Under the pieces are notes generated by a model. It ran no database searches. It was not told where the DNA came from and worked only from the letters and a program-made list of their open reading frames with translations. Both the position numbers and the translations under genes were made by a program. This document shows, piece after piece, positions 1 to 64,000 of a stretch of 64,000 nucleotides of DNA. Numbering within the stretch: position 1 is the first letter of the stretch; the number at the start of each line of letters is the position of its first letter. The stretch comes from Tubulanus polymorphus (taxonomy: Eukaryota; Animalia; Nemertea): contig NW_027437449.1 of the NCBI RefSeq assembly GCF_964204645.1, positions 42,762 to 106,761 on the forward strand. The letters run 5' to 3'.

Positions 1-2654
1 TCTTTATTTTCACTAACGGTTTCACTAATGTCTCTGTCGGTCAAATAGATAAATAACAGGTTAGCCTGGCTGTATTGCGCAATGTTGAATTCAGTTGTAC
101 ATGTATCATCATCAGGGTGACCGAAACCGGTTCTGTCCAGTTCAGGTCATCATTAGCTATGCGCGCCACTTGACCAATCAGAATTACTTATTGCGCCCCG
201 CATCAATTATGTGGCCTATCGCCGGCCGCGATGACCAGCCGCGCACGAACCGAGTGCAAAGCGAGCAAGAAACCCGCTCCATTAGAATCCGTCACAATCG
301 CGGTTTTAATTTACATCATAAAACACGAAATTAAACGATAAAAAAACAATTCAGAAACGATAAAACTGATACGGATAAGATGAACGCGATTGTTAGGTGA
401 GTTTGTCGAGATTTCCGCATCGCAAATTTCTAGATATTTACGTGAAAAAGTAAGTTGATTTTCACACGTGTGAAACCCAGCAATGTAAACGGCATATAAA
501 CTTCTACTCGTTACTTATAGACTATTCAGATACAAGGGTAGATGCAGGATTAATTTGCAGGGGGGGGGGGGCAACATACGTGGGGTGCCTTTTCGATTAC
601 AAGGGGCACCCCCCCCCCCGTAAAGCGAGTGCAGTGAGGCGCGAAGCTGTGAGGGGTTTTTGCCCGGGAAATGAATTTATCGGTATTTCGACTATGGTTG
701 TTTGAATTTCTTCTTTGTTTTATTTTTCAGGCTTCACGGAACTTGGAATCGATTCAATCGGAGTTCAATTAAATCAGGATTATTGCGATATTACAACAAA
801 CTGCGCTCATAACAAACTGTGAACTATTATAAAAAACACGAGGATAAAAACTGACTATAATTCTGAGGATCCCTGGATTCATACATTACACACAGGATTG
901 GATAAACTGTGAGTTAGAAAAACATTAACAGCTGAAATTATGTTTTATAGGTTAAGTTAGTTATTAGGAACTTACTCTGTGAGTTAGTAAGTTTTTAGAA
1001 AGGCATGAAAATTAGTACAATTTCCAACGAAATGTGTTAGTTAAAGTAAAGAAATTTGGGTGCTATTTGTATCAGGGTCCTGTGGGGTCTCTGGGTCTCT
1101 GGACTTGCAGATAGAGAAAGCAGTTTGTTTATTTCGATGCCTAATATATTTATTTCAGGATCCTGTATTTTACGCTTCTATTTCCAGGGTTTCTCTCTAT
1201 TTTCAGGTGTTTTCCTTTTATTTCAGAATTTCCGTTTTTTCTAATCTTTTGTTTTATAAGAAAACGACTTTCATGTAAAAACGTTTAGTTGAAATAAAAA
1301 TGACAATTTCAGGGTCATCGCTGAGACAAGACCCCAGAAGACTAGGCCACAGAGGACGTGTCTTCAACCCCAGCACACAACAGAGTGGCCCGATTCAGGT
1401 GCGGCCTGTATGTTCTATTTCAGTGTGAAGAACAAGACCCCCTAGTCACAGAAGATTGAACCTGAAGTTGAATGATGATGACAGAGTGACTGAAGAATTC
1501 CGGTGCGACCTGTATAACATGTCTCTATTTCAGTATCCCCCTCCCTAACCCCTAAACCCGAGCCCGAATAGGTAGGCCGAATATATATAGGTTAGGTTAG
1601 AATAGTTAGTTGATAAATCTGTGAATTAGAACATAATTTCAGCTGTTTATATAAAATACAGTTGTTATTTCAAGTGGAACTTTTTAACAATAAAAGTTGC
1701 ATTTATTTACAATGAACTGGATTGAAAATGTTTGACAGTTTGTGAGTTAAGTGTGATTTGATTAAGATGAAGAGTTGAACTGTTGAACTCTACTTCTTAT
1801 AAAATACAAATGACATTTACAACTGGTTTCAGGTTCAGATAGCACCCACCCCACCCGGTCGGGTCCTATTCCTGAGGTACCTCGGTTTCTGGTTTATTTG
1901 GTTGAATTAATTTACTGATTTTGGTCGCGCTGTTTTTGATGTCGATATTTCTCGCGTATATTTTTAGGAGACGCGGTTTTTTTAATTGATGATTCAAATC
2001 ATTGAACGATTATTATATTTAAATCATTCACACCTTGTTATTTTGAGGTCTCCTCTCAAATTAATCTCGTAATAGAAGCGGTTGTTTTTGTACCATTGAA
2101 CATCAGTGTTTTATTGCAAACATAGAAATTCATTACATAAAACAGAATTAGATTCAACAATTTATTACAATTTTCTATATGTAGATTATAAATGTTGGAT
2201 GTGGCTACGAACTTTTTAAGTCATCATTTTGAAGTCATTTCGTGTTGTTTTATTTTGCTCACGGCGATTCTAGGTAGGTCTCTGTGTATTGTAATTTCGC
2301 GAGGTCAGTTCCTCCAATTTCACAACCTTCTCGTTGTCGATAAAATTAAATTTCAAAGTTTTAAAATTCACTGTTTGAATTCGTTATAGTTGTGACGATA
2401 AACTCAACCAAACGACCATTTCAAATTACGTAGCTGAATTAGAAATAGGCCTGAAACAAACTAAGGCTCCGATGTAAATGTAACGACTTATCAAAATGAA
2501 ATTTAATTTCACTTCTTTCAGGTTTTGGTGTCTGTGAAGAGTTCACACGCTACTCATTGCTTCCTCGTAAGATGGCCGATGTTTATAGGTTATAGGATGG
2601 ATATTCTCCTCCTCCACTAGGAGGCGCTGTAGGTAAGACGCGGTGCAACAATGT

Positions 2655-3330
2655 TGACAAAATAGAACAAATTCAGCTGATAATTCTTGATAGCGTCGAT
2701 AGAAGAGAAAGTTTTTAATTTATTTCTGGCGGCGGCAATTTAGATCAGGTCTGATTAGAAACTGTTGTAATCAGAGAATGATAGCGGGTAGTCAGTGAAG
2801 AGTCACCACATCTGACTGGTCACTGGTCACCGAACCTGACTGGTCACCAGTCACCACACCTGACTGTGTTATTTCTGTTCTTCCCAGCATGTCGTTTTGG
2901 TGAAGAAGGCGTAATTTATTACCGGGGGCGATCGGGTCTGATTAGAAATTGTTGAAATCAGAAAGATCATAACTTTTTGATATTTCACAAGCAAGATAAA
3001 CTTGTTCGACTTTTATAAAACAGAAGTAGACCGTATGACGTAAACATCAAGCGATTGAAATATTCACTTAACTTTTATTTAGCAAAAAATCCTCGAGATG
3101 ATTTTGTTTGCTAGATTTAAGTTGTTCAATTAAACAACTTAGTATTCAAAAATGATGGTAGTTTTGTTTTTATAATTTTCAATATAAATGGTAGGACTTA
3201 CTTTTTAGAATATTTGATAACGCAATCGATGCTTCAAAAAATACCGATAGAAAAGGAGGAATTAGATATATTTATTACATAATTACATATAATTTTCTGA
3301 CCGATTAGAGGGATTGAGATCGGCCCAAGT
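2655..3330. repeat. Dispersed repeat, paralogous to ~23215-24420; contains ~3 units of the 24-bp GTCACCACACCTGACTGGTCACTG repeat
   Basis: Shared sequence such as 'aaatagaacaaattcagctg...gatcaggtctgattagaaactgttgtaatcag...gaagtagaccgtatgacgtaaacat' at both loci. Confidence 0.85.
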
Positions 3331-3574
3331 GGAATTCTAATATGAGGAGCTAACTAAGGGCAATAGCAGCGGTAAATATCAGTAAAAATGGATGTCTAAT
3401 AATAGTTTATCGCAGTTACCCGAATATTTTAAAATCTGTGTTTAATTCTATCGTTGCGAGGAAAAATGAAATTGGTTTTTTCAAAATGAAAATTGTGAAT
3501 GATTTGAAATGCGTCGTTAAAAGTTGGTTAAAACGGTTTTTGGGAGAAGGCTATCAATACTCACAGTGATCAGC

Positions 3575-3800
3575 TTAGTCGCGACCCGGATCACAGTTGT
3601 GTCGTCTCTTAGTCGCGACCCGGATCACAGTTGTGTCGTCTCTTGGTCGCGACCCGGATCACAGTTGTGTCGTCTCTTAGACCGGGCCCAGTCCATATAG
3701 AAATGGAAACTTGTGTAAGATTAGACCGGGCCCAGTCCATATAGAAATGGAAACTTGTGTAAGATTAGACCGGGCCCAGTCCATAGAAATGGAAACTTGT
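3575..3800. repeat. Two adjacent short tandem arrays (34-bp x3, then ~45-bp x~3)
   Basis: ttagtcgcgacccggatcacagttgtgtcgtctc x3, followed by ttagaccgggcccagtccatatagaaatggaaacttgtgtaaga repeats. Confidence 0.9.
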
Positions 3801-5271
3801 GGTCCATTCTCCTCATAATGAAAAATGCCCAGCTCCAAATAAACACCACACAACAATCTGTATAAACTAGATGACACAGTCTTTATTTTCAGCAGAATAT
3901 ATTGGGCTTGAGGGCACCATCTTTTCCAAGTAACAAATTTTCCGTACCCTTCTTTTCACAAAACAAACAACGCTCTTCACCATCAAACACCCTTTTCCTC
4001 TTAACTGACTCCATTCAGCTGCATTCATCCATGGCAAAGATTTGAGACATGATTTCAAAACAACACCCATTATTGTCGTTTCCAAGGATATTTTGAGCAA
4101 ACCTAAATTTGAATCATTAGCTGCAAATGAAGTCATGATCATTTCATCAAAATACAATGGATTTATATGGGATATGATGATTCCAGAACTATTTATTAGT
4201 GGTCGGACTACTAGATTTTCATTTTATTTTAGTTGTAGCTTTTTTCTCTGCCCAAAAACGGGTAGAGCGACCCGGAAAACATAGCAATCGATACCAGTAT
4301 CACTTTTCTGTGACAACTCAAGATCGGACTGTAACCAAAATAATTTCATAGGCATTTTCCGCCTTGGTTACCATGGAGACAGTCAACAATGTTGGAGTAC
4401 AACCTTTAACAATATGTGCTTCCATGGTAACGGAGTTTGTTTGATGTTGATGTCCCACAGCAACAGGAAAGTCGGTTATCCATTTATCCATTAATTAAAT
4501 CTAAATCTATGGTGTCATAGCAACGACTTTTCAACAATGATGGTCATTATGATTCGTCATATGGAACACGGGCAATAAATGAATTATGTTATTATTTAGT
4601 TAACTAAAACTGATTAATATAATTCCCGTGTCTTTGCATTAACAGAAATTTTCAGCCCTGTGAACAGCGCCCAGATTAGGTTGCTAGGCAGCAGCCAACA
4701 ATATATGATTTTAAACGTTGGATTCCTGGGTTTGACAAAACATGTATAAGCGTATATATATATATGAAACCATACTCTGCTGACGCGCAAAAGGTTAACA
4801 ACCTTTTAAGGTTAATTTGCAATATATTTGACGATTTTCCTTCCTAACGAATACCTCGTATTTAGCGCCCCCTATAGGCCGAAAGTGAAAAATCACATAG
4901 TGGCAGACAGGTGTTTCAGGGGGTGGGGGGAGTCTCACCTTTCATTTAAGCCCGGGTGCCAAGCTCTACCCAAAAATGCCCAAAGATTGGTCTTGGATAG
5001 CTGACTATATAGGTTGAGACCTTCTCTGTCCCGTACAGTGAATAAACATTGGTTAACAATAAAATAGACACGAAATACACAATTATATAAACAATTGACT
5101 ACAGCGAGCAAGATAAAAATAGTGAAACGATTAAAATCAGTAAGAAGATAACAAAAATTGAAAAGATACATGAAGTAATAATTAGTCCATATCTCACACT
5201 TGACGATATCTTGTGTGAGATCGAATCCTCGGGTTTTTTTAACTTGATTGAATAAATTCTTGATTTATTTA

Positions 5272-8012
5272 CTATATATCTATTCCTACTCTCAGTCTTT
5301 TATTGAGTTTTTTAAGTTCTGATATGATGTAATCTCTCGTCGTATCGCGGTCGGTGCTGCAGCAGTAGATACACAGGTCAGAAAGATGCGGAAGATTATT
5401 GATTAATTCGACGATTGATTTGACGAATAAATCGATATCGTGCTGTGTATTAATCCGCGCGAGTGAACTGTGAAACTTTAAATAACGAATTGACGAGACG
5501 TGTTTTAGTTGTTTAAAGATGCGATTGTTCTGTTCCGGTCTATCGAGACAGCTATCAATACTGACTTTTATCAGCTGATTTACCGCATCTGTTGATAGAT
5601 ACCGAACAAGTGCGTCAACATCAGCTTCTGAATGCAACTGTATTTCTAATACAGTCAGCCGCGGCGGGTGATCTAGAACGCGGTGTATTGGTAAATTAAA
5701 TCCGTAAATGAAAAGACGTTTTAGTTTCGGCATTGAACCGACACTATCACTGATTGCTGCACATTCATCTGTCGTTAGTTTGCTCAGTCCGCTCAGTCCG
5801 AGCAGTCCGAGCTGAATTGTTTCGATGTGTGAAGATTTTATCGTGTTGTTTAAATCATTCAATTCCTCCGAACCGATCAAATCTTTATCGAATATTACTC
5901 CAAAAAGACATAAGGTTTTCAAACTCGGAATGATGTTTATCAGCCCTCTGATTGTATTTCTATCGAGCTGATATTCCCACAGCGATCTGAGATATAGATG
6001 TTTTATGGATGGATACGATTTGTGAATATTGACTAAAATATTACCTAAACGTTCCGCACTAACAACAGTATTAATAATCAGACTCTCCACTGTATTGTGT
6101 GTGTTAGTATCAACACTGATCAACCGCGCGTCATCTTTAGTGTTAATCTCGTGACTTGTAATAATCCATTCATTATTGAGTTTCTTGTAACATTCACCAT
6201 CTCGCCGCACAAACCAGTTTAAACTGTTGCTCTTCTGACACATAGTCAAGCACTGATCGGGTTTTGATGACCTGTATGTATCTAATATCATACCGTGAAG
6301 ACTAGTGTTACTCGCTATGGCTGTTTCTAATACGCGGTAATCGTCGGGTTCCAGTTCGTGAATACCCAGTATGTAAACTAGCTCGATCTGACATTGTTTG
6401 TGTTCGAGTATTTTTGCGAGCATGTTTATCTGCGATCTGCTATAAAATGCAGATACGAACAACATTTTCTGCATGTAGTGAACTATTTCACTAATGGCGT
6501 CGTCCGGCCAGTCGGCTTCATTCATGCAGATTGACAACTGATGAGATAAAACAGTTCTTTCGGATCGGAGTTCGATGTAGCGTTCGTAATCGGGGATGAG
6601 CGCCAAATCTGCCGATTCCCTAGTAACCGTAACAAAGGACTCGACTCTATCCACTATTGTGACTGCTTTTAAATGTTCATCTATTAAAGTCTTGAAAAGT
6701 TCACCGAGGCCGCGGTTAAACTTGTAACGATACAGCAGCCCTGCCATGAATCTCGGGTATAATTCACCATATTTCACAAGTTCGTCCTGTAGTTGTTCAA
6801 ACGCGCATTTATTCCAGGGTGTTTTCCAGGGTATTTCATTACTGTTGTTGAATTGTACGACCGAGTGTACCGCCGCCAGAAATTCGTGCACAGATTTGTG
6901 TATGAACCGCAGCTGGACGGAGCGGTCTGATTTCCGTCGCGGCGACATCTCTTTGCACGTCAAAGCCGTCCTTTTCGATTCGTCGAGTTTGAGACGACTT
7001 TCGGTGAAGCTGTTTTGATGCTCGATGAGCGTCTCATACGCGACTTGACAAATTTCTTTAAGCGCTTTAGAATTTTCGATATTGCGGAAAAAACATTCCT
7101 TCGACAACTCGAGGCCCTCGCGTTTACTGATCAGAAAACATGTCAAATCGATGTAGATATCGGTGAGTTTTGATGGTATCGTAATTTCTTCCTCGTCCAT
7201 ATACAGAAAACAAAACATATGTAGTATCAGCGGGTTGTAGTAGATACTTTTAAATAAAGGTGACGCTGCGGCTTCAATCTTGTCGAATAGCTGATATGGA
7301 TCGCGCTCGGGGAATTTTCTCTTCATAATATCGATGACTTCTTCCTGTTCGAAGCCGGATATCGATACAACGGTGAATTTGGGATCAGTGACGATCATGC
7401 TGCCCCCGGACTCACGTGTTGTTATGACGATATGCGCTTTCGGTAATTTATTGGTCACGTGTACGATGTCTTTTTTCGCTTTATCGTTTTTCAACTCGTC
7501 GAAGCCGTCTAGAAAAAATATCGATTTTTCTGCATTTTCCTCTACGAATTCTTTAAAACTATCAATCGGCAGAACCTTTCTGATTTCTGGATTCAAAAGA
7601 TTTTCGTAAATGTACTTATAAATACACGCGTTATCAGCGGGCAGTTCATTTAACGGTATATAGAATAACATAGGAAATGTTTTTAGAAACGGTGATCGCT
7701 CCCATGACAACACTTGATTAACTACCTGAGTAGTTTTACCCATACCGGGTTCACCTACGAGGCACACGGGTTTCACATCACTCTCTTTATAAGTGAAAAG
7801 TTTCCCGAAATCATCGGGTAAAATCAATGACTGCTCCTCACTTCCTTCATTTTTCTTCGGGTTTCGTTTTTGGGCTTGAATTTTCGCGTGTTCTTGGGTG
7901 AAGAAGTCATTGAAATTGGTGACTTCTTCGTTCCACCAAACCTCTTTGAAATTTTCAACATCGATCATTCGTTGATACGTTTTTTTCAAACTCATCTGAA
8001 CTTGATCAACAT
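5272..8012 (-). CDS. NACHT + LRR-like (NLR-type) protein, large terminal exon
   Basis: 907-aa ORF with Walker A (VCLVGEPGMGKTT), Walker B (IFFLDGFDEL), sensor 1 (IVITTRE), NPLIL motif, winged-helix FIHKSVHEFLAA and C-terminal LxxLxL repeats. A splice acceptor (ttttacag|AT) at 8013/8012 is in frame at phase 1. Confidence 0.9.
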
Positions 8013-9060
8013 CTGTAAAAATAAAATCAGTTTGAGATTTTTTAGAATTTCTATGGCGGCTGATTTTGCCTCAAAATCATAGAATCATAGAAAATGTCAT
8101 GAGCTAAAATTTTACAATATTGACTGCAGTTAAAAAATATACCAAGGAACTACAGAGTTATTCTGCTATTCAACGCCCCCTGGTGCCCTTAAACAAAAAC
8201 CAACGAACCTGAAACTCACCACAATCATATATCATGCCATGAGCTAAAACTTTGTAATTGATTGCGGTGGCAAAATATGCACCAGAAAGAATCTTTCTGT
8301 GGGGTCGGGTTAGCAACAAGTTCGATCAGAGACATTCAAGGTCCCATCTACACGAGTGGAAAAATCCTTTATTTTCAATCTACACGAGGAAAACATTTCC
8401 AAAAAAAGTCACCTTTAAAAATTCAGCTTTTTCACCTTTTTATACAAAATTATACTTAATCTAAAGATAAACGGCTTCATTGATTTTGGTGAGCTTCACG
8501 TGTTACTAAAACGAGGGCGATATCATCACAGCTCCGCAGTAAATACTGCAAACTACGCCGCGCATCAACATGCAATTTTCAGCACAGGACAAAATGTTTA
8601 TTAATCTTTCTCATCTTTCTCAGAATTTCAGTTTGAGTTAATCGGATGACAACAATTCATTTCATTTAGTTCTTAACTTTTGAAATGAGGATTGGAAAAC
8701 TGTATTAGTCACGTGATACACGATGAACCGGTTTTCTGAACACAAATCTTCGCTGCTTACGCGCATAAGAAGTGCCGGTTTTAAGTCTTTGCGCAGGTAA
8801 ACCAAATATACTTTGTTAATTTAGATTTCATCAAGAAATTGTTTCTTAATCTAAAGATAATTTAGCTGATTTTGGTGAGCTTCACGTGTTACAAAAACGA
8901 GGGCGCTATCATCACAGCTCCGCAGTAAATACTGCAAACTACGCCGCGCATCAACATGCAATTTTCAGCACAGGACAAAATGTTTATTAATCTTTCTCAT
9001 CTTTCTCAGAATTTCAGTTTGAGTTAATCGGATGACAACAATTCATTTCATTTAGTTCTT

Positions 9061-9362
9061 TTTCATTGCCCCTAGTTTGCCTTGCTTACTTTAGCATTGT
9101 TTTCTAGTTGTTATGTCATTACTTTAATCTATTCCCCTTTCAATATTTTAATCACTCACTCTGCTTCTATTGTTTTGGTCTTGTATAAATATCTTGTAAT
9201 ATTCTCCTGTACTCAGTACGCCTGATGATGGCTAATAGTCTTTAGCCGAAACGTTGCGCAAATATATATAACTCTTCTATTCAAGTTTCTCGTTTTGGCT
9301 GAACTTATTGTGGGATTTCTCTTGTTATCTTCTTACACGGATATTGTGTATCTTCTCGTCTC
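9061..9362 (+). mobile_element. ~300-bp insertion carrying a hammerhead; probable solo pLTR of a Penelope-like element
   Basis: Absent from the paralogous block at ~12930; contains a minimal hammerhead motif. Confidence 0.6.
9219..9258 (+). ncRNA. Minimal type I hammerhead ribozyme (PLE-type)
   Basis: CGC-CUGAUGA-U-GGCUAA(uagucu)UUAGCC-GAAACGU-U-GCG: intact core, 6-bp stem II, palindromic ACGU in place of stem III, short stem I. Confidence 0.8.
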
Positions 9363-12300
9363 AAAATGTTTCTAGGCCTGGGATATACAATACAATAAGT
9401 AGCGGCACACTTCAACGAGTATGAATTACTTTTTTAGAAAGGCCGATCAGCCATATCGGTGCTCAAAAGTAAAGGGATATCCCGATATGACATCAGGCGG
9501 GAAAATAATTATTATTTTACAGAATTCCTTCGATTTCTTCTTTCAGAAATAAATTCATTCCTTCTTTCAATAAACCCTGGAAAGTGCAACAAATTTTTTC
9601 TGAACTAATTACAAAGCTACGTATCTTGTGTCAAATAACAGAAAAAATGGGAAAATGAAGTCGAACCACTAAAACATCGTGGTCGGCGTTGCTACGCGAC
9701 CCGACCACAAAAATGAAATCAGTTTGAGATATTTTAAGCCGGGTGTAAGTCGGTTGCGACGCGATAAGTCTTTTTACAGTTGCCAGGCGCCATTTTTTGC
9801 TACCCACCGGGTCCGCATTGTTGAATTCTTGTCCCAATTTTTTCTCCGGTTTAATTTTTTTATTTCGTTCATATCTTTGGATTGGATTAAGATAGAAATA
9901 AGGTAAAAATATCGATGAACTCAGCTGATAATTAACTTTTCTATGATATCACTCATTCATAAATTTAAAGCAACAATGCGCGCTGGTGAAGTTATAAACA
10001 TTCATATCCTCTTCCCGATAATTCAACTTGAATTATTGCTCATCTCATTCAAAAGTTCATAATTCTTACAAATCTTAATCTACATTTTCATTATTCAATT
10101 TTGAAGGCAGGGTCTGGACTACCGATCCCCAAACCTGAAGTCTGTCCCTATTTTACTAGAACTACCTATATATCTTTATTTGCCATTTTTTTCAAATGGC
10201 TAAGTAACCTTATTTCCATAGTTACTGAAAATTTTGATTTCAACAAAGCAGGGGCCGGTAAAATTGTGAGATTTCCTGGAATAAAGATGCGATCGTCGCC
10301 TTGCGACGCAATCCTGGTGGCGTTTAATAGGTTGCAACGCGATTAGCGGCGACTGTGTGCGACTAATTGCTGCCAGTCGCAAGAGCGCGTTGGTCTGCGA
10401 TTCTGGTTGTCACGTGGTAACTAAAATTGGCACCAAATCACGCAAAGGTTCGAAGTTTCGAATTTCTGGCAGGGAAAATTGGGTTTCAACTCCGAGAACG
10501 AACATAACAACTTCTACAACTTCTGCAATTTCTATCCCCACAAACCAGTTCCATTCCATATTTGAAAGGCTATTTAGTAATAGTCCTTGACTTAGAGCTA
10601 AAATACTGGGCCCGGTTTAATAGACTGAGTATCTAAGTTATCCCTAGGGGTAAATCCTCAATTTGGGTGACAACCACCATAGTAACAATGAGAAACCATG
10701 GTTATAACTGAAGAATTTCAAAATATCCCCTGGGACTATCTTTTTTCCACATCTATGAAACCCAGCCCTGGTCTTTATGGTCAAAGCAGCTTGAAAACAA
10801 ATGGAGGAGATTAAATTCGCGATAAGAAATTCTACGAATCCTTCAAAAAAATTATTTCAAAACGCATCTCACAACTATTGTGGGTTCGAATCCCAGTATT
10901 ACTGGATCAAATCGCGCATCTCCCAGTCACTAGAGCGCGTAGCCGTAGGTTTATTGCGACGATCGCGTCGCAGTAAGTAGAACATGTGCGACTTGCTGCG
11001 ACTGGCGTCGTTAAAATTTCTATGCTCGCTGATTTGGTCTCAAAATTTCCGGTCAATTGAAAAAAATTAGCTAAAAGAAAATATTATTTCCAGCTTGTTC
11101 GAAAACAGCTTTTATTTGAGCGCTCACTGAAAAAAACTTATAGGTCCTGATATCAACGAGTTGATTTAAGCAAATCAACTTTTAAATCAATTCATTGATC
11201 GCGTTTACAAAATATGCAGAGTTACCAATATAAATGGAAAATTGTATTCAATTCAATATTTAATTCTCCTGGTGGGTTGAACAAAAGACCGAAATTCCAT
11301 GTCCTATGACAATGCTGATAACGACCAAATATCAAGACTAAGTTAAAATCACTAACCCACTATGTGAAAAACATCGTGGTCGGCGTTGCTACGCGACCCG
11401 ACCACAAAAATGAAATCAGTTTGAGATATTTTAAGCCGGGTGTAAGTCGGTTGCGACGCGATAAGTCTTTTTACAGTTGCCAGGCGCCATTTTTTCCTAC
11501 CCACCGGGTCCGCATTGTTGAATTCTTGTCCCAATTTTTTCCCCAGTTTAATTTTCTTATTTCGTTCATATCTCTGGATTGGATTAAGATGGAAATAAGG
11601 TAAAAATATCGATGAACTCAGCTGATAATTAACTTTTCTATGATATCACTCATTCATAAATTTAAAGCAACAATGCGCGCTGGTGAAGTTATAAACATTC
11701 ATATCCTCTTTCCGATAATTCAACTTGAATTATTGCTCATCCCATAATGATATAATATTATTACATTCTATACTGTAATGAACAGAAAATGGTTCCTCCG
11801 AAATAATGTAATATTTTAAATTAATCTCAATAAGTGAAGAGTTTGTGTGATGGATTTGTATTTAGTAGGATGTCTAAGGATAATGAATCATTCAAAAGTT
11901 CGTAATTCTTACAAAATTTAATCTACATTTTCAGAGTTTTTAGGATCAATAAACATCTATATGTGATCTTATGTGCTTTTTACGGTTTTCCATTATATTT
12001 ATTAGTTTTTAAGTAATTGCGAGTCAAACTTCCAAAACACGTTTTCTAGAGTCCCCTGCGTGCATCTTTAGCCTATATCAGGAAATTTCACAATTTTACC
12101 GGTCCCTGCTTTGTTGAAATCAACAACAATAAATAAACAAAAACTCTATGGCGGCTGATTTTGCCTCAAAATCATAGAATCATAGAAAATGTCATGAGCT
12201 AAAATTTTACAATATTGACTGCAGTTACAAAATATACCAAGGAACTACAGAGTTATTCTGGTATTCAACGCCCCCTGGTGACCTTAAACAAAAACCAACG

Positions 12301-13529
12301 AACCTGAAACTCGCCACAATCATACATCATGTCATGAGCTAAAACTTTGTAATTGATTGTGGTGGCAAAATATGCACCAGAAAGAATCTTTCTGTGGGGT
12401 CGGGTTAGCAACAAGTTCGATCAGAGACATTCAAGGTCCCATCTACACGAGTGGAACAATCCTTTATTTTCAATCTACACGAGGAAAACATTTCCAAAAA
12501 GTCACCTTTAAAAAAGTCGGCTTTTCACCTTTTTATACAAATTTATACTTAATCTAAAGATAAACGGCTTCGTTGATTTTGGTGAGCTTCACGTGTTACT
12601 AAAACGAGGGCGATATCATCACAGCTCCGCAGTAAATACTGCAAACTACGCCGCGCATCAACATGCAATTTTCAGCACAGGACAAAATGTTTATTAATCT
12701 TTCTCATCTTCTGTGAATTTCAGTTTGAGTAAATCGGATGACAACAAATAATTTCATTTAGTTCTTAACTTTTGAAGTGAGGATTGGAAAACTGTATTAG
12801 TCACGTGATACACGATGAACTGGTTTTCTGAACACAAATCTTAGCTGCTTACGCGCATAAGAAGTGCTGGTTTTATGTCCTTGCGCAGGGAAACCAAATA
12901 TACTTTGTTAATTTAGATTTCATCAAGAAAATGTTTCTAGGCCTCGGATATACAACATAATAAGTAGCGGCACACTTCAACGAGTATGAATTACTTTTTT
13001 AGAAAGGCCGATCAGCCATATCGGTGCGCAAAAGTAAAGGGATATCCCGATATGACATCAGGCGGGAAAATAATTATTATTTTACAGAATTCCTTCGATT
13101 TCTTCTTTCAGAAATAAATTCATTCGTTCTTTCAATAAACCCAGGAGAGTGCAACAAATTTCCCTGAACTAATTACAAAGCTACGTATCTTGTGTCAAAA
13201 AACAGAGAAAATGGGAAAATGAAGTCGAACCACTAAAACATCGTGGTCGGCGTTGCTACGCGACCCGACCACAAAAATGAAATCAGTTTGAGATATCTTA
13301 AGCCGGGTGTAAGTCGATTGTGACGCGATAAGTCTTTTTACAGTTGCCAGGCGCCATTTTTACGGTACTCACCTCCCTAATTTTACAGTCGAGATAAGAT
13401 GAACCTTTGTCTAGAATTATGAATTTGTTGTCACTTAATTCCTGATCACAAGTGTGACAAATTGCGAGCTCTGAACTCTCACCCGGCGGTCTTTAGGGAC
13501 TCAAGTGTTTTTCTGCTATTAATACACAG

Positions 13530-13640
13530 GGTCCAGTTCCACAGTTTGGAGTTAAAATTTAACCCTGAGTTAACTCATTGAAAATGAACTAATTTTAACT
13601 CAGAGTTAACTCTAACTCACAACTGTAGAACTGGGTCCTG
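13530..13640. mobile_element. MITE-like element with terminal inverted repeats
   Basis: gggtccagttccacagtt...aactgtagaactgggtcc, with internal ctgagttaa/ttaactcag symmetry. Confidence 0.55.
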
Positions 13641-13848
13641 TTCTTTTTTATCATAATTCAAAATACCGTAGACCCTGACTGTTTTAGTCAAATGTTGGTG
13701 GGTCCATTTTAGTCCTCAGAATCTTTAAAGACAATGTATTACTTTCGCCTCAAAACTTTATACCGGTTTTATATGCGAGATCACATTTAGACTCAAGTCA
13801 CATCATTCTGTACTGAACTGAACTCCGATGGTTAAAATCTATAATTAC

Positions 13849-13986
13849 CGAGATTCTCAGCAGGTCTGGTGCTGGCTTGTGTAACTGCGTGGATATTTTG
13901 ATTCACTGTATTATTGTCACCGATTATACTTAAATTAGAATTGTCTGCATTTATTCCTGGATTACTCGCCGCCATAGTAACGTTTA
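13849..13986 (-). CDS. Putative upstream NLR exon (138 bp, phase 1-1) encoding MAASNPGINADNSNLSIIGDNNTVNQN..., with a RHIM-like motif
   Basis: tttttcag| acceptor, |gtaatt donor, open frame, phase compatible with the NACHT exon. Confidence 0.6.
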
Positions 13987-14483
13987 CTGAAAAACAGAAT
14001 TTAGAATTCAGTCATTTTATCTCAACAAGTGCAGCACAGTTTTCCTGAAAAAAAATATGCTGGTTGGCCAAATTGTAAATTAGTACATATCACATGCAGA
14101 AGACCAGATAACAATGATAAAAGCTTACTATAATACAAGTGTAGCAACCCAAGAGATCTCAATAATAACAATAATAAAATGTATGAATTTGTGAGCAGTT
14201 TTCGCCTGTAAATAATAAGACATAAACTACATGTAACACATTCTAGCCACAAATATTACCAGCCTCGCTAGCCATATACTTAGCACAAGCCATTAACCCT
14301 TTAGCTCATTAACCTCACTAGTTGGCGCAAAATCTTCACTGCCCGAAAAGTGAAAGCAACAATCAACTGGGACTTAAATCCCAACTGGGCTTGACAATCT
14401 TACGCCACCTGGCGGATAGAATATATTGAAATAAGATTTAAGAACAATCGGGTGGGTGCGTTCATTTCTGGATTCATAATTAC

Positions 14484-14642
14484 CGAGATTCTCAGCAGGT
14501 CTGTTTAAGGCTTGTGTATCTTCATGGTAGCGATATTCATGTGTGGTTTTAATACACTTTTTTTTATTTGTTGAACTGATTTGATCAATTTCAGAATTTT
14601 CTGCATCTATTTCTGGATTACACTCCGTCATGGTACCGGGTA
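14484..14642 (-). CDS. Putative upstream NLR exon (159 bp, phase 1-1), paralog of 13849-13986 (MTECNPEIDAENS...RPAENL)
   Basis: tttttcag| acceptor, |gtaatt donor, and the same terminal sequence agacctgctgagaatctcg. Confidence 0.55.
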
Positions 14643-14696
14643 CTGAAAAATAAAAGTTTAAAATTCAGTCATTCTATCGCGGTAAGTGCAGCGCAT

Positions 14697-15290
14697 TAGC
14701 TGTCGGACAGCACACTGGCTAGCTGTCGGACAGCACACTGGCTAGCTGTCGGACAGAACACTGGCTAGCTGTGAGACAGCACACTGGCTAGCTGTCGGAC
14801 AGCACACTGGCTAGCTGTCGGACAGCATACTGGCTAGCTGTCGGACAGCACACTGGCTAGCTGTCGGACAGCACACTGGCTAGCTGTCGGACAGCACACT
14901 GGCTAGCTGTCGGACAGCACACTGGCTAGCTGTCGAACAGCACACTGGCTAGCTGTCGGACAGCACACTGGCTAGCTGTCGGACAATTCACCAGCTATCA
15001 GCCAGTTCCCTAGCTGTCAGCCAGTTCCCAAGCTGTCAGCCAGTTCCCTAGCTATCAGACAGTTCACCAGCTATCACACAGTTCACTAGCTATCACACAG
15101 TTCACTAGCTGTCAGACAGTTCACTAGCTGTCAGACAGCACTATGGCTAGCTGTCGGACAGTTCACTAGCTGTCAGACAGTTCACTAGCTATCAGACAGT
15201 TCCCTAGCTATCACACAGTTCACTAGCTGTCACACAGTTCACTACCTGTCACACAGTTCACTACCTGTCACACAGTTCACAACTGTGTCA
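14697..15290. repeat. Minisatellite: 23-bp unit (ctagctgtcggacagcacactgg) x~12 grading into related 19-bp units
   Basis: Direct tandem periodicity. Confidence 0.92.
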
Positions 15291-15654
15291 GCAAAAGACA
15301 GACTTATGTTAGATGTTGCAACGAGAAAACTTGTATCTTCTAAATCACTGAATACTGTTTTAACCTGCCGGAGGAAGGGGTGCATACTCGACAGTCTTAC
15401 ATTGGAATGAATGTAATTAGGATCAGTTTTTTCTTTCATGGATTTTAATGTAAAAAATAAATGATTCTAAAAGTTGATTTCATTAACATTCATTACGCAG
15501 GAAGGGAAGCTGCTTTGTTAAAGTCAGGCATAAACGTGTGACTCAGTCGCACGTCTCACAACTTTACACCAGTTTTATATACGAGATTACATTTTAACTC
15601 GAGTCACATCATTCTGTACTGAACTGAACTCCGATGATTAAAATCTATAATTAC

Positions 15655-15707
15655 CGAGATTCTCAGCAGGTCTATCGACGGTTTGCTCCTCGTCATAGTA
15701 ACGTTTA
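15655..15707 (-). other. Third, shortened (53 bp, frame-breaking) paralog of the duplicated exon; UTR exon or decayed
   Basis: Same splice sites and flanks as 13849-13986. Confidence 0.5.
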
Positions 15708-15923
15708 CTGAAAAACAGAATTTAGAATTCAGTCATTTTATCTCAATAAGTGCAGCACATTTTTTCTGACCTAATTGTTGTGTCCAGTATTTACACAATA
15801 TTACACAATTTAGGGTTAGACTTTTTTGTTACATAATATGAATTTGTATAGCAATATAAAGTTCCATCAAAAACGATAAAAGTCTGAAATCTGTATATTG
15901 TGAATTTTGTATTAGTTTCAGCC

Positions 15924-18501
15924 CAAACTGTCGTTAGTTGTGTTCTAGTTGTGTCTGTCACGCGATTTCTAGTGGTAAATAGCGAATATCAAACTGTCGT
16001 TAGTTGTGTTCTAGTTGTGTCTACCACGCGATTTCTAGTGGTAAATAGCGGATATCAAACTGTCGTTAGTTGTGTTCTAGTTGTGTCTACCACGCGATTT
16101 CTAGTGGTAAATAGCGGATATCAAACTGTCGTTAGTTGTGTTCTAGTTGTGTCTGCCACGCGATTTCTAGTGGTAAATAGCGGATATCAAACTGTCGTTA
16201 GTTGTGTTCTAGTTGTGTCTACCACGCGATTTCTAGTGGTAAATAGCGGATATCAAACTGTCGTTAGTTGTGTTCTAGTTGTGTCTGACACGCGATTTCT
16301 AGTGGTAAATAGCGGATATCAAACTGTCGTTAGTTGTGTTCTAGTTGTGTCTACCACGCGATTTCTAGTGGTAAATAGCGGATATCAAACTGTCGTTAGT
16401 TGTGTTCTAGTTGTGTCTACCACGCGATTTCTAGTGGTAAATAGCGGATATCAAACTGTCGTTAGTTGTGTTCTAGTTGTGTCTGACACGCGATTTCTAG
16501 TGGTAAATAGCGGATATCAAACTGTCGTTAGTTGTGTTCTAGTTGTGTCTGACACGCGATTTCTAGTGGTAAATAGCGGATATCAAACAGTCGTTAGTTG
16601 TGTTCTAGTTGTGTCTACCACGCGATTTCTAGTGGTAAATAGCGGATATCAAACTGTCGTTAGTTGTGTTCTAGTTGTGTCTGCCACGCGATTTCTAGTG
16701 GTAAATAGCGGATATCAAACTGTCGTTAGTTGTGTTCTAGTTGTGTCTGCCACGCGATTTCTAGTGGTAAATAGCGGATATCAAACTGTCGTTAGTTGTG
16801 TTCTAGTTGTGTCTACCACGCGATTTCTAGTGGTAAATAGCGGATATCAAACTGTCGTTAGTTGTGTTCTAGTTGTGTCTGCAACGCGATTTCTAGTGGT
16901 AAATAGCGGATATCAAACTGTCGTTAGTTGTGTTCTAGTTGTGTCTGACACGCGATTTCTAGTGGTAAATAGCGGATATCAAACTGTCGTTAGTTGTGTT
17001 CTAGTTGTGTCTACCACGCGATTTCTAGTGGTAAATAGCGGATATCAAACTGTCGTTAGTTGTGTTCTAGTTGTGTCTACCACGCGATTTCTAGTGGTAA
17101 ATAGCGGATATCAAACTGTCGTTAGTTGTGTTCTAGTTGTGTCTACCACGCGATTTCTAGTGGTAAATAGCGGATATCAAACTGTCGTTAATTGTGTTCT
17201 AGTTGTGTCTGACACGCGATTTCTAGTGGTAAATAGCGGATATCAAACTGTCGTTAGTTGTGTTCTAGTTGTGTCTACCACGCGATTTCTAGTGGTAAAT
17301 AGCGGATATCAAACTGTCGTTAGTTGTGTTCTAGTTGTGTCTGCCACGCGATTTCTAGTGGTAAATAGCGGATATCAAACTGTCGTTAGTTGTGTTCTAG
17401 TTGTGTCTGCCACGCGATTTCTAGTGGTAAATAGCGGATATCAAACTGTCGTTAGTTGTGTTCTAGTTGTGTCTGCCACGCGATTTCTAGTGGTAAATAG
17501 CGGATATCAAACTGTCGTTAGTTGTGTTCTAGTTGTGTCTGCCACGCGATTTCTAGTGGTAAATAGCGGATATCAAACTGTCGTTAGTTGTGTTCTAGTT
17601 GTGTCTGCCACGCGATTTCTAGTGGTAAATAGCGGATATCAAACTGTCGTTAGTTGTGTTCTAGTTGTGTCTACCACGCGATTTCTAGTGGTAAATAGCG
17701 GATATCAAACTGTCGTTAGTTGTGTTCTAGTTGTGTCTGCCACGCGATTTCTAGTGGTAAATAGCGGATATCAAACTGTCGTTAGTTGTGTTCTAGTTGT
17801 GTCTACCACGCGATTTCTAGTGGTAAATAGCGGATATCAAACTGTCGTTAATTGTGTTCTAGTTGTGTCTGACACGCGATTTCTAGTGGTAAATAGCGGA
17901 TATCAAACTGTCGTTAGTTGTGTTCTAGTTGTGTCTGCCACGCGATTTCTAGTGGTAAATAGCGGATATCAAACTGTCGTTAGTTGTGTTCTAGTTGTGT
18001 CTACCACGCGATTTCTAGTGGTAAATAGCGGATATCAAACAGTCGTTAGTTGTGTTCTAGTTGTGTCTACCACGCGATTTCTAGTGGTAAATAGCGGATA
18101 TCAAACTGTCGTTAGTTGTGTTCTAGTTGTGTCTGACACGCGATTTCTAGTGGTAAATAGCGGATATCAAACTGTCGTTAGTTGTGTTCTAGTTGTGTCT
18201 ACCACGCGATTTCTAGTGGTAAATAGCGGATATCAAACTGTCGTTAGTTGTGTTCTAGTTTTTTCTACCACGCGATTTCTAGTAGTAAATAGCGGATATC
18301 AAACTGTCGTTAGTTGTGTTCTAGTTGTGTCTGACACGCGATTTCTAGTGGTAAATAGCGGATATCAAACTGTCGTTAGTTGTGTTCTAGTTGTGTCTAC
18401 CACGCGATTTCTAGTGGTAAATAGCGGATATCAAACTGTCGTTAGTTGTGTTCTAGTTGTGTCTACCACGCGATTTCTAGTGGTAAATAGCGGATATCAA
18501 A
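15924..18501. repeat. 66-bp minisatellite, ~39 copies
   Basis: caaactgtcgttagttgtgttctagttgtgtctNNNacgcgatttctagtggtaaatagcggatat, highly homogeneous. Confidence 0.97.
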
Positions 18502-21500
18502 CAAGACGCAGGTCTTTGTTTTTACCTGATTCTCCCTGATGTCTCATTCTGTGTGTATTTTTATAAAAACTACTCCCTTCCCCTAATCAGAATCACGTTC
18601 TGTTCAAACACAATTCCCGAAAATGACTACAATATTTAAAACAACGTACCTCTTGGTTTGTGACAAAACTGTATGAAAAATGTCCGTAGAAACTACTGCG
18701 CATTGGGTAAAACACTGAACTGCGATCAAATTGAGATTTCACCGACCAATATTTCACCGCACTCCCGTCACGTGATATATCGTATTTTTAGATATGAGGT
18801 AATAATCGTCACGTGTCCTGTGAACCCCGTACATTACCTGACATTACGTCGTTCGATTAGAATAAGACACTGATTATTTTTAGACCCCGTAGAAAACCGC
18901 TGTCGTTTCGGGCCACACGATTGGTCGTAACATTAAGAAATATTTGTGTAATCAACTAGATTTCAGCGTCCAATGAAATCAATTTTTAGGTCCTGAAAAC
19001 AACAATCTCAAAGAAATTGTTCCGAGTAAGAGTTCAATTTCAAGTCACGGCCGAGGGTATATAGTTTGAGAGTCTTGTGACAAAGGCATCATGTGTTATT
19101 TGAGTATATTTTAAGTGACCACATTTCACTCAGACTCCAGATCGACTTTGATAAACAAAGCTTTGAAGATGTCCGATCAAATAAACCTAAAATAATATCG
19201 TAAGTTATCAATGTATCTAGATTCAGATGGCGCTGTATAAAATACTAGTAATTAAAAGTGAATAAAATCACGGGTTTTCTGTTTATTCGAACTCCTTGTG
19301 ATTTGAGGCAGTATTTTCATTGGTTGAGATTTGAACCTGTGTTTGATGTTTGCGCGGTTGGTCTTGTAAATAAATAAACTGATATTATTGAAAAGTTCTC
19401 ATGTTCTTGTTCAGGATTGAGATTCTATGGAGATATTACTGTTTCACTAAACAGTCACATATGAATTTTAAGAACCGTGGAATTCGGTCCAGATTAGATA
19501 TAAACTTTGTATAAAGGTTTTTTTAAATTTTAAAGTTCAATCTGTGATCAATGCAAAGCTTATATCACCTCTTTAAAATCGAGACGTTGCTTGTGACATA
19601 AAAATGATAAAGTTCTATGCATTCTGATAAGAGTATTTGACTCATTGAGCTGAACGACAGATTTCAGTAAACAATTGAATTGACCTGATTGTACTTTTTA
19701 ATGGTTTCATATATAATTTTGTCGCTCATTCTAAGGAATATATATGTTAAACAATAAATTCAGCTAATGACCATCTGTACTATACATAATCAGGACTCAA
19801 ACAGGACCTAGCGCCTGATGTAGGTTCAGACATACACATTTTTGGTTAAGTTAACATTTTTAGAATTTTGATTTCAATCCATAAACATGCTGAACAGATT
19901 TAAGAGTCTTTAAATCAGCTGGTATATACTGGTCTATTATAACTGCTTTTTATTGTGTTAAATATCATCCTCGCTTGCCAGGGTTTGATTGCGAGGACGG
20001 TTAAATATATGATATTGAAATGATGCGCATACGACCAAGAGAATTCGAATGTTGAGACCTCTGTTGCCCGGTACAGATGCAGCAACTATTGATGTCTCGG
20101 TTATAGTTTGCACGTAATTTAGGCCCTAGATTTTCTTGTTGTATTAAGTCTAACATGTCTCACTTAAACCAATAAGTTTTTATGTGGAACCTGGGCCATT
20201 TTAACCTAACCAACGTTTGATTCTGATGGTTCGGTTAGATACGTGTTCATTGATGACAGGTGCGTCAACATATATCACATGTACATGTCACATGATAAAA
20301 ACCACTCGCAGTGAAAAGACTGATATTTTTGCTAATTTTAAGAATTGTATAAAATGCGTCTCATTAATCGATGTTTTCGATTTAGGGCCAAACTATTGTC
20401 GGAAGATTTAAAGCCTAGCTAAAGATGAATTAAACTTCTTTCAGCTGTTTTAATAGCAGCTTTGCGAAATTCCGCCGGTAGCATTTTATTTTAGTGCAAA
20501 GCCATTGCAACAGACGGGCTGAAATAAACACCATCAGAAATTGTCACCTTTCTGCCTTCAACCAGCCCTGGCAGTGGTTGTCTCCACAGGATCATCCTAG
20601 TGTACCCAACTGCCCAGACACCTCAAATTCGCGTGACTTTGACACCGACCACATTTCAAGCGGCTTTTTTATCTGTGTTTAAACTGCGATATCTCAGCTC
20701 ATAAACAACTCATTTTGATAACTTTCTACACTGACCTTAAGACGTTTTACGTTTATATCTTTTTGACGATTGAATTTAATTACGGTCACCAGTCACCAGT
20801 TTGAACCGGTTGTTTTCACAGTACGTGATATTTTCCATGAATTCCTTTCATCAATTTATAACCATTTTTATATCTTTATTTCTTGAAGAAAAGCTGTTAC
20901 TATTGGTCAAACAATATCAGTCACATGATTGACCTATTTCTGTACGTTATAGCATTGTTTATCGGTGTCCCGGAAAAAAATGTCCCATTTTTGTAAGGTA
21001 GGAAAACATGTCCCGGTCTATCATTACTAACTTTTTAATTTAGTCAATTTCACATCAAAATAACACCAGAGAACAAACTTGGCAATACATTTTGATTACA
21101 TTTTTAACATCTAACAAAGAATGGCTCTACTTTGATTTGATTAATTTGTATGTAAAATCCTCTTAAGTTTGACGTATTTATTTAAGTAACAGTGCTTTTA
21201 CTTAATAACTTTTCATAATGTTCTCCATTAATAATATATTATTTAGCAACTGCGCATTCATTCAATTCGATTGTAAAACCTTCTTAAATTTGACGTATCA
21301 TGATAATGTTAATATACACAATGAATTCTCATGTTCACTTGATAAAACTCGTTCCAAATGTGTGTCGTTAAAAAAGAATTCATACAATCTTATAAAGCGT
21401 TGACGCGGCCTGTAAAGGGAGATAAGCCTCATTCACTTTCCTAACATGTACGCCTATATATAATCTATACTTTCATATTTGCACTGAGTTTGTTTTTTTA

Positions 21501-22354
21501 TTACTTACACAATATCAATTTCCATATGAAATGAACATTGCCAATCTTATTCCAACACTGATCGCTTATTAGAATTCAATGGTTTAGTCATCATTATGAT
21601 TTCACATGATGATTGTCCCGACTAAGACTTTACTCTCACAAGGTTTGACGACTTAAAAAATAATCTCCTCTCTTCGCTTTTGTATAAAGGCGAGTATTTC
21701 TTATAACGATTTTTTAAGGTGCTAATATATTTTCAATGCGGTTTATTTTTTATAGCGGAATTATTTTCACTTGTGAATATATTTTGATGGAAATCTATTT
21801 TTTTCAAAACGAAATAGTTTTTTGTGAAGAAATATTTTAATTGCCCTTATTATCAGCCACCATGGTATGATATTTGATGATGACTGATATTTCCTTTAAC
21901 GAGTCAAAATACCATATATAGTTGATGGATAGATTTTTATGCCAAATGTGATTAAATTGCATCTCACAGACTAAAAAATTTAAAATAAAAAAACCGACCC
22001 CCTTATTGAGCTATGGCATATATAACAGAGATCTTAAGATTTGTGAAATGATATGAATCAGTTGTAGCTCACAATATCCGTGATAAAACGATAAGTGTAA
22101 AATCAAACCCACATAAATGAATCTTTTTTTCTTAATATTGTTCTATTATTTATTTATTTATTAATGTGGCATACACATATAATTAGATTAACATATAACA
22201 TATAAATTGGTGCCCAGCCCAAAAAGTCACAATTGTATTTTCAATGCTATATATAAGCTACAAGTCATAAGAAACGTATGAGAGATTTAGAAAATAACCT
22301 AGATCAAACACAGCTATGGCCAAAATAATTGATAGCTAAAAAGATTTTAAAAAT

Positions 22355-22502
22355 TATTAGAAATATTTCGGGTGGTTCCTAAGTCTAAAAATGGAAAAAA
22401 ATAGTAGATAAAAACAGCCACTTGTCTATGGAAAACCAACATTGGAAAAAAATGTTTAGACCGGGAAAGGGTGGTAGCAACCACCCGAAATATTTCTAAT
22501 AT
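22355..22502. repeat. Inverted repeat (MITE-like)
   Basis: tattagaaatatttcgggtggtt ... aaccacccgaaatatttctaata. Confidence 0.7.
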
Positions 22503-23359
22503 TTTAAATAAACATTTATAGCTCTCAACTCATTTATTGTTGTATTTAAGTGTCTCATATGGTCAAATTTTTGACGAGTGAAATAAACCAATTCGTTTAG
22601 CCTATATGACTTCTCTTCCGGCGGAAAAAAGAATTATTAACCGTATTCGTGCTAAACAAAACCAAAACAAAAAAATAGGAAAAGCATTGACGAAAAGTAA
22701 TTAAGAGATATAGTGTATTTTATTAAAAGAAATAGTGTAATTGATATTTAAAAAAATCAATCTTTAATATATCTGAATTGTATGAATCTTCGGTGGGCTC
22801 ATTTAACATGAATTCAAAAAGGTATTTAATCTATAATATTGGCGTCTGATCTTTTCAATTTCTAATTGTTTTTTTCAGAAATCATTCGAATTGGAATCGC
22901 ATTCAGGATAAAACGTTTCTGAAACTGAAGGGTTTAAATTGACTTTAAGGATCCTCGCTGAATTCATACATACACACACACACATGAGTCGCAGAATCTG
23001 TAAGGTAGGAATAAATATTGATCGCTGAAATCATATAAACTGCGCCCGATATTAGAATTCCTGAAATAAACCACGTGATATACTCCGAGATTTTCGAAGA
23101 TTCTGATATTTCTTACTCTACCTGATGTGGGCTTTCATACCGAACATATTTTTACGAGTCGATTGTGACCCTTAGCCTAATTCTGTCTCTGTATCAGTTA
23201 AATACATCAATATTGTCAAAATAGAACAAATTCAGCTGGTAAATTTTGATAGCGTTGATAGAAGAGAAAGGCTTTAATTCATTACTGGCGGCGGCAATTT
23301 AGATCAGGTCTGATTAGAAACTGTTGTAATCAGGGAATAATAGCGGGTAGTCAGCGAAG

Positions 23360-23775
23360 AGTCACCACATCTGACTGGTCACTGGTCACCACACCTGACT
23401 GGTCACTGGTCACCACACCTGACTGGTCGCCGGTCGCCACACCTGACTGGTCGCCGGTCACCACATCTGACTGGTCACTGGTCACCACAACCTGATTGGT
23501 CACTGGTCACCACAACCTGATTGGTCACCAGTCACCACAACCTGACTGGTCACTGGTCACCACACCTGACTGGTCACTGGTCACCACAACCTGATTGGTC
23601 ACTGGTCACCACACCTGACTGGTCACTGGTCACCGCACCTGACTGGTCACTGGTCACCACACCTGACTGGTCACTGGTCACCACATCTGACTGGTCGCCA
23701 GTCACCACAACCTGATTGATCATTACATTTGACTGATTGGTTCACTGGTCACCACACCTGACTGGTCACTGGTTA
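23360..23775. repeat. 24-bp minisatellite (gtcaccacacctgactggtcactg), ~17 copies
   Basis: Tandem periodicity, expanded relative to the paralog at ~2800. Confidence 0.9.
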
Positions 23776-23814
23776 ACACAATGACCAGACAAACTTACAG
23801 TCCGCGTTTATCGT

Positions 23815-23919
23815 TACCAGTGTATGGTCTAGTGGTTAACACGTTCGTCTGGCATGCTGTTGGTCGCAGGTTCGAGTCCCTCTAGGGTTAGGGTTACGGC
23901 CGATCTAGGGTTAGGGTTG
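23815..23919 (+). mobile_element. Degenerate tRNA-like head followed by interstitial telomeric repeats
   Basis: A-box TGGTCTAGTGG, B-box GGTTCGAGTCC, then ctagggttagggtt twice. Confidence 0.55.
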
Positions 23920-26415
23920 GCGAGCCAGGTCTAGTGTTGTTGCCTATTGTTTGGGCTTATTTTGCCGACTATTTTGCCTTTGTTTGGGGCTATTTCATGA
24001 TTCCTGTCGTCTCCTAAATGCCATTTTGGTGGAAAAGGGGTAATTAATTATTGGCGGCAATGGGGCCTTGATTAGAAATTGTTGTTATCAGGAAAATGAT
24101 AGCTTTTCGACAGATTACAGACCAGATAAAACAGAAAACAGAAGTAGACCGTATGACGTAAACATAAAGCGATTGAAATATTCACTTAAGGTTTTATTTA
24201 TTACAAAAAATCCTCGAGTTGATTTTGTACGTTACAATTAAGTTGTTCAATTAAACATTATTAAAGAAAATGATGGTTGGGTTTATAATTTTCAATATAA
24301 ATGGTGGAACTTACTTTTTAGAATATTTGATAATCGATGCTTTAAAAAATACTAATAGAAAAGGAGAAATGGAAGATGAAATGAAATAATTTTCAGATTG
24401 ACTAGAGAGATTGAGATCTTCTGGTGTTCTACATCTTATGTTTAAAATACACGTATTTATTATAATGGTACCTGGTTTATCGTGGGCTGATTATATGTAC
24501 AGTCCGTCTGATATTCAAAAGGTTAACTAAATCTGATAAACATGTAGTCCAAAACCTGGGCCCTATAAGTGTCACTTTCGTAATCTTAATTTGCTCTAAC
24601 TGACATTGAATCACATAACTACGTGATAGGGGGAAATGTTCGTATTTTCAAAGCGTGGATTTCCGAACATCATCTACGGTGAATCAAACAGTGAATCGGT
24701 CGATACCGTATACAACTAGTGAAGATGGAGAAATTCAAATTTGATCAGTGTCATTAATTCAAGTCAATTACAGATAATACAGTCGTCTGTCAACAAAACG
24801 GTTACTATTATCAGTCACCAGCTGTCCTTGTACAACAACGCGCGTCACACATATAGACAATACAGATGTTTATTACTGTAGAAATTGTTTTTTAATTTCG
24901 AGGTTTTACTTGAAAAAGCCGCCATCTTGATTTTGATCTTTTAAAGGACATTTGACATTTAAAATGTAGTTTTAGATTTAAATAGCTATATCAGGAATAA
25001 AACACGTTATTGATAGTTTATATCATTATGATGATATTTATGTAAAGAAGACAGGTTCTGTTACGGGTGATGAAGCTCTGCAGTTTTACACCCGGAGACG
25101 GTTTAGGACGGCGTCCAGAATAGACTGAACGTGCTCCAGAGTGTGGAAGGTTTTTGTATTGTATCGAGTTTGCCGGGTTTTGCCGGTCATTTTGTACGTA
25201 AACATCGACCATGATTTGTGGAACTCGACGTATTGTATTCTAGCGATCAGAATTAGGCGCAACAACAAAATGGCAAAAAAGCTTTTGATTTCTAGTATTT
25301 TTCAGCATTTTATTGTTTACTGGAGAAGTTACTCCAGATTTTTGGTCGGATTTCTATGAACTCGCTCTGCCCTTTAAGTTTATATTGTAAGCGTTCATTG
25401 GCAGACCTCGATCTGCGGGTCCTACAGAACTAGCCCTCCTCAGTGTGGAGTATGTCCCATTCAACATGGCGGACGAATCAATCGAGGATTTTCACTTGAA
25501 ATATTCAGAAACTTCTCTTTCAACGCAGAAGCGACAGAATGTCTTCAAACCATTTCAACATTGAAATACAGTAAGTAAATTTACTTATGAATCGAATACT
25601 TGTGATGTATGAAGGTGATTCGAGATGGAGAGTGACATAAAACAATCCGGTTTAACCCCACGAGCTTGAAGTTTACCTTGAAGTTCTGGACCATATTCAA
25701 ACTAACGTTAAGTTCAGTAGAGCAGTAGCGTGAGGGTGGCGTACGTGGATAGTGGATTTGTGACTTCGTCATTCAAGAAACAATTAAATGTGATACATAT
25801 CAAGTGTGGATCGAGATCTAATTACTATCGATACTGATGGAGTATTTGACCCTGGATTTAGGATTTTTATGTTTATTTCAGGGTGATGCTCTACCAAAAA
25901 ACTGCATTCATCAGGAATTCAAATTCCGAATTTCGTGGTATTTCCCGCAACCATATATTCGGAGCGGCATGTAAAGTCTACCGCGGGCACTACCGTGAAC
26001 TCTTTAGTTGGTGCCTTCAGAGCGGCATGTTAGGTCTACTGCGGGCACTACCGTGAACTCTTTAGTTGGTGCCCGGAGCGCTCTTGCCACTGAGTCCTAG
26101 TCGACCTCGATCTGCGCGGACTACAGAACTAGCCCTCCCAAGTGAAGTATGTCCCATTTAAGAATGATGGCGGACGAATCAATGCTCACTTGAAATATTT
26201 AGAAGCTTCTCTTTCAACCAAGATGCGTCAGAATGTCTTCAAACCATTTCAACATTGAAATACAGTAAGTAAATTTACTCATGCATCGAATACTTGTGAT
26301 GTATGAAGGTGATTCGTGATGGAGAGCGACATAAAACACTCCGGTTTAACCCCACGAGCAGCAGCAGCAATCTCTATTCACTGATGCGTGCTGTAAAACC
26401 ATCATCATTCAGTAA

Positions 26416-26724
26416 TAATAATAATATTAATATGTGTCTTATATAGTGCTAAATCCAGCCAAGCTGCTCAGAGCGCTTTACATTTTTCGGTATTATTACC
26501 CCGGCCAATTTTAATACTCTAACATGTATCAGTCATCTCTCCCTTTTGAGAAGTAACACCGAGCTGCTAACAAGCGCTCAGGAGTCATCTATCAGGCCAG
26601 GTACCCATTTACTCCTTGGTGGAGAGAGGCAATGAGGATAAGTGTCTTGCCCGAGGACACAACGGGGATCGAACCCACGACCTGGCTTCCCAGAGCTGAA
26701 CGCTCTAACCACTAGCCCTCACCG
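26416..26724 (-). mobile_element. tRNA-derived SINE with (TAT)n tail and CAGTAA target-site duplication; further copies at 35719-36027, 44958-45220 (truncated), 48639-48947 and 51140-51448
   Basis: Minus strand: tagtggttagagcg A-box, ggttcgatccc B-box, central 'gggcaagacactt...ctctccacc...gtaaatgggtacc' block, tail 'gcactatataagacacatattaatattattattatt'. Empty sites at ~33470 and ~53312. Confidence 0.85.
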
Positions 26725-29700
26725 CAGTAAAAAGTATCATTAACATAAAGAGTGGATCGAGGCCTAAACTATTACTATCAATACAGATGGAGCATTTGAC
26801 CCCGCGGATACCCTGGAGTGCTTTCTCTGACAGGTTTCTAAGTTTATTTCAGGGTGACGCTCAACTGAATAACTGCAGTCATCAGGAAGTTCAAGGAATA
26901 ACTGTTTGGCGATGAAGTGAACAAGTGATCCCTCAATTCAGGTAGATATATCTTAGGCCCTAATCACAGACCTCTACAAACCAGTTTCAGTGGTGTTTTA
27001 AAACCGAGTTAACCAAAATCCAAGCAGGTTTTCAGCGCCGTTCTCAAATCATTGATGCCATCATGATTTGAAAGCTTGTCAAAGATTGCGGCTCAATTTA
27101 CTGTGTTTGGGACTTAGCAAAAATATTTGCTGCGACAAAATTAACTGTGGAAATATCAAACATGTTTGAATGGTGCGATTCACCTGCTGCTGAGCAACGA
27201 ACACGCTGAAAATTTCAGTGTGAAATCTGTAATTTCAGACGGTGTGGGAATAAATTCATATAGTGTTCCCTGCTCTAAGTCTGAACCAATTTACCGTTAT
27301 GTCTTGTATGAGAAAAAAATTCTAAGCCTGAAAATTGTTGGCACTAAATGCATTTTGAATCTGTTTTCATTTTTTATCTGATGAAGAAATAATGATTTTA
27401 AGTGTTTTGTATTATTTCAGATGTAGGCGTAACGCTAGAGTTTTGTTTATTCTACTCAAAAGAAGGTGATGTTTAGATTCAGGTTCGTTTAGTTACTCTT
27501 ATTTATATCGAATATTTACTATGATTTTTGTGAATTGCTCTAATGATGTTATAATGAATGTTGTTTGATTTATTTTCGGTCTAATGGAGGAGGATCTCAA
27601 TAACTGAAACCTGCGACACGTCTACACCTGAAATTGACTGCGCGTCAAATGAATGAATTATTGATTCTAAATGACTGTGATGTTTCATGCTGATTAGAGG
27701 ATTTGGAGGGATATCCCAAGTTCAAACCCAGTGATTTTGATCAGATGATAAACCAGGGTGTCTGATATATACTGATGAATAGTTACTACGACATGATCGC
27801 CACCTATTGGATTTCTGCTGAACCACCAAATTATTGGATTAATACGAATATGTATTCGTATTGGATTAAACTGTATATCACAGACGCCATCTATTGGAAA
27901 TTTAGAAATTTATATCTTGAGTCAAAATAAACGTGAAATGCATTTTAGATAAACAAAAATTGTTCTCAAGTTGAGTGTGAACTGTTGGTTTGATCTGAAT
28001 GCAGTGGAACACAATATCTGAGTGACTGTTAAAACCCTTCCAGGATTGGCACTGTCTTCCAGAGATGATTTTGATAAAACCAATGTCTCTAGTTAACTTT
28101 GAATCATCCAGAATCTACTCAACCAAAATAGGGAAACTTGAAACCAAATTTAAGAATCTACAGGGCTTCATTTCTGAATGCTTGTTGTTTGTTTTGACTG
28201 GTGCGTTGTCATGGTGATGGCAAGGTGATATTCTGGATCCGAATTTTGGAAAAATAGTAATTCCTCAAAACAGAGCCAAATTTCAAACTGAAATGAATAA
28301 CTTCACCTATTTTCATCGATATGATTCCAAAATGAATTTATTTGAGCAAAAAATTTCATAGATATCTGTTAAAGAAATACAAAACTTGTCGATACTGTCG
28401 GCCGTGCCCCGATGAAAAAACTATTAGGTTAAATACGTGTTGTGAGTCACCAATTCAACTTATAAGATTATTTGATTTTTTCATTAATTGGAAATAATTT
28501 TAGAATGTTTTATTCGAACAATAGCTCGGAAGTTCACTAGAATTGCTACGCATTGCTAATTCCATGGAATTCATTGCCCCCGCTAGTAATCCGGAGCGGT
28601 ATCTAAAGCCATCCGCGACTAGAACCGTGAACTCTTTAGTTGGTGCTCGGAGCGCAAGCCTGAATCCGAGTTGACCTCGAGCTGCGCGGTCTACAGAACT
28701 AGCATGGCGGACGAATAAATCGCTATTTTCACTTGAAATATTTATAAGTTTCTCTTTCAACGCAGAAGCGACAGAATGTCTTCAAACCATTTCAACATTG
28801 AAATACAGTAAGTAAATTTACTTATGAATCGAATACTTGTGATGTATGAAGGTGATTCGAGATGGAGAGCGACATAAAATCTTATCTGATGAAGAAATAA
28901 TGATTTTCAGTGTTTTGTATTATTTCAGATGTAGGCGTAACGCTAGAGTTTTGTTTATTCTACTCAAAAGAAGGTGATGTTTAGATCAGGTTTGTTTAGT
29001 TACTCTTATTTATATCGAATATTTGATATGATTTTTGTGAATTGCTCTAATGATGTTATAATGAATGTTGTTTGATTTATATTCAGTCTAATGGAGGAGG
29101 ATCTCAATAACTGAAGATTTGTAGGATGTCCGAAGTTCAAAACCAGTGATTTTGATCAGACGATAAACCAGAGTGTCTGATTTATACTGATGAATAGTTA
29201 CTACGACATGATCGCCACCTATGGTATTTCTGCTGAACCACCAAATTATTGGATTAATACGAATATGTATTCGTATTGGATTAAACTGTATATCACAGAC
29301 GCCATCTATTGGAAATTTAGAAATTTATATCTTGAGTCAAAATAAACGTGAAATGCATTTTAGATAAACACAAAATAGTTCTCAAATTGAGTGTGAACTG
29401 TTGGTTTGATCTGAATGCAGTGGAACACGATATCTGAGTGACTGTTAAAACCCTTCCATGATTGGCACTGTCTTCCAGAGATGATTTTGATAAAACCAGT
29501 GTCTCTAGTTAACTTTGCATCATCCAGAATCTACTCAACCAAAGTAAAGAAACATGAAACCAATTTCAATAATCTATAGGGCTTCATTTCTGAATGATTG
29601 GTGTTTAGTTTTGATTGGTGCGTTGTCATGGTGATGGCAAGGTGATGTTCTGGATCCGATGTCTGGAAAAACAGGAATTCCTCAAAACAGAGCCAAATTT

Positions 29701-31990
29701 CATACTGAAATGAATAACTACACTTATTTTCATCGATTTGATAACAGAATGAATTTATTTTAGCAAAAAATTTCACAGATATTTGTTAAAGAAATACAAA
29801 ACTTGTCGATACTCTCAGCCGTGCCCCGCTGAAAAAACTACTAGGTTAAATACCTATTGTGAGTCACCAATTCAACTTAAAAGATTATTTGATTGTTTCA
29901 TTAATTGGGAATAATTTGAGAATGTTTTATTCGAACAATAGCTCGGAAGTTCACTAGAATTGCTACGCATTGCTAATTCCATGGAATTCATTACCCGCTA
30001 GTAATCCGGAGCGGTATCTAAAGCCATCCGCGGCTAGAACCGTGAACTCTTTAGTTGGTGCTCGGAGCGCAAGCCTGAATCCGAGTTGACCTCGAGCTGC
30101 GCGGTCTACAGAACTAGCATGGCGGACGAATAAATCGCTATTTACACTTGAAATATTTAGAAGTTTCTCTTTCAACGCAGAAGCGACAGAATGTCTTCAA
30201 ACCATTTCAACATTGAAATACAGTAAGTAAATTTACTTATGAATCGAATACTTGTGATGTATGAAGGTGATTCGAGATGGAGAGCGACATAAAACACTCC
30301 GGTTTAACCCCACGAGCAGCAGCAGCAATCTCTATTCACTGATGCGTGCTGTAAAACCATCATTCAGTAAAGAGTGCTTTCTCTGACAGGTTTCTATGTT
30401 TATTTCAGGGTGATGCTCTACTAATTAACTGCAGTCATCAGGAAGTTCAAGGAATAACTGTTTGGCGATGAAGTGAACAAGTGATCCCTCAATTCAGGTA
30501 GATAAATCTTAGGCCCTAATCACAGACCTCTACAAACCAGTTTCAGTGGTGTTTTAAAACCGAGTTAACCAAAATCCAAGCAGGTTTTCAGCGCCGTTCT
30601 CAAATCATTGATGCCATCATGATTTGAAAGCTTGTCAAAGATTGCGGCTCAATTTACTGTGTTTGGGACTAAACAAAAATTTGGCTGCAATGAAATTTAC
30701 TGTGGAAATATCAAACATGTTTGAATGTTGCGATTCACCTGCTGCTGAGCAACGAACACGCTGCAAATTTCATTGTGAAATCTGTAATTTCAGACGGTGT
30801 GGGAATAAATTCATATAGTGTTCCCTGCTCTAAGTCTGAACCAATTTACCGTTAAGTCTTGTATGAAAAAAAATTGTAACACTGAAAATTCTTGGCACTA
30901 AAAGCATTTTGAATCTTGTTGAATCTGTTTTCATTTTTTATCTGATGAAGAATTAATGATTTTCAGTGTTTTGTATTATTTCAGATGTAGGCGTAAGGCT
31001 AGAGTTTTGTTTATTCTACTCAAAAGAAGGTGATGTTTAGATCAGGTTCGTTTAGTTACTCTTATTTATATCGAATATTTGATATGATTTTTGTGAAATT
31101 GCTCTAATGATGTTATAATGAATGTTGTTTGATTTATTTTCGGTCTAATGGAGGAGGATCTCAATAACTGAAACCTGCGACACGTCTACACCTGAAATTG
31201 ACTGCGCGTCAAATGAATGAATTATTGATTCTAAATGACTGTGATGTTTCATGCTGATTAGAGGATTTGGAGGGATGTCCCAAGTTCAAACCCAGTGATT
31301 CTGATCAGATGATAAACCAGGGTGTCTGATATATACTGGTTACTACAACATGATTGCCACCTATTGGATTCCTGCTGAACCAACAAATTATTGGATTCAT
31401 ACAAATATACTGTATATCACAGGCGCCATCTATCGGAAATTTAGAAATGTATATCTTCAGTGTCAAATTAACCCTGAAATTTGTTTTACACTAAGACAAA
31501 ATATTTCTCAAATTGAGTTTGAACTGTTGGTTTTGATCTGAATGCAGTGGAACACAATATCTGAGTGACTGTTAAAACCCTTCCATGATTGGCACTGTCT
31601 TCCAGAGATGATTTTGATAAAACCAATGTCTCTAGTTAACTTTGCATCATCCAGAATCTACTCAACCAAAGTAAAGAAACATGAAACCAAGAATCTACAG
31701 GGCTTCATTTCTGAATGATATTTGTTTGTTTTGATTGGTGCGTTGTCATGGTGATGGCAAGGTGATATTCTGGATCTGATGTCGGGAAAAATAGTAATTT
31801 ATCAAAACAGAGCCGAATTTAAAACTGAAATGAATAACTACACTTATTTTCATCGATATGAAAACAGAATGAATTTATTTGAGCAAAATATTTCATAGAT
31901 ATTTGTCACATAAATATAGAACTTGACCTCGAATGATATGAAAGGGGTAATGTTGAGTCTTGGTGACCTCTAGATACTTCAGACCGCACA

Positions 31991-32048
<58 letters not shown>
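31991..32048. repeat. (GAT)n microsatellite
   Basis: About 19 perfect GAT units. Confidence 0.98.
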
Positions 32049-32050
<2 letters not shown>

Positions 32051-32211
32051 AACTGTTATTTGTGTTCTCCTCTTCTTCAGAATCAGTCTATAAATAGATG
32101 AAGAAAAGATATCTGTATTTTTACTCTAAAAACAGTCAAGTATTTTGCTTTCATCAATATCAATAGGGTTTGCGCCCCCGGGCTGGGCGGGCCTTCTAAA
32201 TCAGGTTGCAC

Positions 32212-32310
32212 TTTATTTCCGGATTGTTGATAATCTCGCGAGAACGAAACTAGATTTATACAATATTAGCGCTAGTCTCTCGAGACTATCAACAACACAG
32301 AAATAAAATT
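32212..32310. repeat. Inverted repeat / hairpin MITE-like sequence
   Basis: tttatttccggattgttgataatctcgcgaga ... tctcgagactatcaacaacacagaaataaa. Confidence 0.55.
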
Positions 32311-35300
32311 CATAAGTCAGTTTGCCGGCTTTGGCTCTGTGCCAGATCCATCTTGATACCTTCTAAAAAATAGTTTATTCCTCTCGTAAAGTCCACATCA
32401 GTCTCGGAGCCCTTCTCGTCGTTTGACTTCAACTGAATATCATTGCATCACTTCACACCTAATCAGTTTTCACAATAGGTGCCATTCAGCGACGGTATAA
32501 CGGCGATCAAACTCGTCTAAAGATCATGAAAATGTCATCAGCTGTTTCACAAAATCTACCGGAGCACCACCTGTTAGATATTTACTCCAACCGGGAAGTG
32601 TCGAGTCCCGCTTTACACCCAGTCCATCGGACTGTGTTTGTGTCCGGACGTATTTATCCCGTTCAGATTGATACCAGTTTGTTGCAGGATTTTAGTAGGA
32701 AATTCGACACGATTATCAAACACGTATCAAACGAATATAAAAAATATCACTGATTCATTTGGCTTTTTAGACCAGAAATGAGTCACTTAAAAAACAGTGT
32801 CTGGCTTTTAAGTGATCTAGTTGATGGAATTTTCTACAGGACTTTTTTGAAACGAAATTGTAGCTCAATCTTAAGTCGATTTTGTCGGCCGCGCCCCGAT
32901 GATAAACTAGGTGAAATATCTATTGTGAGTCACCAAGTTAAGTTATAAAGTTTCTTTGCTTGAAATACTGGTATTTAATTCGGAATATTTTTTACATAAT
33001 TTTTCTGTGAACTATTGCACGGAAATCGCTACAAATTCCTTATTTCGTGGTATTATTTCCCGCAACTATCAATTCGGAGCGGTGTGTAAAGTCTACCACG
33101 GGCACTACCGTGAACTCTTTAGTTGGTGTCCGGAGCGCTCTTGCCGCTGAGTCCTAGTCGACCTCGATCTGCGCGGTCTACAGAACTAGCCCTCCCAAGT
33201 GGAGTATATGTCCCATTTAAGAATGATGGCGAACGAATCAATCGCAATTTACACTTGAAATATTTAGAAGCTTCTCTTTCAACCAAGATGCGTCAGAATG
33301 TCTCCAAACCATTTCAACATTGAAATACAGTAAGTAAATTTACTTATGAATCGAATACTTGTGATGTATGAAGCTGATTCGAGATGGAGAGCGACATAAA
33401 ACACTCCGGTTTAACCCCACGAGCAGCAGCAATCTCTATTCACTGATGCGTGCTGTAAAACCATCATTCAGTTAAAAGTATCAATAACATGAAGAGTGAA
33501 TCTAGGCCTAGTATAAACCATTACTATCAATACAGATGTAGCATTTGACCCCGCGGATACCCTGGATTTTATAGTGCTTTCTCTGACAGGTTTCTATGTT
33601 TATTTCAGGGTGATGCTCTACTAATTAACTGCAGTCATCAGGAAGTTTAAGGAATAACTGTTTGGCGATGAAGTGAACAAGTGATCCCTCGATTCAGGTA
33701 GATATATCTAAGGCCCTAATCACAGACCTCTACAAACCAGTTTCAGTTGTGTTTTAAAACCGAGTTAACCAAAATCCAAGCAGGTTTTCAGCGCCGTTCT
33801 CAAATCATTGATGCCGTCATGATTTGAAAGCTTGTCAAAGATTTCGGCTCAATTTACTGTGTTTGGGACTAAACAAAAATTTTGCTGCGATGAAATTTAC
33901 TGTGAAAATATCAAACATGTTTGAATGGTGCGATTCACCTGCTGCTGAGCAACGAACACGCTGAAAATTTCATTGTGAAATCTGTAATTTCAGACAGTGT
34001 GGGAATAAATTCATATAGTGTTCCCTGCTCTAAGTCTGAACTAATCTACCGTTAAGTCTTGTATGAAAAAAAAAATTGTACCACTGAAAATTCTTGGCAC
34101 TAAAAGCATTTTGAATCTTGTTGAATCTGTTTTCATTTTTTATCTGATGAAGAAATAATGATTTTCAGTGTTTTGTATTATTTCAGATGTAGGCGTAACG
34201 CTAGAGTTTTGTTTATTCTACTCAAAAGAAGGTGATGTTTAGATCAGGTTCGTTTAGTTACTCTTATTTTTATCGAATATTTGATATGATTTTTGTGAAT
34301 TGCTCTAATGATGTTATAATGAATGTTGTTTGATTTATTTTCAGTCTAATGGAGGAGGATCTCAATAACTGAAACCTGCGACACGTCTACACCTGAAATT
34401 GACTGCGCGTCAAATGAATGAATTATTGATTCTAAATGACTGTGATGTTTCATGCTGATTAGAGGATTTGGAGGGATGTCCCAAGTTCAAACCCAGTGAT
34501 TCTGATCAGATGATAAACCAGGGTGTCTGATATGTACTGATGAATAGTTACTACGACATGATCGCCACCTATTGGATATCTGCTGAACCACCAAATTATT
34601 GGATTAATACGAATACGTATTCGTATTGGATTAAACTGTATATCACAGACGCCATCTATTGGAAATTTAGAAATTTATATCTTGAGTCAAAATAAACGTG
34701 AAATGCATTTTAGATAAACACAAGATAGTTCTCAAGTTGAGTCTGAACTGTTGGTTTGATCTGAATGCTGTGGAACACAATATCTGAGTTACTGTTAAAA
34801 CCCTTCCAGGATTGGCACTGTCTTCCAGAGATGATTTTGATAAAACCAGTGTCTCTAGTTAACTTTGCATCATTCAGAATCTACTCAACCAAAATAGGGA
34901 AACTTTTAACCAAATTTAAGAATCTACAGGGCTTCATTTCTGAATGATTGTTGTTTGTTTTGACTGGTGCGTTGTCATGGTGATGGCAAGGTGATATTCT
35001 GGATTCGATGTCTCGAAAAATAGTAATTCCTCAAAAAAGAGCCAAATTTCATACTGAAATGAATAACTACTTATTTTCATCGATATAATAACAGAATGAA
35101 TTCATTTTAGCAAAAAATTTCACAGATATTTGTTAAAGAAATACAAAACTTGTGGATACTCTCAGCCGTGCCCCGCTGAAAAAAACTATTAGGTTAAATA
35201 CGTGTTGTGAGTCACCAATTCAACTTATAAGATTATTTGATTTTTTCATTAATTGGGAATAATTTTAGAATGTTTTATTCGAACTATAGCTCGGAAGTTC

Positions 35301-37193
35301 ACTAGAATTGCTACGTATTGCTAATTCCGTGGAATTCATTACCCGCTAGTAATCCGGAGCGGTATCTAAAGCCATCCGCGGCTAGAACCGTGAACTCTTT
35401 AGTTGGTGCTCGGAGCGCAAGCCTGAATCCGAGTCGACCTCGAGCTGCGCGGTCTGCAGAACTAGCATGGCTGACGAATAAATCGCTATTTACACTTGAA
35501 ATATTTATAAGTTTCTCTTTCAACGCAGAAGCGACAGAATGTCTTCAAACCATTTCAACATTGAAATACAGTAAGTAAATTTACTTATGAATCGAATACT
35601 TGTGATGTATGAAGGTGATTCGAGATGGAGAGCGACATAAAACACTCCGGTTTAACCCCACGAGCAGCAGCAATCTCTATTCACTGATGCGTGCTGTAAA
35701 ACCATCATCATTCAGTAATAATAATAATATTAATATGTGTCTTATATAGTGCTAAATCCAGCCAAGCTGCTCAGAGCGCTTTACATTTTTCGGTATTATT
35801 ACCCCGGCCAATTTTAATACTCTAACATGTATCAGTCATCTCTCCCTTTTGAGAAGTAACACCGAGCTGCTAACAAGCACTCAGGAGTCATCTATCAGAC
35901 CAGGTTCCCATTTACTCCTTGGTGGAGAGAGGCAATGAGGATAAGTGTCTTGCCTGAGGACACAACGGGGATCGAACCCACGACCTGGCTTCCCAGAGCT
36001 GAACGCTCTAACCACTAGCCCTCACCGCAGTAAAAAGTATCAATAACATAAAGAGTGGATCGAGGCCTAAACTATTACTATCAATACAGATGGAGCATTT
36101 GACCCAGCGGATACCCTGGATTTTAGAGTGCTTTCTCTGACAGGTTTCTATGTTTATTTCAGGGTGATGCTCAACTGAATAACTGCAGTCATCAGGAAGT
36201 TCAAGGAATAACTGTTTGGCGATGAAGTGAACAAGTGATCCCTCAATTCAGGTAGATATATCTTAGGCCCTAATCACAGACCTCTACAAACCAGTTTCAG
36301 TGGTGTTTTAAAACCGAGTTAACCAAAATCCAAGCAGGTTTTCAGTGCCGTTCTCAAATCATTGATGCCATCATGATTTGAAAGCTTGTCAAAGATTGCG
36401 GCTCAATTTACTGTGTTTGGGACTTAGCAAAAATATTTGCTGCGACAAAATTAACTGTGGAAATATCAAACATGTTTGAATGTTGCGATTCACCTGCTGC
36501 TGAGCAACGAACACGCTGAAAATTTCATTGTGAAATCTGTAATTTCAGACGGTGTGGGAATAAATTCATATAGTGTTCCCTGCTCTAAGTCTGAACCAAT
36601 TTACCGTTATGTCTTGTATGAGAAAAAAAATTTTAAGCCTGAAAATTGTTGGCACTAAATGCATTTTGAATCTGTTTTCATTTTTTATCTGATGAAGAAA
36701 TAATGATTCTCAGTGTTTTGTATTATTTCAGATGTAGGCGTAACGCTAGAGTTTTGTTTATTCTACTCAAAAGAAGGTGATGTTTAGATCAGGTTCGTTT
36801 AGTTACTCTTATTTATATCGAATATTTGATATGATTTTTGTGAATTGCTCTAATGATGTTATAATGAATGTTGTTTGATTTATTTTCAGTCTAATGGAGG
36901 AGGATCTCAATAACTGAAACCTGCGATAGTCTACACCTGAAATTGACCTAGTTCTAAACACTGCGCATAAACCATATCAAGTGGTTACTGTCATTTAACC
37001 GTAATGACAAGGACATATGATAAGGCTTATCGGGTGAAATACAGGATATCGACAAATTCAAGTTCTGAAATTACTCGCTTGATGGCGCTAGTCAGAAACA
37101 GAAATTGGAACCTAAATCCACCACGCGCTAGATTTTTATCGCAAATTTTACTATGAAAAATGCTATTTCTCAAGTGTTTATCTTGTGTTTCAG

Positions 37194-37962
37194 TTACACA
37201 CACGTTACGGTCACCTACCACAGCACAAGAGGAATATGGTAATAGCCGGTGGTGTAACTGCGTCTGTTATCGTAGCGCCAGTTGTCGCTAGTTTAGCCGT
37301 ATGTTTACGGCGTGGTACCGATATCGCTGTGTCGCAGCGGTGGTTGCGGCGTATCGACGACTGACTCCGGGCGGAGTTCGATTTGAGTTCGAACAGAACG
37401 AAGGAAGTGGCCCATCGGGGCCTTACGCCCGTAAGTACTTGAACCATACTTTTCATATAGCGCAGGGTCCGGAATCAGCTGTCTTTCTAGGATTCTGAAG
37501 GGATAATTTGATGATGTCATAGGGGGATTTATTGGAGGTGGCCAACTTTTCTACGTTTTATATAGACTTGCCAGAAATAGAAAGATAATTTGATGATGTC
37601 ATAGGGGGATTAACTGATAAAGCCACGTTGTCTGGTGTGGCTGCTATATAAATCCCCCTATGACGTCATTTAAGTTAGTTCAGTACTAGTATGAGTGAAT
37701 GTTTATATTTGTTGTAGCTGATTCTCACAGTATAGAACGACCAGTCACCGGGTAGCGAACCCCAGTATCGGACCTAGTATCGGTGAGATGTCTATGGCTA
37801 TGACTGGCAGTCTTAGCGCTAGCGGAAACCACATCGACCGAGTCGGGATAATCCGCGATGAGAGCGATCGCTAATCGGCCAGTAACAGAGCGATTGCTGG
37901 CTCCAGTTTGAACGGTAGTTTATCGGGAAGCGCCGTTGCCGGGCCGAGCGGATTCCAAAACA
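37194..37962 (+). pseudogene. RNF19A: RNF19-like pseudo-exons (copy with a 29-bp deletion)
   Basis: Same exons as 40248-41047, with an internal deletion and an in-frame TAA. Confidence 0.8.
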
Positions 37963-39265
37963 GGTAAGAGATTTTCCCGACTACAATCTCACGAATCACG
38001 AGGATCCCCTGAGAAAATTGGAGGAGGGCACGGCGAAGGTACGGGTGCAGATTTAGGAAAATCTCAAAGAGAAGGAAGAGCAGTTCTCTGAGAAAGCAGG
38101 ATTAAGGCTGACTTATGTCGACAAGCAACGCGATGCCTACCGACACAACTGGGTTTATCGCCGATTAACGGCCTACGAGAGGCCGCCAGTTGCTGCTCTA
38201 TCTGTTCAACATAAGCCGGCTTGCGACGGCAACCCGACGCCTACCGACTCGTCGCAAGCCTGACCGGCTAGCTGCCCGTGTTCTACTCCGGCCTACGGTA
38301 GGCCAACAGTTGCTTTCGATCGCAACTGACACAAACTGCTGTGATATGCACGGCGTTGCACCACTTTTAGTCGACGAATAAAAAACCCACAGTAGATTTG
38401 TAGAAACAGTTTCGAAGTTAAAAACTGTGTTGTTTTAAAACCGAGTTAACCAAAATCCAAGCAGGTTTTCAGCGCCGTTCTCAAATCATTGATGCCGTCA
38501 TGATTTGAAAGCTTGTCAAAGATTGCGGCTCAATTTACTGTGTTTGGGACTAAACAAAAATTTTGCTGCGATGAAATTAACTGTGGAAATATCAAAGATG
38601 TTTGAATGTTGCGATTCACCTGCTGCTGAGCAACGAACACGCTGAAAATTTCATTGTGAAATCTGTAATTTCAGACGGTGTGGGAATAAATTCATATAGT
38701 GTTCCCTGCTCTAAGTCTGAACCAATTTACCGTAAGTATGAAAAAAGATTGTAACACTGAAAATTCTTGGCACTAAAAGCATTTTGAATCTTGTTGAATC
38801 TGTTTTCATTTTTTATCTGATGAAGAAATAATGATTTTCAGTGTTTTGTATTATTTCAGATGTAGGCGTAACGCTAGAGTTTTGTTTATTCTACTCAAAA
38901 GAAGGTGATGTTTAGATCAGGTTTGTTTAGTTACTCTTATTTATATCGAATATTTGATATGATTTTAGTGAATTGCTCTAATGATGTTATAATGGTGGTC
39001 TTAAATCTTGGGACTGGTCTTAAGTTGTTAGATTAGCTATAGAACTAAGTTGGTCTTGGACTAGTCTTAAGTCTAAGCCATGACTATGCAACTGGCGATT
39101 CTCTAGTTGTCAGAGCTCTGAATCAAATGGTTGCAAGTGATAGAATGAATCCATTGATATTTATGGTCCTTCCTTGTAAACCCGAGCTCGGCCTTTAAGC
39201 GATGATAAAGGTTTATAAGTCCTTAGAAATTGAGTAATAATTTAGTCGATTATGTTGATTTTCAG

Positions 39266-41047
39266 TCCGTCTGGCTGCACTTTCTGGGGTAAAAAGCCAT
39301 GGAGCCGAAAGAAGAAGATATTGTGGCAACTTGTCACGTTAGTTGGCGCTCCGGTCGGTATCGGACTCGTTGCTGGAATCGCAGTTCCCGCGATGATCAT
39401 AGGGATTCCCGTCTGGGTCGGACGCAAGGTAAATTATCGACTAATATTAGGAATCCATCTGCCGTCTGTCTGTGAGAATCTCAATTTAGTGATCATTATT
39501 ATATTTCCACAAGAGTCACAAGGGCCTCGTGCCCAAAAGGTCGTTTTTGGTCTGAATTCCGAGAACATATACGCATGGACACATAACTGGAAGTCTTTTA
39601 TACGTGAGGCCTATCACACAGGCTGACCACGTGAGACATAAAATGATAGCTTAATATGTGTGGTAGGTCAGCTTTCTGACTACAGTTTTTCAATTTGAGG
39701 AAATTGTTGAACTAAAGGAATTTAAACCAAACAGATGAACTGGGATTCAAAGTGTTCATTTATTGAATGCCTCATTACAGATATTATTATGTCCTTTGAA
39801 ATGTCCTTTCATGTTGAAATTAAACCCACACAACTGTTAAACTCAATACAAAGTCAATTCCAGTCAATCCCAATCCCAGTTTTTCAATAATTGAATATAG
39901 CCAAAAACTGGGATTGAATATAGACTGTATTCGAATTGAATTCACAGAGTGACGTTGAATAATCAACACTTAGAAGTAATAAATCATTTTTTGTCAAAAT
40001 CCTAGTTCTAAACACTGCGCATAAACTGTATCAAGTGGTTACTGTCATTTAACCGTAATGACAAGGACATATGATAAGGCTTATCGGGTGAAATACAGGA
40101 TATCGACAAATTCAAGTTCTGAAATTACTCGCTTGATGGCGCTAGTCAGAAACAGAAATTGGAACCTAAATCCACCACACGCGAGATTTTTATCGCAAAT
40201 TTTACCATGAAAAATGCTATTTCTCATGTGTTTATCTTGTGTTTCAGTTACATACACGTTACGGTCACCTACCACAGCACAAGAGGAATATGGTAATAGC
40301 CGGTGGTGTAACTGCGTCTGTTATCGTCGCGCCAGTTGTCGCTAGTTTAGCCGTTGGTATCGGTGTACCGATATTATTGGCGTATGTTTACAATGTGGTA
40401 CCGATATCGCTGTGTCGCAGCGGTGGTTGCGGCGTATCGACGACTGACTCCGGGCGGAGTTCGATTTGAGTTCGAACAGAACGAAGGAAGTGGCCCATCG
40501 GGGCCTTACGCCCGTAAGTACTTGAACCATACTTTTCATATAGCGCAGGGTCCGGAATCAGCTGTCTTTCTAGGATTCTGAAGGGATAATTTGATGATGT
40601 CATAGGGGGATTTATTGGAGGTGGCCAACTTTTCTACGTTTTATATAGACTTGCCAGAAATAGAAAGATAATTTGATGATGTCATAGGGGGATTAACTGA
40701 TAAAGCCATGTTGTCTGGTGTGGCTGCTATATAAATCCCCCTATGACGTCATTTAAGTTAGTTCAGTACTAGTATGAGTGAATGTTTATATTTGTTGTAG
40801 CTGATTCTCACAGTATAGAAACGACCAGTCACCGGGTAGCGAACCCCAGTATCGGACCTAGTATCGGTGAGATGTCTATGGCTATGACTGGCAGTCTTAG
40901 CGCTAGCGGAAGCCACATCGACCGAGTCGGGATAATCCGCGATGAGAGCGATCGCTAATCGGCCAGTAACAGAGCGATTGCTGGCTCCAGTTTGAACGGT
41001 AGTTTATCGGGAAGCGCCGTTGCCGGACCGAGCGGATTCGAAAACAG
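39266..41047 (+). pseudogene. RNF19A: RNF19A/B (Dorfin) E3 ligase fragment, three exons (39266-39428, 40248-40513, 40801-41047)
   Basis: [22 protein letters not shown]...IPVWVGRK / [20 protein letters not shown]...[15 protein letters not shown] / NPSIG...TGSLSASGSH match the RNF19 transmembrane region. Frameshift at TTDS/GGVRFEF and a TAA in exon 3; no RING-IBR-RING exons found. Confidence 0.9.
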
Positions 41048-42031
41048 GTAAGAGATTTTCCCGACTACAATCTCCAGTTGCTGCTCTATCTGTTCGACAT
41101 AAGCCGGCTTGCGACGGCAACCCGACCCCTACCGACTCGTCGCAAGCCGTATCCGGCTAGTTGCCCGTGTTCTACTCCGGCCTACGGTAGGCCAACAGTT
41201 GCTTTCGATCGCAACTGACACAAACTGCTGTGATATGCACGGCGTTGCACCACTTTTAGTCGACGAATAAAAAACCCACAGTAGATTTGTAGAAACAGTT
41301 TCGAAGTTAAAAACTGTGGTGTTTTAAAACCGAGTTAACAAAAATCCAAGCAGGTTTTCAGCGCCGTTCTCAAATCATTGATGCCGTCATGATTTGAAAG
41401 CTTGTCAAAGATTGCGGCTCAATTTACTGTTTTTGGGACTAAACAAAAATTTTGCTGAAAATTTGCTGAAAAATTCTTGGCACTAAAAGCATTTTGAATC
41501 TCTTTGAATCTGTTTTCATTTTTTATCTGATGAAGAAATAATGATTTTCTTTGTTTTGTATTATTTCAGATGTAGGCGTAACGCTAGAGTTTTGTTTATT
41601 CTACTCAAAAGAAGGTGATGTTTAGATCAGGTTCGTTTAGTTACTCTTATTTATATCGAATATTTGATATGATTTTTGTGAATTGCTCTAATGATGTTAT
41701 AATGAATGTTGTTTGATTTATTTTCAGTCTAATGGAGGAGGATCTCAATAACTGAAACCTGCGATAGTCTACACCTGAAATTGACCTAGTTCTAAACACT
41801 GCGCATAAACCATATCAAGTGGTTACTGTCATTTAACCGTAATGACAAGGACATATGATAAGGCTTATCGGGTGAAATACAGGATATCGACAAATTCAAG
41901 TTCTGAAATTACTCGCTTGATGGCGCTAGTCAGAAACGGAAATTGGAACCTAAATCCACCACGCGCGAGATTTTTATTGCAAATTTAACCATGAAAAATG
42001 CTATTTCTCATGTGTTTATCTTGTGTTTCAG

Positions 42032-42749
42032 TTACACACACGTTACGGTCACCTACCACAGCACAAGAGGAATATGGTAATAGCCGGTGGTGTAACTGCG
42101 TCTGTTATCGTAGCGCCAGTTGTCGCTAGTTTAGCCGTTGGTATCGGTGTACCGATATTATTGGCGTATGTTTACGGCGTGGTACCGATATCGCTGTGTC
42201 GCAGCGGTGGTTGCGGCGTATCGACGACTGACTCCGGGCGGAGTTCGATTTGAGTTCGAACAGAACGAAGGAAGTGGCCCATCGGGGCCTTACGCCCGTA
42301 AGTACTTAAACCATACTTTTCATATAGCGCAGGGTTCGGGATCAGCTGTCTTTCTAGGTTTCATAAGAGATAATTTGATGATGTCATAGGGGGATTAACC
42401 GATAAAGCCATGTTGTCTGGTGTGGCTGCTATATAAATCCCCCTATGACGTCATTTAAGTTAGTTCAGTACTAGTATGAGTGAATGTTTATATTTGTTGT
42501 AGCTGATTCTCACAGTATAGAAACGACCAGTCACCGGGTAGCGAACCCCAGTATCGGACCTAGTATCGGTGAGATGTCTATGGCTATGACTGGCAGTCTT
42601 AGCGCTAGCGGAAACCACATCGACCGAGTCGGGATAATCCACGATGAGAGCGATCGCTAATCGGCCAGTAACAGAGCGATTGCTGGCTCCAGTTTGAACG
42701 GTAGTTTATCGGGAAGCGCCGTTGCCGGACCGAGCGGATTCGAAAACAG
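42032..42749 (+). pseudogene. RNF19A: RNF19-like pseudo-exons (duplicate)
   Basis: Duplicate of exons 2-3 with the same lesions. Confidence 0.85.
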
Positions 42750-45539
42750 GTAAGAGATTTTCCCGACTACAATCTCCAGTTGCTGCTCTATCTGTTCGAC
42801 ATAAGCCGGCTTGCGACGGCAACCCGACCCCTACCGACTCGTCGCAAGCCGTATCCGGCTAGTTGCCCGTGTTCTACTCCGGTCTACGGTAGGCCAACAG
42901 TTGCTTTCGATCGCAACTGACACAAACTGCTGTGATATGCACGGCGTTGCACCACTTTTAGTCGACGAATAAAAAACCCACAGTAGATTTGTAGAAACAG
43001 TTTCGAAGTTAAAAACTGTGGTGTTTTAAAACCGAGTTAACCAAAATCCAAGTAGGTTTTCAGCACCGTTCCCAAATCATTGATGCCGTCATGATTTGAA
43101 AGCTTGTCAAAGATTGCGGCTCAATTTACTGTGGAAATATCAAACATGTTTGAATGTTGCGATTCACCTGCTGCTGAGCAACGAACACGCTGCAAATTTC
43201 ATTGTGAAATCTGTAATTTCAGACGGTGTGGGAATAAATTCATATAGTGTTCCCTGCTCTAAGTCTGAACCAATTTACCGTTAAGTCTTGTATGAAAAAA
43301 CAATTGTAACACTGAAAATTCTTGGAACTAAAAGCATTTTGAATCTTGTTGAATCTGTTTTCATTTTTTATCTGATGAAGAAATAATGATTTTCAGTGTT
43401 TTGTATTATTTCAGATGTAGGCGTAACGCTAGAGTTTTGTTTATTCTACTCAAAAGAAGATGATGTTTAGATCAGGTTTGTTTAGTTACTCTTATTTATA
43501 TCGAATATTTACTATGATTTTTGTGAATTGCTCTAATGATGTTATAATGAATGTTGTTTGATTTATTTTCAGTCTAATGGAGGAGGATCTCAATAACTGA
43601 AACCTGCGACACGTCTACACCTGAAATTGACTGCGCGTCAAATGAATGAATTATTGATTCTAAATGACTGTGATGTTTCATGCTGATTGGAGGATTTGGA
43701 GGGATGCTCCAAGTTCAAACCCAGTGATTCTGATCAGATGATAAATCAGGGTGTCTGATATATACTGATGAATAGTTACTGCAACATGATCGCCACCTAT
43801 TGGATATCTGCTGAACCACCAAATTATTGGATTAATACCATTACGTATTCGTATTGGATTAAACTGTATATCACAGACGCCATCTATTGGAAATTTAGAA
43901 ATTTATATCTTGAGTCAAAATAAACGTGAAATGGCATTTTAGATAAACAAAAATTGTTCTCAAATTGAGTGTGAACTGTTGGTTTGATCTGAATGCAGTG
44001 GAACACAATATCTGAGTGACTGTTAAAACCCTTCCAGGATTGGCACTGTCCCCTAGAGATGATTTTGATAAAACCAATGTCTCTAGTAAACTTTGCATCA
44101 TTCAGAATCTACTCAACTAAAATAAATAAACTTGAAACCAAATTTAAGAATCTACAGGGCTTCATTTCTGAATGATTGTTGTTTAGTTTTGACTGGTGCG
44201 TTGTCATGGTGATGGCAAGGTGATATTCTGGATCCGATGTCTGGAAAAATAGTAATTCCTGAAAACAGAGCCAAATTTCATACTGAAATGAATAACTACA
44301 CTTATTTTCATCGATTTGATAACAGAATGAATTTTTAGCAAAAAAAAATTTCATAGATATTTGTTAAAGAAATAGAAAACTTGTGGATACTCTCAGCCGT
44401 GCCCCGCTGAAAAAAACTATTAGGTTAAATACGTGTTGTGAGTCACCAATTCAACTTATAAGATTATTGATTTTTTCATTAATTGGGAATAATTTTAGAA
44501 TGTTTTTCCTGCGAACTATAGCCCGGAAGTTCAGTAGAATTGCTACGTATTGCTAATTCCGTGGAATTCATTACCCCCGCTAGTAATCCGGAGCGGTACC
44601 TAAAGCCATCCGCGGCTAGAACCGTGAACTCTTTAGTTGGTGCTCGGAGCGCAAAGCCTTAGTCCGAATCGACCTCGAGCTGCGCGATCTGCAGAACTAG
44701 CATGGCGGACGAATAAATCGCAATTTTCACTTGAAATATTTAGAAGCTTCTCTTTCAACCAAGATGCGTCAGATTGTATCCAAACCATTTCAACATTGAA
44801 ATACAGTAAGTAAATTTACTTATGAATCGAATACTTGTGATGTATGAAGGTGATTCGAGATGGAGAGCGACATAAAACACTCCGGTTTAACCCCACGAGC
44901 AGCAGCAGCAATCTCTTATTCACTGATGCGTGCTGTAAAACCATCATCATTCAGTAATAATAATAATATTAATATGTGTCTTATATAGTGCTAAATCCAG
45001 CCAAGCTGCTCAGAGCGCTTTACATTTTTCGGTATTATTACCCCGGCCAATTGTAATACTCTAACATGTATCAGTCATCTCTCCCTTTTGAGAAGTAACA
45101 CCGAGCTGCTAACAAGCACTCAGGAGTCTTCTATCAGACCAGGTTCCCATTTACTCCTGGGTGGAGAGAGGCAGTGAGGATAAGTGTCTTGCCCGAGGAC
45201 ACAACGGGGATCGAACCCACCATGGATACGCGGATACCCTGGATTTTAGAGTGCTTTCTCTGACAGGTTTCTATGTTTATTTCAGGGTGATGCTCTACTA
45301 ATTAACTGCAGTCATCAGGAAGCTCAAGGAATAACTGGTATGTTTGGCGATGAAGTGAGTAATGACAATGACATATGATAAGGCTTATCGGGTGAAATAC
45401 AGGATATTGACGAATTCAAGTTCTGAAATTACTCGCTTGATGGCGCTAGTCAGAACCGGAAATTGGAACCTAAATCCACCACACGCGAGATTTTTACCAT
45501 GAAAAATGCTATTTCTCATGTGTTTATCTTGTGTTTCAG

Positions 45540-46257
45540 TTACATACACGTTACGGTCACCTACCACAGCACAAGAGGAATATGGTAATAGCCGGTGGTG
45601 TAACTGCGTCTGTTATCGTAGCGCCAGTTGTCGCTAGTTAAGCCGTTGGTATCGGTGTACCGATATTATTGGCGTATGTTTACGGCGTGGTACCGATATC
45701 GCTGTGTCGCAGCGGTGGTTGCGGCGTATCGACGACTGACTCCGGGCGGAGTTCGATCTGAGTTCGAACAGAACGAAGGAAGTGGCCTATCGGGGCCTTA
45801 CGCCCGTAAGTACTTAAACCATACTTTTCATATAGCGCAGGGTCCGGAATCAGCTGTCTTTCTAGGAATCATAAGGGATAATTTGATGATGTCATAGGGG
45901 GATTAACTGATAAAGCCATGTTGTCTGGTGTGGCTGCTATATAAATCCCCCTATGACGTCATTTAAGTTAGTTCAGTACTAGTATGAGTGAATGTTTATA
46001 TTTGTTGTAGCTGATTCTCACAGTATAGAAACGACCAGTCACCGGGTAGCGAACCCCAGTATCGGACCTAGTATCGGTGAGATGTCTATGGCTATGACTG
46101 GCAGTCTTAGCGCTAGCGGAAGCCACATCGACCGAGTCGGGATAATCCGCGATGAGAGCGATCGCTAATCGGCCAGTAACAGAGCGATTGCTGGCTCCAG
46201 TTTGAACGGTAGTTTATCGGGAAGCGCCGTTGCCGGACCGAGCGGATTCCAAAACAG
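45540..46257 (+). pseudogene. RNF19A: RNF19-like pseudo-exons (duplicate with an extra TAA)
   Basis: Duplicate of exons 2-3; agttaa replaces agttta. Confidence 0.85.
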
Positions 46258-49200
46258 GTAAGAGATTTTCCCGACTACAATCTCACGAATCACGTGGATC
46301 CCCTGAGAAAATTGGAGGAGGGCACGGCGAAGGTACGGGTGCAGATTTAGGAAAATCTCATAGAGAAGGAAGAGCAGTTCTCTGAGAAAGCAGGATTAAG
46401 GCTGACTTATGTCGACAAGCAACGCGACGCCTACCGACACAACTGGGTTTATCGCCGATTAACGGCCTACGAGAGGCCGCCAGTTTCTGCTCTATCTGTT
46501 CAACATAAGCCGGCTAGCGACGGCAACCCGACCCCTACCGACTCGTCGCTAGCCGTATCCGGCTAGTTGCCCGTGTTCTACTCCGGTCTACGGTAGGCCA
46601 ACAGTTGCTTTCGATCGCAACTGACACAAACTGCTGTGATATGCACGGCGTTGCACCACTTTTAGTCGACAAATAAAAAACCCACAGTAGATTTGTAGAA
46701 ACAGTTTCGAAGTTAAAAACTGTGGTGTTTTAAAACCGAGTTAACCAAAATCCAAGCAGGTTTTCAGCACCGTTCTCAAATCATTGATGCCGTCATGATT
46801 TGAAAGCTTGTCAAAGATTGCGGCTCAATTTACTGTGGAAATATCAAACATGTTTGAATGTTGCGATTCACCTGCTGCTGAGCAACGAACACGCTGCAAA
46901 TTTCATTGTGAAATCTGTAATTTCAGACGGTGTGGGAATAAATTCATATAGTGTTCCCTGCTCTAAGTCTGAACCAATTTACTGTAAAGTCTTGTATGAA
47001 AAAAAATTGTAACAAATTCTTGGCACTAAAAGCATTTTGAATCTTGTTGAATCTGTTTTCATTTTTTATCTGATGAAGAAATAATGATATTCAGTGTTTT
47101 GTATTATTTCAGATGTAGGCGTAACGCTAGAGTTTTGTTTATTCTACTCAAAAGAAGATGATGTTTAGATCAGGTTTGTTTAGTTACTCTTATTTATATC
47201 GAATATTTGATATGATTTTTGGGAATTGCTCTAATGATGTTATAATGAATGTTGTTTGATTTATATTCAGTCTAATGGAGGAGGATCTCAATAACTGAAA
47301 CCTGCGACACGTCTACACCTGAAATTGACTGCGCATCAAATGAATGAATTATTGATTCTAAATGACTGTGATGTTTCATGCTGATTGGAGGATTTGGAGG
47401 GATGCTCCAAGTTCAAACCCAGTGATTCTGATCAGATGATAAACCAGGGTGTCTGATATATACTGATGAATAGTTACTGCAACATGATCGCCACCTATTG
47501 GATATCTGCTGAACCACCAAATTATTGGATTAATACCAATACGTATTCGTATTGGATTAAACTGTATATCACAGACGCCATCTATTGGAAATTTAGAAAT
47601 TTATATCTTGAGTCAAAATAAACGTGAAATGCATTTTAGATAAACAAAAATTGTTCTCAAGTTGAGTGTGAACTGTTGGTTTGATCTGAATGCAGTGGAA
47701 CACAATATCTGAGTGACTGTTAAAACCCTTCCAGGATTGGCACTGTCTTCCAGAGTTGATTTTGATAAAACCAGTGTCTCTAGTAAACTTTGCATCATTC
47801 AGAATCTACTCAACTAAAATAAATAAACTTGAAACCAAATTTAAGAATCTACAGGGCTCCATTTCTGAATGATTGTTGTTTGTTTTGACTGGTGCGTTGT
47901 CATGGTGATGGCAAGGTGATATTTTGGATCCGATTTCTGGAAAAATAGTAATTCCTGAAAACAGAGCCAAATTTCAAACTGAAATGAATAACTACACTTA
48001 TTTTCATCGATATTAAAACAGAATGAATTTATTTGAGCAAAAAATTTCACAGATATTTGTACAAAACTTGTCGATACTCTCAGCCGTGCCCCGCTGAAAA
48101 AACTATTAGGTTAAATACGTGTTGTGAGTCACCAATTCAACTTATAAGATTATTGATTTTTTCATTAATTGGGAATAATTTTAGAATGTTTTTCCTGCGA
48201 ACTATAGCCCGGAAGTTCAGAAGAATTGCTACGTATTGCTAATTCCGTGGAATTCATTACCCCCGCTAGTAATCCGGAGCGGTATCTAAAGCCATCCGCG
48301 GCTAGAACCGTGAACTCTTTAGTTGGTGCTCGGAGCGCAAAGCCTGAGTCCGAGTCGACCTCGAGCTGCGCGGTCTGCAGAACTAGCATGGCGGACGAAT
48401 AAATCGCAATTTTCACTTGAAATATTTAGAAGCTTCTCTTTCAACCAAGATGCGTCAGATTGTATCCAAACCATTTCAACATTGAAATACAGTAAGTAAA
48501 TTTACTTGTGAATCGAATACTTGTGATGTATGAAGGTGATTCGAGATGGAGAGCGACATAAACAGTCCGGTTTAACCCCACGAGCAGCAGCAATCTCTAT
48601 TCACTGATGCGTGCTGTAAAACCATCATCATTCAGTAATAATAATAATATTAATATGTGTCTTATATAGTGCTAAATCCAGCCAGGCTGCTCAGAGCGCT
48701 TTACATTTTTCGGTATTATTACCCCGGCCAATTTTAATACTCTAACATGTATCAGTCATCTCTCCCTTTTGAGAAGTAACACCGAGCTACTAACAAGCGC
48801 TCAGGAGTCATCTATCAGACCAGGTACCCATTTACTCCCGGGTGGTGAGAGGCAATGAGGATAAGTGTCTTGCCCGAGGACACAACGGGGATTGAACCCA
48901 CAACCTGGCTTCCCAGAGCTGAACGCTCTAACCACTAGCCCTCACCGCAGTAAAAAGTATCAATAACATAAAGAGTGGATCGAGGCCTAAACTATTACTA
49001 TCAATACAGATGTAGCATTTGACCCCGCGGATACCCTGGATTTTAGAGTGATTTCTCTGACAGGTTTCTATGTTTATTTCAGGGTGATGCTCTACTAATT
49101 AACTGCAGTCATCAGGAAGTTCAAGGAATAACTGTTTGGCGATGAAGTGAACAAGTGATCGCTCAATTCAGGTAGATATATCTCAGGCCCTAATCACAGA

Positions 49201-52200
49201 CCTCTAGAAACCAGTTTCAGTGGTGTTTTAAAACCGAGTTTACCAAAATCCAAGCAGGTTTTCAGCGCCGTTCTCAAATCATTGATGCCATCATGATTTG
49301 AAAGCTTGTCAAAGATTGCGGCTCAATTTACTGTGTTTTGGACTGAACAAAAATTTGGCTGCAATGAAATTTACTGTGGAAATATCAAACATGTTTGAAT
49401 GTTGTGATTCACCTGCTGCTGAGCAACGAACACGCTGCAAATTTCATTGTGAAATCTGTAATTTCAGATGGTGTGGGAATAAATTCTTATAGTGTTCCCT
49501 GCTCTAAGTCTGAACCAATTAAAAAAAATTGTAACACTGAAAATTGTTGGCACTAAAAGCATTTTGAATCTGTTGAATCTGTTTTCATTTTTTATCTGAT
49601 GAAGAAATAATGATTTTCAGTGTTTTGTATTATTTCAGATGTAGGCGTAACGCTAGAGTTTTGTTTATTCTACTCAAAAGAAGATGATGTTTAGATCAGG
49701 TTTGTTTAGTTACTCTTATTTATATCGAATATTTGATATGATTTTTGGGAATTGCTCTAATGATGTTATAATGAATGTTGTTTGATTTATATTCAGTCTA
49801 ATGGAGGAGGATCTCAATAACTGAAACCTGCGACACGTCTACACCTGAAATTGACTGCGCATCAAATGAATGAATTATTGATTCTAAATGACTGTGATGT
49901 TTCATGCTGATTGGAGGATTTGGAGGGATGCTCCAAGTTCAAACCCAGTGATTCTGATCAGATGATAAACCAGGGTGTCTGATATATACTGATGAATAGT
50001 TACTGCAACATGATCGCCACCTATTGGATATCTGCTGAACCACCAAATTATTGGATTAATACCAATACGTATTCGTATTGGATTAAACTGTATATCACAG
50101 ACGCCATCTATTGGAAATTTAGAAATTTATATCTTGAGTCAAAATAAACGTGAAATGCATTTTAGATAAACAAAAATTGTTCTCAAGTTGAGTGTGAACT
50201 GTTGGTTTGATCTGAATGCAGTGGAACACAATATCTGAGTGACTGTTAAAACCCTTCCAGGATTGGCACTGTCTTCCAGAGATGATTTTGATAAAACCAG
50301 TGTCTCTAGTAAACTTTGCATCATTCAGAATCTACTCAACTAAAATAAATAAACTTGAAACCAAATTTAAGAATCTACAGGGCTCCATTTCTGAATGATT
50401 GTTGTTTGTTTTGACTGGTGCGTTGTCATGGTGATGGCAAGGTGATATTTTGGATCCGATTTCTGGAAAAATAGTAATTCCTGAAAACAGAGCCAAATTT
50501 CAAACTGAAATGAATAACTACACTTATTTTCATCGATATTAAAACAGAATGAATTTATTTGAGCAAAAAATTTCACAGATATTTGTACAAAACTTGTCGA
50601 TACTCTCAGCCGTGCCCCGCTGAAAAAACTATTAGGTTAAATACGTGTTGTGAGTCACCAATTCAACTTATAATAATTTTAGAATGTTTTTCCTGCGAAC
50701 TATAGCCCGGAAGTTCAGTAGAATTGCTACGTATTGCTAATTCCGTGGAATTCATTACCCCCGCTAGTAATCCGGAGCGGTATCTAAAGCCATCCGCGGC
50801 TAGAACCGTGAACTCTTTAGTTGGTGCTCGGAGCGCAAAGCCTGAGTCCGAGTCGACCTCGAGCTGCGCGGTCTGCAGAACTAGCATGGCGGACGAATAA
50901 ATCGCAATTTTCACTTGAAATATTTAGAAGCTTCTCTTTCAACCAAGATGCGTCAGATTGTATCCAAACCATTTCAACATTGAAATACAGTAAGTAAATT
51001 TACTTATGAATCGAATACTTGTGATGTATGAAGGTGATTCGAGATGGAGAGCGACATAAACAGTCCGGTTTAACCCCACGAGCAGCAGCAGCAATCTCTA
51101 TTCACTGATGCGTGCTGTAAAACCATCATCATTCAGTAATAATAATAATATTAATATGTGTCTTATATAGTGCTAAATCCAGCCAGGCTGCTCAGAGCGC
51201 TTTACATTTTTCGGTATTATTACCTCGGCCAATTTTAATACTCTAACATGTATCAGTCATCTCTCCCTTTTGAGAAGTAACACCGAGCTACTAACAAGCA
51301 CTCAGGAGTCATCTATCAGACCAGGTACCCATTTACTCCCGGGTGGTGAGAGGCAATGAGGATAAGTGTCTTGCCCGAGGACACAACGGGGATTGAACCC
51401 ACAACCTGGCTTCCCAGAGCTGAACGCTCTAACAACTAGCCCTCACCGCAGTAAAAAGTATCAATAACATAAAGAGTGGATCGAGGCCTAAACTATTACA
51501 ATCAATACAGATGTAGCATTTGACCCCGCGGATACCCTGGATTTTAGAGTGATTTCTCTGACAGGTTTCTATGTTTATTTCAGGGTGATGCTCTACTAAT
51601 TAACTGCAGTCATCAGGAAGTTCAAGGAATAACTGTTTGGCGATGAAGTGAACAAGTGATCGCTCAATTCAGGTAGATATATCTCAGGCCCTAATCACAG
51701 ACCTCTAGAAACCAGTTTCAGTGGTGTTTTAAAACCGAGTTAACCAAAATCCAAGCAGGTTTTCAGCGCCGTTCTCAAATCATTGATGCCATCGTGATTT
51801 GAAAGCTTGTCAAAGATTGCGGCTCAATTTACTGTGTTTGAGACTTAGCAAAAATATTTGCTGCGACAAAATTAACTGTGGAAATATCAAACATGTTTGA
51901 ATGTTGTGATTCACCTGCTGCTGAGCAACGAACACGCTGCAAATTTCATTGTGAAATCTGTAATTTCAGACGGTGTGGGAATAAATTCATATAGTTTTCC
52001 CTGCTCTAAGTCTGAACCAATTTACCGTTAAGTCTTGTATGAAAAAAAATTGTACCACTGAAAATTCTTGGCACTAAAAGCATTTTGAATCTTGTTGAAT
52101 CTGTTTTCATTTTTTATCTGATGAAGAAATAATGATTTTCTTTGTTTTGTATTATTTCAGATGTAGGCGTAACGCTAGAGTTTTGTTTATTCTACTCAAA

Positions 52201-53699
52201 AGAAGGTGATGTTTAGATCAGGTTCGTTTAGTTACTCTTATTTATATCGAATATTTGATATGATTTTTGTGAATTGCTCTAATGATGTTATAATGAATGT
52301 TGTTTGATTTATTTTCAGTCTAATGGAGGAGGATCTCAATAACTGAAACCTGCGACACGTCTACACCTGAAATTGACTGCGCCTCAAGTTAATGAATTAT
52401 TGATTCTAAATGACTGTGATGTTTCATGCTGATTGGAGGATTTGGAGGGATGTCCCAGGTTCAAACCCAGTGATTCTGATCAGATGATAAACCAGGGTGT
52501 CTGATATATACTGATGAATAGTTACTACGACATGATCGCCACCTATTGGATTTCTGCTGAACCACCAAATTATTGGATTAATAGGAATACGTATTCGTAT
52601 TGGATTAAACTTTCAAACTGAAATGAATAACTACAGTTGTTTTCATCGATATGATTACAGAATGAATTTATTTGAGCAAAAAATTTCACAGATATTTGTT
52701 ACAGAAATACAGAACTTGTCGATACTCTCAGCCGTGCCCCGATGAAAAAACTATTAGGTTAAATACGTGTTGTGAGTCACCAATTCAACTTATAAGATCA
52801 TTTGATTGTTTCATTAATTGGGAATAATTTTAGAATGTTTTATTCGAACAATAGCTCGGAAGTTCACTAGAATTGCTACGTATTGCTAATTCCGTGGAAT
52901 TCATTACCCGCTAGTAATCCGGAGCGGTATCTAAAGCCATCCGCGGCTAGAACCGTGAACTCTTTAGTAAGTGCTCGGAGCGCAAAGCCTTAGTCCTAGT
53001 CGACCTCGATCTGCGCGGTCTACAGAACTAGCCCTCCCAAGTGGAGTATGTCCCATTTAAAAGAATGATGGCGGACGAATCAATCGCAATTTTCACTTGA
53101 AATATTTAGAAGCTTCTCTTTCAACGCAGAAGCGACAGAATGTCTTCAAACCATTTCAACATTGAAATACAGTAAGTAAATTTACTTGTGAATCGAATAC
53201 TTGTGATGTATGAAGGTGATTCGAGATGGAGAGCGACATAAAACAGTCCGGTTTAACCCCACGAGCAGCAGCAATCTCTATTCACTGATGCGTGCTGTAA
53301 AACCATCATTCAGTAAAAAGTATCAATAACATAAAGAGTGGATCGAGGCCTAAACTATTACTATCAATACAGATGTAGCATTTGACCCAGCGGATACCCT
53401 GGATTTTAGAGTGCTTTCTCTGACAGGTTTCTATGTTTATTTCAGGGTGATGCTCTACTAATTAACTGCAGTCATCAGGAAGCTCAAGGAATAACTGTTG
53501 TGTTTGGCGATGAAGTGAGTAATGACAATGACATATGATAAGGCTTATCGAGTGAAATACAGGATATTGACAAATTCAAGTTCTGAAATTACTCGCTTGA
53601 TGGCGCTAGTCAGAAACGGAAATTGGAACCTAAATCCACCACACGCGAGATTTTTACTATGAAAAATGCTATTTCTCATGTGTTTATCTTGTGTTTCAG

Positions 53700-53965
53700 T
53701 TACATACACGTTACGGTCACCTACCACAGCACAAGAGGAATATGGTAATAGCCGGTGGTGTAACTGCGTCTGTTATCGTAGCGCCAGTTGTCGCTAGTTT
53801 AGCCGTTGGTATCGGTGTACCGATATTATTGGCGTATGTTTACGGCGTGGTACCGATATCGCTGTGTCGCAGCGGTGGTTGCGGCGTATCGACGACTGAC
53901 TCCGGGCGGAGTTCGATTTGAGTTCGAAGAGAACGAAGGAAGTGGCCCATCGGGGCCTTACGCCC
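53700..53965 (+). pseudogene. RNF19A: RNF19-like pseudo-exon 2, cut at its splice donor by the PLE
   Basis: Other copies continue gccc|gtaagt; here gcccg is followed by ggttaggtttagag. Confidence 0.88.
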
Positions 53966-53966
53966 G

Positions 53967-55893
53967 GGTTAGGTTTAGAGATAGAGGTTAGGGGACCAAA
54001 CCGAAGGTTTGGAGACCCCACTAGTGCACGGGCAGCGGGTTATCCCTGTAAAAAAGTAGTGAGAGTTAATTGTTGTAGTGAGGCGGTCTACGGGACGTTC
54101 ATGCCTCGGGGCGTGTTCGTGTCGAGTCGTCGTATCCAGTCTTGTTCGGCTGCTTCGCGGATCGGTCTCGTGGAGCCTGGTAGGTGTTGGAGACCGTACA
54201 CCCGAAAGTGTTCGCGGGTGTGGTCGACTTGGTTGAAGTGGTCCGAGACTGGAGTCGAATTCTTCGTTCTGATGCGTGAGACGTGATGAGTGACGCGTTC
54301 TCGTAGAGACATTCCGGTTTGGCCGACGTACAGCATGTTGCACTTGGTGCATTCGATGCAGTATACAATTTCACGGGTCGCGCAATTAATTGTGCTGCGG
54401 ATCGCGTGCATTTTGTTGTGGCTGCGGCAAACGGTTGTTTCTCGGACGAGTGGACACGTACGACATCTCGGTGTTCTGCATTTCTCGGTGCCTCGACGTC
54501 GGGTTGACGGAGTTCTTTGAGTAGACCTGGAAATAGAAGAATTGGAAACAACGGAAGTATTTCTGTTACGATGTGGTGAAGAGGGGACTCGGGGAGGGGG
54601 TGGCTCCGTGGGTTTGAGCTGCGACGAAGTAAGGAGATCTTTGAGACTCTTGTGCTTGGTGTAGGCGGTGACCGTGGTTACCTCGTCAGACCGGCCGGTG
54701 GCCGTAGCCAGTTCCGTAAATCTGGTTCGGATGTTACGGGCTAGGGTTCGGTTGGCTTCGGAGTGAGGTAAGATAAGCGGTAAACGCTTTTTCGGCGGTT
54801 CGTCGGCCCGTTGTTGTTCTCGTAGATCTCGTTCGGCGTGGTGCCGTAGAGCTTGGCTTTTGATGTGTCGCAGTTCGCGGTCTTTGTAGCCACGACCTCT
54901 GAGTACTTTAAGGACGGTTCCGGACGCTGCGTGTAAGTCCGAATCGTTATTGCAGATGCGCCGGAACCGGAGAATTTGACTTTTAACTATACCGGAAAAT
55001 GTGTGTTTAGGGTGAAACGAGGATCGATGTAGTAATTGATGCGAATCGGTTGGTTTGAAGTAGACTTTGGTGTCTACTGTGCCACTTGTCTCGAATCGCG
55101 GGCCTTTGAAAGTGGTTACGTCCAGGAAGTTGACGCTGGTGTCGCTGATTTCGAACTTGAGTTTGATGGATCGGCTCACTGTTTGTAGGACGTCGATGAA
55201 TTGCATCAACGTTTCGCGGCCGTGTTCCCAAACTATGTAGATGTCGTCGATGAACCGAGCGTATAGCGATGGTTGGAGTTCGCTTCTGGACAGACCTTCT
55301 TTTTCCCATTCGGCTACAAAGATATTGGCATAAGAAGGAGCAAAACGCTTACCCATTGCGGTACCTTTTACCTGTAAATATGTGTTTTCGTTAAAGTTAA
55401 AGTCATTTTTCTTCAGGCTGATTTCGAGTAGTTTCAGCAGCTCGGCATCCGGGCGTCCCGGGTTTGGGTTATCTCGGAGAGCTTGTCGGATGCTGGCGAT
55501 ACCCTCTTCGTGGGGGATGTTGGTGTAGAGCGAATCGATGTCCATGGTGACGAGTAACGCATCGGCGCTAAATTGTTTACCGGCCAAAATATCTAGAAAG
55601 TGGTTGGTATCTTTGACGTACGACGGGTGACCGCGGGCGATCGGCTGCAAATAGTAGTCGATCCATTCCGAAATTTCGTAGGTTTCGGAGCCGCAGTCGG
55701 AGACGATCGGTCTCCCCGGCGGTACGCGATCGGGTACCGTCCACTTCTCGCGTTCTTTATGGATTTTGGGAAGCAGATAGAACTGCCTCTGTTTCGGATT
55801 ATCGGGCGGTAATAGATATTCGGCGGTTTTTAGCGGGATGATTTTTCGTCGAGCCATATTTTCGATGATTTCGCGAATTTCTTCCCCGGTCTG
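53967..55893 (-). mobile_element. 5'-truncated Penelope-like retroelement (copy 1)
   Basis: Near-identical to 55911-57837 (offset 1944); truncated at the RT N-terminus (QTGEEIRE). Confidence 0.95.
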
Positions 55894-55912
55894 GCTAGGG
55901 TTAGGGTTAGGG
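55894..55912 (+). repeat. Telomeric-repeat linker capping the truncated copy
   Basis: gctagggttagggttaggg between the two copies. Confidence 0.9.
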
Positions 55913-56031
55913 TTAGGTTTAGAGATAGAGGTTAGGGGACCAAACCGAAGGTTTGGAGACCCCACTAGTGCACGGGCAGCGGGTTATCCCTGTAAAAAAG
56001 TAGTGAGAGTTAATTGTTGTAGTGAGGCGGT

Positions 56032-58491
56032 CTACGGGACGTTCATGCCTCGGGGCGTGTTCGTGTCGAGTCGTCGTATCCAGTCTTGTTCGGCTGCTTC
56101 GCGGATCGGTCTCGTGGAGCCTGGTAGGTGTTGGAGACCGTACACCCGAAAGTGTTCGCGGGTGTGGTCGACTTGGTTGAAGTGGTCCGAGACTGGAGTC
56201 GAATTCTTCGTTCTGATGCGTGAGACGTGATGAGTGACGCGTTCTCGTAGAGACATTCCGGTTTGGCCGACGTACAGCATGTTGCACTTGGTGCATTCGA
56301 TGCAGTATACAATTTCACGGGTCGCGCAATTAATTGTGCTGCGGATCGCGTGCATTTTGTTGTGGCTGCGGCAAACGGTTGTTTCTCGGACGAGTGGACA
56401 CGTACGACATCTCGGTGTTCTGCATTTCTCGGTGCCTCGACGTCGGGTTGACGGAGTTCTTTGAGTAGACCTGGAAATGGAAGAATTGGAAACAACGGAA
56501 GTATTTCTGTTACGATGCGGTGAAGAGGGGACTCGGGGAGGGGGTGGCTCCGTGGGTTTGAGCTGCGACGAAGTTAGGAGATCTTTGAGACTCTTGTGCT
56601 TGGTGTAGGCGGTGACCGTGGTTACCTCGTCAGACCGGCCGGTGGCCGTAGCCAGTTCCGTAAATCTGGTTCGGATGTTACGGGCTAGGGTTCGGTTGGC
56701 TTCGGAGTGAGGTAAGATAAGCGGTAAACGCTTTTTCGGCGGTTCGTCGGCCCGTTGTTGTTCTCGTAGATCTCGTTCGGCGTGGTGCCGTAGAGCTTGG
56801 CTTTTGATGTGTCGCAGTTCGCGGTCTTTGTAGCCACGACCTCTGAGTACTTTAAGGACGGTTCCGGACGCTGCGTGTAAGTCCGAATCGTTATTGCAGA
56901 TGCGCCGGAACCGGAGAATTTGACTTTTAACTATACCGGAAAATGTGTGTTTAGGGTGAAACGAGGATCGATGTAGTAATTGATGCGAATCGGTTGGTTT
57001 GAAGTAGACTTTGGTGTCTACTGTGCCACTTGTCTCGAATCGCGGGCCTTTGAAAGTGGTTACGTCCAGGAAGTTGACGCTGGTGTCGCTGATTTCGAAC
57101 TTGAGTTTGATGGATCGGCTCACTGTTTGTAGGACGTCGATGAATTGCATCAACGTTTCGCGGCCGTGTTCCCAAACTATGTAGATGTCGTCGATGAACC
57201 GAGCGTATAGCGATGGTTGGAGTTCGCTTCTGGACAGACCTTCTTTTTCCCATTCGGCTACAAAGATATTGGCATAAGAAGGAGCAAAACGCTTACCCAT
57301 TGCGGTACCTTTTACCTGTAAATATGTGTTTTCGTTAAAGTTAAAGTCATTTTTCTTCAGGCTGATTTCGAGTAGTTTCAGCAGCTCGGCATCCGGGCGT
57401 CCCGGGTTCGGGTTATCTCGGAGAGCTTGTCGGATGCTGGCGATACCCTCTTCGTGGGGGATGTTGGTGTAGAGCGAATCGATGTCCATGGTGACGAGTA
57501 ACGCATCGGCGCTAAATTGTTTACCGGCCAAAATATCTAGAAAGTGGTTGGTATCTTTGACGTACGACGGGTGACCGCGGGCGATCGGCTGCAAATAGTA
57601 GTCGATCCATTCCGAAATTTCGTAGGTTTCGGAGCCGCAGTCGGAGACGATCGGTCTCCCCGGCGGTACGCGATCGGGTACCGTCCACTTCTCGCGTTCT
57701 TTATGGATTTTGGGAAGCAGATAGAACTGCCTCTGTTTCGGATTATCGGGCGGTAATAGATATTCGGCGGTTTTTAGCGGGATGATTTTTCGTCGAGCCA
57801 TATTTTCGATGATTTCGCGAATTTCTTCCCCGGTCTGTTCGAAGATCGGTTGCTGCAGCGGCTGATAATACTCGAGATCGGCTAGTTGGCGCATGGCTTC
57901 GAGGACGTAGTCGTCGCGGTCCATGATAACCGTAGCGGAACCCTTATCGGCGGCTTTGATGACAATATTAGTGTTGTCACGCAGCTGCTGGAGGGCTTCG
58001 CGTTCCTGTTTAGTGAGGTTATCATTTACGCGACGCGTATCCCTGGTTTGTTGAGCCAATTCGTGCGCGTCGTTGCAGAACCCGGCGATTACTGGTTCTA
58101 TTTCATCCGGAGCCCAACTGCTGGGCAGACGGAAACGCGGAGCCTCGCGGTCCGGTTTGTCACGGAAGTGATGGTCGAGTTTCACTAGCCGGTTGAATCG
58201 GCACACTCCCTTGGTGCGCTCGGTCGCGGCGGCATCAGAACCGATTTTTGGAGTCGGGCAATAAGTGAGGCCCTTTCGGAGTAGCTGATGTTGCGCCGGA
58301 CTTAGGCGGAGTGAACGTGTGAGGTTGACCACCGGGCTCCCGAGAGCGGTGACCGGATCGCGTCGCGCTTGGTTTGGTGCCGGTTCTTCGTGTTCGTCGG
58401 ACCTGGAAATGGAAGAAATCAGAGAAGCATTGGTTAATTCCGGTTGATTTAACTCACCAATAGTGGACCCGTTGGTCTCACTAATACTTAG
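56032..58491 (-). CDS. PLE ORF2: reverse transcriptase, CxxxxCxxC linker, GIY-YIG endonuclease; no ATG start, frame open up to the ORF1 end in the -1 frame
   Basis: LPKIHK, GRPIVS, MDIDSLYTNI, GTAMGKRFAPSYANIF, ARFIDDI, VNFLDV; CRTPRCRTC; IVYCIECTKCNMLYVGQT...R...HF...AAEQ...GMN. Confidence 0.95.
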   Translation of the reverse strand, partial: LSISETNGSTIGELNQPELTNASLISSISRSDEHEEPAPNQARRDPVTALGSPVVNLTRSLRLSPAQHQLLRKGLTYCPTPKIGSDAAATERTKGVCRFNRLVKLDHHFRDKPDREAPRFRLPSSWAPDEIEPVIAGFCNDAHELAQQTRDTRRVNDNLTKQEREALQQLRDNTNIVIKAADKGSATVIMDRDDYVLEAMRQLADLEYYQPLQQPIFEQTGEEIREIIENMARRKIIPLKTAEYLLPPDNPKQRQFYLLPKIHKEREKWTVPDRVPPGRPIVSDCGSETYEISEWIDYYLQPIARGHPSYVKDTNHFLDILAGKQFSADALLVTMDIDSLYTNIPHEEGIASIRQALRDNPNPGRPDAELLKLLEISLKKNDFNFNENTYLQVKGTAMGKRFAPSYANIFVAEWEKEGLSRSELQPSLYARFIDDIYIVWEHGRETLMQFIDVLQTVSRSIKLKFEISDTSVNFLDVTTFKGPRFETSGTVDTKVYFKPTDSHQLLHRSSFHPKHTFSGIVKSQILRFRRICNNDSDLHAASGTVLKVLRGRGYKDRELRHIKSQALRHHAERDLREQQRADEPPKKRLPLILPHSEANRTLARNIRTRFTELATATGRSDEVTTVTAYTKHKSLKDLLTSSQLKPTEPPPPRVPSSPHRNRNTSVVSNSSISRSTQRTPSTRRRGTEKCRTPRCRTCPLVRETTVCRSHNKMHAIRSTINCATREIVYCIECTKCNMLYVGQTGMSLRERVTHHVSRIRTKNSTPVSDHFNQVDHTREHFRVYGLQHLPGSTRPIREAAEQDWIRRLDTNTPRGMNVP

Positions 58492-58497
58492 TTTAAA
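58461..58497 (-). promoter_or_regulatory. -1 programmed ribosomal frameshift signal
   Basis: ORF1 ends GGU UUA AAC UAA (U_UUA_AAC in X_XXY_YYZ phase); 7-nt spacer; hairpin UAGUG(A)GACC-AACG-GGUCCACUA; the -1 frame is ORF2. Confidence 0.8.
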
Positions 58498-59999
58498 CCA
58501 CTGAGCCAGTGGTCCAGCAGGGTGTTAGCTGTACCACGGTTCCAGTGGATCCCGTCTCCAACAACTCTGAAGCGTCGATCATCGATGGGTGGTATCGCGG
58601 TGACGTCGTCGTGAATCTCGAGGAATTCGTTGAACTTCCGGGCGAACTGCTGGTGTTCGCGGGTCGTGTTGAGTTGAACGAAGTGGACGAACGAGTGCTG
58701 ATACTTCTTGACTGCGGCGTTGATCAGGCGCTGTGTGGTCTTCTTGGCGGTCGCTTCGAAGTTGTTGTCGCGGTTGTTGATTCCGACGCTGATGATCACC
58801 GTATCCGGGCGATCTCGGCGCTCCGGTACAGCATCGATCAGGTCGGCGAGATGAGCTATCTTGCAGCCGGGGAAGCTCTCGATCTGGACGTCATCCGGAC
58901 GGCGGCTTGATGTGATGTTACTCAGATTTGAGTCACCAATCACCAGAATGGGTCGCCGGGTTGGTGGCAGACTCCAATCCTGTTTCTTCCGACCCGTATT
59001 CGGATGACGGCGAACTTCCTGGGGCGCCATCGGTCTCGGTGTTGGCGTCGGACTTCGCGCTGGCAGTAGGCGCCCTGGTGACCTGTAATGAGACGGAGAG
59101 CTGGAAAGAGAAGAAGAGAGAGACGGCGTCGGACTGCTGGTTGGTGCGGTCGGCGTTCTCTGCGGCGGCGGCGGCGTCGGGTTTCGAGGCGGCGGCGTCG
59201 GACTTCTCGGTGGCGTCGGACTTCTTGGTGGCGGCGGCGGCGGCGTCGGCATCGGACTTCTCGGTGGTGGCGCCATTCTGGTTGGTGGCGTCCTGGTGAC
59301 ATCCGCGTAGCTTCTCGGTGACCTGGAATCAGAAAAAGAAGGAGGCGCTGTGGGCGCGGCGGGCGCGACTGCGGTTGGTGCAGGCGTCCTCGGCGTCGCG
59401 GGCTTTCGAATCTTCCGGCTCGGTCTCGGCGGCGGACGAATCTTCGGCTCCGTGGGTGCCTCCTGGTGGTGTGACCTGAAATGAGAAGGGGAAGAAGGTG
59501 GGTTAGATAGGACATTTCTGAGTTTGTCAGACAGAGCCTGACCGCGGAATTTCGACCGCAAATCCAGCGCGATGTTGAAAAGCCGGATCGTTCCGGGGCT
59601 CAGACGGGAGCCGAAATTCCTCCGGGCCCATGTCAGGGCGACATCCTGTGCTGATAGACAGTCCGGCAGAGGATCACCCATTAGCTGAACAAATGTGGCA
59701 GCGTAATGGATGGTCAGCTCTTTCGAAACTGTCTCCATCCAGACGTCCGCGGCAGCGTGCAGCTGCACCGTTACTGCTTCGGTGCAAGCCGCCGGCCGCA
59801 GGAACATCTTCAGATGGTCCTTCTTCCTCCGAATCGCTTTCGGACCAGAGCTCAACTGGGCAAGGTGGTGCGCCACTTGAAGAGCTCTATAGTAATTTTT
59901 CGGCGACATCCCGGGTTGCTGGTGTCGCTCAGGGCGTCCTCCGCCCTTGCTGGTCTTCTCAGCTGGTGGTCGTTTCTTCTTTCGAGTAGATCGCTCCAT
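58488..59999 (-). CDS. PLE ORF1: basic N-terminus, Pro/Ser/Thr/Arg-rich linker, SGNH/GDSL esterase domain (alternative start at 60050)
   Basis: Blocks ILVIGDSN, SFPGC, IISVGINN, DGIHW match SGNH blocks I, II, III and V. Confidence 0.88.
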   Translation of the reverse strand: MERSTRKKKRPPAEKTSKGGGRPERHQQPGMSPKNYYRALQVAHHLAQLSSGPKAIRRKKDHLKMFLRPAACTEAVTVQLHAAADVWMETVSKELTIHYAATFVQLMGDPLPDCLSAQDVALTWARRNFGSRLSPGTIRLFNIALDLRSKFRGQALSDKLRNVLSNPPSSPSHFRSHHQEAPTEPKIRPPPRPSRKIRKPATPRTPAPTAVAPAAPTAPPSFSDSRSPRSYADVTRTPPTRMAPPPRSPMPTPPPPPPRSPTPPRSPTPPPRNPTPPPPQRTPTAPTSSPTPSLSSSLSSSPSHYRSPGRLLPARSPTPTPRPMAPQEVRRHPNTGRKKQDWSLPPTRRPILVIGDSNLSNITSSRRPDDVQIESFPGCKIAHLADLIDAVPERRDRPDTVIISVGINNRDNNFEATAKKTTQRLINAAVKKYQHSFVHFVQLNTTREHQQFARKFNEFLEIHDDVTAIPPIDDRRFRVVGDGIHWNRGTANTLLDHWLSGLN

Positions 60000-60040
60000 T
60001 GACAGATATTTCGGCGAGGTTGCCTTCGTCAGTGTCAGTG
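59997..60040 (-). ncRNA. Minimal type I hammerhead ribozyme at the PLE 5' end
   Basis: CAcUGACA-CUGACGA-A-GGC(aaccuc)GCC-GAAAUAU-C^UGUCAaUG: stem I UGACA/UGUCA, palindromic AUAU in place of stem III, predicted cut between 60005 and 60004. Confidence 0.8.
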
Positions 60041-60050
60041 CAGGAATCAT

Positions 60051-60081
60051 GCTGAACTAGGATTAGACACGGGTTTTTATA
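60051..60081 (-). promoter_or_regulatory. Candidate Pol II core promoter (TATA + Inr-like)
   Basis: TATAAAAA at 60081-60074, 28 nt upstream of the A in TTCAGC at 60053. Confidence 0.5.
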
Positions 60082-60886
60082 CACGCAGCGCGCAACAAGT
60101 GAACAGTATTCGAGTTAGAAGTTAAGTGACCATATGAGACCTTGTGATCTAGACTAATTGTACTTCTGTGATCAAGCTAATAGACAAACTAGGGGTCTGA
60201 CTAATTATGCCTTTGATCCAGAGTGACTAGAAAACAGCACTAATTATGGCCCTTGATCTAGCTGTTGAATAGTTTGCGTTGATGTATAGTTCTAAAGATC
60301 TAAAGAGCGGCGTGTCTAATATAGAATTGAAAAGTTTATTTCGATATAACCTAATAAATACTCAAAGTGTTTTCTATAAAGAGAAATCTAGAATATGTAT
60401 TATTAATATACGTGAACCGGAATGTTCGAAATATGTCCGAGTTCAGTTTCAAAATTGCTTAATTCCTAATTAGTTTAGACGCGTTAATTAGCGGTGCGCG
60501 GCCGAGGCGTATTCCGATATACGCGTGTTTACTAAATAGTCGTAAATGGTGAAATCCGGTTCTTAGTTAATCAAGTTTTCTCCGTATTCTAAAGCTTTTA
60601 AGAGCGGATTTTGAAATATCTACGCGGTATTCTACCGAAAATTGGATGAATTAGACAGCGCGGCGTCGGCGATTTAGTAGGAAGTTATAACCCGTAAGAT
60701 CTAAATTACTGAGTGAGCGCGGGTGGTTGATTAGCCCTAATTATGGGTGACGAGTTTTGATAGAAATGTCTTACTAATACGTCTGTTTTAATTCTAAGTT
60801 CTTAAATATAATTCTATTAGATAAACTACGCTTATTTAGAGTTATTAGGATCGAGTAAAGCTATGTGAACTTGAACATGTAGGGTT

Positions 60887-62601
60887 AGGGTTAGGTTTAG
60901 AGGTATAGGTTAGGGGAACCAATCAGAGTATCAATTAATGTTTTTGTGTTCTTCAGATTAACCCACCACAATTAATCGAGAGTAATTAACTGATATCTTT
61001 TCAGAACCCCACTGTGACACTGGCAGCGGGAAAGCCGGCTAACTCCACCTGCCGGAAGGTATTAGAGTTAGGGATACCGAAAAGCAATCCACCACCTAGA
61101 CCGGGACTCGAACACCGGACCTTTCGTTTGCCGGACGACTGCTCTACCGATTGAGCTACCTGGGCGGACCGACGATTGCTCTCGGTTTCACCTCTATATC
61201 TCCGCACTTTCCTGGCACTGGTCGGGGTTAGGTTTAGAGGTATAGGTTAGGGGAACCAATCAGAGTATCAATTAATGTTTTTGTGTTCTTCAGATTAACC
61301 CACCACAATTAATCGAGAGTAATTAACTGATATCTTTTCAGAACCCCACTGTGACACTGGCAGCGGGAAAGCCGGCTAACTCCACCTGCCGGAAGGTATT
61401 AGAGTTAGGGATACCGAAAAGCAATCCACCACCTAGACCGGGACTCGAACACCGGACCTTTCGTTTGCCGGACGACTGCTCTACCGATTGAGCTACCTGG
61501 GCGGACCGACGATTGCTCTCGGTTTCACCTCTATATCTCCGCACTTTCCTGGCACTGGTCGGGGTTAGGTTTAGAGGTATAGGTTAGGGGAACCAATCAG
61601 AGTATCAATTAATGTTTTTGTGTTCTTCAGATTAACCCACCACAATTAATCGAGAGTAATTAACTGATATCTTTTCAGAACCCCACTGTGACACTGGCAG
61701 CGGGAAAGCCGGCTAACTCCACCTGCCGGAAGGTATTAGAGTTAGGGATACCGAAAAGCAATCCACCACCTAGACCGGGACTCGAACACCGGACCTTTCG
61801 TTTGCCGGACGACTGCTCTACCGATTGAGCTACCTGGGCGGACCGACGATTGCTCTCGGTTTCACCTCTATATCTCCGCACTTTCCTGGCACTGGTCGGG
61901 GTTAGGTTTAGAGGTATAGGTTAGGGGAACCAATCAGAGTATCAATTAATGTTTTTGTGTTCTTCAGATTAACCCACCACAATTAATCGAGAGTAATTAA
62001 CTGATATCTTTTCAGAACCCCACTGTGACACTGGCAGCGGGAAAGCCGGCTAACTCCACCTGCCGGAAGGTATTAGAGTTAGGGATACCGAAAAGCAATC
62101 CACCACCTAGACCGGGACTCGAACACCGGACCTTTCGTTTGCCGGACGACTGCTCTACCGATTGAGCTACCTGGGCGGACCGACGATTGCTCTCGGTTTC
62201 ACCTCTATATCTCCGCACTTTCCTGGCACTGGTCGGGGTTAGGTTTAGAGGTATAGGTTAGGGGAACCAATCAGAGTATCAATTAATGTTTTTGTGTTCT
62301 TCAGATTAACCCACCACAATTAATCGAGAGTAATTAACTGATATCTTTTCAGAACCCCACTGTGACACTGGCAGCGGGAAAGCCGGCTAACTCCACCTGC
62401 CGGAAGGTATTAGAGTTAGGGATACCGAAAAGCAATCCACCACCTAGACCGGGACTCGAACACCGGACCTTTCGTTTGCCGGACGACTGCTCTACCGATT
62501 GAGCTACCTGGGCGGACCGACGATTGCTCTCGGTTTCACCTCTATATCTCCGCACTTTCCTGGCACTGGTCGGGGTTAGGTTTAGAGGTATAGGTTAGGG
62601 G
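60887..62601 (-). mobile_element. Tandem array of five apparently identical 337-bp tRNA-containing SINE-like units plus a 30-bp partial sixth
   Basis: Units start at 60887, 61224, 61561, 61898, 62235 and 62572; each begins (plus strand) ggttaggtttagaggtataggttaggggaaccaa, similar to the PLE terminus. Confidence 0.9.
61093..61165 (-). tRNA. tRNA-like sequence (GGC at the anticodon position; probably not a translating tRNA); repeats at 61430-61502, 61767-61839, 62104-62176 and 62441-62513
   Basis: GCCCAGG-TA-GCTC AATCGGTA GAGC-A-GTCGT CCGGCAA ACGAA-AGGT-CCGGTG TTCGAGT CCCGG-TCTAGGT: A and B boxes intact; C33, stem mismatches and a bulge. Confidence 0.75.
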
Positions 62602-62662
62602 TTAGGGTTAGGGTTAGGGTTAGGTTTTAGGGATAGAGGTTGGGGGTTTGCACCCCCGGTGC

Positions 62663-63840
62663 TAGGGTTAGGGTTAGGGTTAGGGTTAGGGTTAGGGTTA
62701 GGGTTAGGGTTAGGTTAGGGTTAGGGTTAGGGTTAGGGTTAGGGTTAGGGTTAGGGTTAGGGTTAGGGTTAGGGTTAGGGTGGTTAGGGTTAGGGTTAGG
62801 GGTTAGGGTTAGGGTTAGGGTTAGGGTTAGGGTTAGGGTTAGGGTTAGGGTTAGGGTTAGGGTTAGGGTTAGGGTTAGGGTTAGGGTTAGGGTTAGGGTT
62901 AGGGTTAGGGTTAGGGTTAGGGTTAGGGTTAGGGTTAGGGTTAGGTTAGGGTTAGGGTTAGGGTTAGGGTTAGGGTTAGGGTTAGGGTTAGGGTTAGGGT
63001 TAGGGTTAGGGTTAGGGTTAGGGTTAGGGTTAGGGTTAGGGTTAGGGTTAGGGTTAGGGTTAGGGTTAGGGTTAGGGTTAGGGTTAGGGTTAGGGTTAGG
63101 GTTAGGGTTAGGGTTAGGGTTAGGGTTAGGGTTAGGGTTAGGGTTAGGGTTAGGGTTAGGGTTAGGGTTAGGGTTAGGGTTAGGGTTAGGGTTAGGGTTA
63201 GGGTTAGGGTTAGGGTTAGGGTTAGGGTTAGGGTTAGGGTTAGGGTTAGGGTTAGGGTTAGGGTTAGGGTTAGGGTTAGGGTTAGGGTTAGGGTTAGGGT
63301 TAGGGTTAGGGTTAGGGTTAGGGTTAGGGTTAGGGTTAGGGTTAGGGTTAGGGTTAGGGTTAGGTTAGGGTTAGGGTTAGGGTTAGGGTTAGGGTTAGGG
63401 TTAGGGTTAGGGTTAGGGTTAGGGTTAGGGTTAGGGTTAGGGTTAGGGTTAGGGTTAGGGTTAGGGTTAGGGTTAGGGTTAGGGTTAGGGTTAGGGTTAG
63501 GGTTAGGGTTAGGGTTAGGGTTAGGGTTAGGGTTAGGGTTAGGGTTAGGGTTAGGGTTAGGGTTAGGGTTAGGGTTAGGGTTAGGGTTAGGGTTAGGGTT
63601 AGGGTTAGGGTAGGGTTAGGGTTAGGGTTAGGGTAGGGTTAGGGTTAGGGTTAGGGTTAGGGTTAGGGTTAGGGTTAGGGTTAGGGTTAGGGTTAGGGTT
63701 AGGGTTAGGGTTAGGGTTAGGGTTAGGGTTAGGGTTAGGGTTAGGGTTAGGGTTAGGGTTAGGTTAGGGTTAGGGTTAGGGTTAGGGTTAGGGTTAGGGT
63801 TAGGGTTAGGGTTAGGGTTGGGTTAGGGTTAGGGTTAGGG

Positions 63841-63881
<41 letters not shown>

Positions 63882-64000
63882 GGGTAGGGTTAGGGTTTGG
63901 GTTAGGGTTAGGGTTAGGGTTAGGGTTAGGGTAGGGTTGAGGGTTAAGGGGTAGGTTAGGGTTCGGGTTTAGGGTTAGGGTTAGGGTAGGTTAGTAGGAA
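62663..64000 (+). repeat. Telomere (TTAGGG)n
   Basis: About 1.3 kb of TTAGGG running to the window end. Confidence 0.99.

Follow-up and report, generated by a model that had tools for sequence, protein, structure and literature searches.

How an endonuclease-positive (EN+) Penelope-like element (PLE), a tRNA-containing passenger and a third element came to share a telomere, a habit previously ascribed to EN- relatives, is the question raised by the locus described here. The textbook split puts EN- PLEs at telomeres and treats EN+ PLEs as dispersed (PMC8557442, PMC6431247), so that the contrast drawn in a preliminary description of this DNA is fair, and a 2023 catalogue of telomeric retrotransposons includes only Athena among PLEs (PMC10088271). 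The locus lies in a 64,000-nt stretch (the window) that, judged from the assembled sequence, appears to be the natural end of a chromosome from Tubulanus polymorphus or a closely related species. The observations in the preliminary description held up in all details that could be checked.

A co-oriented chain beneath the terminal telomere tract

Co-oriented retroelements occupy positions 53967 to 62662, beneath a 1.3-kb terminal (TTAGGG)n tract. The chain consists of PLE copies, tRNA-containing 337-nt units and a third element, with telomere repeats between different elements:

53967-55893, minus strand: 5'-truncated PLE copy (stub) with the C-terminal part of the reverse transcriptase (RT), linker, GIY-YIG and 3' UTR; its tail adjoins unique DNA
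55894-55912, plus strand: junction 1, GC then TAGGG(TTAGGG)2, in register into the next tail, with a 12-mer match at 55901
55911-60879, minus strand: full-length PLE, ~4.97 kb, with an 830-nt AT-rich 5' region, ORF1, ORF2 and a 121-nt 3' UTR
60880-60888, plus strand: junction 2, TAGGGTTAG, adjoining the 5' end of the PLE and in register with the tail that follows
60889-62573, minus strand: five identical 337-nt non-coding units (TRF: period 337, 5.1 copies, 100% identical)
62574-62601, minus strand: sixth unit, 28-nt tail alone, cut at the hairpin foot
62602-62619, plus strand: junction 3, (TTAGGG)3
62620-62662, minus strand: third element, 43 nt, a GGGGGU/ACCCCC hairpin plus a diverged tail
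62663-64000, plus strand: terminal telomere tract, beginning TAGGG; quality falls off over the final 120 nt

The terminal tract contains 194 matches to the 12-mer (0 in shuffles) and departs from TTAGGG by single-base changes only; in all, ~220 telomere repeats lie distal to the chain. Because all coding and tRNA-like features of the chain are on the minus strand, every element has its 3' end centromere-proximal, which confirms the polarity first described. The telomere-like motif said to open each element on the G strand was recovered as a 28-nt sequence with eight matches at no more than one mismatch, starting at 53967, 55911, 60889, 61226, 61563, 61900, 62237 and 62574. All are on the plus strand, with 0 expected and 0 elsewhere in the 64 kb, and a ninth, diverged version begins the third stub at 62620. 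At the chain base, the first stub is joined directly to unique DNA, 45 nt past the stop of the last open frame. This is a direct GGG/tail junction, and up to 3 G could be assigned to either side of the 53966/53967 boundary.

The PLE has an intact GIY-YIG domain

The stub corresponds to the 3'-terminal 1927 nt of the full PLE, and its ORF carries RT and EN sequence. It differs from the full PLE by 4 mismatches, which mark the two as distinct copies and ruled out an assembly duplicate. The stub lies downstream, not upstream, of the full PLE, with telomere repeats separating the two. Self-comparison of the 4969-nt PLE revealed no terminal direct repeat or pLTR, and no long inverted repeats were found in it. 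Its coding features are as follows:

56032-58332, minus strand: ORF2, 766 aa as listed, with RT, CX4CX2C linker and GIY-YIG with CCHH motif
58491-58497, minus strand: slippery heptamer U UUA AAC, with the ORF1 stop directly after and the -1 frame open into ORF2
58488-60050, minus strand: ORF1, 520 aa, with a basic N-terminus, Pro-rich middle and SGNH/esterase-like C-terminal part

ORF2 has 3299 homologues at E ≤0.001, the best being a Tubulanus polymorphus protein with 96% identity. Its RT is of the PLE type, with a Pfam RVT_1 match (9.5e-8) and blocks conserved in alignment A2 both N-terminally and within the RT. The GIY-YIG match (3.4e-4) scored 21.3 bits, just below the threshold of 22.6. 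Nevertheless, the impression that the catalytic residues are intact was substantiated: none of the invariant residues (GIY, YIG, R, H, E and N) is lost in the alignment, the conserved EN columns being Y676, C680, C683, Y687, G689, R698, H702, E748 and N764. The ORF2 frame remains open upstream as far as the slippery site, and three-frame translation suggests a -1 frameshift as the link between ORF1 and ORF2. ORF1 weakly matches the zebrafish ZfL2-1 ORF1 esterase (4c1b; E = 0.0068), and some of its distant homologues are fused to a NADAR domain.

Upstream of the EN, the linker reads C-RTPR-C-RT-C in the ORF2 translation and thus fits CX2-5CxxC, a Neptune/Nematis feature; a frameshift-separated ORF1 is an optional feature of PLEs (PMC8557442). 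With this linker ahead of a C-terminal GIY-YIG bearing CCHH, as in Neptune-type EN+ PLEs, the element is probably a Neptune-like EN+ PLE. Described Neptune elements are dispersed, have pLTRs with hammerheads and favor AT-rich or (TA)n targets, whereas the Tubulanus PLE has no pLTR, no hammerhead and a telomere-complementary tail. Searches of Rfam yielded no ribozyme in positions 53000 to 64000 (no hammerhead match at E ≤1) or in 20 relatives (none at gathering score), and neither a CUGANGA nor a GAAA core is visible in the PLE 3' UTR. A telomere-leaning precedent in the Neptune clade exists in MjPLE01, an EN- Neptune-like shrimp element (cited in PMC8557442).

A tRNA-like unit and a third element resemble the PLE at the 3' end

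In the sense direction, each 337-nt unit consists of a 60-nt leader starting CCGACCAGUGCC, a tRNA-like fold, a T4 run, a PLE-like box, a long hairpin and the 28-nt tail. Rfam assigned a tRNA to every one of the five (minus strand; 61093-61165, 61430-61502, 61767-61839, 62104-62176 and 62441-62513) at 43 bits against a threshold of 29. An A-box-like TAGCTCAATCGG and a B-box-like GTTCGAGTCC are visible; the anticodon loop is aberrant. ARAGORN accepted no tRNA in the units, so the region is tRNA-like rather than a working tRNA gene. The five tRNA units of the preliminary description are thus five identical units with an Rfam tRNA, to which the tail-only sixth is added. They contain no ORF of ≥80 aa. 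Since the tRNA-like part, which begins 60 nt inside the unit, is followed by the T4 run, a simple Pol III SINE transcript would stop short of the tail. No further copies of the unit were found elsewhere in the window, and locus L001 has only the tail.

The 3' end of the unit closely resembles that of the PLE, whose 121-nt 3' UTR contains box, hairpin and tail. The tails are identical at 26 of 28 nt, the upstream boxes at 23 positions in an alignment of 26 columns, including 2 gaps, and the hairpin closure is likewise common to both. The unit thus carries the 3' module of the PLE, in support of the first impression that non-autonomous RNAs use the same docking motif. Support for the hairpin folds is modest (z from -0.7 to -2.4). 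In the third element, the hairpin is the dominant fold (z = -2.4), and the tail aligns to those of the PLE and the SINE-like unit. Both this third stub and an element of another sample, 61% identical and on a contig that ends in CCCTAA repeats, have the 3' module as well. We take the shared module to be the box, a hairpin closed by GGGG/CCCC and a tail of 28 nt with complementarity to degenerate telomere repeats, and the 337-bp unit to be a putative tRNA-like, non-autonomous partner of the PLE.

This arrangement recalls stringent LINE/SINE pairs such as eel UnaL2/UnaSINE1, in which a short non-coding partner also carries the 3' recognition module of the autonomous element and has a tRNA-related part with A and B boxes; in Tubulanus, however, the partner RT is a PLE RT. 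The tandem array also resembles those of non-LTR retrozymes, which have been proposed to be PLE dependants (bioRxiv 10.64898/2026.07.22.740005), but unlike retrozymes it has no hammerhead.

Junctions in register with the telomeric G strand

We examined how the elements are joined. The G strand enters the tails in register (...TTAGG then TTTAGAG, at 55913-55924 and 60891-60902), as base pairing of the G-strand 3' end with the RNA tail predicts, and 3' junctions always follow TTAGG. The 5' caps begin TAGGG, preceded by a base other than T, at three junctions of the window (55896, 60880 and 62663) and in the relatives L020, L030 and L050, a register compatible with a fixed stagger, with pairing plus the telomerase default, or with both. 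TTAGGG repeats had been noted at 55894-55912, 60880-60890 and 62602-62619; all are present, although the middle one comprises only ~1.5 repeats, not 2 or 3. The tracts between elements all measure 9 to 19 nt. Tails that adjoin non-telomeric DNA, in the base stub and in an interstitial copy, end ...CCUAACCC, with perfect repeats absent beyond that point. It follows that the perfect repeats found between elements belong to the telomere and do not come from the RNA. There is no visible poly(A) trace.

These features make it somewhat more probable than otherwise, in our judgment, that retroelement RNAs with a common 3' module are copied onto the telomeric G strand, with a free end as the primer and telomerase adding the caps. 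The tail would pair with a G-strand 3' end terminating ...TTAGG, and the 3'-OH of that strand would prime the PLE RT. The cDNA would turn into the new chromosome end, which would place every element with its 3' end proximal. Synthesis would often abort, leaving stubs of 1927, 43 and 28 nt, and telomere repeats, presumably made by telomerase, would cap the new 5' end, starting TAGGG each time. The tRNA-like unit and the third element would be non-autonomous and borrow the 3' module. Tail-guided priming on the G strand is well supported, and we infer pairing as the priming step. The 3'-OH most likely belongs to the free end of a telomere that is short or has eroded, because the tracts between elements are so short even though a 1.3-kb tract lies distally. 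Weighing against this account are the modest hairpin support and, for an RNA 3' end formed exactly at the tail, the absence of a ribozyme match and of a poly(A) trace. The five identical, repeat-free units fit a single template-jumping event or later tandem expansion better than five rounds in alternation with telomerase; probably they were made in one such event or expanded afterwards.

An interstitial copy and metagenomic relatives

Whether the PLE family is confined to chromosome ends with TTAGGG junctions was a check named in the preliminary description. Two genomic sites were covered, the chain in the window and, at 12.14 Mb in the 32.06-Mb chromosome record OZ123226.1, a copy that is truncated at its 5' end and 97.8% identical. 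The latter lies between host genes in AT-rich unique DNA and has the same tail without TTAGGG, so the family is not telomere-restricted. The window chain is as described; the preliminary description had named a majority of interstitial copies without TTAGGG junctions as evidence against its reading, and the sole other copy reached agrees with this in part, as one copy only. The family probably keeps its GIY-YIG because interior insertion needs the nuclease.

We then asked whether the design recurs in ~80 metagenomic loci (80 to 82 by analysis) fetched out of the 3299 ORF2 homologues; the tree of these relatives took in metagenomic sequences only. GIY-YIG is present in nearly all of 80 loci. 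Telomere-type tracts lie 3' of the ORF in 31 of the 63 scorable loci, across both major clades, and all 31 keep the EN. Tracts of (CCCTAA)n with at least 2 repeats occur in 25 of 82 loci, always on the coding strand. Over 81 loci, the CCCTAA hexamer was counted 417 times in sense versus 41 in antisense, while composition-matched hexamers gave 81 to 228 sense counts. In one family, copies with an identical intrinsic 3' end have 0, 2, 6 or 8 repeats after it, ahead of differing flanks, and the telomere-complementary tail is kept on L002. Chain architecture like that of the window is found in L050 and L072, and direct tail-to-head junctions in L050, L056, L057 and L072. Among 77 relatives, 48 share the slippery heptamer and its register. 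The combination in the window, which the preliminary description did not recognise as described, does contrast with the textbook split, but it is not a one-off, as such tails and chains recur among EN+ relatives from many metagenomes.

Less likely readings: nicking, template jumping or recombination

The in-register junctions and the tail agree with priming by the chromosome 3'-OH, but a nick made in the G strand by the EN would give the same polarity and junctions. Possibly, though we think it rather unlikely, GIY-YIG nicks the G strand inside the telomere duplex, the tail pairs there and target-primed reverse transcription follows, so that the flanking repeats are pre-existing telomere. Silkworm TRAS/SART and Magnaporthe MoTeR insert site-specifically by nicking in telomere repeats. 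They bear endonucleases, have a fixed orientation and form arrays split by short repeat tracts, and MoTeR1/MoTeR2 are an autonomous/non-autonomous pair with common ends. These elements are LINE-type, use an APE or REL nuclease and end in poly(A) or another 3' tail. The Tubulanus PLE differs in its PLE-type RT and GIY-YIG nuclease, in the proposed pairing through a telomere-complementary RNA tail and in having at least one copy outside telomeres; the comparison rests partly on the list in PMC10088271. Nicking would account for telomere DNA on both sides of an element, the constant TAGGG register could reflect two nicks with a fixed stagger of 4 bp instead of a telomerase default, and the variable repeat number 3' of identical elements fits nicks at differing depths. 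The EN, intact here and in all 31 telomere-associated relatives, is perhaps needed at telomeres. Against this, three independent insertions would each have landed within 3 repeats of an older element despite the ~220 distal repeats, and the base stub joins unique DNA directly. The interstitial copy, in AT-rich unique DNA without a telomere repeat, further argues that the nuclease is not strictly telomere-specific.

It is improbable that the chain arose in one or a few continuous events, with the RT jumping from PLE RNA to PLE RNA to SINE RNAs and the repeats copied from RNA 3' ends or telomerase RNA. Such jumping would suit the five 100%-identical units, which follow one another tail to head without intervening repeats, the direct junctions in the four relatives above and the known habit of PLEs of forming tandem and partial-tandem copies (PMC11167929, PMC8557442). 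However, the 4 differences between stub and full PLE call for at least two source RNAs or elapsed time, tails at non-telomeric DNA have no extra perfect repeats, and the stub could arise only if the RT left the first template at an internal position. It is very improbable, despite the perfect identity of the 337-nt units, that the chain formed without retrotransposition at the end, as a subtelomeric array produced when chromosome ends recombined or exchanged unequally, or that repeat-rich terminal reads led to an assembly artefact, as each junction has the reverse-transcription signature of a 5' end (full or truncated), telomere repeats and a 3' tail rather than that of exchange, independent assemblies of other organisms have the same architecture, and the two PLE copies differ at 4 sites.

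Possible telomere docking in EN+ PLEs

Among known systems, the Tubulanus PLE can be compared with Athena/Terminon of bdelloid rotifers and Coprina of fungi and protists, the telomere-associated EN- PLEs. In common with these, it has a PLE-type RT and reverse-complement telomere repeats at the RNA 3' terminus beside a 3' fold, and with Terminons an esterase-type accessory ORF (GDSL in Terminons) (PMC6431247, PMC3846280). The 5'-truncated copies capped by short telomere tracts and the head-to-tail arrays with the 3' end proximal are shared as well. Unlike them, the Tubulanus PLE has an intact GIY-YIG, a simple hairpin with a conserved box in place of a hammerhead fold, and a fixed degenerate 28-mer as its tail rather than perfect repeats; one copy is interstitial, whereas they are confined to chromosome termini. 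Its linker motif indicates the Neptune side of the PLE tree rather than Athena.

Tentatively, and with more doubt than confidence, we suggest that telomere docking, rather than being a by-product of EN loss, represents a second way for EN+ PLEs to integrate, widespread and possibly ancestral, driven by a portable RNA module and making the PLE RT a back-up end-healing enzyme. If so, the box, hairpin and telomere-complementary tail would echo the telomerase RNA template with its adjacent boundary helix. The PLE RT could then seed a new end on a broken chromosome, a reading that invokes the position of the chain base so close to the last open frame, and hand over to telomerase, and non-autonomous RNAs would exploit the same route. 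Drosophila has neither telomerase nor repeat caps, and its HeT-A, TART and TAHRE are Jockey-clade LINEs with poly(A). Like the Tubulanus elements, these form end-primed head-to-tail arrays with the 3' end proximal, variable 5' truncation and a non-autonomous member; in Tubulanus, by contrast, telomerase-type repeats coexist with the elements.

Co-oriented elements form a chain at the chromosome end

The window closes with a telomere tract on the plus strand; the plus strand is therefore the G strand of a chromosome end. Immediately proximal to this tract, at 53967-62662, lies a chain of Penelope-like elements (PLEs) and short tRNA-like units. From the most proximal element outward, its parts are as follows.

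53967-55893, minus strand: 5'-truncated PLE copy (base stub), 1927 nt, the most proximal element
between base stub and full PLE: first spacer, GC plus 2.8 telomere repeats
55911-60879, minus strand: full PLE, 4.97 kb
between full PLE and 337-nt units: second spacer, 1.5 telomere repeats
distal to the second spacer, minus strand: 337-nt units, five identical and a sixth reduced to 28 nt
between sixth unit and third stub: third spacer, three telomere repeats
62620-62662: stub of a third element, 43 nt
from there to the window end, plus strand: terminal telomere tract, 1.3 kb of (TTAGGG)n

All of the ORFs and all five Rfam tRNA matches in the chain are on the minus strand, so that the 3' end of every element is centromere proximal. 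On the G strand, each element starts with a 28-nt degenerate telomere motif. Scanning the 64 kb for this motif gave eight matches with at most one mismatch, all on the plus strand and none outside the chain; shuffled sequences gave none. The strands and the motif matches bear out the proposal, made in the preliminary description, of a co-oriented chain with fixed polarity and a common telomere-like motif. Between the two PLE copies (base stub and full element), 4 of 1927 positions are mismatched, making an assembly duplicate unlikely. Across the PLE, GC content increases from approximately 0.39 to 0.51-0.58, and no further copies of the PLE or the unit were found elsewhere in the window. We conclude that the feature at 53967-62662 is real.

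Positions 53700-53966 contain an open frame encoding a hydrophobic stretch that resembles a membrane span. Its stop codon (53919-53921) is located 45 nt before the chain, and no subtelomeric repeat buffer separates this last coding-like sequence from the retroelements.

The full-length PLE encodes an intact GIY-YIG nuclease

ORF2 of the full PLE matches RVT_1 and GIY-YIG, corresponding to a reverse transcriptase (RT) and an endonuclease (EN), and its best protein match is an uncharacterised protein from the nemertean Tubulanus polymorphus (96% identity). With this match, and as mammals lack PLEs, a human origin of the contig was rejected. Alignment with 15 relatives revealed that every invariant nuclease residue is kept, confirming the earlier impression that the catalytic residues are intact, and that ORF2 contains a C-X4-C-X2-C linker and an internal CCHH motif. 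The C-X4-C-X2-C linker is a mark of Neptune and Nematis (PMC8557442). No solved structure related to ORF2 was found by sequence search. A module ending in ...KNLKD.LV precedes the nuclease in the window element and in the homologous proteins P0002, P0019, P0043, P0044, and P0100 and follows it in the remaining relatives (columns 570-640 versus 830-890 of the ORF2 alignment, A2); judged from the aligned sequences, this placement is a permutation within one protein family.

ORF1 is 520 aa long, with an SGNH/esterase-like C-terminal part (window 58488-59051, minus strand) that has weak similarity to the esterase of zebrafish L2 ORF1 (4c1b; E = 0.0068). A NADAR domain (PF08719) is present in several of the distant homologues of ORF1 among proteins P0121-P0136. 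We read ORF1 and the -1 frame separately, as distinct frames. A slippery heptamer, U UUA AAC, is found at 58491-58497 (minus strand), directly followed by the ORF1 stop codon, and the -1 frame is open into ORF2. Of 77 relatives, 48 have this heptamer in identical register at the start of the RT frame (background, 0.05 per 150 nt), which makes frameshifting a family trait. The conserved sequence points to a -1 frameshift that would join ORF1 and RT-EN.

Neither a terminal direct repeat (pLTR) nor a long inverted repeat was found in the PLE. A search for a ribozyme (hammerhead or HDV-like) that would expose the tail returned only the tRNA-like matches at an Rfam E value of ≤1 over 53000-64000; 20 relatives gave no match at the Rfam gathering level, and no ribozyme core was seen by eye. 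Introns were also considered, as the element contains short pyrimidine-rich stretches ending in ...ttccag. The candidate in the RT-EN linker is 43 nt long and splicing would break the frame; a coding insert at that place in homologue P0002 also rules it out.

The PLE and a tRNA-like passenger have a common 3' module

Three parts close the 3' untranslated region (UTR) of the PLE, read in the sense direction.

part 1, sense: box, CCCGCUGCC.GUG.CAC.AGUGGGGU
part 2, sense: hairpin closed by GGGG/CCCC
part 3, sense: tail, CCCCUAACCUCUAUCUCUAAACCUAACC

The 337-nt unit, in turn, has four parts.

part 1: 60-nt leader
part 2: tRNA-like fold whose anticodon loop is aberrant (Rfam score, 43 bits)
part 3: T4 run
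part 4: 3' module of the PLE type

The preliminary description had suggested that the PLE and the non-autonomous RNAs use the same docking motif. Consistent with this, the tails of the unit and the PLE are identical at 26 of 28 positions and their boxes at 23 positions over 26 alignment columns, 2 of which are gaps. The hairpin of the unit keeps the closing pairs of the PLE hairpin and has a much longer insert. The third stub has a recognisable tail and a different hairpin, which dominates the predicted folding (z = -2.4). Box, hairpin, and tail are found again, with another stem sequence, in element L002, which comes from an unrelated sequencing run and has 61% identity; its contig terminates in CCCTAA repeats. 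The tail and box are solid; the predicted hairpin is suggestive, because the fold statistics are modest. The 28-nt motif is lineage specific: among 82 loci, L002 alone matches, in its own form of the tail.

Because ARAGORN found no tRNA in the 337-nt unit, we rejected a working tRNA gene and refer to the unit as tRNA-like. No ORF was found in it, and the fold of the whole unit is no more stable than those of shuffled sequences (z = 0.15). The unit is a putative SINE-like passenger carrying the 3' end of its partner. Simple transcription by Pol III would terminate at the T4 run. All five full units are 100% identical, and each tail meets the head of the next unit with zero telomere repeats in between. 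This arrangement is better explained by a single round of template jumping, or by subsequent expansion, than by five rounds of the alternation with telomerase that was suggested earlier.

A separate motif, UGCC(A/C)GUGCA, occurs in at least 20 relatives at a distance of 28-370 nt from the end of the ORF, and some of these belong to families without telomere tails; carriers include the 3' UTRs of L002, L008, L020, L023, L028, L030, L035, L055, L063, and L064, and the window positions listed for it are 54010-54030 and 61005-61030. A similar motif, (A/G)GCCAGUGCC, opens the sequence after the tail in tandem junctions and also opens the 337-nt unit of the window. Motifs of this type could be RT binding or initiation sites.

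One copy resides in the chromosome interior

The T. polymorphus protein matched by ORF2 is encoded at 12.14 Mb of a chromosome record of 32.06 Mb, flanked by a sugar-transporter gene and NDUFV3. This copy (L001) is 2.8 kb long, 5' truncated, and 97.8% identical; its 3' end carries the same tail, beyond which the DNA is unique and AT rich. Neither junction has a telomere repeat, and there is no obvious target duplication. On the basis of this single interior copy, the PLE family is not telomere restricted. The confinement to telomeres considered previously is weakened in part by this copy lacking TTAGGG junctions. A protein search with ORF1 returned only distant metagenomic proteins and no further nemertean copy. 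The C-terminal 250 aa of ORF2 had no match at 1e-20 among proteins of 137-437 aa, a size range that makes this result say little.

Junctions suggest priming by the telomeric G strand

On the 3' side, the telomere tract enters the tail in register (...TTAGG, then TTTAGAG), as predicted if the G-strand end pairs with the last 7 nt of the RNA. Where the tail abuts non-telomeric DNA, in the base stub and the interior copy, it stops at ...CCUAACCC with no extra perfect repeats, indicating that the repeats between elements are telomere DNA rather than RNA encoded. The 5' caps start with TAGGG after a non-T base at window positions 55896, 60880, and 62663, and likewise in the relatives L020, L030, and L050 (6 of 9 junctions read); this start could reflect either the default register of telomerase or nicks with a fixed stagger. 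Truncation of the sixth unit falls precisely at the base of the hairpin.

We propose that the telomeric G strand would prime reverse transcription, guided by the RNA tail. Priming of this kind accounts for the fixed polarity, junctions that are in register, truncations, and caps, as well as for the common module. We lean toward a free, eroded chromosome end as the source of the 3'-OH. The tracts between elements are only 9-19 nt long, compared with approximately 220 repeats distal to the chain; the base stub meets unique DNA 45 nt after the stop of the hydrophobic-segment frame; and the nuclease is demonstrably not telomere specific. Alternatively, a nick made by EN might supply the 3'-OH, as the retention of the nuclease in every telomere-associated family and the constant 5' register would suggest; we regard this source as possible but less likely. 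A single jumping event or an artefact is improbable.

Telomere-tailed relatives are common in metagenomes

Using the alignment to scan metagenome contigs, we recovered 80 EN-containing (EN+) relatives, with 32-52% identity. (CCCTAA)n tracts of at least two repeats are present in 25 of the 82 fetched loci, always as CCCTAA on the coding strand and never as TTAGGG, and most are 65-1150 nt 3' of the ORF. The CCCTAA hexamer occurs 417 times in sense and 41 times in antisense orientation, compared with 81-228 sense occurrences for composition-matched hexamers. On a tree of the 80 RT-EN ORFs, the telomere-tract trait (31 of 63 scorable) is spread across both major clades and is clustered, with 13 changes versus 24.8 when shuffled. 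All of the trait-bearing loci have kept the GIY...YIG motif.

The members of one family have a common intrinsic 3' end, beyond which there are either 0, 2, 6, or 8 perfect repeats and then unrelated flanks or, directly, the 5' start of another unit. Two contigs reproduce the architecture of the window: L050 contains the 3' end of one PLE, ten repeats, and a second PLE, and L072 contains a full element, eight repeats, a truncated second element with the nuclease only, 2.5 repeats, and other DNA. The telomere-tailed EN+ PLE of the window is not a one-off.

Other arrangements were also seen. A telomere-type CCCTAA run lies inside the open frame of L059 (1921-2004), in the RT-EN linker, where the protein match breaks in both L059 and its sister locus L079. 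After the ORF in L004-L006 (4700-5430), L012 (3760-4000), and L019 (2830-3100) are long degenerate telomere-like arrays rather than a single tail, with units such as CCTGACCATAACCC or CCTAAACCTAACC variants.

Relation to known PLEs

Among retroelement enzymes, the reverse transcriptases of PLEs are most closely related to telomerase. PLEs are conventionally sorted into those without EN (EN-), which reside at telomeres by means of a telomere-complementary tail that pairs with the G overhang, and EN+ PLEs, which spread through the genome. Athena, Terminon, and Coprina, in which EN is missing and a hammerhead sits beside the repeats, are defined by tail/G-overhang pairing, terminal arrays, and truncated copies with caps (PMC6431247, PMC3846280, PMC8557442). 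The window PLE works in a similar way, but EN is present and a hammerhead is absent. It agrees with Neptune-type EN+ PLEs in its nuclease and linker, by which it appears to belong with them, although their pLTRs and hammerheads are missing. A 2023 list of telomere-associated retrotransposons names Athena as the sole PLE (PMC10088271). In the openly readable literature, we found no report of an EN+ PLE with a telomere-complementary tail or of a tRNA-bearing PLE dependant; partial precedent is possible for each.

In a single EN+ lineage, a tail that pairs with the telomere, chains at a telomere, and at least one copy in the interior occur together, blurring the EN-/EN+ division, and the metagenomic relatives make the telomere habit of EN+ PLEs common and no curiosity. 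The locus makes it possible to compare, in a natural system, how one protein acts on a free telomeric end and on a nicked duplex. Further, the short RNA module is transferable and seems to be enough for a passenger RNA to reach a chromosome end. These results suggest that a class of telomere-associated repeats may have gone unrecognised in telomere-to-telomere assemblies of marine invertebrates.

Other features of the window

At 5272-7995 (minus strand), an ORF of 907 aa that lacks introns encodes a NACHT domain (1.1e-15), constituting an NLR-like gene near the chromosome end; no record has it as an annotated product. The window also contains satellite DNA.

14697-18502 and 23361-23780: satellite block, 23-nt unit x 12.6, 19-nt unit x 16, 66-nt unit x 39, and 24-nt unit x 17 copies

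The 66-nt satellite, with 97% matches, extends across an 879-aa ORF that is spurious; the 24-nt unit is also present at 2801-2866.

Follow-up and report, generated by a model that had tools for sequence, protein, structure and literature searches.

The 337-bp unit repeated at a chromosome end of the nemertean Tubulanus polymorphus raises the question of what kind of element it is, and of what placed it between a retroelement and the telomere. In the window analyzed (the whole stretch of 64,000 nucleotides, C32:42762-106761), five identical copies on the minus strand (60888-61224, 61225-61561, 61562-61898, 61899-62235, and 62236-62572), together with a distal 29-bp partial copy on the same strand corresponding to unit positions 309-337 (62573-62601), form an array at 60888..62601, which was delimited by TRF, an own-genome search, and inspection of the sequence. 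TRF reported a period of 337, 5.1 copies, and 100% matches over 60888-62601. On one side, the array is flanked by a full-length Penelope-like element (PLE), and on the other by the terminal (TTAGGG)n tract, detected by TRF on the plus strand at 62602..64000 and reaching the contig end. Its sense strand, i.e., the minus strand, is C-rich, and the 5' ends of the units face the chromosome end. The unit is far too short to encode a reverse transcriptase (RT), and no RT-like ORF was detected in the array. On balance, we favor the explanation that it is a non-autonomous retroelement parasitizing the adjacent, telomere-associated and endonuclease-bearing PLE, here called PLE-A.

Two unit families, 81% identical to each other, occur genome-wide, and the array in the window belongs to family 1. 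Each unit opens with a leader of 59 nt (unit positions 1-59; 61166..61224, minus strand, in unit 1) located between the tail of the previous unit and the tRNA part; it is found in every unit, and all variation among family 1 copies is confined to it. A tRNA-like module follows (unit positions 60-132), detected with Rfam RF00005 on the minus strand at 61093..61165 in unit 1 and at 61430-61502, 61767-61839, 62104-62176, and 62441-62513 in units 2-5. Downstream of its 3' end by 10 nt stands a TTTT, a possible Pol III terminator (unit positions 142-145; 61080..61083, minus strand). Both families retain this TTTT, and the sense strand of the unit has no other T4 run. The remainder of the unit resembles the 3' end of the PLE. 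It includes block B, CCCGCTGCCAGTGTCACAGTGGGGT (61006..61030, minus strand), identified by blastn and by global alignment to the block CCCGCTGCCCGTGCACTAGTGGGGT of the PLE 3' UTR, and, separating this block from the tail, an AT-rich insert of about 85 nt (60923..61005, minus strand), for which a long hairpin with a GGGG/CCCC closure is predicted, in place of the 19-nt hairpin of the PLE. The unit closes with a tail homologous to that of the PLE, TTGGTTCCCCTAACCTATACCTCTAAACCTAACCC (unit positions 303-337; 60888..60922, minus strand), which in unit 1 runs in phase into a short telomere tract at 60880-60895.

PLE-A, the proposed autonomous partner, occupies 55911..60879 on the minus strand, with ORF1 at 58488-60050, an ORF for an RT plus a GIY-YIG endonuclease at 56032-58332, and a 3' UTR at 55911-56031, all on that strand. 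The latter ORF carries RVT_1 and GIY-YIG motifs, its closest relatives are PLE-type proteins, and its endonuclease appears to be intact. At least 137 candidate copies of PLE-A are present in the genome; the 40 that were scored are about 100% identical and are mostly located at contig ends. A 5'-truncated copy starting at about PLE position 3042 lies behind the full-length one (53967..55895, minus strand), with its tail against non-telomeric DNA and 17 bp of telomere repeat separating the two copies. Besides, a second element family, PLE-B, is represented by a 43-bp, 5'-truncated 3' end at 62620..62662 on the minus strand, with the hairpin GGGGGTGCAAACCCCC and the tail AACCTCTATCCCTAAAACCTAACC.

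The 3' ~190 nt of the unit are wholly collinear with the 3' UTR of PLE-A, sharing three blocks and a hairpin followed by the telomere-like tail. The tail pattern of the PLE is exact at 53967 and 55911 and is found again, with 2 of 28 nt mismatched, where each unit starts, at a chance expectation of 0 matches; a 1-nt indel (ggggaacc vs ggggacc) also separates unit and PLE in this region. These matches bear out an earlier note on this DNA, which had aligned the two ends with two substitutions and one indel. The same note had seen no other similarity between unit and PLE, which is refuted by a second common block, block B (CCCGCTGCC.GTG.CAC.AGTGGGGT, by blastn), and by a weaker third block upstream of it, all of them collinear with the PLE 3' UTR. 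The identity of block B to PLE-A is 23/26 in family 1 and 26/29 in family 2 (E=3.5e-5), and that of the tail is 35/40 and 32/34 (E=2.5e-7 for family 2), respectively. A MAFFT global alignment of the unit with the PLE end hid block B, which was revealed by blastn and by a gap-tolerant global alignment. The unit thus has in common with its proposed RT-supplying partner a 3' region of three collinear blocks.

Directly 5' of a tail of the form CCCC(T/C)AACC..CTAAA.CCTAACC, a hairpin closed by G4-6 and C4-5 is found in both PLE-A and PLE-B, in the two unit families, and in a PLE of 61% identity from a different public run; this last PLE continues into (CCCTAA)n. Block B was also found in the related PLE L059, while the hairpin and tail architecture is absent from PLE relatives at about 50% identity, and a degenerate version of the tail pattern had no match in a metagenome scan. 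Folding z-scores of the 3' regions were not significant, and the shared hairpin is argued here from comparative architecture rather than from folding energy.

The tRNA-like segment scores 43 bits with Rfam RF00005 (gathering score 29) in each of the five units and lies on the strand of the PLE ORFs, in agreement with the earlier note, which had placed such a segment in every unit in the orientation of the PLE. An A-box-like TAGCTCAATCGG and a B-box-like TGTTCGAGTCC are present at the sequence level, and the module of family 2 contains a perfect GGTTCGAGTCC. On the other hand, ARAGORN called no tRNA. In the cloverleaf, there is one mismatch in the acceptor stem and another in the anticodon stem, the T stem is bulged, and position 33 is a C, next to GGC in the anticodon position. 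Candidate parent genes of the module were among the matches of the own-genome search. Considering the positive covariance model and the negative ARAGORN result, we conclude that the module is derived from a tRNA but is not a normal gene. By its sequence, the unit is therefore headed by a derivative of a small RNA gene of the type that Pol III transcribes from an internal promoter. The unit thus joins a tRNA-derived module to a copy of the PLE 3' UTR, and is probably a hitch-hiker copied onto telomeres by the PLE enzyme.

Copies at other telomeres, for which the earlier note had proposed to search, do occur. The own-genome search lists ten arrays with a strong bias to telomeres, of which nine were read in sequence and one (C34, a dimer) is known from its coordinates only, as is the distal end of the family 2 array on C10. 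Family 1 forms arrays at the end of C32, on both sides of C10, and on C7, C65, and C9, and family 2 on C10, C66, C34, and C8. All ten lie on the strand expected for a C-rich sense strand, and the nine that were read adjoin telomere repeats or PLE-A arrays. The proximal unit presents a complete tail against a telomere tract in 8 of these 9; the tracts range from 15 to about 1700 bp, and the sequence beyond them differs between arrays. At the other side, the distal units are 5'-truncated at positions 20, 77, 103, 242/243, and 309. All seven 5'-truncated copies compared (PLE-A truncated at 3042, 4022, and 1298, family 1 at 20 and 242, family 2 at 103, and the PLE-B stub) show one and the same junction register, in which CCCTAACCCTA directly abuts the element. 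On C65, unit position 61 is joined to about position 1087 of PLE-A with 1 nt of microhomology; this junction was considered as a test of template switching versus deletion and set aside, as 1 nt does not discriminate between them.

Copies away from the chromosome ends were also detected. A young one, 99% identical, is located at 9.66 Mb on C4, inside a 27-Mb chromosome and without a telomere tract; it consists of an inverted partial copy, a direct partial tail of 41 nt, and then a full unit, with a CCTAACC heptamer 2 nt past the tail. Older internal fragments are 73-83% identical, and several of them retain the 3' end (unit positions 145-337, 179-337, 190-336, and 229-337). Internal copies listed by the own-genome search, known from their coordinates, are at C3:19049471, C10:10269314, C2:3912861, C6:11833803, C5:16624984, C16:168389, C5:6901706, and C8:10779722. 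Of the features expected from dispersal by retrotransposition, 5'-truncated copies and one young internal copy were seen; most copies stand in arrays, and no target-site duplication was seen in the copies read. We saw no full-length unit with its 5' end against anything but a preceding tail, which we count against the favored explanation.

The arrays could be thought to result from the collapse or mis-joining of a repeat at a contig end, in line with the perfect identity of the five units and with two other arrays that adjoin assembly gaps. We consider such an artifact extremely improbable because contigs from three out of four public sequencing runs examined also contain the unit together with its 337-bp tandem joint, and because arrays occur on nine contigs with differing flanks. 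Somewhat unlikely, in our view, is a subtelomeric satellite that arose through a one-time fusion of a PLE 3' end with a tRNA gene and has since expanded and moved between ends as DNA only, through unequal exchange or gene conversion and through break-induced replication started by annealing of a telomeric overhang to the telomere-like tail of another array. The repeats are indeed tandem and telomere-adjacent, the arrays are almost uniform inside, and with invariant joints between units and 98-100% identity among copies, DNA-level amplification would look alike. Recombination between ends does occur, as indicated by the C7 array, a mosaic of two variants and one intermediate unit whose distal truncation at 242/243 is common to the right-hand C10 array. 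Since the tail is the only part of the unit homologous to telomere repeats, a homology-driven invasion would also begin in phase, and the phase-locked junctions, with arrays starting exactly at the tail in all but one of those read, would arise equally from break-induced replication in which a telomeric overhang invades the tail of another array. The truncated distal units and their fixed CCCTA register can likewise be explained by erosion with subsequent healing by telomerase. However, conservation between the two families is strongly uneven, with 95% identity in the tRNA part and 89% in the tail as opposed to 64% in the AT-rich insert and 54% in the leader, the least conserved region (Fisher p=5e-8); the region of block A reaches 86%. 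Such a pattern points to functional selection and not to neutral satellite drift, and what is conserved coincides with the parts that the unit shares with the cis-elements of three PLE lineages. Judging from this comparison, the tRNA module is under selection, and it could serve to promote Pol III transcription, to bind TFIIIC, or to direct RNA processing. The young C4 copy, with the partial-duplicate structure typical of PLEs, and the 3' ends retained by older internal fragments also argue against a satellite.

If, on the contrary, the unit moves through RNA, the nature of the template has to be considered. The earlier note had described a PLE-mobilized, telomere-targeted SINE. The non-coding nature of the unit, its tRNA-derived module, its PLE-homologous 3' part in the orientation of the PLE, its telomere bias, and its phase-locked proximal boundaries agree with that description, while the leader, the T4 run after the tRNA part, and the seamless arrays in place of single dispersed copies do not fit a SINE in the strict sense. 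In a classical SINE, Pol III would start at the tRNA head by means of the A and B boxes and transcribe to the tail, and the PLE enzyme would copy the transcript. Both the match to the tRNA model, with box motifs in a module so well conserved between the families, and a 3' region taken from the 3' UTR of the partner, as in stringent SINE/LINE pairs, are in favor of this mode. Yet, a type 2 Pol III transcript would omit the 59 nt that precede the tRNA start in every unit, no copy was found that begins at or just before that start, and the sole TTTT lies upstream of all recognition elements, so that the transcript would miss the leader and should stop short of the tail. A strict Pol III SINE is hence doubtful from the sequence, and we regard this route as unlikely. 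Even less probable is a retrozyme-like cycle, in which multimeric or circular array RNA would serve as template and the tRNA-like fold, cut by RNase P and RNase Z, would replace the hammerhead. The seamless tandem arrays and the retained leader fit longer-than-unit or permuted templates, and animal retrozymes are tandem non-autonomous PLE derivatives (PMC7229834; bioRxiv 10.64898/2026.07.22.740005), just as the unit is tandem, non-coding, and related to a PLE terminal sequence. On the other hand, a search at E<=1 detected a hammerhead neither in the unit nor in PLE-A, cutting by RNase P and RNase Z would strip the tRNA part from the linker RNA although every copy keeps it, and the telomere-repeat junctions indicate that copying begins at the tail, rather than at the end of a processed tRNA. 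In permissive Rfam scans, which could miss minimal hammerheads, one unit plus its junction matched the tRNA model only, with no CUGANGA...GAAA core by eye, and PLE-A matched neither a hammerhead nor another family. The retrozyme label, which implies a type I hammerhead, is thus unsupported by the Rfam models.

Returning to the non-autonomous element that depends on PLE-A, mobilization of the unit by the PLE is likely judging from its sequence, and we propose the following scheme, in which an RNA intermediate, its recognition in trans, and the formation of arrays are inferred. The RNA would comprise the 59-nt leader and the tRNA-derived module along with its TTTT; the rest would derive from the whole of the PLE-A 3' UTR, with block A, block B, a hairpin whose stem is closed by runs of G and C, and a single-stranded tail of 25-30 nt ending in CCUAACC(C). 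The tail would anneal to G-strand telomeric DNA, either where a 3' overhang is present or where the GIY-YIG endonuclease has made a nick, and the PLE reverse transcriptase would read the signal of block B, hairpin, and tail in trans and copy the RNA onto the chromosome end. Copying from the tail would leave the 5' end of the unit pointing outward, where it would be capped by telomere repeats, as for endonuclease-deficient PLEs at chromosome ends, in which telomere repeats are added to truncated 5' ends (PMC3846280). Seamless head-to-tail arrays, as in other PLE insertions, would be formed by template jumping, in which the enzyme reaches the 5' end of one RNA and continues on the tail of the next; longer-than-unit templates are an alternative source, and unequal exchange probably contributes. 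The unit has no RT of its own, shares its 3' end with the resident PLE-A, and forms head-to-tail and partial-duplicate insertions, in line with the non-autonomous derivatives of Chlamys PLEs, whose 3' ends are common with those of autonomous families and which form multicopy head-to-tail insertions (PMC8557442). Within the unit, the tRNA-like module may take the place that the hammerhead ribozyme has in retrozymes, or may be a Pol III/TFIIIC element acting in subtelomeric chromatin.

SINEs are defined by their dependence on LINEs, and PLE reverse transcriptases are the closest retroelement relatives of telomerase. To our knowledge, the non-autonomous partners of PLEs are ribozyme-bearing retrozymes and deletion derivatives, and no tRNA-headed element partnered with a PLE was found in the literature searched. 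We tentatively suggest that the unit is the first SINE-like partner of a PLE, i.e., a tRNA-headed RNA with a PLE 3' signal (block B, the G/C-closed hairpin, and a telomere-complementary tail) that would be copied onto chromosome ends by the RT of an endonuclease-bearing, telomere-specialized PLE, so that parasite, PLE, and telomerase would jointly build nemertean termini. If so, PLE reverse transcriptases recognize a compact 3' RNA signal in trans, and the unit is a third component of animal chromosome ends beside telomerase and an endonuclease-bearing PLE. A hairpin with a telomere-complementary tail is small enough for experimental dissection, and the unit, as a minimal template provided by nature, would lend itself to work on the priming of PLEs at telomeric DNA and on the reason for their tandem insertion.

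Stringent pairs of tRNA-derived SINEs and LINEs include UnaSINE1/UnaL2 of eel, SmaI/RSg-1 of salmonids, and the Pol III SINE/CR1 pair of tortoise. Like these SINEs, the unit is short and non-coding, contains A and B boxes within a tRNA-derived module, and ends in a region homologous to the 3' UTR of its partner, including a stem-loop and the terminal repeats used for priming. Unlike them, it is partnered with a PLE (RT plus GIY-YIG) and not with a non-LTR LINE, possesses a 59-nt leader, carries a TTTT close behind the tRNA part, and occurs in seamless telomeric tandem arrays, whereas theirs are single dispersed copies with target-site duplications.

Animal non-LTR retrozymes form head-to-tail non-coding arrays of a few hundred bp, are related to PLE termini, have been proposed to depend on PLE enzymes, and, as multimers, are enriched near Xenopus chromosome ends (PMC7229834; bioRxiv 10.64898/2026.07.22.740005). 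The unit resembles them in size as well as in arrangement, but carries a tRNA-like module instead of a type I hammerhead ribozyme, and its boundaries are locked to telomere repeats. Non-autonomous Chlamys elements, such as MRC1 of Chlamydomonas, are also PLE derivatives, with pseudo-LTRs and multicopy head-to-tail insertions (PMC8557442). They have in common with the unit a head-to-tail organization and a 3' end shared with an autonomous PLE; in contrast to the unit, they are not telomeric, lack a module derived from a small RNA, and belong with a partner clade whose endonuclease is N-terminal.

Among the telomere-attached retroelements, i.e., the endonuclease-deficient PLEs Athena and Coprina (PMC8557442, PMC3846280), HeT-A with TART/TAHRE in Drosophila (PMC5537684), and TRAS/SART in Bombyx (PMC7265360), three features of the unit recur: head-to-tail arrays with a fixed orientation at the chromosome end, a 3' end carrying telomere repeats in reverse complement, and truncated 5' ends to which telomere repeats were added. 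HeT-A is itself non-autonomous and relies on the RT of a partner, as we propose for the unit. The unit differs from all of them in being only 337 bp long, non-coding, and tRNA-headed, and its partner PLE-A, unlike Athena and Coprina, keeps an apparently intact GIY-YIG endonuclease. With ordinary subtelomeric satellites, the unit shares its homogenization between ends along with its tandem, telomere-adjacent position, and it is set apart from them by the phase-locked start of its arrays at the tail, by the young internal copy, and by region-specific conservation that matches retroelement cis-elements.

In the window, a 337-bp tandem array (60888-62601; 5.1 copies with 100% matches by TRF) made up of five full units and a 29-bp partial unit runs up to the terminal (TTAGGG)n telomere tract (62602-64000, from the sequence and TRF); the window forms the final 64 kb of contig C32. 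Proximal to the array, a Penelope-like element, PLE-A, is present twice on the minus strand, as a full copy (55911-60879) with an ORF1 (58488-60050) and a reverse transcriptase (RT) ORF (56032-58332), and as a 5'-truncated copy (53967-55895). In the RT ORF, RVT_1 is accompanied by a GIY-YIG match with a low Pfam score (21 bits, cut-off 22.6); the motifs IVY...LYVGQT, Arg, Cys/His and Glu/Asn are evident from its translation. The PLE-A RT is 96% identical to an NCBI protein of Tubulanus polymorphus. The PLE-A ORF1 had no Pfam match at E<0.01. In PLE relatives from marine metagenomes (L060-L062, 966-2453; ~50% identity), ORF1 includes a GDSL lipase/esterase domain. Short telomere tracts lie between the two PLE-A copies, between PLE-A and the array, and between the array and a 43-bp stub (62620-62662). 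Other tandem repeats in the window, all unrelated to the unit, lie at 14697-15280, 15924-18502 and 23361-23780 and have periods of 23 bp, 19 bp, 66 bp (39 copies, 97% matches) and 24 bp (17 copies).

The unit and the PLE-A 3' UTR are homologous over several parts. The PLE-A tail pattern, for which 0 matches are expected by chance, is exact at both PLE-A 3' ends and recurs, differing at 2 of 28 nt, where each unit starts, with a 1-nt indel between the two tails, and this agrees with the 2 substitutions and 1 indel described in the earlier note. Its statement that no other similarity to the PLE exists has to be abandoned, since local alignment recovered block B (CCCGCTGCC.GTG.CAC.AGTGGGGT, 23/26) and a gap-tolerant alignment showed the final ~190 nt of the unit to be collinear with the entire 121-nt PLE-A 3' UTR; block A (TAACTCT.A.T.C.TT..ACAGG) and the tail (TTGG(T)TCCCCTAACCT.TA.CTCTAAACCTAACC) are likewise common to both. 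The collinearity is broken by two insertions, one of ~20 nt and the other an AT-rich insertion of ~85 nt in the unit, in place of a 19-nt hairpin of PLE-A. Units of a related family elsewhere in the genome (family 2; period 353 bp, 81% identical to family 1, the family of the window) are nearer to PLE-A than family 1 is, with 32/34 in the tail (E=2.5e-7) and 26/29 in block B (E=3.5e-5). Besides, the start of the unit leader bears a weak likeness to the 5' end of a second element family, PLE-B (AGCCTGAGCCGGAA vs (TC)AGCCTGTGCCAGGAA), and from this short match unit position 1 may be a true element terminus.

A comparison of the 3' ends of five elements (PLE-A, PLE-B, families 1 and 2, and a PLE from another public run, L059) revealed a common arrangement. 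All five have a hairpin closed by G4-6 and C4-5 runs directly 5' of a tail of 25-30 nt of the form CCCC(T/C)AACC..CTAAA.CCTAACC; the stem sequences vary while the arrangement is constant. In the PLE relatives at ~50% identity, the 3' UTRs are ordinary and lack this architecture altogether. Folding energies of the 3' regions, taken alone, were not significant, and the case for the architecture is therefore comparative. The 43-bp stub in the telomere tract of the window is the 3' end of PLE-B, copies of which (C4:52-58 kb; L048/L049, C4:52099-52145 and 57612-57658) form a direct head-to-tail tandem with a 5.5-kb period and no telomere repeats in between, and BLAST of PLE-B against PLE-A found no similarity besides the hairpin-plus-tail motif. 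L059 (Logan contig, unrelated run ERR10705268; 61% identical in protein) contains at 2897-3036 block B, the GGGGAACC...GGTTCCCC hairpin and a telomere-like tail, followed directly by (CCCTAA)n, so the telomere-specialised PLE lineage extends beyond the T. polymorphus genome.

A search of the T. polymorphus genome (268 Mb, 77 contigs) with the unit gave 112 matches. Family 1 arrays, 98-100% identical, occur at the C32 end (the window), the C10 left end, C10:14.06 Mb, C7:21.57 Mb, C65 (26 units) and the C9 start, and family 2 arrays at C10 left, C66, C34 and C8 left; the C10:14.06 Mb and C7:21.57 Mb arrays run up to assembly gaps, past which the sequence is unique. The strand of all ten arrays is that expected for a C-rich sense strand, with 5' ends outward. 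Nine arrays were read in sequence (C34 from coordinates only), and in eight of these the proximal unit closes with a complete tail in phase with a telomere tract (15, 24, 30, 102, 143, 1073, ~1400 and ~1700 bp). The DNA beyond these tracts varies by array and may be the 5' end of PLE-A, a PLE-A copy or other-family unit that is truncated, or unique DNA. C65 departs from this pattern, as a junction with 1 nt of microhomology there connects unit position 61 with PLE-A ~1087 (L035 8758-8830). Another chimeric junction, sense-collinear and known from coordinates only, joins PLE-A 24 to ~2590 to family 2 position 77 (C10:7844-10404), and both fit RT template switching or deletion.

Distal units are 5'-truncated at positions 20, 77, 103, 242/243 and 309, and are followed by telomere repeats wherever the distal flank was readable. 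The 5' junction had the register ...CCCTAACCCTA immediately before the element in 7/7 5'-truncated copies (PLE-A at 3042, 4022 and 1298; family 1 at 20 and 242; family 2 at 103; the PLE-B stub); the chance of seven junctions sharing one of six possible registers is about (1/6)^6. Such a register could come from telomerase starting by default on the newly made 3' end, or from an endonuclease that cuts the repeat at one fixed place, and whichever cause applies, the signature is common to units and PLE-A. At least 137 candidate copies of PLE-A were detected, with ~100% identity in the 40 that were scored, and most lie in head-to-tail arrays at contig starts (plus strand) or ends (minus strand), with sites in the window (53967-60879) and at C4:4-71 kb, C10:1-36 kb, C30, C54, C63 and C65. 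Each copy begins at one of two discrete sites, position 1 or position 24, with a fixed telomere register at 5' junctions, which breaks after CCCTA. PLE-A has apparently intact GIY-YIG motifs and yet lies nearly always in oriented chromosome-end arrays, while the published telomeric PLEs are endonuclease-deficient.

Units also occur away from telomeres. At C4:9.66 Mb, inside a 27.4-Mb contig, a unit 99% identical and without a telomere tract is preceded by an inverted partial copy (246-314) and a direct 41-nt partial tail (297-337), with a CCTAACC heptamer 2 nt past its tail. Inverted partial upstream duplicates are typical of Penelope insertions. The same holds for direct ones, known as pseudo-LTRs or head-to-tail insertions (PMC8557442). 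A 249-nt public-run contig (query, window 61004-61205) joins unit 20-221 to the flank of the C4 copy without ~125 nt found there in the assembly, and may reflect a deletion allele, splicing or an artefact of the unitig. Diverged unit fragments (73-83% identical) were located at positions judged internal from their coordinates, contigs being numbered by size, several of them retaining the 3' end (unit positions 145-337, 179-337, 190-336 and 229-337). Two other diverged internal matches, C5:6901706-6901828 and C8:10779722-10779894, cover the leader and tRNA part only (unit 8-131 and 4-180; coordinates) and may mark the locus from which the head came, or belong to a related family whose tail is different.

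The earlier note had placed a tRNA-like segment in each unit in the orientation of the PLE, and the Rfam tRNA model matches every unit with 43 bits (gathering score 29) on the minus strand, the unit sense strand being the C-rich strand, as in PLE-A. The cloverleaf in the Rfam alignment has a single mismatch in each of the acceptor and anticodon stems, its T stem is bulged and position 33 is C, and ARAGORN called no tRNA in the unit; together these results indicate, from sequence, that the module is tRNA-derived and not a normal tRNA gene. Identity between families 1 and 2 is 95% in the tRNA part, 89% in the tail, 86% in the block A region, 78% in block B, 64% in the AT-rich insert, 55% in the trailer and 54% in the leader (tRNA part vs leader, Fisher p=5e-8). 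In ~45 family 1 copies, variation seen in more than one copy is confined to the leader. The conserved 3' parts are those in common with PLE cis-elements, and this uneven conservation points to a putative function of the conserved regions.

We propose that the unit is probably a PLE-dependent non-autonomous element, which retains the PLE side of the earlier proposal of a PLE-mobilised SINE. A SINE in the strict sense, copied from a Pol III transcript, is less likely than this and in itself improbable, as in every unit 59 nt separate the preceding tail from the tRNA start, and this leader, upstream of the internal A and B boxes, would be excluded from such a transcript. None of the unit copies found begins at the tRNA start, and the sole T4 run on the sense strand, kept in both families, lies 10 nt past the tRNA part, so that Pol III would be expected to stop upstream of all recognition parts. 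No full-length 5' end was seen against anything but a preceding tail in the copies read, which would imply a template longer than one unit, an enzyme that passes from the 5' end of an RNA onto the tail of another, or array growth at the DNA level.

Recombination clearly acts on the unit arrays: in the C7 array, three units of one variant are followed by an intermediate unit and then by a distal unit of the second variant, and this array has the same distal truncation point as the right-hand C10 array. Break-induced replication, in which a telomeric overhang anneals to the tail of another array and copies outward, would likewise yield arrays with this orientation, a phase-locked start and distal ends in common. 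A satellite spread by recombination only is less probable than the PLE-dependent element. Three observations speak against recombination as the whole story, namely conservation that differs by region, retention of the PLE-type 3' signal and the presence of the young internal C4 copy.

No tRNA-headed PLE partner or telomere-specific SINE was found in the literature searched, with few subscription journals covered. For Chlamys/MRC1, non-autonomous PLE derivatives with shared 3' ends and head-to-tail insertions have been described (PMC8557442), and animal retrozymes have been described as tandem PLE-dependent elements with hammerheads (PMC7229834; bioRxiv 10.64898/2026.07.22.740005).

Just inside several subtelomeres, the opposite strand carries another tRNA-like sequence, 76% identical to the tRNA part of the unit (L039 2113-2203, from C9; C51:710-800; C16:166142-166232; C8:13388-13476). 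On C9 it adjoins a short repeat, CCCTAGCCTTATCCCATTAAA, which comes after the telomere tract.
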